This document shows positions 1 to 64,000 of a DNA stretch of 64,000 nt, in pieces. Where the stretch lies: the NCBI GenBank assembly GCA_963707215.1, contig CAVPPB010000001.1:480001-544000 (forward strand). Reading direction: 5' to 3'. The translations under genes were made by a program, and so were the position numbers. The first letter of the stretch is position 1. Each line of letters begins with the position of its first letter. The notes below the pieces were generated by a model that was given only the letters and a program-made list of their open reading frames with translations, was not told the origin of the DNA and made no database searches. This DNA comes from an uncultured Chloroflexia bacterium. Lineage in GTDB: Bacteria > Chloroflexota > Limnocylindria > Limnocylindrales > CSP1-4.

Positions 1-1
1 G

Positions 2-1408
2 GTCGTCCGGGGTCGGTCCGCGGCGGCCCGCCGGGCGGCTCTCTCGGTCGATGAGCGACGGGCTCTCGGCCAACGACAACGCGACCGGGTGCCACGCAGG
101 AGCCACGGCGACTGGACCCCACCGCCCGAGCGAGCCGACCCGGTCGCCGTCCTCCAGGCGCAGGACGAGGCCCGGGTCCCCGAGCTGGTCCCCATCCGGC
201 ACGGACGGATGGCGGTCTCACCGTTCGCCTTCTACCGGGGCTCGGCCGCGGTCATGGCCGGGGACCTCGCGTCATCGCCGAAGTCCGGGTTCGACGTCCA
301 GGCCAGCGGCGATGCTCACCTGCTCAACTTCGGGGTCTTCGGGACGCAGGAGCGCAATCTCGTCTTCGGGATGAACGACTTCGACGAGACGCTGCCGGGG
401 CCGTGGGAGTGGGACGTGAAGCGCCTGGCTGCCAGCTTCGTGCTCGCCGGCCGCGAGGGAGGCGCCAGCGACTCGAAGTCGCGGGAGGCCGCCGAGACGG
501 CGGTCCGGAGCTACCGCGAGCGGATGGCCGGGTACGCCGAGCTCGGAGCCCTCGGGACCTGGTACTCCAACCTCGACACGACCGCCCTGCTGAAGGTCCT
601 CTCGCCCTCGACCCGCGAGCGGGCGGAGGAGATCATCGCCAAGGCCAGGACGCGGACGAACCTGCAGGTCCTCGAGAAGACGACCGAGCTGATCGACGGC
701 GACTTCCGGATCGTCACCAGCCCGCCCCTCGTGGTGCGCTCGAACGAGCAGATCGACGGCCAGCCGGTCGAGGTCATCCTCCAGCGCTGGCTCGACGGGT
801 ACCGGAGCTCGCTGGTCAACGACCGCCGCCGGCTGCTCGACCGCTACCGGGTGGTCGACGCGGTCCGCAAGGTGGTCGGGGTCGGGAGCGTCGGGACGCG
901 CTGCTTCGTGGTGCTGCTCCGCGGCGACACGGACCGGGACGTCCTCTTCCTCCAGGTCAAGGAGGCGACGACCTCCGTGCTCCAGCCGCACGTGGCGCCC
1001 AGCCGGCACGACTACCACGGCCGACGGGTCGTCGAGGGCCAGCGGCTCATCCAGCCCGCGCCGGACATCTTCCTCGGCTGGGGCCGGATGACGAATCGCG
1101 AAGGCCACTGGTTCGACTACTACGTCCGCCAGCTCCGCGACATGAAGGGCTCGGTGACGATCGAGCCGGGCAACGTCCGGCCGGCCGCCATGATCGAGTA
1201 CGCGGCCCTGTGCGGCTGGGCCCTCGCCCTGGCCCACGCCCGCTCCGGGGACGCCGCGGCCATCTCCGGCTACCTGGGGTCTGCCGACACCTTCGACCGG
1301 GCCGTCACTCGCTTCGCCGTCGCCTATGCCGACCAGACCGAGCGCGACCACGCCGCCCTGGTCGAGGCGATCAAGACGGGCAGGATCGTCGCCGAACCCG
1401 ACCAGTAG
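2..1408 (+). CDS. DUF2252 family protein (5' end probably outside window)
   Basis: Motifs LVPIRHGRM..SPFAFYRG, GDAHLLNFG, NDFDE, WEWDVKRL, KVVGVGSVG, LQVKEA, YVRQLRDMK. The frame is open from position 2 (LSVDERRALGQRQRDRVPR), so the true start is likely upstream. Confidence 0.88.
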   Translation, partial: VVRGRSAAARRAALSVDERRALGQRQRDRVPRRSHGDWTPPPERADPVAVLQAQDEARVPELVPIRHGRMAVSPFAFYRGSAAVMAGDLASSPKSGFDVQASGDAHLLNFGVFGTQERNLVFGMNDFDETLPGPWEWDVKRLAASFVLAGREGGASDSKSREAAETAVRSYRERMAGYAELGALGTWYSNLDTTALLKVLSPSTRERAEEIIAKARTRTNLQVLEKTTELIDGDFRIVTSPPLVVRSNEQIDGQPVEVILQRWLDGYRSSLVNDRRRLLDRYRVVDAVRKVVGVGSVGTRCFVVLLRGDTDRDVLFLQVKEATTSVLQPHVAPSRHDYHGRRVVEGQRLIQPAPDIFLGWGRMTNREGHWFDYYVRQLRDMKGSVTIEPGNVRPAAMIEYAALCGWALALAHARSGDAAAISGYLGSADTFDRAVTRFAVAYADQTERDHAALVEAIKTGRIVAEPDQ

Positions 1409-1493
1409 CCGGACAGGCGTCGAAGTGGCCCTCTCGGCCACGCCAGGCTGCCGTACCGTGTCGGAATCCACCGTCACCAAGAGGTCGAGACCG

Positions 1494-3122
1494 ATGACTC
1501 GCTGGGGTTCGCTCGCCGCGCTCGCTGCCGCCCAGTTCCTCATGGTGCTGGACCAGGCCGTCATGAACGTCTCGATCAGCCAGCTGGTCGAGGACTTCGA
1601 CACGACGGTCACGACGATCCAGTCGGTCATCACCCTCTACGCGCTGGTCATGGCCATGTTCATGCTGACCGGCGGCAAGATCGGCGACATCATCGGGCGG
1701 CGGCGGGCGTTCGTCGTCGGCCTTGTCATCTACGGCAGCGGGTCGGCACTCACGGCGATCGCCCCAACGGTCGGGATCCTGACGCTCGGCTGGTCGGTCC
1801 TCGAGGGGATCGGCGCTGCGCTGGTGCTCCCCGCGCTGGCAGCCCTGATCGCCGGCAACTTCCAGGGACGCGAACGGGTGACCGCCTACGCGATCATCGG
1901 TGGGGTGGCGGGCGCCGGCATCGCCGTCGGACCGATCGTCGGCGGCTGGGCGACGACCGTGCTCACCTGGCGCATCGTCTTCGCCGGCGAGGTCGTCATC
2001 GTGCTCGCCATCCTCGCCATGAGCAGGCTGGTCGCGGATGCGCCGCGAGAGGGGCGTGCCCCGAGCCTGGACGTGATCGGGGCAGCGCTGTCCGCGCTGG
2101 CCCTCGGAGCCATCGTCTATGGCGTCCTCCAGGCGAGCACCTGGGGCTGGATCACTCCGAAGGACTCCCCGGTGGAGCCGCTGGGCTTCTCGCTGACCGT
2201 CTTCGTCGTGACCGCAGGGTTCGTGCTCGGTTGGCTCTTCGTCCGTTGGGAGCGCCACCGCGAGGCGACCGGCCAGGACCCGCTCGTCCATCTGGACCTG
2301 CTTCGCATCCCGCCGCTCAGGTCGGGGCTCGTCAACCTGCTGAGCCAGAACCTCATCCTGATGGGCGTCTTCTTCACCGTTCCGCTGTACCTGCAGCTGG
2401 TGCTGGGCCTCGATGCGCTCGAGACCGGGATCAAGATGCTGCCGGTCTCGGTGACGATGTTCATCGCCTCGGCGCTCGGGTCCCGGCTGAGCCTTCGCTA
2501 CTCGGTCCGCACCATCGTCCGGGCCGGCCTGGCCGTCATCACGGTGGCCGTCCTCGTCCTCCTTGCGGTGATCGATCCCGAGCTGCGAAGTCTTGGGTTC
2601 GCGGCCGCCATGGCCCTCCTGGGGGTCGGGATGGGGCTCATCGCCTCCCAGCTGGGCAACGTCGTGCAGTCGTCGGTGGACGCCTCCGGCCGGAGCGAGG
2701 CCGGCGGCCTCCAGTACACCGGCCAGCAACTGGGCTCGTCGCTCGGCGTCGCCCTGATCGGTGCGATCGTCCTGAGCGGCCTGGCCTCCAACTTCCTGGG
2801 CAACGTCCAGAACGACGAACGGATCAGTGCCGAGGTCGCCAGCCAGGTCGCGATCGCGGTCGACGGGAGCACGGACTTCGTCTCGACCAGCCAGGTCGAG
2901 GAGGCCGCGACGGCGGCGGGCCTGGACCAGCCGACCGTCGACGCCCTCGTCGAGGACTACGCCGAGGCGCAGCTCCTGGCCCTCAAGACCGGGCTCCTGG
3001 CGTCGGCGCTCATCGCCATCGCGACGCTGCTGTTCACCCGCGCGCTGCCGAGTCGACGGCCGGGCGAGGAGGATCAGGCGAAGCCGGACGTCGCCACAGG
3101 AGCGACCGGATCGATCTCCTGA
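1494..3122 (+). CDS. MFS transporter, DHA2 (14-TM) type
   Basis: AQFLMVLD..MNV, GKIGDIIGRRR (MFS motif A), many TM segments; ATG at 1494 with GAGG upstream. Confidence 0.88.
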   Translation: MTRWGSLAALAAAQFLMVLDQAVMNVSISQLVEDFDTTVTTIQSVITLYALVMAMFMLTGGKIGDIIGRRRAFVVGLVIYGSGSALTAIAPTVGILTLGWSVLEGIGAALVLPALAALIAGNFQGRERVTAYAIIGGVAGAGIAVGPIVGGWATTVLTWRIVFAGEVVIVLAILAMSRLVADAPREGRAPSLDVIGAALSALALGAIVYGVLQASTWGWITPKDSPVEPLGFSLTVFVVTAGFVLGWLFVRWERHREATGQDPLVHLDLLRIPPLRSGLVNLLSQNLILMGVFFTVPLYLQLVLGLDALETGIKMLPVSVTMFIASALGSRLSLRYSVRTIVRAGLAVITVAVLVLLAVIDPELRSLGFAAAMALLGVGMGLIASQLGNVVQSSVDASGRSEAGGLQYTGQQLGSSLGVALIGAIVLSGLASNFLGNVQNDERISAEVASQVAIAVDGSTDFVSTSQVEEAATAAGLDQPTVDALVEDYAEAQLLALKTGLLASALIAIATLLFTRALPSRRPGEEDQAKPDVATGATGSIS

Positions 3123-3496
3123 CGTTGCCCAGGGAGGGCCCCTGGCAGCCGGTGAGCCAGGGCCAGGAGCCAGAAGCAGACAGCGGGAGGCGACGCGCAG
3201 CTCGGATGCGAGTCGCCGGGGCACAGCGCGCGGGCTGAGCCAACGGCGAGGATCGGCGCTCGTCGTCCCCTCCTGGTTCGACCACCGCCAGGGCGAGATC
3301 CAGCGCGGCGACCACCCGCACCGACGGTCCTGTGCCGACGCGCCAAAGGGCCCTTGCCGGCGGCGCGCGAGCCGTCGTCTCATGAGGGGCGAAGGCTGGC
3401 TCCGCGGCCGATCCTCCCCGGCGCAGAGCTTCGCTGTCCGGCTCCGAGGCCGGGGCGATCAGCCGAGGGAGTCCTGGCGTCCCGGGGAGCACCTCG

Positions 3497-3706
3497 ATGA
3501 CTGCCGGCAGCACCACCACCCACCTGAGATCGAGCCGCGAGATTCGGACGGCGGTGGGCCTCACCGTGGTCGCCATGGCGGCGATCCTCGGCCTCCTCGT
3601 CGCCGGTCAGGCGGGCCTACTGCCCCGATCGCCGGCGTGGTCCGGCAGCCCGGCCGACCAATACCTGTCGCAGCAGACCGTCGGAGAGCGCCTCGCCGCG
3701 CCGTAG
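3497..3706 (+). CDS. small single-TM hypothetical protein (69 aa)
   Basis: GGGGAG SD upstream of ATG; one hydrophobic stretch (AVGLTVVAMAAILGLLVAG); fills an otherwise empty gap. Confidence 0.55.
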   Translation: MTAGSTTTHLRSSREIRTAVGLTVVAMAAILGLLVAGQAGLLPRSPAWSGSPADQYLSQQTVGERLAAP

Positions 3707-3738
3707 GACCGCCTCACCGAGCCCGACTCAGCGCACCG

Positions 3739-4830
3739 TCACTCACCACCGGGCGTCAGCTCGACGGAACCCTTGCTGAAATCGGCGCCGACGACATCGC
3801 CCGTGATCGCATCGAGGGCGCGCTCGGCGAGGTCGGTCCGATACGCGTCGGCCGCCGGGGCAGCAGTGAGCAGGCCGGCATCGAGCATGACCGTGACCGT
3901 CTGGTCGAAGAGGACCGCGTCCATGAGGCCGACGCCATCCGGCGAAGGCCAGATCAGCGGGTTGACCTCGTTCATCTGCCAGGCCTGGTGGCTCCTCCCG
4001 GTCGCGCCGCCGGCCTGGAGCACGTAGTCGACGCAGACCGACACGTTCTCGCGGCAGAACATCCAACCGCGGAAGGCACCGGTCAGGAACCGGACGGCCA
4101 GGTCCTCGCCGTCACCCTCGGCAAGCCAGGCAGCGCGGGCGAAGATGCCGTCCTGGAGCATCGCCGTGCCCTCGCTGTTGTAGTCGATGACGTTGAGGTC
4201 CTCCGGTCGGTAGAGCTCGCCGGTGGCCGGATCGATCGTCTCGAGCACCAGGGCGTACTCGTTGTAGATCATCGCCTGGGCGACGTCGATCTCGCCGCCG
4301 AGGAAGGCGTCCATGTCGGTCTCCTGGAGGATCCTCTCGTAGTCGACGTCTGCCTCGAGGCCATACTGCCGGGCGGCAGCCGTGACCTCGTGCTCGTTGC
4401 CCGCACCCCAGAGGCCGACCTTGCGGCCCTCGAAATCCTCCGGGGAGGTGATGCCGCTGTCGGACCAGGCGACCGACAGCGTGCCGGAACGCTGGAAGAC
4501 CTGGGCGATGTTCACCAGGTCGGAGCCGCCCTCCCGCGCCTCGAGGACGCGTGGCAGCCACGAGACCGTGAATTCGGGGCCGTCCGGTCTCGAGCCAAGC
4601 TCCTGGGGAGCCACGTCAGGACCACCCGGGACGATCACCACGTCGAGCCCCTCCGCGGCCCAGTAGCCCTGCTTCAGGGCGGCGTAGTAGCCGGCGAACT
4701 GGGCCTGGGGCTGCCACTGGAGGAGGACGCGGACCGGCGTCAGCGGGCCCCCTGTCGCGGCATTCGAGCAGGCCGTGGCCGCCATGGCGATCGCCATGCC
4801 CATCGCCAGCACTCGGCGTGGAGCCATCAT
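3739..4830 (-). CDS. ABC transporter substrate-binding lipoprotein, NMT1/THI5-like
   Basis: Lipobox-like AATAC; LQWQPQAQFAGYYAA, GLDV, AQAMIYNE motifs; ATGA overlap with the upstream ATPase. Confidence 0.87.
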   Translation of the reverse strand: MMAPRRVLAMGMAIAMAATACSNAATGGPLTPVRVLLQWQPQAQFAGYYAALKQGYWAAEGLDVVIVPGGPDVAPQELGSRPDGPEFTVSWLPRVLEAREGGSDLVNIAQVFQRSGTLSVAWSDSGITSPEDFEGRKVGLWGAGNEHEVTAAARQYGLEADVDYERILQETDMDAFLGGEIDVAQAMIYNEYALVLETIDPATGELYRPEDLNVIDYNSEGTAMLQDGIFARAAWLAEGDGEDLAVRFLTGAFRGWMFCRENVSVCVDYVLQAGGATGRSHQAWQMNEVNPLIWPSPDGVGLMDAVLFDQTVTVMLDAGLLTAAPAADAYRTDLAERALDAITGDVVGADFSKGSVELTPGGE

Positions 4831-5735
4831 CGGGTCTTCCTGGGGCTATCCCACGCCACCGGCGCCGGGGCACCCTCGACGCCAGCCCCTGCGCCGTCGC
4901 CACGGAGCGCCGCGCGAACGGCCGTGACCAGGTCGAAGTAGTCCGGGATCGCCCTGGTGGCCTCGTTGCGGGGACGCGGCAGATCGATGTCGATCACGCG
5001 GGCGATGCGACCCGGTCGGGGGGTCATCACGGCGACCCGGGTCGACAGGAACACCGCCTCGGGAACCGAGTGGGTCACGAAGACGATGGTCGTCCCGGTC
5101 CGCTCCCAGATGCGGAGGAGCTCCTGGTTCAGCCGCTCTCGGCTCATCTCGTCGAGGGCGCCGAACGGCTCGTCCATGAGCAGGATCGCCGGCTCGAAGG
5201 CCAGGGCACGGGCGATCGCCACCCGCTGCTGCATGCCACCCGACAGCTGGTAGGGGTGGTGGCCGACGAACCCGGACAGCTCGACGAGCTCGAGCATCTC
5301 CCGTGCCCGTGCAGCCGTCCGGGCCTTGTCGTAGCCCAGGATCTCGAGCGGCAACCCGACGTTGCCCTCCACGGTCCGCCAGTCGAAGAGCACCGGGGAC
5401 TGGAAGACGATCCCGTAGTCACGGTCCAGGCGGGCGCGCTCGGCCGACTTGCCGTTGACCCGGATCGAGCCGGCGCTCGGTGCCGTCAGGTCGCCGACCA
5501 CCCGGAGCAGCGTCGACTTGCCGCAGCCGGAGGGACCGATGACCGAGACGAACTCGCCGCGCCGGATGTCAAGATCGATGTCCTCGAGCGCGCCGGTGCC
5601 GCCACCACCGGCAGGCCCGAAGCGCTTGCCGATCCCGCGGAGGCTCACGACCGCATCGTCAGGTCGGGATCGGGGCCGCCGATCCGTCTCGCCCGCGGGC
5701 CCCTCGGCCAGTGCCATCGCCAGCCCGCCGGCCAC
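4827..5735 (-). CDS. ABC transporter ATP-binding protein (TauB/SsuB-like)
   Basis: Walker A GPSGCGKST, signature LSGGMQQR, Walker B LLMDEPF, H-loop VTH. Start could be GTG 5735 or ATG 5717. Confidence 0.9.
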   Translation of the reverse strand: MAGGLAMALAEGPAGETDRRPRSRPDDAVVSLRGIGKRFGPAGGGGTGALEDIDLDIRRGEFVSVIGPSGCGKSTLLRVVGDLTAPSAGSIRVNGKSAERARLDRDYGIVFQSPVLFDWRTVEGNVGLPLEILGYDKARTAARAREMLELVELSGFVGHHPYQLSGGMQQRVAIARALAFEPAILLMDEPFGALDEMSRERLNQELLRIWERTGTTIVFVTHSVPEAVFLSTRVAVMTPRPGRIARVIDIDLPRPRNEATRAIPDYFDLVTAVRAALRGDGAGAGVEGAPAPVAWDSPRKTR

Positions 5736-7067
5736 CTAGCCGGTCACCGCCCGGTCGGCGATGTCGAGGGCCGCGTCGATGACCTCGAAGCCGTCGGCCA
5801 GCTGCTCCTCGGTGATGCAGAGGGGCGGGTTCGTGTGGATCGAGTTGTTGGCGAGCATCGCGTACACGCCGTGCTCGCGGAGGTACTTCCCGATGGCCTT
5901 CATCTCATCGCTGGAGCCGTTGAACGAGGTCATCGGCGTCCACGGTTCGTGGCTGCGGACGAGATCGATGATCCCGAAGAGCCCCAGATTCCGATGGGCG
6001 CCCACCGATGGATGCTTCGCCGCCAGCCGCTCATGGTGCGCCCGCATGACGGGCCCGAGCCGGGCGGCGTTCCCGATGAGGTCGTCCTCCTCGTAGACGC
6101 CGATCGTGGCCAGGGCGGCTGCAAGGCTCACCGGATGGCTGCTGTAGGTGAGCCCGCCGTAGAACATCTTCGTCTCGAAGGCCTCGGCGATCCCATGGCG
6201 CATGGCAACGGCGCCGAGCGGCAGGTATGAGCTGGTCAGGCCCTTGGCCATCGTCATCAGGTCGGGCACGACGTCCCAGTGATCGATGGCGAACCAGCGG
6301 CCGGTCCGGCCGAATCCCGCCATCACCTCATCGGCGACCATCAGGATGCCGTAGCGGTCGCAGATCTCACGGACGCCCTGGATGTAGCCGTCGGGTGGGA
6401 TGAGGATCCCGTTGGTCCCGACGACGGTCTCGAGGAAGACCGCCGCAATCGTGTGGGGACCCTCGTAGCGGACGACGTCCTCGAGCCCCTGGAGGCTCTC
6501 CTCGACGGGTCGGGGCTCCGCCTCGCCCCATCGATGCGTGTCCGGGTAGCGGACGACCCCGACCAGACCGGGCTCGTTGGCCCAGCGGCGGGGGTCGCCG
6601 GTCAGGGTCATGGCTCCCATCGTGGCCCCGTGGTAGGCCCGGTAGCGGGCCAGCACCTTGGTCCGACCCGTGTAATGGCGAGCCAGCTTGATCGCGTTCT
6701 CGATGGCCTCGGCGCCACCGAGGGTGAAGAAGACCTTGTCCAGGTCGCCGGGCATGATCTCCGCGAGCTTGGCCCCGAGCCGTCCGCGGATCTCGGTGGC
6801 GAAGGCCGGCTGGACGTACTGGAGCTGGGTCGCCTGCGCGGTCATCGCATCGACGACCCGGCGATCGCCGTGGCCGATGTTCACCGACATGAGCTGGCTG
6901 TTGAAGTCGAGGATCCGCTGGCCCTCCGGCGTGTAGATGTAGACGCCCTCCGCGTGATCGATGGCGATCGGATCGAGCGCCCCCTGCACGGACCAGGAGA
7001 AGAAGGTGTGGGCGCGGTTGAGGGCGACGATCTCCTCGGACGTCGCCTTGCCGGTCTGCGCGGTCAT
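5736..7067 (-). CDS. class III PLP aminotransferase (beta-alanine/taurine:2-oxoacid, PydD-like)
   Basis: GGAEAIE, YHGAT, ADEVMAGFGRTG, PDLMTMAKG (PLP Lys), GLTYSSHP; cluster context. Confidence 0.85.
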   Translation of the reverse strand: MTAQTGKATSEEIVALNRAHTFFSWSVQGALDPIAIDHAEGVYIYTPEGQRILDFNSQLMSVNIGHGDRRVVDAMTAQATQLQYVQPAFATEIRGRLGAKLAEIMPGDLDKVFFTLGGAEAIENAIKLARHYTGRTKVLARYRAYHGATMGAMTLTGDPRRWANEPGLVGVVRYPDTHRWGEAEPRPVEESLQGLEDVVRYEGPHTIAAVFLETVVGTNGILIPPDGYIQGVREICDRYGILMVADEVMAGFGRTGRWFAIDHWDVVPDLMTMAKGLTSSYLPLGAVAMRHGIAEAFETKMFYGGLTYSSHPVSLAAALATIGVYEEDDLIGNAARLGPVMRAHHERLAAKHPSVGAHRNLGLFGIIDLVRSHEPWTPMTSFNGSSDEMKAIGKYLREHGVYAMLANNSIHTNPPLCITEEQLADGFEVIDAALDIADRAVTG

Positions 7068-7228
7068 CGGTCACCTCACGGGAGGACGGGGAGGGCCGGC
7101 GTCGCGCCGGCCCGGCGCGAACGGGCGCACGGGATCACAGGAGCGATTACACCACAAGGCGGCCGGATCGAGCGCCCGGCGAGTCGCCGAGCGAACCTCC
7201 TGACGAGGCGATCCCGGATGGGGGAAAC

Positions 7229-7259
7229 GCGGAGGCCCCTCGGTGGGAGGGGCCTCCGC
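7229..7259 (-). terminator. intrinsic terminator-like hairpin after NCS1
   Basis: GCGGAGGCCCCTC-ggtgg-GAGGGGCCTCCGC perfect 13-bp stem, followed on the minus strand by GTTT. Confidence 0.6.
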
Positions 7260-7305
7260 TGCGAGCGTCAGGTGGCCGGGCAGCCGGCCTGACAGGGGAT
7301 GGCCG

Positions 7306-8940
7306 TCAAGCCGCGGTCGGAGCAGGCTCCGGCGCCGCTTCCTCGACCTCCTGGCCCTTCTGCGGGATGAAGCGCGCGAGGATCCAGTACAGGACGAATC
7401 CGACGAGGAAGGCCACGACCCAGCTGTAGTCGTACAGGTTGAAGATGAACTCGCCGAAGGCGAGATCCCACTTGAGGAACGGCAGCACGCCGGTCTCCGG
7501 GAACGGCCCCGTGCCACCGGCGGGGGTGTAGGCGCCGCCGATGGCGAAGAAGGCGCCGACCACGAGGGCGACGACCGCTCGCCAGTTCCAGCCGGCCGCA
7601 TAGCGGTAGATGCCGCTTTGCCGGTACAGGTCGGCCAGCTTCAGGTTCCGCCTGCGGATCAGCCAGTAGTCGGCGATCAGGACGCCGGCGATCGCACCGG
7701 TCAGTCCGCCGTAGGTGCCGAGCCAGGTGAAGATGTAGATGCTCGGGTCACTGAACAGGTACCACGGCATGATCAGGATGCCGATGATGCCCGTGATGAT
7801 CCCGCCGGTCCGGAAGCTGATCTTGCTCGGCCACGCGTTCGAGAAGTCGTAGGACGGGCTCACGACGTTCGCCGCCACGTTCGTGGACAGCGTCGCCAGG
7901 GCGAACGTGAACAGCATGAACAGGACGATGGGCACGCTGTCGATCTGGGCGACGAGCTGCGTCGGGTCCCAGATCGCTTCGCCGTAGACGACCACGGTGG
8001 CCGACACGGTGAGGACGCCGATCAGGGGGAACAGGGTCATCGTCGTCGGCAGCCCGAGTGTCTGGCCGAGGGCCTGCTCGCGCTGGCTGCGCCCGAACCG
8101 GGTGAAGTCGGGCATGTTCAGCGAGAGCGTCGACCAGAAGGCGATCATGCCCATCAGCGAGATGGGGAACACCGCCCAGAAGTCAGCGCCCCAGCCCAGG
8201 GTGCCGCTCTGGCTCACGACGGGCCCGAGGCCGCCGGCCTGGATGACCATCCAGATCATCAGGATGACGAAGACCGTCACCAGGAACGGGGCTGCCAGGT
8301 TCTCGAACCGCTTCACCGCGTTCATGCCGTACAGGATGATCGCGATGTTGGCGGCCCAGAAGAGCAGGAAGCTCAGCCACATCGTCCACGGCTGCGCGGC
8401 GGCATCGCCGAAGCCGATGGAGATGGTGGCGGCATCCGTCCAGAAGTTCCCTTCTCCAAGGACCCAGTTGAAGAAGGCGGCCCCGATCCCGAACACGGCA
8501 AGGGCGCCGATCCAGGTCTGGATGCCGAACCAGATGCAGGCGATCCCGGCCCGCAGGAGGGCGGGAAGGTTGGCACCCCAGACGCCGAATGCCGCCCGAG
8601 AGACCACCGGATATGGGATCCCGTACTTCGTGCCCGCGTGGCTGATCAGGAGCATCGGGATCAGGACGATGATGTTGCCGAGGGCGATCGTGAGGATCGC
8701 CTGGACCCAGTCCATCCCGAGGGCAATCAGGCCGGCGGCCAGCGCCCAGGACGGCAGGTTGATCGACATTGCGACCCAGAGGGCCAGGTAGTTGTAGGTC
8801 GTCCACGTGCGCTTGGGCAGCGCAGCGGGCGCGAGGTCGCCGTTGTGGAGCGGCGAGCCCTCCAGTGATGCGTCCGTCGCCGGGCTCAGCTCATGACGCC
8901 CGTCGGGATGGACGATCTCCTCCATCGTTGCCGCGGTCAT
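7306..8940 (-). CDS. NCS1 nucleobase:cation symporter-1 (PydP/allantoin/uracil permease-like)
   Basis: LHNGDLAP, RTWTTYNY, GTKYGIPYPV, WFGIQTWIG, LSLNMPDFTRF, NVAANVVSP; about 12 TMs; GGAGGGAG SD. Confidence 0.92.
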   Translation of the reverse strand: MTAATMEEIVHPDGRHELSPATDASLEGSPLHNGDLAPAALPKRTWTTYNYLALWVAMSINLPSWALAAGLIALGMDWVQAILTIALGNIIVLIPMLLISHAGTKYGIPYPVVSRAAFGVWGANLPALLRAGIACIWFGIQTWIGALAVFGIGAAFFNWVLGEGNFWTDAATISIGFGDAAAQPWTMWLSFLLFWAANIAIILYGMNAVKRFENLAAPFLVTVFVILMIWMVIQAGGLGPVVSQSGTLGWGADFWAVFPISLMGMIAFWSTLSLNMPDFTRFGRSQREQALGQTLGLPTTMTLFPLIGVLTVSATVVVYGEAIWDPTQLVAQIDSVPIVLFMLFTFALATLSTNVAANVVSPSYDFSNAWPSKISFRTGGIITGIIGILIMPWYLFSDPSIYIFTWLGTYGGLTGAIAGVLIADYWLIRRRNLKLADLYRQSGIYRYAAGWNWRAVVALVVGAFFAIGGAYTPAGGTGPFPETGVLPFLKWDLAFGEFIFNLYDYSWVVAFLVGFVLYWILARFIPQKGQEVEEAAPEPAPTAA

Positions 8941-9291
8941 TCACTCCCTCCGTCGTGTCGTCCCCCGCGGTTGATGCCACGGACCGACCGTATGGTCGTG
9001 CTCGGATCGATCTACGCTCGGTTCCTCCTCCTGCTGCGTCCAGTGCCGGGTGCGTCGCATCGTACGGGACCGTGCAAGCGTCGCGTGAGCGATCCGTGCA
9101 CAGGCGACCCGCCGCCGATGCCGAGCCGGTCGGGCCACCCGTGGACCGGATGGACCGTCCCGCCGGGAGGCGCACGCTGCGAGACCCGGACCGCACGGGT
9201 GTACGCTTCCGTCGCTCCCGCGGGGCGGCCGAGTCGTCCGGTGGGCCGTCGATATGCAGAGAGGACCGCAGGGTCGAGGAGGGTGACCGAG

Positions 9292-10146
9292 ATGCCCCGT
9301 ATCGTTCGAGGTGCACTGCTGCAGGCGACCTGGACCGGCGACAAGGAGTCGATGATCCAGAAGCACGAGGCGGCCGCCCACGAGGCGGCAGAGCAGGGCG
9401 CCCAGGTGATGCTCTTCCAGGAGCTCTTCTACGGGCCCTACTTCTGCCAGGTCCAGGACGCCCAGTACTACGCCTACACGGAACTGATCCCGGACGGTCC
9501 GACGACGAAGCGGATGCAGGACCTCGCGAAGCAGACCGGGCATGGTCCTCATCGTGCCGATGTACGAGGAGGACTCGACCGTCGTCCGGCATCTACTACA
9601 ACACGGCGGCGGTGATCGACGCCGACGGCTCGTACCTCGGCAAGTACCGCAAGACCCACATCCCGCACGTCAAGGGCTTCTGGGAGAAGTTCTACTTCCG
9701 GCCCGGCAACCTGGGCTATCCCGGTGTTCGAGACGGCCGTCGGCAAGGTCGGCGTGTACATCTGCTACGACCGCCACTTCCCCGAGGGCGCGCGGGCGCT
9801 CGGCCTCAACGGCGCGGAGATGGTCTTCATCCCCAGCGCCACCTCGCGCGGCCTGTCGGAGTACCTCTGGCGGATCGAGCAGGTCAGCCACGCGGTGGCC
9901 AACGGCTACTTCGTGGGCACGATCAACCGGGTCGGCATCGAGGCCGAGATCGGCGACGACGACTTCTACGGCCAGAGCTACTTCTGCGACCCGCGCGGCC
10001 AGTTCATCGGCTCGGTCGGCAGCCCGTACGACGAGGAGCTGATCGTCCGCGACATGGACCTCGACGTGGTCACCCAAGTCCGCCAGACCTGGCAGTTCTA
10101 CCGCGACCGCCGGCCCGACCAGTACGACGACCTCGTCCGACCCTAG
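9292..10146 (+). CDS. carbon-nitrogen hydrolase (beta-ureidopropionase/N-carbamoyl amidase-like), frameshifted in this sequence
   Basis: Catalytic triad pieces FQELFYGPYFC, GKYRKTHIP, YICYDRHFPE lie in different frames; shifts near 9540, 9580 and 9722; GAGGAGG SD. Confidence 0.85.
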
Positions 10147-10204
10147 CCCGACCCTGGGTCCGGCAGCCACCGTCCCGGCCTCGCGCCCGCACCGGAGGTA
10201 CCAG

Positions 10205-11213
10205 ATGGAATTCGGATTCACCCTCAAACCCGAGCACTCGCTCGAGCGCACACTCGCCCTGACCCGGCAGGCGGAGGCGGCCGGCTTCAGCCACGGCTGG
10301 CTGTTCGATTCGCACGTCCTCTGGCGCGACCCGTACCCGCTCCTGACGCTCATGGCCCAGGCGACGACGACGCTGCGGCTGGGGACCTGCGTCACCAACC
10401 CGGCAAGCCGCGAACCGTCCGTCACCGCCTCCACCCTGGCCGTGCTCTCGGAGCTGTCACGGTGGCCGTGTCGACCTGGGCATCGGGCGCGGGGACTCGG
10501 CCCGTCGGGTGCTCGGCAAGCCTCCGACCACGATCAAGGATCTCGAAGAGGCGGTCCACGTCATCCGGGCGCTCGTCGAGGGTCGGCCGATCGAGTTCGA
10601 GGGAACGATGCTCCAGTTCCCCTGGACGGCCGGCTGGCCGCTGCCGGTCTGGATCGCGGGCTACGGCCCGGTCGCGCTCCGCCTGACGGGACGGATCGCC
10701 GACGGGGCGATGCTCCAGATCGGCGACCCGGACCTCATCCGCTGGTTCGTCGGCCAGGTCCGCGGATCGGCGCGGGAAGCGGGTCGCGACCCAGCCTCGG
10801 TCCGGGTCATGGCGGCGGCCCCGGCCCACGTCGGCGACCTTGCCGCGGCCCGCGATCGCACCCGCTGGTTCCCGGCCCTCGTCGGCAACCACGTCGTCGA
10901 CCTCGTCAACCGCTACGAGGGCGAGCTGCCCGAGGCCCTCACCCACTATGTCCGCGGACGCGAGGGCTACGACTACCTCCATCATGCCGAGGTCGGCAGC
11001 GACAATGCGGAGTTCGTGACGGACGACATCGTCGACCGTTTCGCGATCGTCGGCGACGTCGACGCCCACGTCGCCAAGCTGCTCGAGCTGCGGGCGGCCG
11101 GGGTCGACCAGTTCAACCTCTACCTCATGAACGGAGATGAGGAGGCCCAGCTCGAGTACTACGCTAGCGAGATCATCCCTCGCTACCGAGCAGCCGCCGC
11201 CAGCGACGCCTGA
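10205..11213 (+). CDS. LLM-class F420-dependent oxidoreductase (TIGR03842-like), one frameshift near 10460
   Basis: GWLFDSHVLWRDP, LGTCVTNP, GIGRGDS, WIAGYGP, RWFPALVGNHVVD, YDYLHH, GVDQFNLYLM; GGAGG SD. Confidence 0.85.
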
Positions 11214-11345
11214 CCAGAGCCCTCCTCGAGCTCGCAGCGATGCGCGCGGAGGCCGATCCGCGCGGGCACGATAGCCCTTCCGTCAGGCTCGACGACGGGA
11301 CCCTTCATCGGCCAACATCGCCTTGAACCGATCGAAGGAGGATGC

Positions 11346-11537
11346 ATGGCACGGCTGTCGTTGCGTCGGGCCGACCCCTGGTGGGACGTCGAGGGTCGGG
11401 CCGTGCGCCGGGACCGCACCCATCGCCGGGTCGTGGGCGGGATCGCGTTCGCTCTGGCCATCGGAGCCTGCGGCCTCACGGCGGCGACCTGGGCCCGGCA
11501 GCTCGAGCCCCTCGTCGCGCGGCTCCTGGCCGGCTGA
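11346..11537 (+). CDS. small single-TM hypothetical protein (63 aa)
   Basis: Strong GAAGGAGG SD; basic N-terminus, then hydrophobic VVGGIAFALAIGACGLTAA. Confidence 0.6.
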   Translation: MARLSLRRADPWWDVEGRAVRRDRTHRRVVGGIAFALAIGACGLTAATWARQLEPLVARLLAG

Positions 11538-11618
11538 CAGACCCGCTCGCCCTGCGCATCAGCCACGCCGGGCGCGTCGCCGGGACCCCTATCCTCTGGG
11601 CCACACCCGGAGGCAGGC

Positions 11619-13106
11619 GTGAGCACCCCAGACCAGCCGCCCAGCATCCACGACCCGAACGCTCCCACGTTCCGCGTCCTGTCCGAGGAACAGCGCCGGC
11701 GCATCCACGACGCAGCCCTGGCCGTGCTCGAGGACCCGGGCGTCCGGATCACCACGAACGCGGCTCGTGACATCCTCCTGGGCGCCGGGGCGACGACCGG
11801 CCCGGCCGACACGGTGCGGATCCCGTCCCGCCTCGTCGCCGAGGCCCTGGCGGTCGCTCCGAGGGCCTTTGCCCTGTATGACCGCGATGGCCGGGAGCGG
11901 CTCCGGCTGGGTGAGGGTCGGGCCTACTTCGGGACGGGCGTCACGGCCCTCGCCTACGAGGACCCGGCGACCGGAGCCGTCGCCGACTTCACGCTCGACG
12001 ACGTCGCGGCGCTCGCTCGCCTGACGGACGCCCTGCCGAACCTCGACTTCATCGCCACGCCGGGGGTCGTCCGGGCCGGCCCGGACCTGCCCCAGGCGAT
12101 CGTCAACCAGCGCGAGTTCCTGGCGATGCTCACCGGGACGACCAAGCCGATCATGCCGCTCATCGAGGACGCGACCGCCCTCGCGGACATCGTCGAGATG
12201 GCGGCGATCGTCGCCGGTGGGCGCGAAGCCCTCCGCGAGCGTCCCTTCGTGGTGCCGTACCTGAACTCGGTCACCCCACTCGTCTTCAACGCGGAGACCC
12301 TCGACAAGCTCATCCTCTCCGTCGACCATGGGCTGCCGGTCGTCTGCCAGGCGGCCCCGACGCTCGGCGCGACCGGACCCGTGACCCCGGCCGGGACCGC
12401 CGTCCTGTGCGCCGCCGAGACCCTGGCTGGCCTGGTCCTGGCCCAGGCACGCCGACCCGGCGCCCCGTACATCACCGGCTCGATGCCGATGGCGATGGAC
12501 ATGCGGACCGGCGACGTGACCGGCGGCGGCGCCCCGGGTCTCCTGGTCTACCTCGCCGGGGTCGAGATGGCCCGCCACTGGGGCCTCCCGCAGGTCGGGT
12601 CCGGGGGTTCCGCCGATTCGAAGATCGCCGACGAGCAGGGAGCCCGAGAGGCGGGTATCGCGATCGTCCAGGACGTGCTCGAAGGAGTCGACCTCTCCTT
12701 CGACGTCGGCTCGCTGGAGATGGGCCTGGCGACCTCGGCCATCCAGGTCGTCATGGCCGACGAGGCGATCGAGGTCGGCCGGGGCCTGCTCCGCGGCATC
12801 CGGACGGACGACGAGGCGCTCGCCGTCGACGTCATCCGCGAGGTCGGCATCGGCGGGCACTTCCTGGCGACCCGTCACACGGCCGACCACCAGCGGGAGC
12901 TCTGGATGCCGACGCTGACGAGCTGGGAGTCCCGGCGGGCCTGGGAGGCCGACGGGTCCCGCTCGATGCGGGAACGGGCCCGCGAGCGAGCGATCGAGCT
13001 GATCGGGACCCACCGGCCGCCGGAGCTGCCGGATCCAGTGCGCGCGGCCCTCGACGAGGTCGTGGAGCGTCGTCGGGCCGTGGCGACCAGAGCAGCCAGC
13101 GCCTGA
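11619..13106 (+). CDS. trimethylamine methyltransferase (MttB/MtgB) superfamily protein, non-pyrrolysine
   Basis: LSEEQ..IHDAALAVLE..GV, NSVTPL, GATGPVT.AG, MDMRTG, GLP...ADSK.ADEQ, LAVDVIREVG.GGHFL..RHT; GGAGG SD, GTG start; no in-frame TAG. Confidence 0.85.
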   Translation: MSTPDQPPSIHDPNAPTFRVLSEEQRRRIHDAALAVLEDPGVRITTNAARDILLGAGATTGPADTVRIPSRLVAEALAVAPRAFALYDRDGRERLRLGEGRAYFGTGVTALAYEDPATGAVADFTLDDVAALARLTDALPNLDFIATPGVVRAGPDLPQAIVNQREFLAMLTGTTKPIMPLIEDATALADIVEMAAIVAGGREALRERPFVVPYLNSVTPLVFNAETLDKLILSVDHGLPVVCQAAPTLGATGPVTPAGTAVLCAAETLAGLVLAQARRPGAPYITGSMPMAMDMRTGDVTGGGAPGLLVYLAGVEMARHWGLPQVGSGGSADSKIADEQGAREAGIAIVQDVLEGVDLSFDVGSLEMGLATSAIQVVMADEAIEVGRGLLRGIRTDDEALAVDVIREVGIGGHFLATRHTADHQRELWMPTLTSWESRRAWEADGSRSMRERARERAIELIGTHRPPELPDPVRAALDEVVERRRAVATRAASA

Positions 13107-13225
13107 GGCTCGATCGACCGACGGCGAGGCCCCGGCGGGTCGCGCGCCGCCATGCCCGAGGCGTATCCTCGTGGCACTCGCGACCCTTGTAGCGGCCCCC
13201 GGCCGCGGCGCCCAGGAGGATCGGC

Positions 13226-14641
13226 ATGCGAACGCTCATCAAGAACGGGACGGTCGTCACGGCTGAGGGTTCATACGACGCCGACGTGCTCGTCGAGGAC
13301 GAGCGGATCGCCGCGATCCTGCGGCGATCCTCGGGAGCGGTCGAGACCGCCCTGGCGGGGCTCGTCGTCGACCAGACGATCGACGCGACCGACAAGTACG
13401 TGATCCCCGGCGGCATCGACGCCCACACCCACATGGAGCTTCCGTTCGGCGGGACCTTCGCCAAGGACACCTTCGAGACCGGGACGCGCGCCGCCGCCTT
13501 CGGCGGGACGACGAGCATCGTCGACTTCGCGGTGCAGCCCAAGGGCGGATCGCTCCGCGAGGGCCTCGACACCTGGATGGCCAAGGCCGAGGGCAACGCC
13601 GTCCTGGACTACGGCTTCCACATGATCATGAGCGACGTCCGTGACGACTCGCTGGCCGAGATGGACCAGCTGGTCGCCGAGGGTATCCCGGACTTCAAGC
13701 TGTTCACTGCCTACCCGGGCGTCTTCCTCAGCGACGACGGGGCGATCTTCCGGGCGATGCAGCAGACCGCCGGCAACGGCGGCCTGATCATGATGCACGC
13801 CGAGAACGGCCCGACCATCGACATCATCGCCAACCAGACGGCCGAGGGCGGCACGACGGACCCCATCGGCCATGGCCTGGCTCGCTACTCGATCCTCGAG
13901 GGCGAGGCCACCAACCGGGTGATCCGCCTGGCCGAGGCGGCGAACGTACCCGTGTACATCGTCCACCTCTCGTCGCGGGACGCCCTCGAGGCGGTCAAGG
14001 GAGCCCGTGACCGGGGCGCCAAGGCCTTCGCCGAGACGTGCCCCCAGTACCTCTTCCTGTCGCTCGACGACATGGGCAACGGCTTCGAGGGCGCCAAGTT
14101 CGTGTGCTCGCCGCCGCTCCGCCCGAAGGACCACCAGGAGGACCTCTGGACCGGGCTCATCAAGGACGACCTCCAGCTCGTCGGGACCGATCACTGCCCG
14201 TTCGACTTCCACGGTCAGAAGGAGCTCGGTCGGGGCGACTTCAGGAAGATCCCGAACGGCCTGCCGGGCGTCGAGGAGCGGGTCGATCTCATCCACGACG
14301 GCGGCGTGGTCGGTGGCAGGATCAGCCGTGAGCGGTGGGTCGAGGTCGTCTCGACGGCGCCGGCCCGGGTCTTCGGGATGTACCCGCAGAAGGGCGCGAT
14401 CGCGGTCGGCTCGGACGCCGACATCGTCGTCTACGACCCGAACCGACGCCACGTCCTCAGCGCGGCGACCCATCACATGGACGTCGATTACTCCTGCTAC
14501 GAGGGGCGCGAGGTCCAGGGCGGCTCGGACGTGGTGATGAGTCGGGGCACCGTGGTCGTCCGCGACGGCGAGTGGGTCGGACCGGCCGGCCACGGCCGGT
14601 TCATCAAGCGGGCACCCGCCGATTTCGTGCGGGTCTCCTGA
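13226..14641 (+). CDS. hydA: dihydropyrimidinase / D-hydantoinase
   Basis: PGGIDAHTH, AAAFGGTT, DFKLF (carbamylated Lys), MHAENG, VHLS, ETCPQYL, CSPPLR, GTDHCPF, IPNGLPG; AGGAGG SD. Confidence 0.93.
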   Translation: MRTLIKNGTVVTAEGSYDADVLVEDERIAAILRRSSGAVETALAGLVVDQTIDATDKYVIPGGIDAHTHMELPFGGTFAKDTFETGTRAAAFGGTTSIVDFAVQPKGGSLREGLDTWMAKAEGNAVLDYGFHMIMSDVRDDSLAEMDQLVAEGIPDFKLFTAYPGVFLSDDGAIFRAMQQTAGNGGLIMMHAENGPTIDIIANQTAEGGTTDPIGHGLARYSILEGEATNRVIRLAEAANVPVYIVHLSSRDALEAVKGARDRGAKAFAETCPQYLFLSLDDMGNGFEGAKFVCSPPLRPKDHQEDLWTGLIKDDLQLVGTDHCPFDFHGQKELGRGDFRKIPNGLPGVEERVDLIHDGGVVGGRISRERWVEVVSTAPARVFGMYPQKGAIAVGSDADIVVYDPNRRHVLSAATHHMDVDYSCYEGREVQGGSDVVMSRGTVVVRDGEWVGPAGHGRFIKRAPADFVRVS

Positions 14642-14663
14642 TCGACGGGGCCCGGACGCCGCC

Positions 14664-15627
14664 TTGACCGGCACCGCGTCGACGTCCTCGGGCGAGCGTG
14701 GCCCCAGCCTGCCCGGGCCGGGCGAGGTCGTCGTCCTCGACGGGGGATTGGCGACGGAGCTGGAGGCCCGCGGTCACGACCTCTCGGACCGCCTCTGGTC
14801 GGCCCGACTGCTCCGTGACGACCCCGCCGCGATCGAGGCCGTCCACGCCGGCTACTTCGGGGCGGGGGCCCGGGTCGCCACCACCGCCAGCTACCAGGCG
14901 ACGGTCGAGGGGTTCGCCGCCGTCGGGATCGCCCGCGACGAGGCGCTGGACCTGATCCGCCGGAGCGTCGATCTGGCCCGCAGGGCCCGTGACCGGGCCG
15001 TCGCCCGAGCGGTAGCCGCCGGAGACACCCGCCCCAGGCTCGTGGCCGGCTCCGTCGGGCCCGTACGGGGCGATGCTCGCCGACGGCTCCGAGTACACCG
15101 GTGCCTACGACCTGACCGAGGCCGAGCTGGTGGCCTTCCACCGGCCCCGCGTGGAGGCCCTCGTCGAGGCCGGCGCCGATCTCCTCGCCTTCGAGACGAT
15201 CCCGAGCGCAACGGAGGGCGCTGCCCTGGTCCGGCTCCTCGACGAGCTGCCCGGCGCCCGGGCCTGGCTGTCGTTCCAATGCCGCGACGGGGAGCGCACG
15301 GCCAGGGGCGAGCCGATCGAGGAGGCCGTGGCCGTGACCGCGGACCAGCCCCGGATCGTGGCCGTCGGCGTGAACTGCACGGCGCCAGGGGACATGCCGA
15401 CGCTGCTGGCGGCGGCTCGCCGGGCGACCACGCTCCCTCTCGTCGCCTATCCCAACGCCGGACGCGGCTGGGACGCCGAGAGCCGGACCTGGCTCGCCCC
15501 CGACGGCGTCCCCTTCGACCCGGCGACGGCGGCGGGCTGGCGCGAGCTCGGCGCGACCTGGCTTGGCGGCTGCTGCGGCGTCGGGCCGTCCGGGATCGCG
15601 GCCCTGGCGAGCCGGCTGGCGGCCTGA
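14664..15627 (+). CDS. mmuM: homocysteine S-methyltransferase (MmuM-like), one frameshift near 15068
   Basis: VLDGGLATELE, LWSA, TASYQ, AGSVGP, DGSEYTG, DLLAFETIP, GVNC, YPNAG, Zn-binding GGCCG. Confidence 0.85.
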
Positions 15628-15658
15628 CCGAGAGCGTCGATGGACCCGGTCGGGTCAC

Positions 15659-16750
15659 TCAGGCCCCGCCGCCTCCGAGGACGACCGGCAGCCGTCGAGC
15701 CCCCCAGGTACCGGGCTCGGCCTCGAAGACGCCGGCGATCCGGGTCCCGCACCTGCCGCAGCGGCCCTCGGCGTCCAGGCCCCAGTGCCCGAGGTCGTAC
15801 CAATCGCGCTCGATGAGCAACGCGTCGCAGGTCGGGCATCGCGTGCTCTGGCCATCGCGATCGTGGGTATTGCCGGTGTAGGCATAGAGGATGCCGTTGG
15901 CCCGGGCGATCTCGCGGGCACGCCGCAGGGTCGACGGTTGCGTCGGCGGCGTGTCGAGCATCCGGAAGTCGGGATGGAACGCGGTGAAATGGACCGGCAC
16001 GTCGGGCCCCAGCTCGTCGACGATCCAGCGCGTCATCGCGTCGGTCTCGGCCTCGTCGTCGTTCCAGCCGGGGATGACCAGGTTCGTGATCTCGACCCAG
16101 ACATCGGTCTCCCGGCAGAGGTAGCGGAGGGTATCCCTGACCGGCCCGAGATGGCCTGCGGTGAGATCGGCGTAGAAGCGCTCGCTGAAGCCCTTGAGGT
16201 CGACGTTGGCAGCGTCGATGTGCTGGTACAGCTCGGCTCGCGGCTCGGGGTCGATGTAGCCGGCCGTGACCGCCACGGCCTTGAGCCCTCGTTCGCGGCA
16301 GGCATCGGCCACGTCGATCGCGTACTCCATGAAGACGACCGGGTCGTTGTAGGTGAAGGCGACGCTCCGGCAGCCGAGCCGGACCGCCGTCTCGGCGATC
16401 AGCTCCGGGGAGGCCGCGTCGGCGAGGGTATCCAGCTGGCGGCTCTTGCTGATGTCCCAGTTCTGGCAGTAGCGGCAGGCCAGGTTGCAGCCGGCCGTGC
16501 CGAAGGAGAGGACCGACGTACCCGGCAGGAAGTGGTCGAGTGGCTTCTTCTCGATCGGGTCGACGCAGAAGCCCGACGAGCGGCCGTAGGTCGTCAGAAC
16601 GATCGCATCGCCGAAGCGGGCCCGGACGAAGCACATGCCCCGCTGACCCTCGCCGAGGCGGCAGTGCCTGGGACAGACGTCGCATTGGACGCGACCGTCG
16701 TCGAGGCGATGCCAGTGGCGGGTGGGGTGGGTCGTCCCGAGCTCCATCAT
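15659..16750 (-). CDS. amrS: AmmeMemoRadiSam system radical SAM enzyme
   Basis: N-terminal CDVCPRHC..GMC, DPIEKKPL, SFGTAGCNLACRYCQNWDISK (CxxxCxxC), AFTYNDP, NVDLK, HFTAFHP. Confidence 0.88.
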   Translation of the reverse strand: MMELGTTHPTRHWHRLDDGRVQCDVCPRHCRLGEGQRGMCFVRARFGDAIVLTTYGRSSGFCVDPIEKKPLDHFLPGTSVLSFGTAGCNLACRYCQNWDISKSRQLDTLADAASPELIAETAVRLGCRSVAFTYNDPVVFMEYAIDVADACRERGLKAVAVTAGYIDPEPRAELYQHIDAANVDLKGFSERFYADLTAGHLGPVRDTLRYLCRETDVWVEITNLVIPGWNDDEAETDAMTRWIVDELGPDVPVHFTAFHPDFRMLDTPPTQPSTLRRAREIARANGILYAYTGNTHDRDGQSTRCPTCDALLIERDWYDLGHWGLDAEGRCGRCGTRIAGVFEAEPGTWGARRLPVVLGGGGA

Positions 16751-16837
16751 CGGTGGCCTTCCGGGTCCATCATGCTCCTGTCCGGCCCGCCGGTCATCGG
16801 CCGAGCGGACCCGATCCGCAGCCCGGAGGCAGCTTCG

Positions 16838-17146
16838 ATGCACGTCACCCTGGTGTCCGTCCACGTCAAGCCCGAGCACCTCGACGAGTACCTCGACGAG
16901 CTGCGGGCGAACCACGAGGCGTCGGTCCGCGAGCCCGGCAACCTCCGCTTCGACGTCCTGCGCTCGCCCGAGGACCCGACCAGGTTCCTGCTTTACGAGG
17001 CCTACATGGACGCCGACTCGGCCGCGGCCCACAAGGAGACGGCTCACTACCTCCGCTTCCGGGACACGGTCGCCGACTGGCAGGTCGAGCCGCGGACCGG
17101 CGTCCGCTGGGACGGGCTCTACCCGGAGGTCGGGGCCGGATCGTGA
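16838..17146 (+). CDS. antibiotic biosynthesis monooxygenase (ABM) family protein, LsrG-like
   Basis: VHVKP, NHEASVREPGNLRFDVL, FLLYEAY, AHKETAHY; GGAGG SD. Confidence 0.85.
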   Translation: MHVTLVSVHVKPEHLDEYLDELRANHEASVREPGNLRFDVLRSPEDPTRFLLYEAYMDADSAAAHKETAHYLRFRDTVADWQVEPRTGVRWDGLYPEVGAGS

Positions 17147-18375
17147 CGCGGGATCCGGCCGTGCAGGCACACTGGTCGTTCATCCTCGCCCGGGTCCCCC
17201 GGATCGACTTCGGCCCCGGCCGGATCGAGACGCTGCCGGAGACGATCGCCGGCCACGGTCGGCGAGCCCTGCTCGTCACCGGCGTTCGCTCGTTCCGCAC
17301 GTCGGAGCGCTGGCCGTGGCTGCTCGGAGCCCTCGACGAGCGTGGCATCGGCGTCGAGACGGCGACGATCGGGGGCGAGCCGTCGCCAGCGATGATCGAC
17401 CGGGCGGTCGCCGACCTGCGCGACGAGGGCATCGAGGTCGTCGTCGGCATCGGCGGGGGCAGCGTCCTCGACGGGGCGAAGGCGATCGCCGGTCTCCTGC
17501 GGACCGGCACGTCCGCCGGAGACCATCTCGAGGGGGTCGGGCCCGGGCTCCCCTACCCGGGCCCGGCGGTCCCGTTCATCGCCGTTCCGACGACCGCGGG
17601 AACGGGCAGCGAGGCGACGAAGAATGCCGTCCTGAGCGAGGTCGGGCCGGACGGCTTCAAGCGCTCGTTCCGCGACGATCGGCTCGTGGCGGTCCAGGCG
17701 ATCGTCGACCCGGATCTGCTCCTCGGCTCGCCGCCGTCCGTCGTGTCGGCCAACGGGATGGACGCCCTGACCCAGCTTCTCGAGTCGTATGTCTCGAGGC
17801 GCCGCGATCCGGTCACCGACGCCCTCGCCCGCCGCGGCCTGGAGGCCGCCCGGGACGGGCTGGTGCCATGGTTCCGGGCCGCAGCGTCGGGAGCTCCGGT
17901 CGAGGCGAGCCTCGGGGCACGGGCAGCCATGTCACTGGCCGCCCTGCTGTCCGGCATCTGCCTGGCCAACACCGGGCTCGGCGTCGTCCATGGCCTGGCC
18001 GCGGCGCTGGGCGGGACCTTCCCGATCCCTCACGGCGCGGCTTGCGGCGCGACGCTCGTGGCCGGCACCGCGACGAACATCCGGGCGCTCGAGGAGCGAG
18101 TGCCGGGCGATCAGGCGCTCGACCGTTACGCGGCCGCCGGGCGGCTCCTGGCAGGCCTGCCCGAGAGGACCGACGACGCCGACGCCCGGGCGGCCCTGCT
18201 CGCCACCCTCGACGGCTGGCGGCAGGCACTCGAGGTCCCCGGGCTGGGGACCTGGGGCGTCGGCGAAGCGGACGTCGATCGGCTGGTGGCTGCGTCGCGG
18301 GGCAGCTCCATGCGGACGAACCCGCTCGAGCTCACCGACGCCGAGGTCGCCGCGGTCGTCCGGACCAGCCTGTAG
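17143..18375 (+). CDS. iron-containing alcohol dehydrogenase
   Basis: GGGSVLDGAK, VPTTAGTGSEATKNAV, GMDALTQLLE, GLGVVHG, PHG; GTGA overlap with the ABM gene. Confidence 0.88.
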   Translation: MTRDPAVQAHWSFILARVPRIDFGPGRIETLPETIAGHGRRALLVTGVRSFRTSERWPWLLGALDERGIGVETATIGGEPSPAMIDRAVADLRDEGIEVVVGIGGGSVLDGAKAIAGLLRTGTSAGDHLEGVGPGLPYPGPAVPFIAVPTTAGTGSEATKNAVLSEVGPDGFKRSFRDDRLVAVQAIVDPDLLLGSPPSVVSANGMDALTQLLESYVSRRRDPVTDALARRGLEAARDGLVPWFRAAASGAPVEASLGARAAMSLAALLSGICLANTGLGVVHGLAAALGGTFPIPHGAACGATLVAGTATNIRALEERVPGDQALDRYAAAGRLLAGLPERTDDADARAALLATLDGWRQALEVPGLGTWGVGEADVDRLVAASRGSSMRTNPLELTDAEVAAVVRTSL

Positions 18376-18397
18376 GGTCGCGGCCGGCCCGACCACG

Positions 18398-18820
18398 CTA
18401 GACGCCCTCGATCGGCTCCCAGAGTTCGATCTTGTTGCCCTCGGGGTCGACGACCCAGCCGAACCGACCGAACTCCATCTCCTCGATCCCGTCGACGACG
18501 GCGCAGCCGTCCCGGCGCAGCTGTTCGAGCATCGCGTCGAGATCGGCGACCCGGAAGTTGACCATGTACGGGGCCTCGGATGGCGCGAAGTAGGTCGTGT
18601 CGGCCGGGAACGGGGCGACCACGGTCGAGCCGGGCGAGCCGTCGGTCTGCTGCCAGGGCACGACGATCACGCCGGTCCGATCGAGTGGCAGGCCCAGGCG
18701 TTCGACGTACCAGGCCTGCAGCGCCGCCGGGTCGGCGGCCTTCCAGAAGACCCCGCCGATACCGGTCACCCGCTGGCGGGTCACCCCGGATGGATCGGTC
18801 GCCGCGGGTCGGTCAGCCAT
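18398..18820 (-). CDS. VOC / glyoxalase family protein
   Basis: RVTGIGGVF, WY..LG, MVNFRVADLD, FGRFGWVVDPEGNKIELWEP. Confidence 0.88.
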   Translation of the reverse strand: MADRPAATDPSGVTRQRVTGIGGVFWKAADPAALQAWYVERLGLPLDRTGVIVVPWQQTDGSPGSTVVAPFPADTTYFAPSEAPYMVNFRVADLDAMLEQLRRDGCAVVDGIEEMEFGRFGWVVDPEGNKIELWEPIEGV

Positions 18821-19037
18821 GGCCGGCGGGTCCGGGTCCGGACGGGTGCTCGACGAACTTGACCATGCGACGCCTCATCGGTACCGACCCTGCCGCGCGG
18901 CCACGACTCGAAGGCGACCGTTGTCTCGCCACCGCGGGACCGGCCCACTCGAGCCACGGACTGCGTGCCCTGAGGACGCAACGATAGCGACTCGGCCACC
19001 GGGAGGCCATCGGTCCGATCTGGATCGCCCGGCAAGC

Positions 19038-19071
19038 CGAAGGCCCGCTCGGTGGACCGGGCGGGCCTTCG
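19038..19071 (-). terminator. hairpin terminator after the S8 peptidase
   Basis: CGAAGGCCCGCTCGGT / ACCGGGCGGGCCTTCG inverted repeat about 20 nt past the stop codon. Confidence 0.55.
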
Positions 19072-19091
19072 AGTGACTGCGACCGGGTTCG

Positions 19092-22088
19092 TCAGTTGAT
19101 GGCGACGACCGTCAGGCCAAGCAGCCCACTCGGGCCGCTGTGGGAGACCGCGCCAAGGTACTTCTGGGCCGGGTCGAGGCCCGTCCAGGAGACGTCGATG
19201 GCGCCGGTCTCGGCCGTCACGGCCGAGGTCGGCGCGGTGACCGTCATGTTGCCGGCATCGTCGACGAGGCCGATCTGCCAGCTGAAGAGGGTGAAGTCCG
19301 AGTCCGGCCCATCGGTCTGCCAGCCATGGACCCACACCGTGTAGGTGTCGGCGGCCGGCAGGACGAGGTTGACCTCCTCGGTCGACGTCCCGGACCCGCT
19401 CGCGCCGACCAGGGTCGAGCCCCGGTAGACGTAGAGGTCCAGGTCGTCGTTGCCGTCGGTGAAGTCGTCGAACAGGGCGAACCGCGCGTACGCGGTGCCC
19501 GCCGGGATCGCGACGTCGTACGAGATGGTGCCCGGGCCACCTGGCTCGAAGCTGTCACCCGGGTCGTCCGGGACATTGCCCTCGAACGTCGAGGCCGGGT
19601 TCAGGCCGTGGGTGCCGGCGGTGTAGGCGCCGTCGAATCCGAAGGTGACATCGAAGCTGAGCGAGCCCTCGGCGCCGGTCCCACCGACCTCGGCCGGAGC
19701 CGCGATGGCGACCGGCCGAACGACCATCGGGATGCGGACCGCGTGCGGCCCATGGGTCCAAGTGAGCTGGCCGCCCACGTAGGCGTCGAGCGCGGCGGTC
19801 GTGCGGGTGAAGGTGACGGTGAAGTCGCCCGACTCACCCGGGCCGAGCGTCAGGGTGCTGGGAGCCACGGCAACGGTGATCCCGGACATGCCGGTCACGC
19901 TGGCCGTGTAGGTGTGCGTGCCACCGCTGACGTTGGTGACCGTCCGGGTCACCGTCTGGAGGCCCGCCAGGTCACCGATCGCGATCGAGGCGACGTTCAT
20001 GTCGCTCGGGTCGGTCGAGTAGCCCAGGCCCTCGAGGGCAGCACAGGTGCCGGCTCCGACGAGGCTCGAGGTCCCGCAGAGGAAGGCGAGCCACCCATTC
20101 CAGCCGGCATCGAAGACCAGGCCCGGATCGGCCGCCGCGTTCGGGGCCACGTGGCCGGCGCCCTGGCGGAAGATCAGGACCGGGTTCGTGTTCGGGGCGG
20201 GCGAGCCGCCGTCGAGCACATCGGTGCCAGTGGTCATGAGAGCCGACTTGATCGCCATCGGCGACCAGTCCGGATGGAGGTCCTTGAAGAGCGCGGCGAG
20301 GCCGGCCACGTGCGGGCTCGACATCGACGTGCCGCTATAGAGGTCGAAGAGGCGGTCGGCGTTTCCGGGAGGGGCCACGCCGGCGAGGACGTCCACGCCG
20401 GGAGCGCTGACGTCGGGCTTGAGGAGGTCGCCGCCGGCCGCACGGAGCGGGCCTCGGGACGAGAAGCTCGCCGTGATCGGGGCGACAGCGTCATAGACGA
20501 TCGTCGCCTCGTTGATCGTGGCGGTCGCGCCGGAGGTCGCTGCGTACGCCTTGACGGCCGCGCGATCCGTATGCGACAGGTGGACGGTCGGCACGAAGTG
20601 GAAGTCCGCGTTCAGCGAGCTCGCGCTCGTGTTGACCAGCACCATCCCGACGCCACCGGCCTCGGCGACGGCGAGGCTCTTGTCGACCCGGGCGATGACG
20701 CCGCGGTCGCAGAGGACGATCTTGTCGGTGACGACCGCCGGGTCGAGCGTGCCCGGATAGCAGAGGGCGACCTCGGCGGGATCGGCTCCCGCCATGCCGG
20801 CGGTCGTCGAATCGATGAAGGGGGCCGGGCCGACCGCCGTCGCGACCGACGCGCCGGCGTAGGTGGAGCCGTTCCCGAGGGTCACCGAGCCGTTGCCGTT
20901 GCGGTTGTGGCTCGCCGCGGCGACGGTCGTGATCCAGGGGCTCGGATGGGCGACGGTGCTCGAGGCCGGGCCGGCGTTGCCGGCAGACGCGGCGACGAAC
21001 ACGCCGGCCCGAGCGGCGAAGAGGAACGCGATCTCCACCGGGTCGGCGAAGTTGGTCGACGTACCGCTGATCGAGAAGTTGATCACGTCGACGCCGTCGG
21101 CGACGGCCTGGTCGATGGCAGCGATGCTGTCCGAGTTGAAGCAACCGCCCTCGTCGCCGGTCCCCCAGCAGACCTTGTAGGCGGCGACCCGGGCGCGTGG
21201 GGCCATGCCACTGATCGTGCCGAAGACCTCGGCGGGCCCGGTGGCCGCAACGCCGTAGTTGCCGGCCGCGGTGGTCGCAGTGTGCGTCCCGTGGCCGTCG
21301 AAGTCTCGCGGCGAGTTGTACTCGTAGGGGAACTGCTGGTCGATGCCGACGTTGCCGCCCCACCCCGAGTTGTAGTACTGCGCGCCGATGAGCTTCTGGT
21401 TGCACAGCGAGGCGTTGAACTCCTCGCCGGGGACGCACTTCCCGTGCCAGCCGGGGAGTTGCTGGAAGACGAGCTTGCCGTTGGCATCCCGGTCGGAGAC
21501 GCTCGGGTGCTCCGGCCAGATGCCGCTGTCGACGATGCCGACGACGACACCTTCGCCTGGGCCGTCGGTCTTCTTGCCGCCGGCGCCGACGCCACCGAGC
21601 TGCTCCCATAGGCCGCCGGAGGCGGTCAGGCCGAGGAAGTCGGGGGTCGACGACGTGTCGAGGCTCTTCTTCTCGTCCGGCGTCACGGCGACGACGCCGT
21701 CCGTCACGGCGAGCTTGCTCGCCTGGGCAGCCGTGAGGCGGGCGGCGAAGCCGTTGAAGGCGAAGACATAACCATAGAGCTTCGTCCCGCCGGACTTGGC
21801 GATCGCCGCGTCGTGCTTGCCGTTCAGGTAGCCGGCGTAGCGCGTCACATCCGTGCTGTTCGGGTCGATCTTCTTGCCCTGGCCGGGCGCGGTGGCCTTG
21901 AGACCCTTGACGCCGCCCTCGTAGGCGACGACCGGCGCGTCGATCATCTGGACGATGAAGACGCCGCCCTTCTCGAACTTGGCTTCCTTGGCTCCATCGA
22001 GCTTCGGCGAGGCCGCGAGCACCTGGCTCGGCAGCAGCATCGCGAGCAGCGCGACGGAGGCGAACAGGGCGACCAGCGACCTGCGCAT
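19092..22088 (-). CDS. secreted S8 subtilase (I9 propeptide, PA domain, Fn3-like and PPC-like C-terminal domains)
   Basis: Signal peptide MRRSLVALFA..VLA; catalytic VGIVDSG, DGHGTHT, GTSMSSP; KIVLCDRG (PA domain); DLDLYV. Start may be slightly upstream (22094 or 22103). Confidence 0.92.
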   Translation of the reverse strand: MRRSLVALFASVALLAMLLPSQVLAASPKLDGAKEAKFEKGGVFIVQMIDAPVVAYEGGVKGLKATAPGQGKKIDPNSTDVTRYAGYLNGKHDAAIAKSGGTKLYGYVFAFNGFAARLTAAQASKLAVTDGVVAVTPDEKKSLDTSSTPDFLGLTASGGLWEQLGGVGAGGKKTDGPGEGVVVGIVDSGIWPEHPSVSDRDANGKLVFQQLPGWHGKCVPGEEFNASLCNQKLIGAQYYNSGWGGNVGIDQQFPYEYNSPRDFDGHGTHTATTAAGNYGVAATGPAEVFGTISGMAPRARVAAYKVCWGTGDEGGCFNSDSIAAIDQAVADGVDVINFSISGTSTNFADPVEIAFLFAARAGVFVAASAGNAGPASSTVAHPSPWITTVAAASHNRNGNGSVTLGNGSTYAGASVATAVGPAPFIDSTTAGMAGADPAEVALCYPGTLDPAVVTDKIVLCDRGVIARVDKSLAVAEAGGVGMVLVNTSASSLNADFHFVPTVHLSHTDRAAVKAYAATSGATATINEATIVYDAVAPITASFSSRGPLRAAGGDLLKPDVSAPGVDVLAGVAPPGNADRLFDLYSGTSMSSPHVAGLAALFKDLHPDWSPMAIKSALMTTGTDVLDGGSPAPNTNPVLIFRQGAGHVAPNAAADPGLVFDAGWNGWLAFLCGTSSLVGAGTCAALEGLGYSTDPSDMNVASIAIGDLAGLQTVTRTVTNVSGGTHTYTASVTGMSGITVAVAPSTLTLGPGESGDFTVTFTRTTAALDAYVGGQLTWTHGPHAVRIPMVVRPVAIAAPAEVGGTGAEGSLSFDVTFGFDGAYTAGTHGLNPASTFEGNVPDDPGDSFEPGGPGTISYDVAIPAGTAYARFALFDDFTDGNDDLDLYVYRGSTLVGASGSGTSTEEVNLVLPAADTYTVWVHGWQTDGPDSDFTLFSWQIGLVDDAGNMTVTAPTSAVTAETGAIDVSWTGLDPAQKYLGAVSHSGPSGLLGLTVVAIN

Positions 22089-22319
22089 CGTCAATGCACC
22101 CACTCCCTACCCGTGGCTGGGTGCCGGCCCACTCCCACGGACCGGCACGACGACAAGCACCCGGGATCCGGGCCGGGTGCGATGCGGAGCAGTCTAGTAC
22201 CGCCGAGGGACCTCGGTGGTTCGAACGGATCGTCAGACGGGCCACGACCCAACGAGGTGGTGCATCGCGGCACCGGACCGTCGTCGCGCTCGGCCGAGCA
22301 GCGGTCGACCGCCCGGGGG

Positions 22320-23279
22320 TCAGTCGTCGACCGGGATCCCTGGCGACCCCGGCGTCGACGAAGCCGAGGGGAGATCCGAGCGGGGCGGCGTCTCCGGCCG
22401 CCGCAGCGTCGCCGCGGCCGACTCGTCCGGCCACGCCACGGTCGGACCGGGCGCGGCATCCTCCGAGGTCATCGGTCGTCGCCCGACCGCAAGCCAGGCG
22501 ACCGCGACGACCCCGATGAGCACGAGCGAGATGACCTGGTCGGCGTTGAACGGGCCGAGGACGCCCTGGTCGCGCCAGGTGACGGCGACGGCGGTCCGAC
22601 CGACCAGCCAGATGCCAACGCCCGCCAGGAACAACCGGCCGTCGCGGCGCTCGAAGGCACCGGCGGCGAGCAGTCCGACGAGCACGATGCTCGCGAGGAT
22701 GGCGACGCTCGACTCGAGGAGCTGCGACGGGACCGACGGGATGGCGGGGCCCAGCGACCCCCACGGCCCGGCGCCCAGGTAGGAGGTCGTCGGCAGGTCG
22801 GTCGACGGGGAGCCCTGGCCCGAGCCGCCCCAGGCCATGGCCGCCTTGCCTCCCTCGATCGCCAGCAGGAGCGGCAGTGCGGCGACGTGCATCCAGCCGC
22901 GGACCGACGCGCCGACGAGCGCGGCGACATAGCCGCCGGTCAGCGCCCCACCCAGGACCGCGAGGCTCAGCTGCAGGCCGCCCTGCGCAGGATCGAGGAT
23001 CGCCTCCGGTCGAGCCTGGTAGAAGTCGAGGTGGAGCAGGACGTACCCGAGGCGCCCGCCGACGACGGCTCCAGGCACCGAGCCAAGCGCGATGTAGAGG
23101 AGGTCGTCGGCGCGGTAGCGCTCCGGTCGCTGGCCGCGACCCGGGCCGCCGCGACGACCCAGGACGGCTGCGAGGCCAAGAGCGAGCAGGATGCTGCCGG
23201 CGATCCCGATCGCCTCCCAGCGGATCGCCAGATCGCCCAGCCGGAGGAGCGGATCGAACTCGAAGACGAAGACCGGCAC
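22320..23279 (-). CDS. Lgt-family membrane protein, divergent paralog
   Basis: FDP..LG..IRW, GAVVGGRLGYVL, GGL, PSQLLE, N.DQVIS match the Lgt layout, but several catalytic motifs are changed. Confidence 0.72.
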   Translation of the reverse strand: MPVFVFEFDPLLRLGDLAIRWEAIGIAGSILLALGLAAVLGRRGGPGRGQRPERYRADDLLYIALGSVPGAVVGGRLGYVLLHLDFYQARPEAILDPAQGGLQLSLAVLGGALTGGYVAALVGASVRGWMHVAALPLLLAIEGGKAAMAWGGSGQGSPSTDLPTTSYLGAGPWGSLGPAIPSVPSQLLESSVAILASIVLVGLLAAGAFERRDGRLFLAGVGIWLVGRTAVAVTWRDQGVLGPFNADQVISLVLIGVVAVAWLAVGRRPMTSEDAAPGPTVAWPDESAAATLRRPETPPRSDLPSASSTPGSPGIPVDD

Positions 23280-23311
23280 GGTCAGCCGAGTGTAGCCGGG
23301 CCGGCCACGCC

Positions 23312-23339
23312 GACGCCCCGGCCGTCCGGCCGGGGCGTC
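23312..23339 (-). terminator. hairpin between the S1 protease and the Lgt-like gene
   Basis: GACGCCCCGGCCG / CGGCCGGGGCGTC perfect inverted repeat about 24 nt after the protease stop; no U-tract. Confidence 0.45.
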
Positions 23340-23362
23340 AAGCGACGGCTCAGGGGATCAGG

Positions 23363-24184
23363 TCAGTCGAGGAACGAGCTGACCCAGTCGAGGCTCCAGG
23401 AGCGGTCCATGCGGAAGACCCCGCCCGTCCCGGCGCAGTTGCCGTTGATGCCGAACGAGGTGACGCCACCGACGACCAGGGAGTCGCCGACGAAGTTCGG
23501 CCCGCCCGAGTCGCCGAAGCAGGTCCCGCCGCTGTTGGCGTTGTTCGACAGCAGGAGCGAGTAGTCACCGGTGAAGCCCGGGACGTTGATCTGGTTGAGC
23601 TTGGGGTGGGCCACCATGCGGACACGATCGGCGACCGTCTTCCATCCAGCGGCATCCGGGAAGCTCTGCTGGAGTCCGTAGCCGACCGCCGTGAACGTGG
23701 TGTCCTGCTTGCCGCGCTTCGTCTTGAGGGCGTCGAGCTGGTCCAGCGCCGGGAGCTCGCCGTACATGGGCATGGCCACGGGCTCGTCGAGGACGACGAC
23801 GCCGAGGTCGCGGTAGAAGAACGCGCCTGGCAGGTAGTCCGGGTGCGTGTACGGGGTGCCGCCGACGTCGCCCGTGAACGGGTAGCCGTTGTCCGGGCGT
23901 CCGGCGTCGACATCCGCATCGAACCAGATCTCGACGTGGGCGGCCGGCGCCTCGGTGCAGTGACCCGCGGTGAGGTACACCGTCGGCGAGATCAGGGTCC
24001 CGCTGCAGCGCCACATCGGCGCACCGCTTTCGTCCTGGGCGACCATCAGGCCGACGAACGGATGGGCGTTCCCGTCCAGCTCGCCATTGCGGATGGCGGC
24101 GGCTGGAGCCGCGAGGGCGACCGTGAGGGCCACCGTCGTCGCCGTCGCGGCGGCGAGGATTCGGAGCTTCCGCGAAAGGCTCAT
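23363..24184 (-). CDS. secreted trypsin-like (S1) serine protease
   Basis: Signal peptide ending APAAA-IRNG; CSGTLISP..LTAGHC, DLGVV, GTCFGDSGGP. Confidence 0.9.
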   Translation of the reverse strand: MSLSRKLRILAAATATTVALTVALAAPAAAIRNGELDGNAHPFVGLMVAQDESGAPMWRCSGTLISPTVYLTAGHCTEAPAAHVEIWFDADVDAGRPDNGYPFTGDVGGTPYTHPDYLPGAFFYRDLGVVVLDEPVAMPMYGELPALDQLDALKTKRGKQDTTFTAVGYGLQQSFPDAAGWKTVADRVRMVAHPKLNQINVPGFTGDYSLLLSNNANSGGTCFGDSGGPNFVGDSLVVGGVTSFGINGNCAGTGGVFRMDRSWSLDWVSSFLD

Positions 24185-24467
24185 GGGCCAGGTCCTCCAC
24201 TCCGGCTGCGCATCGATCTCGACCCGCCCGCCCGGGACCCGCCGGACGGCCGACGGGCGGGTGCGGCAGCGCGGCTGCCGTGGGGTCCCGACGATAGTAC
24301 CCGCGGTGGTGGCAGGGTAGGACGAATGGCCTATCGCGACCGCCGCCGTGGTGCGCCCGGGCACCGCCCCGTTCCACCCGGACGACCCCGGTCCGTCGCG
24401 GAGCGCCCCGGACCGCTCCGCGGCGGGAGGCCACCTCCGGGGGGGCCGCGTGCGCGGGCCGAGGCGC

Positions 24468-28495
<4,028 letters not shown>

Positions 28496-28796
28496 GGGGG
28501 TCACCTCGGTCGGTCGGGCAGGCTCGGCGCCCGCCGGGGGCTCCGGCATTCTGGTGACCGGCCGCGCGTGACGGCCGGGACGCCCGCAGGGGACGGCAAC
28601 GACCGAGAGTCGGCTTACGCAGTCCACAACAGCATACCGAGCCCTCCCGAGCCGGTCCAGCCGGCCCGGAACGCGGGTCGAGCGGCTCTCGGCGATCGTC
28701 CCTACGGCATCAGCCCGATGCTCGGCGGTCGGCTCAGGACCACTGTGTCAGGTGATGGTGTCCGACGGTCGGGCACCGGGCCGATGGGAGCATGAG

Positions 28797-29012
28797 ATGT
28801 ACGGCACACGGATCCTCGATCGGATCGCCAGGGACCACCAGGCCGAGGAGCGACGGTCCGCCGCCGAGTCGAGGCGGGCCGCCGGGGCTCGAGGCTGGCC
28901 GGCGAGCGCGGGCGCCGAAGCCGTCACCGGGACGGCCCGGGTGCCCAGGCCCGCGGGCTGGTGGGTCCGCCCGGGCCTGCTCCGGCGACTCCTCGGCGCG
29001 CACGGCGCATAG
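28797..29012 (+). CDS. small hypothetical protein (71 aa)
   Basis: GGGAG SD then ATG; helical charged N-terminus (IARDHQAEERRSAAESRR); fills the gap between pckA and the PLP lyase. Confidence 0.5.
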   Translation: MYGTRILDRIARDHQAEERRSAAESRRAAGARGWPASAGAEAVTGTARVPRPAGWWVRPGLLRRLLGAHGA

Positions 29013-29036
29013 CGCGCTGCCGAGAGGATCGCGACC

Positions 29037-30296
29037 TCAAGCCTGGTCGAGCGACCGGGCCAGGTCGCCGATCAGGTCGGTCGCCGACTCGATCCCGACC
29101 GACAGGCGGATGAGGGCCGGATCGACCTCCAGCTGGGTCCCGGCGACCGACCCGTGGGTCATGGCGGCCGGGACCTCGATGAGCGACTCGACCCCGCCCA
29201 GGGACTCGGCGAGGGTCCAGAGCCGGGTCGACTCGGCGACGGCGACCGCCCGCTCCGATCCCGAGCGCCCGTGACGACCGCCCGCCGCCGGCACGAAGGA
29301 GACCATCCCGCCGAACGCCGACGGGCCATCGGGACCGCCGAGGCGCATCTGGTGGGCCGCCACGCCGTGGCCCGGGTGCGCGTCCCGACCGCTCGCCAGC
29401 CCCGGGTAGTGGACCGCCGCGACGTCCGACCGGGCGGCCAGGAACCCGGCGATCGCCGCGGCATTCGCCGAGTGCCGCTCCGCTCGGAGAGCCAGCGTCC
29501 GCAGGCCCCGCAGGACCAGGAAGCAGTCGAACGGCCCGGGCACCGCGCCCATGGCGTTCTGGAGGAAGCGGAGCCGCTCGGCCAGCTCGTCGTCGTCGGT
29601 GACCGCGATCCCGCCGATCGTGTCCGAGTGGCCGGCCAGGTACTTGGTGGACGAGTGGAAGACGACGTCCGCCCCGGATGCCAGCGGCCGCTGGAGCGCC
29701 GGCGAGGCGAAGGTGCTGTCGACCACGACGAGGGGTCGCGATCCGCGAGCCCCCGTGAGGCCCTCGACGGCACGGGCGACTGCGGCGATGTCCACGACCT
29801 TGAGGTGCGGGTTGGAGGGCGTCTCGAACCAGACGAGGCGGGTCGCCGGGCCTGACGCGACGCCGAGCGCCAACGCCGGATCGTTCGCCAGGTCCACGAA
29901 CCGGGTCGCGACCCCGCGGGGTCCGGCGACCCGGACCAGGTATCGGAAGGTGCCCCCGTAGACGTCATCGCCGACAACGACCTCCTCGCCCGGGCCGACC
30001 AGCTCGGCGATGGCAGCGGTGGCCGCCGACCCGGAGGCGAAGGCGATGCCGTGGCGGCCACCCTCCAGCGCCGCCACCGCCCGCTCCAGGCGCTCCCGCG
30101 TCGGGTTCTGGCTCCGGGCATACTCGTAGCCGCGGGTGGGCCGGCCGACCGCCTCCTGGCGGTAGGTCGAGGTCTGGTAGATCGGCGGGGCGACCGCTCC
30201 GGTCAGCTCGTCGGGCTCCTGGCCGGCATGGACGGTCAGGGACTCGAAGGCGAGCCTGTGCTCGTCGTCGGTCGGCTCGGTTCGTTCGTTCGCCAC
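29037..30296 (-). CDS. metB: cystathionine gamma-lyase/synthase (Cys/Met metabolism PLP enzyme)
   Basis: PPIYQTSTY, YARSQNPTR, FASG, ETPSNP, HSSTKYLAGHSD (PLP Lys), LAESLGGVESL, RLSVGIE; GGAGG SD. The metB versus cgl/mccB assignment is uncertain. Confidence 0.85.
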   Translation of the reverse strand: MANERTEPTDDEHRLAFESLTVHAGQEPDELTGAVAPPIYQTSTYRQEAVGRPTRGYEYARSQNPTRERLERAVAALEGGRHGIAFASGSAATAAIAELVGPGEEVVVGDDVYGGTFRYLVRVAGPRGVATRFVDLANDPALALGVASGPATRLVWFETPSNPHLKVVDIAAVARAVEGLTGARGSRPLVVVDSTFASPALQRPLASGADVVFHSSTKYLAGHSDTIGGIAVTDDDELAERLRFLQNAMGAVPGPFDCFLVLRGLRTLALRAERHSANAAAIAGFLAARSDVAAVHYPGLASGRDAHPGHGVAAHQMRLGGPDGPSAFGGMVSFVPAAGGRHGRSGSERAVAVAESTRLWTLAESLGGVESLIEVPAAMTHGSVAGTQLEVDPALIRLSVGIESATDLIGDLARSLDQA

Positions 30297-30339
30297 GTCG
30301 CCTCCCGGGGGCCGACCCCCCTGATGAGCGGAGGGCAGG

Positions 30340-32409
30340 GTGCCATTCTCGCAGCCGGATGCCAGCGGGGTCGTCTGGGAGGGCCGGGACGAGCTCGTCC
30401 GGGTCGAGGCCTGGGGCGATCACGGCTTGCGGATCCGGTCGGCGCCGGGCGACCGCCTGCCCGTGCCGCTCGGCGAGGACGGGGCGCTGCTCGAGGTCGG
30501 CGGACGGCCCGCGATCATCGAGATCCGGGCCGAGGTGGCGGTCGTCCGCAACGGGGACCTGGCTGCCGAGCTCTCGGCGGACGGCCGGCTCCGGTTCCTC
30601 CGATCCACCGACGGCCGCGAGCTCCTCGCCGAGGAGGCCCGCCACTTCGTCGGCCCGCTGGCCCGCCACTACTTCCAGCGTCCCGACGGACTACCTGCGG
30701 GTCGAGGCGAGCTTCCGCGCGTATGACGGCGAGCGCCTCTACGGGCTGGGCCAGCACCAGCACGGGCGGCTCGACCAGAAGGGCTGCGTCATCGACCTGG
30801 TCCAGCGGAACACCCAGGTCGCGATCCCCTACCTCCTCTCGTCGCGCGGCTACGGGTTCCTCTGGCACAGCCCGTCCGTCGGGCGGGTGGAGCTGGGCGC
30901 GAACGGCACCCGCTGGGTCGCCGAGGCGACTCCCGGTCTCGACTACTGGGTCGTCGCCGGCGACGAGCCGGCCGTCACCCTCGAGCGCTCCACTGCCGCG
31001 ACCGGCCGCCCGCCGATGCTCCCTGAGCGGGCGGTCGGCTTCTGGCAGTCGAAGCTCCGCTACCGATCGCAGGAGGAGGTCCTCGCCGTCGCCCGCGAGC
31101 ACCGGCGACGTGGACTCCCGCTGAACGTGATCGTCATCGACGCGGGGCACTGGCCGGTCATGGGCGACTGGCGGTTCGACCCGGAGCGCTGGCCGGATCC
31201 GTCGGCGATGGTCCGCGAGCTCGACGAGCTCGGCGTCGAGGTCATCGTCTCCGTCTGGCCGACGGTCAACGACCTCGAGCGAGAACCTGGCCGCCATGCG
31301 CGACCACGGCCTGCTGGCCCGGACGATCCGCGGCGATCCCCACCCCACCTGGCTCTTCGACAACCGGCCGGACGGACCGGTCCCGCTCCACCTCTACGAC
31401 GCGACGGACCCGGAGGCGCGACGCTTCCTCGGCGCGCGGCTCCGCGACGGCTACCTCCGGCACGGGATCCGCTGGTTCTGGCTCGATGCCGACGAGCCGG
31501 AGCTGAAGCCGCTGGAGGCCGATCGCATCGCCTATCGGGCCGGCCCGGGAGAGGCCATCCACAATGCCTACCCCCACCTCCATGCCCGGGCGGTCCACGA
31601 GGCGATGAGCGAGGCGGGCGTCGACGGACGCCATCACCCTGAGCCGGTCGGCCTGGGCCGGCAGCGCTCGCCACGGAGTGGCGGTCTGGTCGGGCGACAT
31701 CGATTCGACCTGGGACGCGCTCCGGGCCCAGGTCCCGGCCGGCCTCAACGCGGGCATCAGCGGCATCGCCCTGGTGGACCTCGGACATCGGCGGGTTCAA
31801 GGGCGGCGATCCGGATGACCCGGCGTTCCGCGAGCTGCTCATCCGCTGGTTCCAGTTCGGCGCCTTCTGCCCACTCTTCCGGCTCCATGGCCTTCGCCGC
31901 ACCGACGGCGTCCGGTTCGACGACCTAGCCGAGCTGGCCGAGGAGCCCGGCACCGTCACGGCCATCGGCTGCCCCGGGCCCCCCCTTCAACCTGGCCGAG
32001 TTCACCGGCGGCCCCAACGAGGTCTGGTCGTTCGGCGATGCGGCCCTCCGGATCCTGGCGCGTATCTCCACCTGCGCGAGCGGCTCAGCCGTACCTCCTC
32101 CTGCAGATGCAGACCGCCAGCGAACGGGGCCTGCCGCCGATGCGACCACTCTTCCTCGAGTTCCCGGGCGACCCGGCCGCCTGGGAGATCGCCGACAGCT
32201 TCCTCCTTGGCCCCGACCTGCTCGTGGCCCCGGTCCTGGAGCCTGATGCCCGGGAGCGAGCGGTCTACCTCCCGAGCGGCGCCCGGTGGCGCGACGCCTG
32301 GACCGACGGTGAGCTGGAGGCCGGCCGCCACCACGTCGTCGCCGCGCCCCTCGATCGGATCCCGCTCTTCCTCCGCGACGATGCCGACCTGCCGATCGCC
32401 GACGACTGA
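30340..32409 (+). CDS. glycoside hydrolase family 31 (alpha-xylosidase-like), multiple frameshifts
   Basis: EAWG..LR.R, LYGLGQH, GFWQSKLRY, VIVID, WLDADEPE (nucleophile), WSGDI, WTSDIGGF, RWFQFG..P.FRLHG, PMRPL, LGPDLLVAPV spread over at least five frame changes. Confidence 0.82.
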
Positions 32410-32430
32410 CCGAGGCGCAGGCCGGCCGCG

Positions 32431-33026
32431 TCAGCCCGGGCGATCGCAGAGCGTAGCGCCGGTACGGATGGCCGTCGCCGCCGACGTACTCCCCGTCGAG
32501 CCGGAAGCCGGCCTTCTCGAGGACCCGGATCGAGGCGACGTTGGGAGCATCCACGACCGCAGCCACCCGCTCCAGGCCCAGGCGCTCGAACGCATCGGCG
32601 AGCAGGCCCGTCGACCGCCTCGGTCGCCAGCCCACGGCCGTGGAAGGCACTGGCCAGCATGTAGCCGAGCTCGGGCTCCGGCCCGAGGTCGCTCGTCGGG
32701 CGGCAGGATGCCGGCCACGCCGACGAACGCCCCGACCGCGCCCGATGCCGGGATCGGCGAGCCTCCAGGACCCAGATCGGCAGGCCGGCCTCCAGGGCGC
32801 TCCCGAACCACTCGCCGAACTCGCGCCTCGCCCATCTCGCGGCGGGCCGCGTCCGGTCAGCGAGGGGTCCGCGATCGCGTGCCAGAAGCGGATCACCTGC
32901 GGGTCGAGGACGAGTCGCGTCGACCACCTCGTCCAGGTCGGCCGGCGTGTACGGTCGGAGGCGCGAGCCGGTCGGAGTCCGCAGCGCCAGGCCCCCGGCG
33001 CCGTTCGAGGCACGACCGTCAGCCAC
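32431..33026 (-). CDS. GNAT N-acetyltransferase (RimJ/RimL-like), frameshifted
   Basis: LRPYTPAD, PELGYML..HGRGLATEA, LERVAAVV..N.ASIRVLEKAGF in different frames; start overlaps the CBS stop. 3' end approximate. Confidence 0.7.
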
Positions 33027-34450
33027 CCGCGTGCTGGTGGGCCAGGTACTCGAGCAGGTCGAGCCGGGTCACGACGCCGATCGGCCGACCGGCCCGCGTG
33101 GCGACGACCGCCGACGCGCCATCGCGCAGCAGGGCGAACGCCTCGTCGACCGTGGCCGAGGCCTCCACGAGCGGCAGCGGCCGGTCCATGACCTCGCCCA
33201 CCGTCCGCTCGACGACCATCGGGTCGCGGTAGGCGCGCTCCAGGAGCCCGGTCTCGCTGACCGCCCCGACGATCGCCTCGAGGTCGTCGCCCGTCGGGCG
33301 CCTCGGAGACCGGCAGCTGGCTGATCCCGAAGCGCTGGAGCACCTCGATGGCGTCCCCCACGCGCTCGGTGGTCCGGGCGAGGACGACGTCCGGCAGCGC
33401 GCCCTGGTGGTGGCGCTGGTCGAGAGAGGTCGGCCACCCGGATGACGGCTCCCGTGGTGGCGAGCAGGCCGTTGGCCCGCATCCACTCGTCGTTGTAGAG
33501 CTTCGAGAGGTAGTTGCGGCCGCCGTCGGGGAGGATGACGACGATGACCCGATCGTGGTGCCGCCGCCGGCGTCCTCCGACATGATCCGGCGGGCCTCGT
33601 CGAGGGCGGCGACGACGCGCCGTCCCGCACGACTCGCCGGCCAGGATCCCCTCCTCGCGGGTGATCCGCCGGGCCATCGCGAACGCGTCCCGGTCCGAGA
33701 CCCGGACCCACCGATCGACGACCTCCGGATCGAGGGTCCCCGGCATGAAGTCCTCGCCCGACGCCCTCGGTCAGGTACGGCCGGGCCGTGTCGCCGGAGA
33801 GGACGCTGCCCTCCGGATCGGCGCCCACGACGACGAGGTCCGGACGCCGTGCCTTGAGGTATCGACCGACGCCGCTGATCGTCCCGCCGGTGCCGACGCT
33901 GGCGACGAAGTGGCTGATCCGCCCGTCCGTCTGCTCCCAGATCTCCGGCCCGGTCGTGGCCTCGTGCGCGGCCGGGTTCTCCTCGTTCCAGTACTGGTCC
34001 GGCTTGAAGGCGCCCGGGATGTCGCGGGCCAGGCGATCGGCCACCCGGTAGTAGGACTCGGGCGACTCGGGGGGCACGTTCGTCGGGCAGAGGACCACCT
34101 CGGCCCCGTAGGCGCGGAGCAGCGCCTGCTTCTCGGCCGACTGCTTGTCGGCCATGACGAAGATGCAGCGGTAGCCCTTCAGCGCGGCGGCGATGGCGAG
34201 GCCGTGGCCGGTGTTGCCGGAGGTCGGCTCGACGATGGTGCCGCCGGGACGAAGCGATCCCGTCCGCTCGGCCGCCTCGATCATCGGCAGGCCGATGCGA
34301 TCCTTGACCGAGCCGCCCGGGTTCAGGGCCTCGAGCTTCGCGAGAACCAGCGGTTGCCGGTCGACCGGGCCGAGGTCCCGCGGTGACCCGCGACAGGCGG
34401 ACGAGCGGCGTGCCACCGATGAGCTCGAGGATGGAGTCGGCGTAGCGCAT
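33019..34450 (-). CDS. cbs: cystathionine beta-synthase with C-terminal CBS domains, frameshifted
   Basis: IGGTPLVRL, NPGGSVKDR (PLP Lys), EPTSGNTG, GTGGT, PDGGRNYLSKLYNDEW, GISQLPV, VVTRLDLL. Confidence 0.87.
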
Positions 34451-34474
34451 GGTGCCCGAGTATCCAGGTCGCGG

Positions 34475-35290
34475 TCAGCGCCAGGCGGTCGTCAGCCAGG
34501 CCCAGCGCTTCGACGATGCCCGGCCGGCGGTCGGGCGAGCCGGTGGACGGCCGCGACGTCCGGGGCGGTCCGGCTCGTGGAGGGCCGCAACGATCCGGTG
34601 GGCGATCCGTCGCTCGTCGGACGACCATGGCGTTGGAGGGGGCGTGGCCGCGTCGACCCCGGCGAGCTCCTGCCAGGTGACCGATGGCAGGACCCGACGA
34701 TGAGCCGCCGGCCGCGGTAGAGCTCGTCCGCGCCACCGATAGCGAGCGGCACGATCGGCGCGCCGCTGCGCAGCGCCAGGTACGCGATGCCCGGCCCGAG
34801 CGGTCGCGTCCTGCCGGCGGTGCCGTCGCGCCGACCTCCGGGAAGACCAGCAGGACGGCGCCAGCCTCGAGCGCCACCGTCGCGGCCCCTCGAGGTGCGC
34901 CTCGACCGGCCTCGCGCCGACCGCCGGCCAGATCGGGATGACGCCACCGACAGGTGGACCGCGAGGCGTCGCCACCACGACCGGAAGATGGCCCGTCCAT
35001 CACCGAGGAACACGAGGCGCGGCGTCCGCGGCAGCAGGTCGGCGACGAGGAGTGGGTCGATCCAGGTCCGATGCGGGAGCCCGGCCGCGATCCAGCCCCC
35101 GGTCGGGCGACCGGTCTCGTCGCGGGGCAGCAGCGAGCGACCGATGCAGCCTCGGCCGGAACCCGAACAGCCCATGCCCGACCACGTGAAGCGCGGCGAG
35201 CAGCGCCCGATAGACGAACGATGGTCGGGCCGTGACCCGACCGATCAGGCCGATCCGGCGCGGCCCGTCCGGCGGACCAGCCATCGCCAT
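34475..35290 (-). CDS. lysophospholipid acyltransferase (PlsC-like) 2, frameshifted
   Basis: HRTWID (HxxxxD), VFLG, GGVIPIW, VFPEVG, GAPIVPLAIGGADELYRG in several frames. Confidence 0.72.
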
Positions 35291-35370
35291 GGCCCGGAGG
35301 ATGGCCGCCCGGCGCCGGCCGGGGAAGTCGATCGGCGGCCGGCCCGGTGGCAGGGCCGGCGCGTCGCCGG

Positions 35371-36261
35371 TCAGGGGCCTCGACAGCAGCAGCCAGGTCA
35401 GCGGCAGCGCAGTCGTTGCGGGGGGTCGGCGGATCGACCGTGGCGGGGTAGAGGGCAGCCACCTGCGGCCCGAGCAGGTCGGCGAATCGATCGGTCGGAG
35501 ATCCTTCGAGCGAGCTCGAGCTCCTCGCGCGAGCCGCCGGCGCGCGGTCCGCCGTCCCAGGAGTCGCCGAGCAGCTCGCGGGCGCTGGTCGCCGGCAGGA
35601 TCCGCGTCGCGAATCGCTTCCCGACATACAGCTCCTGGCTGCCGACGATAGCCAGCGGGACGATCGGCACCTGGGTCCGCAGCGCGATCAGGACGACCCG
35701 AGGCGGAATGGGGCCAGCGCATCCGGCGGCCCGCTGATGCCGCCTTCCGGCATCAGGACGAACACGCCGCCGGCGTCGAGGACCGCCTGCGCCGAGGCGA
35801 CGTGCTGCTCGACACCTACGCCGCCCCGCCAGACCGGAAGCATGCCGCCGAGGCGGTGGAGGAGCGCACTCCTTCCAGCGGGCGTCGAAGGCAGACGGCC
35901 CGGAGCCGAGGAACCAGACTCGCGGCTCCAGCGGCAGCCCGTGCATGACCAGGAAGGGATCCATCCAGCCTCGATGGACGGCCGGACCACGAGCAGGTAG
36001 CCGCCCGCTGGTGGGTGCTCGGTCCTGTCGGCATCGACCCGGAAGCGGAGCAGGCCGAAAAGCCAGGAATCGGGCCAGGCGAGCGAGGACGCGAATGGTG
36101 CGCGAGGCGCGAACCTCGGGCGTGCGCCCCAGCCAGGCCAGGCCCTCCCGGACGCCGCCTCGCTCGGCGGCCACCCGCTCCGGCGCGGTCCGGGCCGCCT
36201 GGCGCGCGGGCCGGCGAGGCGGCCCGGGAGACGGCGGTGTCGGCGGCGGCGCCGCGCTCAA
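35371..36261 (-). CDS. lysophospholipid acyltransferase (PlsC-like) 1, frameshifted
   Basis: HRGWMD (HxxxxD), WFLGSG, GGMLPVWRGG, MPEG, IVPLAIVGSQELY. Both ends approximate. Confidence 0.72.
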
Positions 36262-36268
36262 CTGCCCG

Positions 36269-37280
36269 TCAGGTCGGATCCGGCTTGGAGTCGGCGGGCG
36301 GCAGCCCTTCCGGGGTGCCGACCTCGCCGGCTGCCTCGCCGGTGAGAGCTCGATCGCCAGAGGGAGCGTGATCGTCGGCTGCCGTCCCCTCCGTCGGCTG
36401 GGGCCCGTCAGCGGCTCCGGCGGCCACGTCCGCGGCCTCGAGCCCGGCCAGACGGCGGGCATCCTCGTCGGCGATCGACGGGCCGCCGCGAAGGTGACGA
36501 CCCACGATGATCGCCGCCCCCACCAGCATGAAGCCGCCGGCGAACAGCCAGGCCGTCGGGATGCCGTTGAACGTCCAGTTCTCAGAGCGGAGTGACTCGA
36601 GCGCGAAGCGGACAGCCCCATACCAGATGAAGAAGATGCCGAGGAGGTCGCCCGGTCGCAGACGCGTCGCCATCCTGCGTCCGAGCCACAGGAGCACGAC
36701 CAGCCCCAGCACTGCAGCGAGCGATTCGTAGAGGAACAGCGGCTGGAAGCGCGTCGTCTCGAACGGGTAAGCGTCGCAGGAGTAGTCGGCGATCCGGTAC
36801 TGACATTCGATCGGGATGCCCCAGGGCAGCGTGGTCGGCGGGCCGTACAGCTCCTGGTTGAAGAAGTTCCCCCAGCGGCCGACCGCCTGCATCGCGAACA
36901 GGGCGGGTGCGATGACGTCCATCCAGGCCCACACGGACTGCCGCTTGTGGCGGATCCAGAGGATGCCGACGATCGTGCCGGTGATCAGGCCGCCGAACAC
37001 CCCGAGCCCGGTGTACGGCGGCAGCACGATCCCGATGAGGTTGTCCTGGTAGAGGTCCCAGCGATCGATCACGTGATACAACCGCCCGCCGATCAGCGCG
37101 GCGACCGCGATCACGATCATGCCGTCGGCGACGAGCGAGGCGTCGAGGCCCTTGCGGCGGGCCTCGTGAGTGAGCGACGACGTAGGCAGCCACGAGCCCG
37201 AGGGCGTAGCAGATCCCGTACCAGTAGACGGGAACGGAACCGATCTGGACGAGGACCGGGTCGGGCGTGAAGTCGAACAT
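36269..37280 (-). CDS. lgt: prolipoprotein diacylglyceryl transferase, one frameshift near 37175
   Basis: WYG, GGRLYHV, GLGVFGG, GRWGNFFNQELYG, QPLFLYE, RFALESLR. Confidence 0.9.
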
Positions 37281-37387
37281 GACCGGCGAAGTGTACGACC
37301 GACGCGCCATCCGGCTCGCCCGGCGGCTCGCTCCCGACACTTCCGGCGGATGACCGACTGCCTGTGCCGAACCCGCCGAGCCCGCCC

Positions 37388-37751
37388 GTGAACGCCGAGT
37401 TCAACTGGTGGTTGCTCATCGTCGGCCTGGGCGTGGGCGCTGGGCCTCACCTGGCTCGTCCTCGCCGACATGGGCCGACGGCGCGACGCCACGGCCGATC
37501 GCGAGCGGGCTGACGAGACCGCCTGGATCGAGACGACCCTGCGCGACGATGGTGTTGCCGTCGCGGCTGGTGTCGTCGACCGCGTCCTCGACCTCCACGA
37601 GATCTGGCTGGACCGCTCGTCGCCCGAGAGTCGGGACGCGGTCCCGATCGGCACCCACGAGCCGGTCGACGAACCTGCCGCTCCGGGACCGGTCGCCTCT
37701 GACGAGACCGGGGGCGTGGAGGCGGGCAGCGCTGCCGAGGATCGCGACTAG
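37388..37751 (+). CDS. hypothetical protein with N-terminal TM helix, frameshift near 37444
   Basis: GTG-NAEFNWWLLIVGLGVGAG joins LTWLVLADMGRRRD..ETAWIE.. after a 1-nt shift; GC3-rich codons. Confidence 0.6.
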
Positions 37752-38581
37752 AGCTCGCCGAGCAGCACGGGCTGGCCGGGCCGGTCCCCGTCGACGTCCA
37801 CGATGGAGACCCCGAAGGTGGCTCCGGCGCTGACATCCGCGAGGGCCGAGGCCGGCCCGGCCCACCAGGCGACATCGCCGTCGACCCACATCCGGCCCAG
37901 GACCGTCCGCTCGCCGTCGACCTCGACCCAGCAGCGGTACTCCTGGCCTGGGCCGGGCTCCGGCAGGCCGGCCGTCTCGACGGCCATCTCGCCGGCCGAG
38001 GCGGAGAAGAGCAGCCAGCCGGCGGCATCCGTGCCGTCGAGGCCGACCGTCCGGGAGTCGGACACCGCAGCGATCCTCGCGGCGTCATCGGCGACCCGGG
38101 TGAGCGAGGCGATGGTCGCTTCCGCGTCGCCGAGGCGACCCGCGGTCCACCACCAGCCCGTGACGCCGACCACGGCGACCACCAGGGCCGCGGCCAGGGC
38201 GACGACCCAGGGGATGGGCACCAGCCGTCGATGCGGGACGGGGGCCGGTGCCGGTACTGGCACCTGCACCGGCAGCGCGCCTGCGTCGGGCCGGACCACC
38301 GATGAGGGGGCCGCGGCCGCCCCGCGGATCCGACCCTCGGCGAGGACGCGGGCCAGGGTGCGCTCGCGGAGGTCGGCGGGCGGGAGCGAGCGTACGGCGT
38401 AGCGGATCACGACGGCGGACCGACCGAGCTCCTCGTACTCCGTCGCGCACGACGGGCAGCCGGCCAGGTGACCGGCCACGGAAGCGGCCTCGGCAGTGTC
38501 GCCGGCCTGCAACCGCTCGAAGCCGCCTGGCTCGACCGCCGCCAGCTCCAGCAGCGCCTTGACGTCCTGGTGCTCCATCAC
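37748..38581 (-). CDS. anti-sigma factor, RskA-like with ZAS zinc finger
   Basis: HLAGCPSC (HxxxCxxC), PPADLRERTL, single TM, C-terminal GQEYRCW; ATGA overlap with the sigma factor. Confidence 0.8.
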   Translation of the reverse strand: MMEHQDVKALLELAAVEPGGFERLQAGDTAEAASVAGHLAGCPSCATEYEELGRSAVVIRYAVRSLPPADLRERTLARVLAEGRIRGAAAAPSSVVRPDAGALPVQVPVPAPAPVPHRRLVPIPWVVALAAALVVAVVGVTGWWWTAGRLGDAEATIASLTRVADDAARIAAVSDSRTVGLDGTDAAGWLLFSASAGEMAVETAGLPEPGPGQEYRCWVEVDGERTVLGRMWVDGDVAWWAGPASALADVSAGATFGVSIVDVDGDRPGQPVLLGEL

Positions 38582-39237
38582 GGCGTCTTCGTCTCCGGGT
38601 CGCCGAAGGCGACGGCCGCTCCCGCTTCCGGCTCGCCGAGCGCCTCCCGGAGTCGACGCAGCCCCCGTCGGGTCCTGGTCTTGACCGTCCCCAACGGCCA
38701 GCCGAGCCGCTCCGCGATCTCGGCCTGGGTCAGGTCCTGCTGGTAGGCGAGCAGGATCACGGTGCGCTCGTCCTCCGGCATGGCTGCCACAGCGGCCGCG
38801 ACGACCGACTGCTGCTCAGCGGCCACAGCATGGTCGAATGGATCGGCCTCGACGGACCCGGCCGCGACCAGATCGCCGACGGTCGCGAGGTCCGGCCCCC
38901 CGCCACCCAAGTCCGGATCCGGATCGAGTGCGACGAGCCGGGGCCGCCGGGCGGCTGCTCGGAGCCGGTCCAGCGCCCGGTTGCGCGCGATGGTCCGAAG
39001 CCACGTCGTCAGCGACGCCACGTGCGGATCGAATCGCTCGGCTCGGTCCCAGAGCACCAGGAAGGTCTCCTGTACCACCTCTTCCGCCGTCCCTCGATCG
39101 CCCGAGAGCCGCAGGGCGAGGGCGAAGATGCCCGACCCGTGGCGATCGTAGAGCTCCACCAGCGCCGACTGCGAGCCGTCGGCGACCGCGCGGACCAGGG
39201 CAGCATCGTCGGCTCCCGAGCGGGTCGGTCCCGTCAT
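38578..39237 (-). CDS. ECF RNA polymerase sigma factor (SigK-like)
   Basis: LYDRH, AEEVVQETF, WLRTIARNRALD, LTQAEIAERLGWPLGTVKTR. Confidence 0.9.
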   Translation of the reverse strand: MTGPTRSGADDAALVRAVADGSQSALVELYDRHGSGIFALALRLSGDRGTAEEVVQETFLVLWDRAERFDPHVASLTTWLRTIARNRALDRLRAAARRPRLVALDPDPDLGGGGPDLATVGDLVAAGSVEADPFDHAVAAEQQSVVAAAVAAMPEDERTVILLAYQQDLTQAEIAERLGWPLGTVKTRTRRGLRRLREALGEPEAGAAVAFGDPETKTP

Positions 39238-39265
39238 CCTCTACGCCCTTCGCCGGCAGGCGGTT

Positions 39266-39580
39266 TCACCACTCGCTCGCGGGGACCCGGCGCAGGCCGG
39301 CCAGGGATCCGGCCGGGAGGTGCGCCTCCAGGCAGGTGACGCCGTCGGGGCCCACGATCGCACCATGGGCGGTCCCGGCCGGCAGCTCCAGACGATCGCC
39401 CTCGTCGAGCCGGATCCGCCCCCCGCCGGCCTCGAAGACGATGGACCCGGCGGCACAGACGAGGACCTTGTCAAAGCCGTGGTCATGAGTGCCGTAGCGA
39501 TCGCCCGGGCCGTTGCCCCAGGGCGACGGGTCGAGGCCCTCGCGACGCAGGCGCTCCGAGAGCGGGGTCCGCTCGGTCAC
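39266..39580 (-). CDS. cupin domain protein
   Basis: YGTHDH..K, GSIVF, GDRLELPAGTAH; GTGA overlap with the VIT1 gene. Confidence 0.78.
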   Translation of the reverse strand: MTERTPLSERLRREGLDPSPWGNGPGDRYGTHDHGFDKVLVCAAGSIVFEAGGGRIRLDEGDRLELPAGTAHGAIVGPDGVTCLEAHLPAGSLAGLRRVPASEW

Positions 39581-40788
39581 CCGGAGACCCCGACGCCGAT
39601 GGCCCGCCCGACGACGTAGGTCACGACGGCGGCCGCGATGCCCAGGCCAGCCTGGCGCAGGCCGGAGTAGATCGTGCTCCTGCCGGTCAGCATGCTGACC
39701 GCCGCGCCGACGCCGAAGAGCGCGACGACGCTGACGATGAACGACGTCCAGAAGGCGAGGCTGCCGTCGCCGAACAGGTACGGGACCACCGGGACGATGG
39801 CGCCGATCGCGAAGGCGATGAAGGAGCCGAAGGCCGCCCCCCAGGGCGACCCCAGCTCGTCGGGGTCGAGGCCGAGCTCCTCGCGAACGAGCGTATCGAG
39901 GGCCAGGTCCGGCTTCTGGAAGACCCGGTGGGCGATCGCCGTCGCCTCGTCGTCGGTCAGGCCCTTGGTCCGGTAGATCGCCGCCAGCTCCGCCTCCTCC
40001 TCATCGGGCATCGCCGCGATCTCGGCCCGTTCCAGCTCGATCTGGCGCTCGTAGAGCTCACGCTGCGACTGCATCGAGATGTACTCGCCGGCGGCCATGC
40101 TGAACGCCCCCGCGAGCAGGCCGGCGATGCCGGCCAGGAGGACGAAGCGGCCGTCCCCCACGGTCTCGGCCGACGCGCCGGCGACGCCCATGACCAGGGC
40201 GAGGTTGCTGACCAGGCCGTCCGAGACGCCGAAGACGATCGCCCGGAAGGTCCCCGACTGCCCGGCCCGATGCCAGCGCTCGGCCGAGGCGATGTCACGG
40301 GGCCGAGCGGCCGCCTCGGCGGCGGCCACGCCGGCGGCCTGGGCCTCGGCGCCGATGCGCTCGCGGCGGGTCGGTCGCGGACGCCGCTCCTCGGCTCCAC
40401 CGATGCGCTTCCAGACCTCGGCGTGGGCCCGCTCGTCGGCGGCGATGCCGGCCTGCTCCGGCACGGACTCGCCTTCGTAGTGGGCGGCGGCATCGCGCTC
40501 CATCGCCATGACCAGCGACGCCACCCTCGAGCTGCCCAGCAGGCGGGCCAGGGCGGTGATCGCCCGGACCCGGATCCGCGGCCCGCCGTCGGCCGGGACA
40601 GGCTCGCCGAGCTCCCGGAGCGCACGGACCCAGATCGCGGCATGCCGAAGCTCGGTCTCGGCGATCGATCGGAACAGGTCGGCCCGGTCCGGGTCCCGCT
40701 CGAACGAGGCCAGGCGCTCGTACATCCAGGCGGCGTCCCGTTCGGATCGGAGGTGCTCGCGGGCGACCGCAGCATGGGTCGTGGCCAT
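39577..40788 (-). CDS. VIT1/CCC1 transporter with N-terminal rubrerythrin/ferritin-like domain (MbfA-like)
   Basis: N-terminal E..Y..ETELRH and E..Y..DERAH di-iron motifs; FGVSDGLVSN, SMAAGEYIS, REELGLD, PWGAAFGSF. Confidence 0.87.
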   Translation of the reverse strand: MATTHAAVAREHLRSERDAAWMYERLASFERDPDRADLFRSIAETELRHAAIWVRALRELGEPVPADGGPRIRVRAITALARLLGSSRVASLVMAMERDAAAHYEGESVPEQAGIAADERAHAEVWKRIGGAEERRPRPTRRERIGAEAQAAGVAAAEAAARPRDIASAERWHRAGQSGTFRAIVFGVSDGLVSNLALVMGVAGASAETVGDGRFVLLAGIAGLLAGAFSMAAGEYISMQSQRELYERQIELERAEIAAMPDEEEAELAAIYRTKGLTDDEATAIAHRVFQKPDLALDTLVREELGLDPDELGSPWGAAFGSFIAFAIGAIVPVVPYLFGDGSLAFWTSFIVSVVALFGVGAAVSMLTGRSTIYSGLRQAGLGIAAAVVTYVVGRAIGVGVSG

Positions 40789-40929
40789 CCCCGCGAATCT
40801 AGGGGACCGCGCCGTTGCGCGCCGGGGACGTCCGGCCCGTCGATGGGGGTCCAAGGGCGTGGCGACGCCGTGCCGGCGACACCGGACGGTCGAGCCCGGT
40901 GCGACCGACCGCCCGACTACACTACCGGC

Positions 40930-41922
40930 ATGATCGGCCTCCCGCCGCTCCGCTGGCTGTCCTCGAGAGACGTCGAGGCGGCGATGCCCGGGCTGGCCGA
41001 GCGGCTGGCACTGGCCGAGCGGACCCTGACCTCGCTGGTCGCCGACGCCGAGCTGCCGCCGAAGATCGGCGTCCACCCGCGGCCGGACGGATCGTTCGCC
41101 CACGCCATGCCGGCCTTCCTGCGAGGATCCGAGCCCGCCGAGGACCGCCTCGGGATCAAGTGGGTGACCGGCTTCGACGGGAACCCGACCTCGATCGGCC
41201 TGCCAGCCATCAGCGCGGTCGTCGTGCTCTCCGACGCCTCGACCGGCATCCCCCTCGCCCTGCTGGACGGGGGACCCGTCACCGCCCAGCGAACGGCCGC
41301 CGTCAGCGGCGTGGCGATCCGGGCCTTCGCTCCGGCGATCACCTCTCAGCCGCCCCGGGTCGGGCTCATCGGTGCCGGCGTCCAGGGCCACAGCCACCTG
41401 CCGGTCATCGGCGCCGTCCGACCCGGGGCCGTCCTTCGGGTCCACGACCGAGATCCCGGGCGGGCGGAAGCCCTGGTCAGAGTCGCCAGGACGACCCCCG
41501 GGATCGCCGCCGCCGAGGCCGTCGGAGCGGCCCGGGATGCGACGATCGGAGCGGACGTCGTGGTGACCGCGGCGGCCTTCGGGCCGATCCGCCAGGTCAT
41601 GACGAACGACTGGCTCGAACCGCAGGCCACGGTCGTCGCGGTCGACTACGCCACCCATTGCGCGGCCGAGGTCGCCCAGGAGGCCACTCTCTTCCTGGTG
41701 GACGAGCGGGGCCAGTTCCTCGTCAACCGCGAGGCGGGCGCGTTCGATGGCTACCCGGACCCGACCTCGACCATCGGAGAGGCGCTCCTCGCCGGGACGG
41801 CCCGGCCCGACGGACGGGTCGTCGTGACCCACCTCGGGGTCGGACTCGCCGACGTCGTCTTCGGGTCGGCGATCCTGGAGCGGGCCGAGGCGCTCGGACT
41901 GGGGACGCTTCTGCCGCGCTGA
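40930..41922 (+). CDS. ornithine cyclodeaminase/mu-crystallin family protein
   Basis: LPPK, HAMPA, GIKWV, N...GLP, TAQRTAAVSG, IGAGVQG, G.GLAD. Confidence 0.85.
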   Translation: MIGLPPLRWLSSRDVEAAMPGLAERLALAERTLTSLVADAELPPKIGVHPRPDGSFAHAMPAFLRGSEPAEDRLGIKWVTGFDGNPTSIGLPAISAVVVLSDASTGIPLALLDGGPVTAQRTAAVSGVAIRAFAPAITSQPPRVGLIGAGVQGHSHLPVIGAVRPGAVLRVHDRDPGRAEALVRVARTTPGIAAAEAVGAARDATIGADVVVTAAAFGPIRQVMTNDWLEPQATVVAVDYATHCAAEVAQEATLFLVDERGQFLVNREAGAFDGYPDPTSTIGEALLAGTARPDGRVVVTHLGVGLADVVFGSAILERAEALGLGTLLPR

Positions 41923-42245
41923 CGGAGGCCGGGCGCGGTCCTCGGTTCCGCGTCCTAGGCTCCCGACCGGTGTCGGCTCCCGCGGACACCTCGGACGGCC
42001 TGCCCGACCATGGCCCGGAGCAGGAGGAGGATGCCGATCGCAAGCGCGACCAGATCATGGGGGGTCCCCGTCCCCGCCTCGAAGAGCGCGAGATCATCGA
42101 GCGAGGGCGCTGAACCTCCGGACCGGCCGCCCGGGCCGGTCGCCGCGGGGCCCCGCGAGCGACGGGCGGGGTGGCTACGACGACGCATCTCACGGCTGAG
42201 ACGCCGGGGCCTCGATACCGTTGCGGCGCCCCGCCTTCGGGTCGG

Positions 42246-42581
42246 CTACTCGAAGACCTCGAGCGGACCGTCGGGGACCTCGATGAGGATCCGCCCGTCC
42301 TCCACGACGACGATGTAGACCGCCAGCGGCAGATCGGCGGGCGGATCCAGCGGTTCGCCGTCGTTGAGATCGAACCGTGAGAGATGGAGCGCACAGGTGA
42401 TCGTACCGGCCGTCAGGAAGCCCTTGTCGAGCTCGAAGTACTCATGGCTGCAGATGCCCTGGACGGCCGTGTAGTCGCCGTCCTGGTTGATGACGAGGAC
42501 CGGATCGGAACCCTCGGCCCAGGCCATCTTCATCGTCCCGGCCGGGACCTCCTCGACACCAAGGAGGTCGATGCGTCTCAC
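42246..42581 (-). CDS. Rieske [2Fe-2S] ferredoxin
   Basis: CSH...CALH motif, SRFD..GE..PP; directly downstream of sufBD. Confidence 0.88.
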   Translation of the reverse strand: MRRIDLLGVEEVPAGTMKMAWAEGSDPVLVINQDGDYTAVQGICSHEYFELDKGFLTAGTITCALHLSRFDLNDGEPLDPPADLPLAVYIVVVEDGRILIEVPDGPLEVFE

Positions 42582-42679
42582 GCCATCACCCTAGCGCACG
42601 CCGGCAAGCCGATCCGGCCATCCCGGCGCCGGATGCGGGACACGCCACGTGGCGACCCAGGGCAGCGGGGGCGCGGGTC

Positions 42680-44089
42680 TCAGGCGAGGGTCGCGACGGG
42701 GGCGCTGGTGCCGGCCCACTTGGCCTCGAGTCGTGTCCGGAGGCGGTCCTGGGTCCCGGCGTGGGGGACACGGGCGACCACCGGCTCCAGGAACCCGAGG
42801 ACGATGAACTTGCGGGCCTCGTCCTCGGGGATGCCACGGCTCTCGAGGTAGAAGACCTGGCCCTCGTCGATCGGTCCGACCGACGAGCTGTGGGCGGCCC
42901 GGCGGCAGTCGGGCTGGTCGATCTCGAGCGACGGGATGGCGACCGAGCGGGCCTGCTTGGAGAGGTTCATCCCGAACTCGCCGAGGTAGCTGTCGGTCCC
43001 GATGGCCGACCGCTCGATCGTCGCCAGACCCTTCATGTAGGTCCGGGCCCGGTCCTTCAGGGCGCCCTTGGCGAGGACGTCGCCGGTGGTGTCCTGGCCG
43101 ATGTGGCGGGTGTACGTCGTGAGGTCGAACAGCTGGTCCTCACTGCCGAACAGGATCTCGACCTGCTCCAGGGAGCTGCGGTCGCCCTCGAGGCGATTGT
43201 CGATCCGCGATCGGACGAGGCGGCTGCCGAGCTGGGCGAGCGCCCAGCGCATGGTGGCTCCTTCGCCGAGCGTCGCGTGCCGATGCTGGAGCACGACGTG
43301 GGCGGGGCCGGCCTCCTGGAGCGAGGCGACGGCCAGGGTCGCTTCACGGGCCAGGTGCACCTCGAGCGTGCCGGCGAACAGGGCCTGAGGGACGACCTCG
43401 CCCTCAGCGCAGGCGATCTCGGGACCCGACGGAAGCAGCTCCTCGACGACCGACGCCCCGGCACCCCAGCCGAGCGAGATGATCGTCCTGGTCAGGAGCG
43501 CGGTGGCGGGCGCTCCCGCCAGCCAGCGGACCAGGATGGGTCGCTCCAGCCGGACCCTGGCCGGGACCTCGAGGCGGATGCCCTGGCTCCAGGCCGCCCG
43601 GGTCAGCTGGGCGAGCTTGTCGTCGGCCGGCAGGCCCCGACCCCCATCCAGGTCCGCTCGAAGGGCCTCGGGGTCCCGGGCCAGCGCCTGCGCGAAGGTC
43701 TCGACGACGACGCCCTGGTCGGCGGCGTCCGCTGCGACGGCCATCGAGACCACGCCGTCCTCGCGGATCTCGACGAGGGCGCTGGCATCGTCGGGGACCT
43801 CGCCCGCAGCGGTCGCCTCGCGGCTCGTGGCGTACGGCCGGGCCGCGAACAGGTCGGCGGCGCGCAGGTCGAGGTACGGTGTGTAGAGCTGGTTCGGCTC
43901 GACCGGGAGGGCGAGGTAGCGCTCAAGGGCTGCCCTGCGGTCCGCCCGCAGCCAGGCCGGCTCGTCCCGCTGCTCGCCGATCGTCTCGACGAGAGCCTCG
44001 TCGAGGAAGTCGAAGGGCAGCTCGCCGGGGGCTCGCCGGGGGCGGCGGACGGGCGTCGGACCGGTCGGGGCTTCGGTCGGGGTCGTCAT
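42680..44089 (-). CDS. sufD: Fe-S cluster assembly protein SufD
   Basis: EPAWL..R, beta-helix core, [26 protein letters not shown]; ATGA-coupled to sufB. Confidence 0.87.
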
Positions 44090-45489
44090 CCGAGCGACCC
44101 CTCCATCTCCAGCTTGACGAGCCGGTTGAACTCGATCGCATACTCCATCGGGAGCTCCTTGGTGAAGATCTCCAGGAAGCCCTGGACGATGAGGTTCGTG
44201 GCCTCGTTCTCGGTCAGGCCGCGGCTCATCAGGTAGAAGACCTGGTCGGTGCTGACCTTCCCGACGGTGGCCTCGTGGGTCATCGTCGTGTCGTCTTCCT
44301 GGATGTCGATGTAGGGGTAGGTGTCGCTCCGGCTGACGTCGTCGAGCATGAGGGCGTCGCAGCGGACGCTGGCGGTGACGCCGGTGGCCCCGGGCGCCAC
44401 CCGGACCTGGCCCCGGTAGCTGGTCCGGCCGCCATCCTTGGAGACCGACTTGCTGACGATCCGGCTGGTCGTGTCGCTGGCCAGGTGGATCGCCTTTGCA
44501 CCGGTGTCCTGATGCTGGTCCTTGCCGGCCACGGCGACGGAGATGACCTCAGCCGTCGCGCCCCGTCCGCGCAGGTAGATCGAGGGGTACTTCATGGTCA
44601 GCTTGGAGCCCGTGTTCGCGTCGACCCACTCGACGGTGGCGTTCTCGTGGGCATGGGCCCGCTTGGTGACCAGGTTGTAGACGTCGTTCGACCAGTTCTG
44701 GATCGTCGTGTAGCGGACCTTCGAGCCGGGCAGGGCGATGACCTCGACGACCGCCGCATGGAGCGAGTCGGTCGCGTAGATCGGGGCCGTGCAGCCCTCG
44801 ATGTAGTGGACCTTGGCGCCCTCGTCGACGACGATCAGGGTCCGCTCGAACTGGCCGGTGTTCTCGCCGTTGATCCGGAAGTAGGCCTGCAGCGGCAGGG
44901 GGACCTCGACGCCCTTGGGAACGTATACGAACGAGCCGCCCGACCAGACGGCGCTGTTGAGCGCCGCGAACTTGTTGTCCTCGGGTGGGACGACCGTGCC
45001 GAAGTGCTGGCGGAAGATCTCCGGGTACTCCTTGAGCGCCTGATCGGTGCCCATGAAGACGACGCCGATCTTGCCCAGCTCCTCGCGGACCGAGTGGTAG
45101 ACGACCTCGGAGTCGTACTGGGCGCCCACGCCGGCAAGGAACTTGCGCTCCGCCTCGGGGATGCCGAGCCGCTCGAAGGTCTGCTTGATCTGTTCAGGAA
45201 CGTCGTCCCAGGACTTCTCCTCCCGCTCGGAGGGCTTGCGGTAGTAGACGATGTTCTCGAGGATGATCTTCGAGAGGTCGCCGCCCCACTCGGGCATCGG
45301 CCGGGCGAGGAAGTGCTCGTATGCCCGGAGGCGGAAGTCCAGCATCCACTGAGGCTCTTCCTTGAACCGGCTGATCTCCTCGACCGTGTCGCGCGTCAGC
45401 CCCCGCTTCGTCTCGGCGAGGTAGACGATGTCGTCGTGGAAGGCGTACTGGTCGCGCTGGTCGCGGACGAGGTCGCGGGTCGAGGTCAT
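44086..45489 (-). CDS. sufB: Fe-S cluster assembly protein SufB
   Basis: [63 protein letters not shown]; AGGAG SD. Confidence 0.96.
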
Positions 45490-45529
45490 CGGGTCTCCTG
45501 CGGCAGGCCGCCGCTCGCTGTCGGCTCGT

Positions 45530-45554
45530 AATCCCGACCTAGATTATCGGGATT
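45530..45554. promoter_or_regulatory. 25-bp palindromic operator (Rrf2/IscR type-1-like) upstream of sufB
   Basis: AATCCCGA-cctagatta-TCGGGATT, AT-rich in a GC-rich genome, overlapping the -10 box. Confidence 0.65.
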
Positions 45555-45571
45555 GACCGCTCGAGCGTCAA
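45543..45571 (-). promoter_or_regulatory. sigma70-type promoter of the suf operon
   Basis: -35 TTGACG (45571-45566), 17-nt spacer, -10 GATAAT (45548-45543). Confidence 0.7.
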
Positions 45572-45651
45572 CGCCGGCCCATCCTCGGTTCGGGCGACGA
45601 GTGCCTGCGGATGCGCAGGCGCGGCGGGTAGGATGCCCCGGGAGGACGGCG

Positions 45652-46530
45652 ATGGCCAACGACGGGTCGGGCAGCGAGCGCGGACGCACGGAACGGGCCG
45701 CCAGGGCGGCTCTGAAGAGCGCCCCTCGCCGGCAGGGCGACGACGACCGGAGCGGCCAGACGATCGAGACGCCGATCGGCCACCTGGACCGCTTCGGCCT
45801 CGTCCTGGGGCTCCTGGTGGTCACGATCGTGGTCCTCTTCCTCACCGGGGAGTCCGCCATCGCCCGTCTCCTGGCCGTGGCCCTGGAGGGCTCGGTCCTC
45901 GTCTTCGCCCTCGACGCGTCTGGCTTCGCCCGGCGCTGGAACATCGCCGGACGGGCGCTCGCCGTCGCGACCTTCGGCTTCCTGCTGTTCGCCGAGGTGT
46001 CCGGGCAGGAGCTGACCACGGTCCGGGTCCTCACCGCCGGCCTGGTGACGAGCGTGACCATCGTCGCGCCGGTGGCGATCGCGAGGCGCCTGATCCGCCA
46101 GCCGGTCATCGACTTCAGCTCGGTGGCGGCCGCCCTGTCGATCTACCTCCTGGTGGGACTCGCCTTCACCAACCTGTATGCCGGCCTCCAGGCGGTCGCG
46201 CCGCCGCTCTTCTCGCAGGCGGACCTCGTCCCGGACTACACCGACTTCCTGTACTTCAGCTTCGTGACCCTGGCGACCCTGGGCTACGGGGACCTCACGC
46301 CGGCATCGGACATGGCCCGCCTGGCATCGGTCGTCGAGACGGTCCTGGGCCAGATCTACCTGGTCACGATCGTGGCGGTCATCGTCTCGAACATCGGCCG
46401 ACGGCGGCCCGCGGCGCGAGGCCACCGTGCCGCTGGCCGCGGACGGTTCAGCGGTCTCGTGGGTCGCAGCGCCTCCGCGCCGGACACGGACGACCCGGCG
46501 GCCGAGTCGGCCGCCGGGTCCGATCGCTGA
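45652..46530 (+). CDS. potassium channel family protein (Ion_trans_2 pore domain)
   Basis: YFSFVTLATLGYGD selectivity filter, GQIYL, extra N-terminal TMs; GGAGG SD. Confidence 0.82.
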   Translation: MANDGSGSERGRTERAARAALKSAPRRQGDDDRSGQTIETPIGHLDRFGLVLGLLVVTIVVLFLTGESAIARLLAVALEGSVLVFALDASGFARRWNIAGRALAVATFGFLLFAEVSGQELTTVRVLTAGLVTSVTIVAPVAIARRLIRQPVIDFSSVAAALSIYLLVGLAFTNLYAGLQAVAPPLFSQADLVPDYTDFLYFSFVTLATLGYGDLTPASDMARLASVVETVLGQIYLVTIVAVIVSNIGRRRPAARGHRAAGRGRFSGLVGRSASAPDTDDPAAESAAGSDR

Positions 46531-46543
46531 GTCGCCCGGGCGA

Positions 46544-47188
46544 TCAGTAGCGGTACATCGACTGCTCGATCGCCTGCTCTTCCGGCGAGATCCGGAGCTG
46601 CAGGTACAGGCCGGCGATCGCCAGGGCGGCCCACACGGCGATCCAGATGAAGTTGTCGGTGACGGCCACCCAGGTCGCACCGAGGATCCCGGTGTCGAAG
46701 TCGTTGACTTCGACCAGCCCGAAGATCAGGAAGATCCCGCTCATGATCGCCGTCGAGCCCCCGAGAGCGGTGAGCACGACCACCAGGTACTTCGGTGCTC
46801 GCAGGATGACGACGCCGACGGCGAAGACGACGCCCACGGCGATCGCGATCAGCCAGGCGATGATGTCGAGCTGGAAGCCGATCGCATCGAGGATGCCGTA
46901 GGCAAGCGCGTAGCCGATCGAGCCGCCGAGCAGGACGACCGCGATCCAGTAGAACAGGTACGACAGCACGGCGAATCCGATGCCGATGACGAAGCCGACG
47001 ACCCAGCCCGCGGTCGTCGCGAGGAACCCGTCGCCGAAGATGGCCGTGAAGCCTTGGGCGCCCGCGAGCAGCCCTGCGAAGAAGCCCCAGATCGGCAGCA
47101 GGAACAGGAAGAACTTGAAGCCGGCGAAGCAGAAGACCGCGCCGGCGACCAGGGCGAGGATCGCCAGGCCGATGACCTCTAGGTCCAT
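46544..47188 (-). CDS. DUF4203/TMEM198-like membrane protein
   Basis: CFAGFKFF..LLPIWGFFAG, Gly-rich TM repeats, TALGG; GGAGG SD. Confidence 0.75.
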   Translation of the reverse strand: MDLEVIGLAILALVAGAVFCFAGFKFFLFLLPIWGFFAGLLAGAQGFTAIFGDGFLATTAGWVVGFVIGIGFAVLSYLFYWIAVVLLGGSIGYALAYGILDAIGFQLDIIAWLIAIAVGVVFAVGVVILRAPKYLVVVLTALGGSTAIMSGIFLIFGLVEVNDFDTGILGATWVAVTDNFIWIAVWAALAIAGLYLQLRISPEEQAIEQSMYRY

Positions 47189-47337
47189 GGTGTATTGACC
47201 TCCCTCTCCGTCCTTGATGGACGCGACGATGCTACGCCGTCGCGCGGCTCCGTTGCGGCCGGATACGCTCCGGATCGCCGGGGCAGGTCGTGGCCCACGG
47301 TGACGGACGCCGGCCGAGCCCAGCCTGGCGGACATAC

Positions 47338-47370
47338 AACGACCCCGCCGGTCGAGCCGGCGGGGTCGTT
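47338..47370 (-). terminator. hairpin terminator after the RND transporter
   Basis: AACGACCCCGCCGG-tcgag-CCGGCGGGGTCGTT 14-bp stem about 17 nt past the stop. Confidence 0.6.
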
Positions 47371-47386
47371 GTGTTCGCGACGGGGG

Positions 47387-50300
47387 TCAGGCCGGGCTGG
47401 GCTCGGCCGGAGGTGCCTCGGAGGTCGCGGCTGCGTCCTCCTCGGCCGGGCGGCCCCGCCGCAGACCACCGAACCAGGTCTTCCCGCCGTCGACCAGCGA
47501 GTAGATGACCGGGATGACGATCAGGGTGAGGAAGGTCGAGCTGAACAGGCCGCCGATGACGACCGTGCCGAGCTCGGCCGCGATGATCGACCCCTCGGAG
47601 AGGCCCGCCGCGAGCGGGATGAGGGCGAGGATCGTAGCGATCGCCGTCATGAGGATCGGCCGGACCCTGGTCCGACCGCCCTCGATGAGGGCGTCCTTGG
47701 CGGAGTGGCCCTCCGACCGAAGCCGCTCGACCAGGTCGAGCAGGACGATGGCGTTGGTCACCACGATCCCGATCAGCATGAGGAAGCCGATCAGGGCGCT
47801 GACGCCGATGGGTCGATCGGTCAGGAAGAGCGCCGGGAAGGCCCCGATCGTGGCCAGAGGGAGGCTGAACAGGATGATGAACGGCGTGATGAGCGAGTTG
47901 AACGTCAGCACCATCATCACGTAGACGAGGAGGATGGCGACCCCCATCGAGACGAAGAGGTTGCCGAAGGCCTCGTTCTGCTGCTGGGTCACGCCGGCCA
48001 GGGTGATGTCCACGCCGGCCGGGATCTCGCCCGCCGCCTCGAGGTCGTCGATCTCCTGCTGGACCGCGAGCGAGACGGCCCCGGTGTCGTCGGAGGCGAT
48101 CTCGGCCGAGACCGTCGCCGCCGGGGCCTGGTCGACGCGGGTGATGCTGCCCTGGGCGAGCACCTCGTCGACGGCCGAGATGGTCCCCAGCGGGACCGTC
48201 ACGGTCGTGCCGACCGGCAGCTGCTGCAGCGTATCGACGCTGCTCACCGTCGCCGGGTCGACCTGGAGGAAGAGCGGGACGGCGGCGATGTCACCGTCCA
48301 GCTGGAGGGTCGTGACTTCGGTGCCCACGAGGGTCGTCCGGACCTCGCCGGCGACCTGGGCCGCGGTCAGACCGGCGCCGATCGCCTTGTTCGGGTCGAC
48401 GACGACCTGGATCTCGGGCGTGCCCCTGGACAGGTCGGACTTGAGGTTGAGGAGGTCCGAGTCGTCGGCCAGCGCGGCCATCACGGCGTCGGTGGCGACG
48501 GCGACGTCCTCGGGATCGTCCGAGCTGACGACGATGCTGAGGCTGTTGGAGGTGAAGCCGGCGGTCTGGGCGACGGCGACGTCGTAGCCGTCGGTCTTGA
48601 CCGAGGCGAGGTCGCTGGAGAGCTTCTGGGCGTACTCCGTGAGTTCGACCTCGTCCGAGAGGCGCACCGTGAGCGTGGCGCTGTTGGCCGGGCGCCCGCT
48701 GAGGGCCGCCGTGACCGTGCCGAAGCTCGTGTCGCCCTCGCCGGGGACGCTCGTCTGGACGTTCTCGACCTCGGGGTCGGCCAGGAGGATCGTCTCGGCC
48801 TCGATCGCCCGCTCGAGCACGGCCACCGAGCTGGTGCCGGCCGGTGGGGCCACGGTGACCTGGAGCAGCTTCTCGCCGCCGGCGTTGATGAACTGGGTCG
48901 GAAGGAGCGGGGCGATGGCCATCGAGACGGCGAACAGCACCGTCACGGCGACGAGGATGCCCCACTTGGTGAAGCGGTTGCGGAGGGCGAACTGGATCGT
49001 CGGGGTGTAGGCCCGGATCCAGGGCGAGTTCTTCGGCTCGCCGTCCTCGTCCACGTTGAGCTTGACGCGACCGATGAACAGGTAGGCGAGGACCGGGACG
49101 ACCGTCAGGGCGACGACGAGCGACGCCAGCAGGGCGAAGGTGACGGTCAGGGCGAAGGGCAGGAAGAGCTGGCTGACGATGCCGCCGACCAGCCCCAGGG
49201 GCAGGAAGACGGCCACGGTCGTCAGGGTGGCCGAGGTGATCGCCCCGGCGACCTCGCGCGGGCCGCGAAGCGAGGCCGTCAGGCGGTCGTCGCCCAGGGC
49301 CCGGTGCCGGTAGATGTTCTCCAGGACGACGATCGCGTCGTCCACCACTCGACCAACGGCGACAGCCAGGCCGCCGAGGGTCATGACGTTGATGGTGATG
49401 CCCGTGATCTGCATGATCACCAGGGCAGTCAGGACCGACAGCGGGATGCTGACCGCGGCCACCAGCGTGGCCCGGATGCTGAACAGGAAGAGGAAGATCG
49501 TCAGGACCGCAAAGAGCGCTCCCAGGCCACCTTCCTTGAGCAGCCCGTCGCGCGACTCCTTGATGAACACCGAGAGGTCGGAGATCACGGTGACGTTGAC
49601 CGTCTCGGGGTTGTCAGCCCCGATCTTCTCGAGCTCCGCGGAGACCGCGTCGGCCACCTCGACGGTGTTGGCCGTGGAGGTCTTGGTGACCGTGAGCGTC
49701 AGCGACGGGACGCCGTCGGTGCGGGCGTAGCCCGTCGTCGGGACGCCGGCCTCCTCGACCGTGGCGATGTCCTTGAGGAAGACCGGCGTCGGCGCGGCAG
49801 GCACGGTCGGCGCGGTCGGATCGGTTCCGGGCAGGCCGCCGGGGACCTGGTCCGGGGTGACGCCCTCCGGCAGCTCGCCGGGGACCTGGTCGGGGGTCGG
49901 GTTCTCGGGCAGCTTCACGCCGACGACGAGGTCCTCGATCTCGGCCAGGGAGCCGAGCGTCCCGATCGTCGAGACCGGGATGTTGGAGCCGTCGCTGGTG
50001 ATCTGGCCCGACGGGATGGTCAGGTTGTTGGCCGTGAGCACGCCGGTGACCTGGCCAACGGAGATGCCGGTCTCGGTCAGCTTGGCCGGGTCGAGGGTGA
50101 CGACGGCCTGCGTCTCCAGCCCACCGGTGAGGTCGGCCGTTGCCACGCCATCGATGCCCAGGAGGGATGGGACGATCTGGTCCCGGGCGACCTCGGCCGC
50201 CGCGTCGAGCTGCTCCTCGGGGAGGCTCCGTTGCCGTCGACGCCGGCCACCGAGGCGATGATCACGGGGGAGGCGTTGATGTTGAGGGCGGCGACCTGGG

Positions 50301-50670
50301 GCGAGACCGTTTGCGGCAGGCCTGCGGTCTGGAGGTTCTGCTCGATCGTCGAGCGAACCTCCTTGACGTCCGTCCCGAACTCGAACTGGGCGACGACGAT
50401 GGCGATCGAGTTGGCCGACGAGGACGAGAGGGCTTCGAGGCGCGGCACGCCGGCGACGGCGCGCTCGATCGGCTTCGTGACCTGCTCGGCGACATCGGCG
50501 GCACCGACGCCGGGGTAGGGCGCGATGACCGTGATGACCGGGAAGTCGATGTCCGGGAGGAGCTCCTGCTTGAGCGTCCCCCAGGCGGAGATGCCGGCGA
50601 AGAAGAGGCCGACCGCGAGCAGGAGCGTGACGCTCCGCTTCGCGACGGACAGCTCGGTGAGGCGGTTCAC
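47387..50670 (-). CDS. RND efflux permease (AcrB/SwrC-like), one frameshift near 50222
   Basis: ELLPDIDFP, VTKPIE, SIPLS, NVMTLGG, GRVVDDAIVVLENI, VFLPL, GIVVTNAIVL, RVRPILMT; shift falls in a C run. Confidence 0.9.
49829..49912 (-). repeat. 39-nt (13-aa) tandem repeat inside the RND extracytoplasmic domain
   Basis: LPENPTPDQVPGE-LPEGVTPDQVPGG-LP. Confidence 0.75.
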
Positions 50671-51170
50671 GTGAGGCTGCTCCCTGGATGGATGGCGGGG
50701 TCGATGGCGACGGACCCGGCCGACCCCGCGGCCGCGTCGCTGAGGATCCGGAGGCCGTCGGCGACGACCCGGAGGTCATCGTCGGCGACACGGTCGAGGA
50801 GCGACCGGAGCTGCTCGCTGTTGAGCTCGCGGAAGCGCTCGAGCTGCGTCACGCCGTCGGGCGTGACGCTGATCACGACCTGGCGGCGGTCCGCCGGGTC
50901 GTCATGACGATCGAGCAGACCCAGATCGACGAGCCGGTCGACCTGGGCACTGGTCGTGCTGAGGGAGACCCCCAGGCGACCGGCCAGCTCCGACAGGCGG
51001 AGCGAGCCGGCGACGAGCACGGTGTACATGACCTTGGCCTGCGACATCGTCACGGCCACCTCCATGAACTCCGGCAGGTGGGCGCCGACAAGGCGCTGCA
51101 TGAGGGTCTCGTAGCCGTCGAGGATCCGGAGGACGTCCGTCTCGCGGTCGTCGGGTGGTTCGTTCGTCAT
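50667..51170 (-). CDS. MarR family transcriptional regulator
   Basis: VTMSQAK, LSELAGRLGVSLSTTS.QVDRLV..GL, DPADRR; GTGA-coupled to the RND gene. Confidence 0.88.
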   Translation of the reverse strand: MTNEPPDDRETDVLRILDGYETLMQRLVGAHLPEFMEVAVTMSQAKVMYTVLVAGSLRLSELAGRLGVSLSTTSAQVDRLVDLGLLDRHDDPADRRQVVISVTPDGVTQLERFRELNSEQLRSLLDRVADDDLRVVADGLRILSDAAAGSAGSVAIDPAIHPGSSLT

Positions 51171-51198
51171 CAGCAAATACTTCGGTAACACCTGAGCG

Positions 51199-51231
51199 TT
51201 CGGTTCCAGCGCACTATACGACAGAACCGAA
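51199..51231. promoter_or_regulatory. inverted repeat flanking the -10 box of marR (candidate MarR operator)
   Basis: TTCGGTTC-N17-GAACCGAA with minus-strand TATAGT (51218-51213) in the spacer. Confidence 0.45.
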
Positions 51232-51273
51232 TGGATGGATGGGATCCGGCCCCGAGCGCTACCATCCCCGCTG

Positions 51274-52581
51274 GTGACCTCTCCCCGACCGACCACCGCC
51301 GCGGCTACCCGGCGGTTCCTCGCCGTCCGCCACCACCTGTGGCCCCCGCGCGCGCTCCCGGCCGGTCGTGACGGGGTGCTCACCGTCTTCGAGCGGCTGG
51401 GGTCGATCCAGTTCGACCCCCTCGAGGTCGCCGGGCGCAACCACGACCTGGTCCTGCTCTCGCGGGTCCGCGACTACCGCCGGTCGATGACCGATGCCCT
51501 GCTCTACGACGAGCGGGCCCTCTTCGAGGCCTACAACAAGGGGCTCAGCCTGCTCCTCGTGACCGAGCTGCCCTGGCATCGCCTCACCTGGGACCGGGCC
51601 CGGCGCGCCCACGAGGGCGGCGCCTTCGATGAGCACGCTCCGCTGGTCGAGGAGCTCCTGGAGCGCATCCGGCTCGACGGCCCGCTTTCGCCTACCGACG
51701 TTCGGCCGCGAGCCGCGATCGACTGGTACTGGCGCCCCACGAACCAGGTCCGGGCCATCCTGGAAGCCCTCGCGGAGGCGGGACTGCTGGGCATCGCCCG
51801 GCGCGAGGGCAACCGGCGCGTGTACGACCTGATCGATCGGCTCTACCCCGCCGACCTGCTCGCCCTGCACCCACCCGAGCGGGAGCAGCAGAAGCATCGC
51901 CTGCTCTCCCGCTACCGCGCCCACGGGCTGCTGGGCCGGGGCGGCCAGGCCGAGCTGTGGTATGGGGCCGGACGGGCCACCCACGATCCCGAGCACCCGG
52001 AGCGGCCGACCCGCCTGGAGCTCCTCGACGAGCTGGTCGAGGAAGGCACGCTCGTCCCCCTGGAGGTCGTGGGCGTCCGTGGCCCCCGGTACGTGCTCCG
52101 CTCGGAGCTGGACCTGCTCGCCGGAGCTGAGGCGGACACGGCGGTGGACGGCGGGCCAAGCGACCCGGCAGGCCCGCGCTCCCCAGACGAGCCCCCAGCC
52201 GGCGTCGCCTTCCTCGCGCCATTGGATCCGCTGGCGTGGGACCGCGACCTGCTCCGATCGCTCTACGGCTTCGACTACGTCTGGGAGGTCTACGTCCCGG
52301 CGGCGAAACGGCGCTGGGGCTACTACGTGCTGCCGCTCCTGTTCGGCGACCGGCTGGTGGGTCGGATCGAGCCACGGATCGATCGCCAGGCAGGGGTGCT
52401 CCGGGTCCTCGACCTGTGGTGGGAGGACGGTTTCGACCCGCTGGCCGACCCCTCCTTCGTGCCGGCCCTGGCCGCGGCCCTCGTCGCCCACCGCGACTTC
52501 GCCGGAGTCCGGCGGGTCAGCCTGCCCCGGACGGCTCGCCACCGAGCCCTGGTGTCGGCTCTTCGGCCGCACCTGGCCTAG
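51274..52581 (+). CDS. YcaQ/AlkZ-like winged-helix DNA glycosylase (interstrand crosslink repair)
   Basis: SIQFDP (QxD motif), RNHDLVL.SR, RVYDL, FLAPLDPL.WDR, FDYVWEVY.P..KRRWGYYVLP. Confidence 0.85.
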   Translation: MTSPRPTTAAATRRFLAVRHHLWPPRALPAGRDGVLTVFERLGSIQFDPLEVAGRNHDLVLLSRVRDYRRSMTDALLYDERALFEAYNKGLSLLLVTELPWHRLTWDRARRAHEGGAFDEHAPLVEELLERIRLDGPLSPTDVRPRAAIDWYWRPTNQVRAILEALAEAGLLGIARREGNRRVYDLIDRLYPADLLALHPPEREQQKHRLLSRYRAHGLLGRGGQAELWYGAGRATHDPEHPERPTRLELLDELVEEGTLVPLEVVGVRGPRYVLRSELDLLAGAEADTAVDGGPSDPAGPRSPDEPPAGVAFLAPLDPLAWDRDLLRSLYGFDYVWEVYVPAAKRRWGYYVLPLLFGDRLVGRIEPRIDRQAGVLRVLDLWWEDGFDPLADPSFVPALAAALVAHRDFAGVRRVSLPRTARHRALVSALRPHLA

Positions 52582-52625
52582 ACTTCGAGGATACGCCGAC
52601 TCCACCGACACGCAGGAGGGGATCC

Positions 52626-53072
52626 ATGGCCGCCGTCCGTCACGCCGAAGTCACCTGGACCGGGGACCTGCTCACCGGCTCGGGGATGATCAACTACGTC
52701 TCGAGTGGCTCGATCGCGCGGCTGCCGGTCAGCTGGGCGGCCCGGACCGAGGACCACGGGGGCAAGACCAGCCCCGAGGAGCTCCTTGCCGCGGCCCACG
52801 CGTCGTGCTTCTCGATGGCCCTGTCGTCGAGGCTCGCGAAGGCCCGCACGCCGGCGACCCGGCTCGACGTCAAGGCGGTCGTGACCTTCGACAAGGTCGG
52901 CGACGGCTGGAAGGTCGCTACGTCGGCCCTGACGGTGCGGGGCGTGGTCCCAGGAGCCACCGCGGCGTCGTTCGCCGAGGCCGCCGAGGGCGCCAAGGAC
53001 GGCTGCCCGATCTCGGGCGCGCTCAAGGGCAACGTCGAGCTCAGCGTCGAGGCCGAGCTGCTCGAGGGCTGA
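52626..53072 (+). CDS. osmC: OsmC family peroxiredoxin
   Basis: W.G.L..GSG, TSPEELLAAAHASCFSMAL, AKDGCPISGAL; AGGAGG SD. Confidence 0.9.
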   Translation: MAAVRHAEVTWTGDLLTGSGMINYVSSGSIARLPVSWAARTEDHGGKTSPEELLAAAHASCFSMALSSRLAKARTPATRLDVKAVVTFDKVGDGWKVATSALTVRGVVPGATAASFAEAAEGAKDGCPISGALKGNVELSVEAELLEG

Positions 53073-53336
53073 CCCGGCGCGTGGCTGGCGGCCGGTGCCG
53101 AGTGGCGGATCCCGCTCGCCGACGCACTCTTGGCATGGCAGCCCGCGGCACGATCGGAACAGTCGAGTCGGCGTGGCCCGTTGTGGGTGGCGTCATCGCT
53201 CTGGCCGATGGGATCGACCGTGGACGAGCGTGACCGGGCATCGTCTGTGCCACACCCGCGTATCGGCCACGCTCGCTGACCCCGGCGCGCATCGGCTTGA
53301 TCGATAGGTCGGCTCAGAGACCTTGGCCCACCCGGC

Positions 53337-54311
53337 TCAGCCGATCGCCAGGATCCGGCGCGGGTTCTCGACCGTCAGCTGGCGGACCGTCGCCTCGTCG
53401 AGCCCGTGCTCGCGAAGGCGCGGCAGGAACGTCGTCGTGAGGTAGACGTAGCCGTTGCCCTCGTACGACACCAGCTGGCTGTCGTGGCAGACGTCCTGGC
53501 TCAGGAGGATCCGCTGGGCGAAGCCGGCCTCGACCAGGTCGAGGAGCAGGCGCACGATCCGTGGCTCGCCGTGCCGCTCGGTCGCGGTGAAGGTCATCCC
53601 CAGGAAGTCGAACTCGACGCTGGCGCCGCGCCGGCAGATCTCGAGGTGATGGTCCAGCTCGGGATGGGAATCGGCGTGCCCGACGACGACCCTGCCGGGG
53701 TCGAGCCCCTCCTCCTCGAGGACCCGCAGCTGGGCCAGCCCGACCGGCGAGAGCACCGCGTGGGTGGAGACGGCCATCCCGGTCCGGGTCGCCGCCCGGG
53801 CGACCGCCCGGAAGACGCGCTCCTCCTGGGCGGTCAGCCACGGCTTGTCGGTGCCGATCTCGCCGAGGATGCCGGGCCGGATGCCCGTCCCGTCGACGCC
53901 CTCCTCGAAGTGGCGGACGAGCTCGTCGGCCAGGTCGTCGACGGAGCGCCGGTCGATCCGGGCCTCGACCGGGTAGTAGGCCTGGCGGTACCAGCCGGTC
54001 CCCATGACGATGTGCAACCCGGTCCGACGGGCGACCCGCACGAGCCACTCGGGGTCTCGGCCGGTGCCGGGCAGGGTCAGGTCGGTCAGGGCCGTCCCGC
54101 CGGCCTCCCGGAAGCGCCCAAGCTCCTCGACGATGCGGTCCTCGTCGCGGGACAGCTGCCAGTAGTCCCAGCGGGCCGGGATCTGCCAGAGGTGGATCTG
54201 GGTGTGCTCGTGGGGCAGGGTGAAGCCGAGCTCGCCGGCCGGGACGTCGCCGAGCACGGTCCGGACGAAGGGCCCGCTGATGTGGCCGTAGACGGGCCCT
54301 GGCTCGGTCAT
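53337..54311 (-). CDS. phosphotriesterase-family (PHP-like) amidohydrolase
   Basis: VRTVLG, TLPHEH, GRD, ILGEIG (Glu in place of carbamylated Lys), STH, GH, LSQD, ENPRRIL; GGAGG SD. Confidence 0.87.
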   Translation of the reverse strand: MTEPGPVYGHISGPFVRTVLGDVPAGELGFTLPHEHTQIHLWQIPARWDYWQLSRDEDRIVEELGRFREAGGTALTDLTLPGTGRDPEWLVRVARRTGLHIVMGTGWYRQAYYPVEARIDRRSVDDLADELVRHFEEGVDGTGIRPGILGEIGTDKPWLTAQEERVFRAVARAATRTGMAVSTHAVLSPVGLAQLRVLEEEGLDPGRVVVGHADSHPELDHHLEICRRGASVEFDFLGMTFTATERHGEPRIVRLLLDLVEAGFAQRILLSQDVCHDSQLVSYEGNGYVYLTTTFLPRLREHGLDEATVRQLTVENPRRILAIG

Positions 54312-54485
54312 CGCTGCCTCCCGTGATCCGGGTTGTCGAGACATGATGCCCAAGCGGGGCGGGCGACGTGAGGCCGATCGGGGGTCGGCCGGGGACTCGA
54401 GCCCTGACCCGGTACGATGGTCGGGCGCGTCGTCAGGCTGCGATCGATCACCGGTCGGCTTCGACCTCCGTGGAAGGTGGCTCGT

Positions 54486-55736
54486 ATGACGACCCGATTC
54501 CCCGCCTCGGTCGACACGGTCGTGATCGGTGCAGGCCAGGCCGGTCTGACGATGAGCTGGCACCTCCAGCAGGCCGGCCGCGATCACATCGTCCTCGACT
54601 CCCGGGCGTCCCTTGGCGGCAGCTGGCAGGACCGCTGGGAACGCTTCCGCCTGGTCGGCCCGAACTGGACGGCCAGCTTCCCCGGCGCCCCCTACGACGG
54701 CGACGATCCGGATGGCTTCATGCCGCGGGACGAGATCGCCGGCCGGGTCGCCCGGTACGCGTCCACCATCGGAGCGCCCGTCGTCCTGGAGGCCATCGTA
54801 GGCCGCCTTACCCGGAGGGTGGATGGCTTCCGTCTCGAGACCGGCCAGGGATCCGTGGACGCTGGCGAGGTGATCGTCGCCGTCGGCGGCTTCCATGCCC
54901 CGCGCGTGCCATCCGTCGCCGCGGACCTACCGGCCCGCGTCCTGAGCCTCCACGCCCATCACTACCGCGATGCCACCGACCTGCCCGATGGAGCCGTGCT
55001 GGTCATCGGCTCCGGGCAGACCGGCGTACAGCTGGTAGAGGAGCTGCGGGACCAGGGCCGGGAGGTCTACCTCTGCGTCGGGTCGGCCGGGCGGGTGCCC
55101 CGCCGCTACCGGGGGCACGACCTCTTCCACTGGCTATGGGAGCTGGCCGAGCGGGGCGAGGAGATGGGCGTCCGCCTGCCGACAGCGGACCAGCTCCCGG
55201 ATGGGACACGTCGCCTGCTCGGCAACCCGCACCTCTCGGGTCACGGTGGCGGTCACGAGGTCGACCTGCGACGGATCGGGCTGGACGGCACCACGCTGTT
55301 GGGACGCCTGACTGCGATCGAGGGAGAACGCGTCCGTCTTGGAGATGACCTGCAGGCGAACCTCGACGCCGCCGATCGCCTCTTTGCCGAGCGGTTCCAG
55401 GGTCCCATCGACGCCTTCATCGCCGCGGCCGGCCTGGACCTGCCGCCAGCCGAGCCGACGACCCGCGTCGAATACTCGCCGCCGATCGTGGAGGAGCTCG
55501 ACCTGGCGGCTGCCGGCATCTCGACGGTCCTGTGGACCACCGGCTACCGGCAGGACCTGTCCTGGATCGACCTCCCGGTGACCGACGACCTGGGGTTCCC
55601 GCGCCAGACCGACGGTGTGTCCGAGGTGCCGGGCCTGTACTTCGTCGGTGGATTGTGGCAGCGCGACCAGACGTCGGCGACCCTCGTCGGGCTCCCGCGG
55701 GATGCCCGTGTGCTTGCTGCCCGGATGGGCCTGTGA
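54486..55736 (+). CDS. flavin-dependent oxidoreductase (CzcO/MSMEG_0569-like FMO)
   Basis: VIGAGQAG, WQDRW..F.L..PNW, VIGSGQTG.Q, PRRYRG.D, WTTGY, PGLYFVG. Confidence 0.85.
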   Translation: MTTRFPASVDTVVIGAGQAGLTMSWHLQQAGRDHIVLDSRASLGGSWQDRWERFRLVGPNWTASFPGAPYDGDDPDGFMPRDEIAGRVARYASTIGAPVVLEAIVGRLTRRVDGFRLETGQGSVDAGEVIVAVGGFHAPRVPSVAADLPARVLSLHAHHYRDATDLPDGAVLVIGSGQTGVQLVEELRDQGREVYLCVGSAGRVPRRYRGHDLFHWLWELAERGEEMGVRLPTADQLPDGTRRLLGNPHLSGHGGGHEVDLRRIGLDGTTLLGRLTAIEGERVRLGDDLQANLDAADRLFAERFQGPIDAFIAAAGLDLPPAEPTTRVEYSPPIVEELDLAAAGISTVLWTTGYRQDLSWIDLPVTDDLGFPRQTDGVSEVPGLYFVGGLWQRDQTSATLVGLPRDARVLAARMGL

Positions 55737-55840
55737 TAGTGGGGTCGGGGTGATCCCGCTGCCCGGCATCCGCCCGATCGGTGCTGACGCCGAGCGGCCA
55801 TCACCGGCCCGGCGGACCGCTCGCTAGACTGCCGGGTGTC

Positions 55841-56455
55841 ATGACGACCCAGCCGCCCCCCACCGCTCCGCCGCCCCCCGACCCCGACGACCCGACCGGA
55901 CGGGTCACCCGCCTCGGCCCGGAGAGCGGCGGCCGGGTCCCGGGCGACGGTGCGCCGCGGGTCGAGGCCTGGTCCTGGACGACCGAGACGGACGCCCGGG
56001 TGGGGGTCCCGGTGCTGGGCATCGTGCTCGTCGTCCTGGGACTCCTCTTCCTCCTCCAGCAACTGGTCCCGGGAACGAGCTTCTGGGCCTGGGCGGCGCT
56101 CGCCCTCGGCGGCGTCGGGGTCGCGGTCTGGCTCTTCGACCATCGTCGGACCGGCATGCTCCAGGTCGGCCTGGTGCTCGTGGCGGCCGGGGTCGCCTCG
56201 CCCCTCCAGGCGCTCGGGCTCATCTCCGGGGACGGTTGGGGGACCCTGTTCGTCGGGCTGACCCTCATCGCCATCGGGATCGCCCGGCGGTCGAGTGGCA
56301 TCCCCTGGCAGGTCTGGATCGGCGGCCTGCTCGCGCTGATCGGCGCTTCGCAGACCGTCCTCCAAGGCGTCGGCGGAGGCTGGGTCTTCCCGGCGGCCGT
56401 CATCGTGGTGGGCGCGCTGCTGATCCTCAGGGCCACCCGGCGCTCAGGATCGTAG
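55841..56455 (+). CDS. hypothetical multi-TM membrane protein (LiaF/LiaI-like TM repeats)
   Basis: GIVLVVLGLLFLLQQL, about 6 TMs, C-terminal P..VIVVGALLI. Confidence 0.65.
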   Translation: MTTQPPPTAPPPPDPDDPTGRVTRLGPESGGRVPGDGAPRVEAWSWTTETDARVGVPVLGIVLVVLGLLFLLQQLVPGTSFWAWAALALGGVGVAVWLFDHRRTGMLQVGLVLVAAGVASPLQALGLISGDGWGTLFVGLTLIAIGIARRSSGIPWQVWIGGLLALIGASQTVLQGVGGGWVFPAAVIVVGALLILRATRRSGS

Positions 56456-56503
56456 GCCGCAGGGCCCGAGGCCGGATCCCCCCGGGCACGGCCCGGCCCC
56501 GCC

Positions 56504-57847
56504 CTACCCTGCCTCGCTCTCGGCCAGCCCCCGGTCGATCGCCGCCGCGAGCCCGTCGACGACCCGGGCCAGCTCCTCGTCGGTGATCACGTACGGCGGC
56601 CCGAGCAGGATCTGGTCGCCGTCGGTGCCGTTGGCCTGGCCGGTGCCGCTGTAGAGGAGCAGCCCATCGGCCTGGGCGCCGCGGACGATCGTCTCGGTGA
56701 GCCGGCGGGCCCGGGGGAACGGCTCGCGGGTCTCGCGGTCGGCGACGAGCTCGACCCCGACCATCAGCCCGAGGCCCCGGATCTCCCCGACGCTCGGGTG
56801 CTCATCGAGTCGCTCGTGGAGCAGGGCGCGCAGACGCTCGCCCTTGTCGCGCGAGGCCGTCACGAGGTCCTCGTCGCGGAGGATCCGGAGGACCTCGCCG
56901 GCGACCGCCGCGCCCACGACGTGATGGCTGTAGGTGAAGCCGTGGACGAAGCCGCCCTCGCGGATCGTCTCGCGGACCTGGCCGGACACGGCGGCGAAGC
57001 CGAACGGCCAGTAGCCGGACGTCGCCCCCTTGGCCGCCACGAGGATGTCCGGGCGGACGCCCCAGTGGTCGACCGCGAACCAGGCCCCGGTCCGCCCGAA
57101 GCCGGTCATGACCTCGTCGGCGATGAGCAGGACGCCGTGGCGTCGACAGACCTCGGCGATCGCCGGCCAGTAGCCGTCGGGCGGGACGGCTGCCGCGATG
57201 CTGGCCCCGACCACTGGCTCGGCGATGAACGCGGCGACGTTCCGCGGGCCGGCGTGGACGATGGTCCGCTCCAGCTCCAGGGCCAGCTCGTCCGCGGTGC
57301 CGAGGGCGTTGGCGCCGGGCTCGTCGGCCCGGTACGGGTAGGCCGCGCTGACGTGGCGGAAGCGGCCCAGCCACGGCTCGTACGGCCGCCGGAGCGGGCG
57401 TCGGCCCGAGAGATCGAGCGCCCCGAGGGTGTTGCCGTGGTAGCTGCCCCAGCGGGCGATGACGACGAGCCGGTCCGGCTCGCGGCGGGCCAGATGGTAG
57501 GCGCGAGCCTGCTTGAGGGCCGTCTCGGTCGCCTCGGAACCGCCGCTGACCGGGTAGACCGCCGGCTCGTCGAGCGGCAGGAGCGGCCCGACCTCCGCCG
57601 CGTATCGCTCGAGCGCCTCGTTGGTGAAGAAGCTGCCGTGCGCATAGGCCAGCCGGCTCGCCTGGTCGGCCATCACCTCGGCGACGCTGCGCCGGCCGTG
57701 ACCGACGTTGACGACGACCGCGCCCCCGGCGGCATCGAGGTAGGCCTTGCCATCGACATCCCAGATGGTCGAGGCCTCGGCCCGCGCGGCGACCGGCGGC
57801 TCGGGCAACATCGAGCGGCGGAAGACGGTGCCGCTGGCGGTGGTCAC
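56504..57847 (-). CDS. class III PLP aminotransferase
   Basis: YLDAAGGA, SGGSEATE, SYHGNT, EPVVG, IADEVMTGFGRTG, PDILVAAKG, HGFTY. True start may be ATG 57873 with one C missing in a C run. Confidence 0.88.
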   Translation of the reverse strand: MTTASGTVFRRSMLPEPPVAARAEASTIWDVDGKAYLDAAGGAVVVNVGHGRRSVAEVMADQASRLAYAHGSFFTNEALERYAAEVGPLLPLDEPAVYPVSGGSEATETALKQARAYHLARREPDRLVVIARWGSYHGNTLGALDLSGRRPLRRPYEPWLGRFRHVSAAYPYRADEPGANALGTADELALELERTIVHAGPRNVAAFIAEPVVGASIAAAVPPDGYWPAIAEVCRRHGVLLIADEVMTGFGRTGAWFAVDHWGVRPDILVAAKGATSGYWPFGFAAVSGQVRETIREGGFVHGFTYSHHVVGAAVAGEVLRILRDEDLVTASRDKGERLRALLHERLDEHPSVGEIRGLGLMVGVELVADRETREPFPRARRLTETIVRGAQADGLLLYSGTGQANGTDGDQILLGPPYVITDEELARVVDGLAAAIDRGLAESEAG

Positions 57848-58004
57848 GGGAGCTCGGTCGGGATCTCGGTCATCGTCGCCGATCGTAGCAGCGGCTCTCG
57901 GGAAGTGGGCGCTCGTCACGCTGGTGCGGCCCAGGGCGTCCTTTGCCCGGACCCGGTAGCCTGCCGGCGACGCCCGCACCCCAGGACCGCCGAACCGAAA
58001 CAAG

Positions 58005-58703
58005 ATGCGACTCCTCCTCGTCGACGACGAGCCCGATCTCCTCGCCGCGCTCGCGACCGGCCTCCGGCGCGAGGGCTACGCCGTGGACACCGCAGGTTCG
58101 GTGGCCGAGGCAGGCGCGCACCTGACCGAGAACCCCTACGACCTCGTCTGCCTCGACCTGGGGCTGCCGGACGGCGAGGGCCGCGACGTCTGTCGGGCGA
58201 TCCGGAGCGGCGAGCTGTCCGTCCCGGATTCCCCGCCGGCGCGGGTGTTGATGCTGACCGCCAGGGACAGCCTGGAGGACCGGGTGAGCGGCCTCGACGA
58301 GGGCGCCGACGACTACCTCGTCAAGCCCTTCAGCTTCGTCGAGCTGTCGGCCCGGATCCGCGCCCTGCTGCGGCGGGACACGGTCAATCCGGGAGCACGG
58401 ATCGCGATCGGCGACCTGGAGCTCGACGCGGCCCGCTTCGAAGCCCGGCGGGACGACGCTCGACTCGACCTCACCCCCAAGGAGTTCGCCCTCCTTCGGT
58501 ACCTGATGCTCCACCCCGACCAGGTCCTGACGCCCGAGCGGCTCCTGGAGCACGTCTGGGACGAGCACGCAGACCCGTTCTCGAACACGGTCCGGGTGAC
58601 CATCAGCAACCTCCGGCGGAAGCTCGCCGAGGCGAGCCCGGGCGACGACCAGCCCATCGAGACGGTCGTCGGCGTGGGCTACCGCCTCCGGGTGACGGCA
58701 TGA
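58005..58703 (+). CDS. OmpR-family response regulator (CutR-like)
   Basis: LLVDDE, LDLGLP, LMLTA, GADDYLVKPF, LTPKEF, IETVVGVGYR. Confidence 0.93.
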   Translation: MRLLLVDDEPDLLAALATGLRREGYAVDTAGSVAEAGAHLTENPYDLVCLDLGLPDGEGRDVCRAIRSGELSVPDSPPARVLMLTARDSLEDRVSGLDEGADDYLVKPFSFVELSARIRALLRRDTVNPGARIAIGDLELDAARFEARRDDARLDLTPKEFALLRYLMLHPDQVLTPERLLEHVWDEHADPFSNTVRVTISNLRRKLAEASPGDDQPIETVVGVGYRLRVTA

Positions 58704-59971
58704 GCGGCTCCCCTGCTCCCGATCGGCCGTGGTCGGCGGCCGACCTGGTCCCGGCCTGGGTCCGCTCGATCCGCTTCCGGCTCGCCGCCATCTACACGCT
58801 CGCTCTCGTGGGGGTCGCCGGGCTGCTGCTCCTGGTCCTCTACCTCGGCTTCGAGCAGGTCCTCGCCGCCCAGGCCTCGAACGGCACTCCCAGCCTGGAG
58901 GCCGAGCTGCTCCGCCTGCTGGGCCTGGCCGACGTCTTCGGCTTCGGCGATGCGGCCACCGATGCCGCGGCGGCCATCCGGGCCCAGCTCCTGACCGATC
59001 TGCGGAACGTCTCCATCAGCGCGCTCCTCGTGCTGGTCCCGCTGGCCTTCCTCGTCGGCTGGCTGGTGGCCGGCCGGGTCCTGCGGCCGGTCGACCGGAT
59101 CACCGCGGTCGCCCGGGAGATCGGCTCGAGCGACCTGTCGCGCCGGATCCGCCTCGACGGCCCGAACGACGAGGTCCGCCGGATGGCCGACACGTTCGAC
59201 GCGATGCTCGACCGGCTCGACGACGGTGTCCAGGCCCAGCGCTCGTTCGTGGAGGACGCGTCCCACGAGCTGCGCAACCCGCTGGCCGTGATCCGGACGA
59301 CCCTCGACGTGGCCCTTGCCGAGCCGGGGGACGCCGAGGGCCTCCGTCGGGCCGCCGAGGTCGCCCTGCGGACGGCCGACCGGATGTCGACCACCGTGGA
59401 CGAGCTGCTGGCGTTCGCCCGCTACGGGGCGCAGCTCCAGCGAAGCGGCCCGGTCGACCTGGGCGCGGTCGTGACCGAGGTCGGCCAGGAGTACGAGGCG
59501 GTGGCAGCGGCCGCCGGCGTCCGGGTCGTCTGGGCGGCCGATGACGGGCTGGTCGTGGAGGGCGACCGCGACGCCCTCAAGCGGGCCCAGGCCAACCTCG
59601 TCTCGAATGCCGTCAGGGTCGCCCCGTCGGGCTCGACGATCCACTGCGGCGCCGGGCGGGTGCCCGGCTGGCGCTGGTTCGGCGTCCGCGACACCGGTCC
59701 GGGGATCGACCCGTCGCTGCAGCCGCTCGTCTTCCAGCGGGCCTGGCGGGAGGGTGGCCGAGCCATCGACGGGGAGGGCCGCGGCCTGGGCCTGGCCCTG
59801 GTCCGCCAGATCGCCGAGGCCCACGGCGGGACGGTCAGCGTCGCCTCGGCGCCAGGTGCCGGGGCGAGCTTCGTCGTGTGGCTGCCGGAGCGTGCCGGGG
59901 TGGGCGGCCCCTCGGTCGACGAGCTGCGGCGGCATCCGGACCCGCTCTGGGCGGTCGGCCTGCCCCGCTGA
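58700..59971 (+). CDS. HAMP sensor histidine kinase
   Basis: Two TMs, HAMP (LRPV..L.RRI..DE), DASHELRNPL H-box, NLVSNA, DTGPGI, GLGLALV; ATGA overlap. Confidence 0.92.
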   Translation: MSGSPAPDRPWSAADLVPAWVRSIRFRLAAIYTLALVGVAGLLLLVLYLGFEQVLAAQASNGTPSLEAELLRLLGLADVFGFGDAATDAAAAIRAQLLTDLRNVSISALLVLVPLAFLVGWLVAGRVLRPVDRITAVAREIGSSDLSRRIRLDGPNDEVRRMADTFDAMLDRLDDGVQAQRSFVEDASHELRNPLAVIRTTLDVALAEPGDAEGLRRAAEVALRTADRMSTTVDELLAFARYGAQLQRSGPVDLGAVVTEVGQEYEAVAAAAGVRVVWAADDGLVVEGDRDALKRAQANLVSNAVRVAPSGSTIHCGAGRVPGWRWFGVRDTGPGIDPSLQPLVFQRAWREGGRAIDGEGRGLGLALVRQIAEAHGGTVSVASAPGAGASFVVWLPERAGVGGPSVDELRRHPDPLWAVGLPR

Positions 59972-59994
59972 GCACGAGACGGGCTGGGGCACGG

Positions 59995-60022
59995 CGATGC
60001 CGCCGGGCCACCGGCGGCATCG
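59995..60022. terminator. hairpin between convergent genes
   Basis: CGATGCCGCCGG-gcca-CCGGCGGCATCG 12-bp stem. Confidence 0.55.
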
Positions 60023-60058
60023 TGTGATCCGGAACGATCGAGGGGACGCCCTCCGGTC

Positions 60059-60733
60059 CTAGTGCCAGACCTCCATGTAGCCGCTCTTCGTCTGGAAGAG
60101 CCAGCCGCCGCTCATGGTCGCCTCGTCGATCAGCGAGGCGCCGTCGAGGGTCACCGTCCCGAAGACGTCGGCGGCGCGCTGCACCCCGTTGCCGTGGGAC
60201 GTGTACTGGTATTGCCCGGCCGTGCCGCCGCTGTAGGTGCCGTGATAGCGCTCCAGGGCTCCGACGCCGCTGAAAGCGAGATCGACGGCGACCGTGCCGA
60301 TCACGACCGCGTCGAGGCACTCCCCGGTCGCTTCGTCCCAGGCGAGGCAGTCCTCGACCTCGAAGCTCGCGGTGAGCTGGCCGCCGCCGAGCTTCTTGGA
60401 CAGGGTCAGCACGTCGGCCTCGCCGCAGTAGCCGAAGCCGCCCTCGTCGATCCACTCGCCCTCGGGCGTGACTGTGACCGACCATGAGCTGACGCAGGCG
60501 TAGTCGGACTGCCAGGCACCGTCGCCTCGGGCGACGTACGACGCGGCGTCGACATACACCTCCGAGTAGGTCCCGGGCGGCAGGTTCCCGCTCTCGTCCC
60601 ACTCGAAGTCCGAGAACCAGGCGCTGACCCCCGACCCTCGCTCCCGGTAGTGATAGGTATCCGCGGCCAGCACCGGAGTGGCCGCGACCGACAGGCCCGC
60701 GATCACCGCGAGCAGCACCAGCAGGCGACGCAT
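60059..60733 (-). CDS. secreted hypothetical protein
   Basis: Sec signal MRRLLVLLAV..PVLA; acidic, beta-rich mature part with 4 Cys; GGGGGA SD. Confidence 0.75.
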   Translation of the reverse strand: MRRLLVLLAVIAGLSVAATPVLAADTYHYRERGSGVSAWFSDFEWDESGNLPPGTYSEVYVDAASYVARGDGAWQSDYACVSSWSVTVTPEGEWIDEGGFGYCGEADVLTLSKKLGGGQLTASFEVEDCLAWDEATGECLDAVVIGTVAVDLAFSGVGALERYHGTYSGGTAGQYQYTSHGNGVQRAADVFGTVTLDGASLIDEATMSGGWLFQTKSGYMEVWH

Positions 60734-60964
60734 CTCGTCGTCCCCCATGCGTCGCGAGGCGGTCCCGCCAGTGGCTCGGCGCGGCACAGGCGGCCGATGC
60801 TGGCGCCGTGCGTCATCGCCTCTCGCGATGCGGATGAGACGCGAACGCCAGGCCGCTGTTGCCGGGCCGGCCATTTATGCCGCCCTTATCCCAGCTGAAC
60901 GGCCGCCTTACGCCTCGCCGGGCAGGCTGCGAGCTACGACTCGGACCCTGCTCGGAGAGACAAC

Positions 60965-62350
60965 GTGGACGATCCCTTCGCGAGCCAGGAGCGCTCGCAC
61001 CGGACCTGGCGCGACCTGCCGCCATCCCCCCCGATCGAGACACCGCCGCCCGAACCGACCTTCGCGGCCGCTGGCGCGCCGGTGCCGGCGACGCCCGCTG
61101 CGGCTGCCGCACGGCCGTCGCGCCGTCGGACCCTTGCCACCTTCGCCGTCGGTGCCGTCGCCGGTGCGCTCGTGCTGGGCGTGGCCGGCGCCGGAATCGT
61201 GTCGGCCACCCTGGGCGACGCGCTCGACCCGCTGGCCGCGGTCGAGCGGATGCTGCCCGACGCCACGACCGCTCCCGATGGGGGCGCCGAGAACGGCGGG
61301 TCGGCCCCCGGCACGACCGAGAACGAGCCCCTCGCCGACACCGCCGACCGGCTGCTCCCGTCGGTCGTCCAGATCGAGGCCGGCCAGGCGATCGGCTCGG
61401 GCTTCGTCGCCGACGTCGACGGCTGGATCCTGACCGCGTCGCACGTGGTCGGTCGCGAGGACCGGGTCACCCTGAAGCTGGACGATGGGACCGCGGTCGA
61501 GGCGACCGTGGTCGCCCGCGACCGGACCATCGACACGGCCGTCCTGCGGGCCGATGACAAGGACCTCCCGCCCGCCGTGCTGGGCCGCAGCGCCGACGTC
61601 CGCGTCGGCCAGGTCGCCGTCGCCGTGGGCAGTCCCTTCGGCTACAGCCAGACCGTGACGACAGGGATCGTCAGCGCCCTGGGGCGCACCCTCGAGACGC
61701 CCATCGGCGAGCTGCGCGACCTCATCCAGACCGATGCCGCCATCAACTCGGGCAACAGCGGCGGCCCGCTCGCGGACCGCGAGGGCAAGATCATCGGCAT
61801 CAACACGGCGATCGCCAGCGCCTCGGGCGGCAGCGACGGGGTCGGCTTCGCCGTCCCGATCGACACGGCAGTCGAGATGCTCCGCCGCGTCCAGGCCGGC
61901 GACTGGACGGCCGAGGACGACGTGCCGGCCGACGTCGGCGGCGTCCCCGGGTTGCCCTTCGGACCGGGCGGGCTCGACGACCTGTTCGACCAGCTGCTCG
62001 GCCCCGGTGGGCTCGACGACCTGTTCGGCGGCGACCTCTTCGGTGAGGATCCGTTCGCCGATCCGTCCGACCCGACGGACCCCGGAGCCGGCACCGGTCC
62101 CCTGGGGCCACTCTTTGACGACCTCTTCGGTGAGCTCTTCGGGGGCGGGGCGATCGCGCCCGAGCCGGCCCCGGAGGCCGATGGCTCCGTGCCGCCCGGC
62201 GACGGCGGTGCGGCCCCCGAGACGACCCCGGACGAGGGGCTCGATCTCGACCCGTTCATGCGGCGGACCATGGACCTGCTCTTCGACCAGCTGCTCGACG
62301 AGATGTTCGGGGCGGCGGTGCCCGGCCTCGACGGAGGAGCCACCTCGTGA
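60965..62350 (+). CDS. membrane-anchored HtrA-like (S1C) protease lacking a PDZ domain
   Basis: TM anchor, PSVVQI, GSGF, LTASHV, DTAVL, GSPFG, IQTDAAINSGNSGGP, GVGFAVP; acidic low-complexity tail. Confidence 0.88.
   Translation: MDDPFASQERSHRTWRDLPPSPPIETPPPEPTFAAAGAPVPATPAAAAARPSRRRTLATFAVGAVAGALVLGVAGAGIVSATLGDALDPLAAVERMLPDATTAPDGGAENGGSAPGTTENEPLADTADRLLPSVVQIEAGQAIGSGFVADVDGWILTASHVVGREDRVTLKLDDGTAVEATVVARDRTIDTAVLRADDKDLPPAVLGRSADVRVGQVAVAVGSPFGYSQTVTTGIVSALGRTLETPIGELRDLIQTDAAINSGNSGGPLADREGKIIGINTAIASASGGSDGVGFAVPIDTAVEMLRRVQAGDWTAEDDVPADVGGVPGLPFGPGGLDDLFDQLLGPGGLDDLFGGDLFGEDPFADPSDPTDPGAGTGPLGPLFDDLFGELFGGGAIAPEPAPEADGSVPPGDGGAAPETTPDEGLDLDPFMRRTMDLLFDQLLDEMFGAAVPGLDGGATS
61961..62038 (+). 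repeat. 39-nt (13-aa) tandem repeat in the protease tail
   Basis: GPGGLDDLFDQLL-GPGGLDDLFGGDL; further degenerate copies downstream. Confidence 0.75.
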
Positions 62351-63531
62351 CCACCCCCGACCTTCCGACCGTCCGCCTCGGCCAGGTCCGCCATGAGCTG
62401 ACCAGGGTCATCGTCGGCCAGGACCGCGTCCTCGATCGTCTGCTGGTCGCCGTCCTCGCCGACGGCCACGTCCTCCTGGAGGGCGTGCCCGGGCTCGGCA
62501 AGACGCTCGTCCTGGCCACCCTGGCCAGGGTCCTCGGCGGCTCCTTCTCGCGGATCCAGTTCACCCCGGACCTCATCCCGGCGGACGTCGTCGGGACCCG
62601 GATCTACCGGCCGTCGAGCGAGACGTTCGACGTCGAGCCGGGCCCGGTCCTCGCCAACATCGTCCTCGCCGACGAGATCAACCGGGCGCCGGCCCGGGTC
62701 CAGTCCGCCCTGCTCGAGGTCATGGCCGAGCGCCAGGTCACGATCGGCGGGCGGACCTTCCCGGCCCCCCGACCATTCCTCGTCGTGGCGACCCAGAACC
62801 CTATCGAGTCCGAGGGCGTCTACCCGCTGCCCGAGGCCCAGCGCGACCGCTTTCTCATGCGGGTCCCGGTGGACTACCCCACCCCGGCCGAGGAGCGGGC
62901 CATCGTGGCCCGGATGGCCGACGAGCCGCCGACGGCCGCCTGCCTGCTCGATCCCGAGGACGTGGTCGACCTCCAGGCGGCAGCCCGGGCCGTCCGGATC
63001 GCCGAGCCGACCGTCGACTACGCGGTCCGGCTGGTCCTCGCGACGCGCGAACCGCGGGCCCACGGCCTCGACCGGCTGGTCGGGATGCTCGAGTACGGGG
63101 CCAGCCCCCGGGCGAGCCTCGGACTGGTCCGGGCCGCCCGGGCGATGGCCCTCCTGCGCGGCCGCGACGAGGCCACCCCGCAGGACGTCTACGACGTGGC
63201 CTACGACGTGCTCAACGCCCGGCTGGCCCTCTCGTACGCGGCGCTCGCCGAGGGCTTCACCGTCGACGACGTCCTGGTCGAGCTCCTGACGACGGTCAGG
63301 GCGCCGGCCCGGGTGGCCCCCTACCGGCCCTCGGCCGGGCCGGCCATCGCGTCACTGCCGCCGTCCCCACCCACCGCCGCCCCGACGCCGGGCCCTGACG
63401 GCTGGCGAGCGCCGGCCGAGTGGCAGTCGCCGGTCTCCGCGCCGCCGGTCGTGCTGGCGGGCGATCCCCCGCCGGCGGCCCAGCCCGCCGATGCGCGGTC
63501 GCCGGGTCCGAACCCGGGTGAGCCGCGATGA
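62347..63531 (+). CDS. moxR: MoxR family AAA+ ATPase
   Basis: GHVLLEGVPGLGKT, RIQFTPDLIPAD, LADEINRAP..QSALLE, ATQNPIE.EG.YPLPEAQ.DRF, GASPR; GTGA overlap. Confidence 0.93.
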   Translation: MTTPDLPTVRLGQVRHELTRVIVGQDRVLDRLLVAVLADGHVLLEGVPGLGKTLVLATLARVLGGSFSRIQFTPDLIPADVVGTRIYRPSSETFDVEPGPVLANIVLADEINRAPARVQSALLEVMAERQVTIGGRTFPAPRPFLVVATQNPIESEGVYPLPEAQRDRFLMRVPVDYPTPAEERAIVARMADEPPTAACLLDPEDVVDLQAAARAVRIAEPTVDYAVRLVLATREPRAHGLDRLVGMLEYGASPRASLGLVRAARAMALLRGRDEATPQDVYDVAYDVLNARLALSYAALAEGFTVDDVLVELLTTVRAPARVAPYRPSAGPAIASLPPSPPTAAPTPGPDGWRAPAEWQSPVSAPPVVLAGDPPPAAQPADARSPGPNPGEPR

Positions 63532-64000
63532 CGACGGCCACCCGCGGCGGCGTCGATCCGGTCACCGTCGAGCGGCTGCGCCGGACGAGACTCGCCGTCA
63601 GCCGGCGGATCCTCGGTCGACGCGAAGGTGATCATGCCTCGGTCCTGCTGGGCCGCGGGGTCGAGCCCGGGGACGCCCGGCCGTACGTGCCGGGCGACGA
63701 CGTCCGGCGGATGGACTGGACCGTCCTGGCCAGGACCGGCGAGCCGCACGTCCGCGACGCCACGGCGGAGCGGGACCTCGACGTCGTCATCCTCCTCGAC
63801 CGATCGGCGAGCCTCGATTTCGGAACGGCTCACTGGCGCAAGGCCGACCTGGCCGTCGCGGTCGTCGCCGCGCTCGCCGAGCTCGCCGTCGGGGCCCGCG
63901 ACCGGGTCGGTGCCTTCATCGACGGCCACGACGGGCCCACGATCGTCCCGGTCCGGGCGGCCGCGCGCACGCCGCGGCCCTCGTCGGTCGGGCGGCCGGT
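63528..64000 (+). CDS. DUF58 domain protein (runs off window)
   Basis: ATGA-coupled to moxR; G.H.S...GRG, RPYVPGDDVRRMDW, LLDRSASLDFG, DRVG. Confidence 0.85.
   Translation, partial: MTTATRGGVDPVTVERLRRTRLAVSRRILGRREGDHASVLLGRGVEPGDARPYVPGDDVRRMDWTVLARTGEPHVRDATAERDLDVVILLDRSASLDFGTAHWRKADLAVAVVAALAELAVGARDRVGAFIDGHDGPTIVPVRAAARTPRPSSVGRP

Follow-up and report, generated by a model that had tools for sequence, protein, structure and literature searches.

Reductive pyrimidine catabolism proceeds through dihydropyrimidine dehydrogenase, dihydropyrimidinase and beta-ureidopropionase, and is completed by a beta-alanine aminotransferase. The locus described here, which lies in a 64,000-nt stretch of DNA from an uncultured Chloroflexia bacterium (the window), resembles this route in that a dihydropyrimidinase equivalog, a C-N hydrolase-family amidase, a class-III aminotransferase and an NCS1 permease are encoded in one divergent cluster. 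It differs in that an NAD(P)H dihydropyrimidine dehydrogenase gene is missing from the locus, its place being taken in most genomes of the class by one for a TIGR03842 luciferase-like (LLM) protein, and in that its putative amidase fails the curated beta-ureidopropionase models.

Two methyltransferase genes set the locus further apart. The first encodes an MttB protein akin to Desulfitobacterium hafniense MtgB of the MtgB/MtgC/MtgA systems: it matches PF06253 over the full length, lacks pyrrolysine and can be aligned with MtgB from end to end. Unlike in those systems, it has no corrinoid protein or second methyltransferase as a neighbor, and the four residues that contact glycine betaine are replaced. 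The characterized members of this family named in PMC12478193 and PMC13080624 all act on trimethylamine or quaternary amines. The second gene encodes a PF02574 protein. In the aerobe Ruegeria pomeroyi, the MtgBCDE system, or split methionine synthase, joins an MttB-family demethylase to a PF02574 homocysteine-binding protein by way of a common corrinoid protein (PMC12478193). The PF02574 protein of the window is instead an MmuM equivalog and not of the BHMT/MetH-module type, a distinction drawn from model scores. It is closest to the YagD-type S-methylmethionine:homocysteine methyltransferases, with intact orthologues scoring 358 bits on NF007020 (cut-off 215), yet it is tied to hydA and not to an S-methylmethionine permease, and this model is matched in only 11 of 46 genomes of the family.

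The account that we favor, with moderate confidence, is that of a class-conserved nucleobase-breakdown core that later acquired two methyltransferase genes in independent events, and whose frame shifts are assembly errors.

Organization of the locus

All genes named in a preliminary description of this DNA are present in the order and orientation given there, in both divergent blocks (Table 1), and mmuM does start 22 nt past the hydA stop. Spacers of 81 and 119 nt separate MttB from its plus-strand neighbors.

Table 1. Features of the locus, with positions in the window and supporting model matches
Feature	Position	Strand	Evidence
NMT1/THI5-type periplasmic solute-binding protein, NitT/TauT-like ABC system	3739..4830	-	PF09084, 95.2 bits
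ABC transporter ATPase	4827..5735	-	PF00005, 112 bits; NCBIfam matches all under cut-off
Class-III (omega/beta-alanine-type) aminotransferase	5736..7067	-	PF00202, 294.5 bits; NF004718, 534.9 bits (cut-off 472)
NCS1 nucleobase/hydantoin:cation symporter	7306..8940	-	PF02133, 392.5 bits; TIGR00800, 388.8 bits (cut-off 353.1)
C-N hydrolase, N-carbamoyl amidase type (candidate beta-ureidopropionase)	~9292..10146	+	PF00795 pieces in successive frames
TIGR03842 luciferase-like (LLM) F420-class oxidoreductase	10205..11213	+	PF00296 across two frames; TIGR03842, 326 bits on a piece
Conserved 63-aa single-pass membrane ORF	11346..11537	+	Coding-type substitutions; no Pfam match
Non-pyrrolysine MttB-superfamily methyltransferase (MT1 component), intact	11619..13106	+	PF06253, 317.6 bits, full length
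Dihydropyrimidinase/D-hydantoinase (hydA), intact	13226..14641	+	TIGR02033, 560.5 bits (cut-off 393.25)
MmuM-type homocysteine S-methyltransferase (mmuM)	14664..15627	+	PF02574 across two frames; NF007020, 221.5 bits, C-terminal piece

On the minus strand, homologues of the solute-binding protein (52 to 66% identical) occupy the same block in relatives, and the NCS1 permease is 81% identical in L101, from a sister genus. No membrane permease gene adjoins the ABC block in this genome (G000). In the metagenome contig L088, a BPD_transp_1 gene sits between the ATPase and aminotransferase genes; no close copy of it was found in G000.

The 63-aa ORF carries the motif DP[WFY]WD..G followed by a hydrophobic helix, and is maintained, with substitutions of the coding type, in four sequences that bear MttB, namely the window, the same-genus genome G001 and the metagenome contigs L088 and L089. 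Further tblastn matches lie between LLM and hydA in MttB-less loci of the family (L070, L071, L072 and L073, the last with three copies), as well as beside the cluster but outside this gap in L068 and L075. Judged by its conservation, this small membrane ORF is real.

A cluster shared across Limnocylindria

The locus is the version, in this Limnocylindrales bacterium, of a cluster kept across the class Limnocylindria. TIGR03842 is matched in 127 of 151 genomes of the class, a set that includes seven unpublished genomes, all positive, such that the count without them is 120 of 144. In a survey of 20 LLM-centered loci, each from a different genome of the class, a C-N hydrolase gene was found in 18, hydA in 17 and a class-III aminotransferase gene in 16; the aminotransferase matches range from 30 to 88% identity, with 82 to 88% reached only by copies from family f1. 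This recurrence, together with the TIGR03842 LLM, of a hydantoinase, an N-carbamoyl amidase, an aminotransferase and NCS1 bears out the earlier view of the core as being of the reductive-pyrimidine type. In other lineages, the space between LLM and hydA is taken up by unrelated genes, for a glyoxalase, a class I/II aminotransferase, AhpC, DUF7712 or an MFS transporter.

An intact LLM orthologue (L073) reaches 428 bits on TIGR03842 (cut-off 295.45), a model graded as 'hypoth_equivalog' only, and G000 encodes the F420 biosynthesis protein CofD (294 bits; cut-off 257). There are also three DHO_dh-family genes elsewhere in G000, among which a canonical dihydropyrimidine dehydrogenase could be found.

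We consider it unlikely, though deserving of attention, that the core is not for pyrimidines but serves other cyclic amides or N-carbamoyl compounds, for example 5-substituted hydantoins or imported dihydro-ring compounds, with the LLM catalyzing a different step or acting on a different substrate. The C-N hydrolase lends itself to such a reading, as it passes no beta-ureidopropionase model: it scores 265.7 bits on TIGR03381, under the cut-off of 410.25, and the nearest PDB entry to its intact orthologue in L073 is N-carbamoylputrescine amidohydrolase (205 bits), ahead of beta-ureidopropionase (174 to 177 bits). The PDB matches of hydA fit D-hydantoinase equally (E 5e-147), the grade of the TIGR03842 model and the DHO_dh-family genes point the same way, and a literature search found no paper linking F420 to these enzymes. 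Against this, hydA passes the dihydropyrimidinase equivalog model; the NCS1 permease, hydantoinase, N-carbamoyl amidase and class-III aminotransferase reproduce the textbook route step by step; and the tightly linked LLM would fill the sole missing redox step.

Probable separate histories of MttB and mmuM

It had been suggested that MttB and MmuM form a single methyl module of the ring-opening pathway, a proposal that the distribution of the two genes does not support. MttB is absent from all 20 LLM-centered loci, and no match at E<=1e-110 exists in 400 other Chloroflexota genomes; at this position, it occurs only in G000, G001, L088 and L089. The copies in G001, L088 and L089 are about 80% identical (81% between the window and G001), with divergence biased toward third codon positions, and in at least three sequences that include flanking genes (G000, G001 and L088), purifying selection keeps the gene at precisely this site. 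In genus g18 (L101), MttB is cut to a 44-codon 5′ stump while the remaining cluster, including mmuM, is kept. MttB thus looks like a late insert confined to a narrow clade, having presumably entered between the small membrane ORF and hydA.

The mmuM gene shows a different distribution. It adjoins hydA in 6 of the 11 genomes matched by NF007020 (G000, G001, G105, G018, G010 and G019) and likewise in G167 and L088, and in five genomes from several genera (G105, G167, G010, G019 and G018) it follows hydA although MttB is absent. The BHMT and MetH models give only 53 to 77 bits on the mmuM orthologues, against cut-offs of 338 to 1011, which together with the equivalog score suggests a sulfonium-donor (S-methylmethionine) enzyme rather than an acceptor of methyl-corrinoid. 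We propose that, in the common ancestor of a number of genera, mmuM came to lie 3′ of hydA; it would encode an ordinary S-methylmethionine/AdoMet:homocysteine methyltransferase. The genome also has a normal MetH, with a second PF02574 gene beside it.

As for MttB itself, its top PDB match is MtgB (2qne/9yce; E 5.5e-61), and its score on TIGR02369, 353.5 bits, is under the cut-off of 525. The MtgB residues Y97, R312, H348 and F356, listed as the glycine-betaine site in PMC13080624, align with V108, V326, a gap and G369, arguing for some other substrate, most plausibly another quaternary amine. G000 holds eight MttB matches, of which the window protein is 29 to 39% identical to the other seven. 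There is no corrinoid-binding protein in or near the locus, and the only stand-alone-type B12-binding match of the genome that adjoins MttB genes lies ∼350 kb away (C1:843013-843354); MttB would most likely use the corrinoid protein encoded there, as would its seven paralogues.

A single pathway, in which MttB demethylates beta-alanine betaine or an N-methylated pyrimidine or hydantoin and MmuM methylates homocysteine, therefore appears improbable to us. The arrangement does have features that would suit it: the six plus-strand genes are all co-oriented and closely spaced, and MttB is retained in place in G001, L088 and L089 and accompanied by mmuM in every locus long enough to tell, all of which fits co-expression. 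MttB also lacks the MtgB glycine-betaine residues. A flow of methyl groups from an MttB-family protein to homocysteine also has its precedent in Ruegeria, such that the idea of routing MttB-derived methyl groups into methionine is not new (PMC12478193); the earlier statement that no described pathway links these modules stands for the pyrimidine part but not for the link between MttB and homocysteine. What weighs against one pathway is the absence of MttB from the surveyed loci, its stump in an otherwise retained cluster, the five genomes with hydA-adjacent mmuM and no MttB, and the sulfonium-donor type of MmuM. In addition, the locus encodes neither a corrinoid protein nor a pterin-binding methyltransferase or further demethylase, and the substrates of the characterized MttB members named in PMC12478193 and PMC13080624 are confined to trimethylamine and quaternary amines.

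Frame shifts in three of the plus-strand genes

Three genes, those for the C-N hydrolase, the LLM and MmuM, are out of frame as assembled here. Comparison with G001, in which each of the three occupies one frame, places indels at 9541, 9581-9584 and 9719 in the C-N hydrolase gene, dividing it among three reading frames; the LLM frame shifts at ∼10456-10460, and one additional base at 15063 leaves mmuM in two frames. All five are net +1. MttB has no internal stop and hydA has no indel relative to G001, nor do the broken genes contain in-frame stops once their frames are corrected. Third codon positions account for 62 to 94% of the divergence from G001 in the broken genes and for 62 to 72% in the intact MttB and hydA.

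We read these five frame shifts as assembly insertion errors and not as gene decay, based on the third-position divergence, the in-frame genes of G001 and two genome-wide observations. First, the 546 stop-less same-strand frame switches in the genome comprise 398 of the +1 type and 148 of the -1/+2 type, although a control on G001 loci gave 6 candidates in 54.7 kb, meaning that the false-positive rate of the method is not small. Second, when 10 random +1 sites were inspected, six split one Pfam domain, three were gene boundaries and one was ambiguous; one of the six falls in one of only two PF00579 (class-I Trp/Tyr-tRNA synthetase) loci. Contigs from sequencing runs agree in part, with the T at 9719 missing from 15 contigs of four runs and five gap letters in the single 285-nt contig across 9541-9584, though these contigs are only 88 to 99% alike and may derive from relatives of this strain.

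That the C-N hydrolase, LLM and mmuM genes are instead young pseudogenes of a decaying pathway, in which MttB and hydA persist, receives little credence from us. Frame shifts are clustered (32% of inter-site gaps are <500 nt, with 8% expected) and within the window also affect other accessory genes, for a GH31 glycosidase and cystathionine beta-synthase, while neighboring genes are intact and rpoB and rpoC are free of them. Moreover, the ABC permease gene is missing from G000, and L088 has different lesions of its own, its C-N hydrolase gene being interrupted by a stop codon and its LLM gene by a -1 shift, so some real decay is possible. Yet the uniform +1 direction and its genome-wide excess, the equally split tRNA synthetase gene, the corrected frames without stops or a relaxed codon-position pattern, and a five-contig assembly at 84.8% completeness speak for assembly error.

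A proposed route for the core

For the conserved core, we propose that the NCS1 permease would import a nucleobase or hydantoin, whose ring is probably reduced by the F420-class LLM standing in for dihydropyrimidine dehydrogenase and would then be opened by the dihydropyrimidinase. The C-N hydrolase would decarbamoylate the ring-opened product, and the class-III aminotransferase would transaminate the resulting beta-amino acid. With its case drawn from gene neighborhood, the proposal that the LLM acts as an F420-dependent ring reductase is a more solid lead than an integrated methyl pathway.

Gene content and layout of the locus

Pfam and NCBIfam scans of the window bore out the gene order proposed in the preliminary description (see table). 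The small membrane-protein gene noticed there proved real, being conserved, with substitutions of coding type, in the same-genus relative G001 and in the metagenome contigs L088 and L089. The assembly itself comprises 3.26 Mb in five contigs, with ~70% G+C and an estimated completeness of 84.8%.

Features of the locus in window coordinates
Feature	Position	Strand	Basis and remarks
NMT1-type binding protein	3739-4830	minus	Pfam/NCBIfam scans
ABC ATPase	4827-5735	minus	Pfam/NCBIfam scans
Class-III aminotransferase	5736-7067	minus	NF004718 above cut-off
NCS1 permease	7306-8940	minus	TIGR00800 above cut-off
C-N hydrolase	~9292-10146	plus	Pfam/NCBIfam scans; three frames
TIGR03842 luciferase-like protein (LLM)	10205-11213	plus	Pfam/NCBIfam scans; two frames
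63-aa membrane ORF	11346-11537	plus	GGAGG box upstream
Non-Pyl MttB	11619-13106	plus	PF06253
Dihydropyrimidinase (hydA)	13226-14641	plus	TIGR02033, 560.5 bits
mmuM	14664-15627	plus	Pfam/NCBIfam scans; two frames

Downstream of mmuM come genes for a radical SAM protein, an Fe-alcohol dehydrogenase (Fe-ADH), a glyoxalase-family protein and a subtilase, but none for a corrinoid protein. An Rfam scan of window positions 1-22000 (E<=1) returned just two chance-level matches and no riboswitch upstream of MttB; likewise, a promoter and terminator scan of 8800-16000 found none, a result of little weight at 70% G+C.

On the minus strand, the ABC ATPase gene directly abuts the aminotransferase gene (4827-7067). 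In L088 (3210-6454), the two are separated by a gene for a BPD_transp_1 permease and by a further ORF, and other loci of the family show gaps of ~1 kb at this junction, leaving room for such genes. Because neither intervening gene of L088 has a close copy in the genome under study, its ABC system is without a membrane part.

Frame shifts in the assembly

Three plus-strand genes of the window, encoding the C-N hydrolase, the LLM and MmuM, are split between frames, and we asked whether this reflects real gene decay or assembly error. G001 is colinear with window 9487-19710 at ~83% identity and carries each of these genes in one frame; relative to it, the window shows net +1 insertions at 9541, 9581-9584, 9719, 10456-10460 and 15063. 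Genome-wide, GC3-based frame segmentation returned 546 same-strand switches without a nearby stop, 398 of them +1 and 148 of them -1/+2; the method yields false positives, of which such a one-sided +1 excess is not expected. Applied to loci of G001, it gave six candidates in 54.7 kb and none in the 27 kb syntenic with the window.

From the 138 +1 sites with long flanks, ten were sampled at random. A single Pfam domain is interrupted at six of them (NiFe hydrogenase, class-I Trp/Tyr tRNA synthetase, M20 peptidase, T2SSE ATPase, AAA_26 and carboxyltransferase), three fell at gene boundaries and one was unclear. Trp/Tyr tRNA synthetase is indispensable for a free-living cell; the genome has two PF00579 loci, one of which is the split synthetase gene, on contig C3. 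In the broken genes, 62 to 94% of the differences from G001 fall at third codon positions, a share equal to or above that of the intact MttB (62%) and hydA (72%) genes. Contigs from four estuary-metagenome runs also cover part of the region: 15 of them lack the T at 9719, and a 285-nt contig across 9541-9584 aligns with five gap letters. These contigs may derive from relatives, and they are scarcely or not at all informative at 10456-10460 and 15063.

Gene decay would accord with the clustering of frame-shift sites in the genome, with the damage to other accessory genes of the window (a GH31 glycosidase and a cystathionine beta-synthase) and with clean rpoB and rpoC genes, although the latter do not discriminate at the estimated error rate. 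It would also accord with L088, where two of the three split genes have apparent lesions of their own: the C-N hydrolase gene (7634-8485) has an in-frame stop (DAQ*YAYTE, with Y in relatives) and the LLM gene a -1 shift at ~8732. Weighing both sides, we consider the five frame shifts very probably to be assembly errors. Beyond those at 9541, 9581, 9719, 10456 and 15063, the window has insertion sites at ~31279, 31625, 33289, 33424 and 33756. With hundreds of single-base insertions in this assembly, apparent pseudogenes need checking before any biological reading.

A conserved core cluster, probably of reductive-pyrimidine type

The hydA product scores above the dihydropyrimidinase model (560.5 bits with TIGR02033, cut-off 393.25) and matches a D-hydantoinase/dihydropyrimidinase in the PDB at E 5e-147. 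For the C-N hydrolase, the best curated model is TIGR03381 (N-carbamoylputrescine amidase), at 265.7 bits and under its cut-off of 410.25; its PDB matches include carbamoylputrescine amidohydrolase (205 bits) and beta-ureidopropionases (174-177 bits). The LLM gene belongs to TIGR03842 (cut-off 295.45), its larger piece reaching 326 bits and the intact orthologue of locus L073, from the family genome G105, 428 bits.

Known reductive pyrimidine clusters share the dihydropyrimidinase with this locus but differ in the redox step: no DHO_dh-family gene, as expected for an NAD(P)H-dependent dihydropyrimidine dehydrogenase, was found at the locus, its place being taken by the TIGR03842 LLM. Since three DHO_dh-family genes lie elsewhere in the genome, a canonical dehydrogenase could still be encoded there. 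The F420 gene looked for, CofD, is present (TIGR01819, 294.2 bits, cut-off 257.45), making F420 plausible in this organism. In the literature searched, no F420-dependent pyrimidine reductase is described and TIGR03842 is not named; a search for F420 together with pyrimidine-catabolic enzymes likewise gave nothing relevant.

TIGR03842 is widespread in the class Limnocylindria, being present in 127 of 151 genomes, a count that takes in seven unpublished genomes, all positive (120/144 without them). We compared its surroundings in 20 genomes of five families, taking from each one LLM-centred stretch of at most 20 kb; contig ends cut six of these stretches. The C-N hydrolase gene was found in 18 of the 20, hydA in 17 and the class-III aminotransferase gene in 16; mmuM occurred in two. 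For mttB, whose recurrence at such loci the preliminary description had proposed to check, the count was 0/20. Taken together, the profile matches and this conservation best support a reading of the C-N hydrolase, LLM, hydA and aminotransferase genes as a conserved reductive-pyrimidine-type core, with the F420-class LLM as the probable ring reductase.

The junction between LLM and hydA is variable, judging from the gene orders compared. In other lineages it holds unrelated genes, namely glyoxalase-family genes or those for a class I/II aminotransferase, AhpC, DUF7712 or an MFS transporter. The small membrane ORF sits there in four MttB-less loci of the family (L070, L071, L072, L073), while in L068 and L075 it is matched next to the cluster and outside the LLM-hydA interval; by its distribution, the ORF is assigned to the core and not to MttB. 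Its 63-aa product has a DP[WFY]WD..G motif, one helix and no Pfam match, and in G105 (L073:10890-11613) the ORF is present in three tandem copies, all between LLM and hydA.

mmuM pairs with hydA independently of MttB

Intact mmuM orthologues reach 358.9 bits (L073) and 357.8 bits (L088) with NF007020 (cut-off 215), and the C-terminal piece of the window gene alone reaches 221.5 bits; by these scores the intact orthologues are clearly predicted to be MmuM equivalogs. We also considered a corrinoid-linked homocysteine module of the MetH N-terminal or BHMT-like type and rejected it, as the MetH and BHMT models stay far under their cut-offs: the intact orthologues score 53-61.5 bits with NF005718 (cut-off 338) and 72-77 bits with TIGR02082 (cut-off 1010.85).

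Within the family, 11 of 46 genomes are positive for NF007020. The gene adjoins hydA in six of these (G000, the genome under study, and G001, G105, G018, G010, G019); in the other five it is unlinked and more divergent (48-53% identity). Outside this set, the same adjacency is seen in the related genome G167 and in L088. Because several MttB-less loci pair hydA with mmuM, the pairing is older and wider than MttB and independent of it. A literature search for homocysteine S-methyltransferase with hydantoinase found nothing relevant.

MttB, a probable later insertion in the cluster

MttB is full-length (PF06253, 317.6 bits, profile positions 27-497 of 500), and its open frame has no internal stop, hence none of the in-frame TAG that encodes pyrrolysine in true trimethylamine methyltransferase; with TIGR02369 it scores 353.5 bits, under the cut-off of 525. 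Its alignment with D. hafniense MtgB runs over the full length (E 5.5e-61). Published work on MtgB names Y97, R312, H348 and F356 as glycine-betaine-binding residues (PMC13080624); in these columns MttB has V108, V326, a gap and G369, where the H348 column is aligned with low confidence and a +2 offset between paper and PDB chain was deduced from matching residue types. As none of the four residues named there is matched, we rejected an MtgB-type glycine betaine enzyme. The pocket-aligned residues of MttB itself are kept in the G001 and L088 orthologues.

Neither a cognate corrinoid protein nor a second methyltransferase was found beside MttB, whose neighbours are hydA, mmuM, the radical SAM protein and the Fe-ADH. 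The nearest PF02310 match lies ~350 kb off, at C1:843013. Seven further MttB matches of the genome, 29-39% identical to this one, form two arrays (C1:843013-849580 and C2:129375-134310), one of which, with four paralogues, adjoins the only MttB-adjacent B12-binding protein of the genome (C1:843013). None of the three pterin-binding PF00809 genes (C2:89771, C3:766706, C3:528944) adjoins either array.

Among 400 other Chloroflexota genomes, MttB has no match at E<=1e-110. A single-protein search found two loci in genome contigs and three in metagenome contigs, and a large protein collection yielded homologues of 50-66% identity, four of them labelled as Actinomycetota MAGs. MttB occupies the same position in G001, L088 and L089, the L088 cluster being complete and including mmuM. 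Best matches of relatives to other MttB paralogues (L014, L015) were also checked and are not near hydA-type genes. At the locus L101 (G018:C17, genus g18), synteny with the window takes in NCS1, mmuM and Fe-ADH; of MttB, only the ribosome-binding site and first 44 codons (77% identical) are left, directly upstream of hydA. A common ancestor therefore had MttB, and g18 lost it while keeping the cluster. The remnant (8957-9200) reads stop-free and in frame into the hydA start codon, so that hydA may have gained an N-terminal extension or the old MttB ribosome-binding site. The 8.5-kb metagenome contig L090 has just an internal MttB piece (417-1175; residues 54-306, 81% identical), whose flanks do not match the window; either this fragment stands in a different context or the contig is chimeric.

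One methyl-transfer pathway or two accessory genes

To our knowledge, the substrates of MttB superfamily members in aerobes are mostly unknown. The gene neighbourhoods best support the view that MttB and mmuM are two independent accessory methyltransferase genes, which would have been added to the core later. The preliminary description had instead joined both to the core in one pathway for methylated nucleobases or beta-alanine betaine. Both genes do stand at the locus in G001 and L088, but the pairing of hydA with mmuM does not depend on MttB. In Ruegeria, according to PMC12478193, methyl groups flow from MttB to homocysteine via a shared corrinoid protein; the window locus differs in the type of its homocysteine enzyme, and its surroundings encode no corrinoid component. 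We regard the integrated pathway as unlikely.

An equally doubtful proposal is that this MttB clade represents a new substrate class of the superfamily, which would demethylate beta-alanine betaine or a cationic N-methylated nucleobase imported by NCS1, the product feeding F420-dependent ring reduction and opening and the methyl group passing via a shared corrinoid protein to one-carbon or methionine metabolism. It draws on the clade's own conserved pocket residues and on its seat in a beta-alanine-yielding operon; a literature search for beta-alanine betaine demethylation found nothing relevant. The inserted MttB is a further orphan member of its superfamily; its unusual location gives a slight clue to the substrate and does not amount to a pathway. 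If the core works as we infer, pyrimidine degradation in most Limnocylindria would rely on a luciferase-like, F420-dependent enzyme for ring reduction and not on dihydropyrimidine dehydrogenase, and the uncharacterised family TIGR03842 would gain a function.
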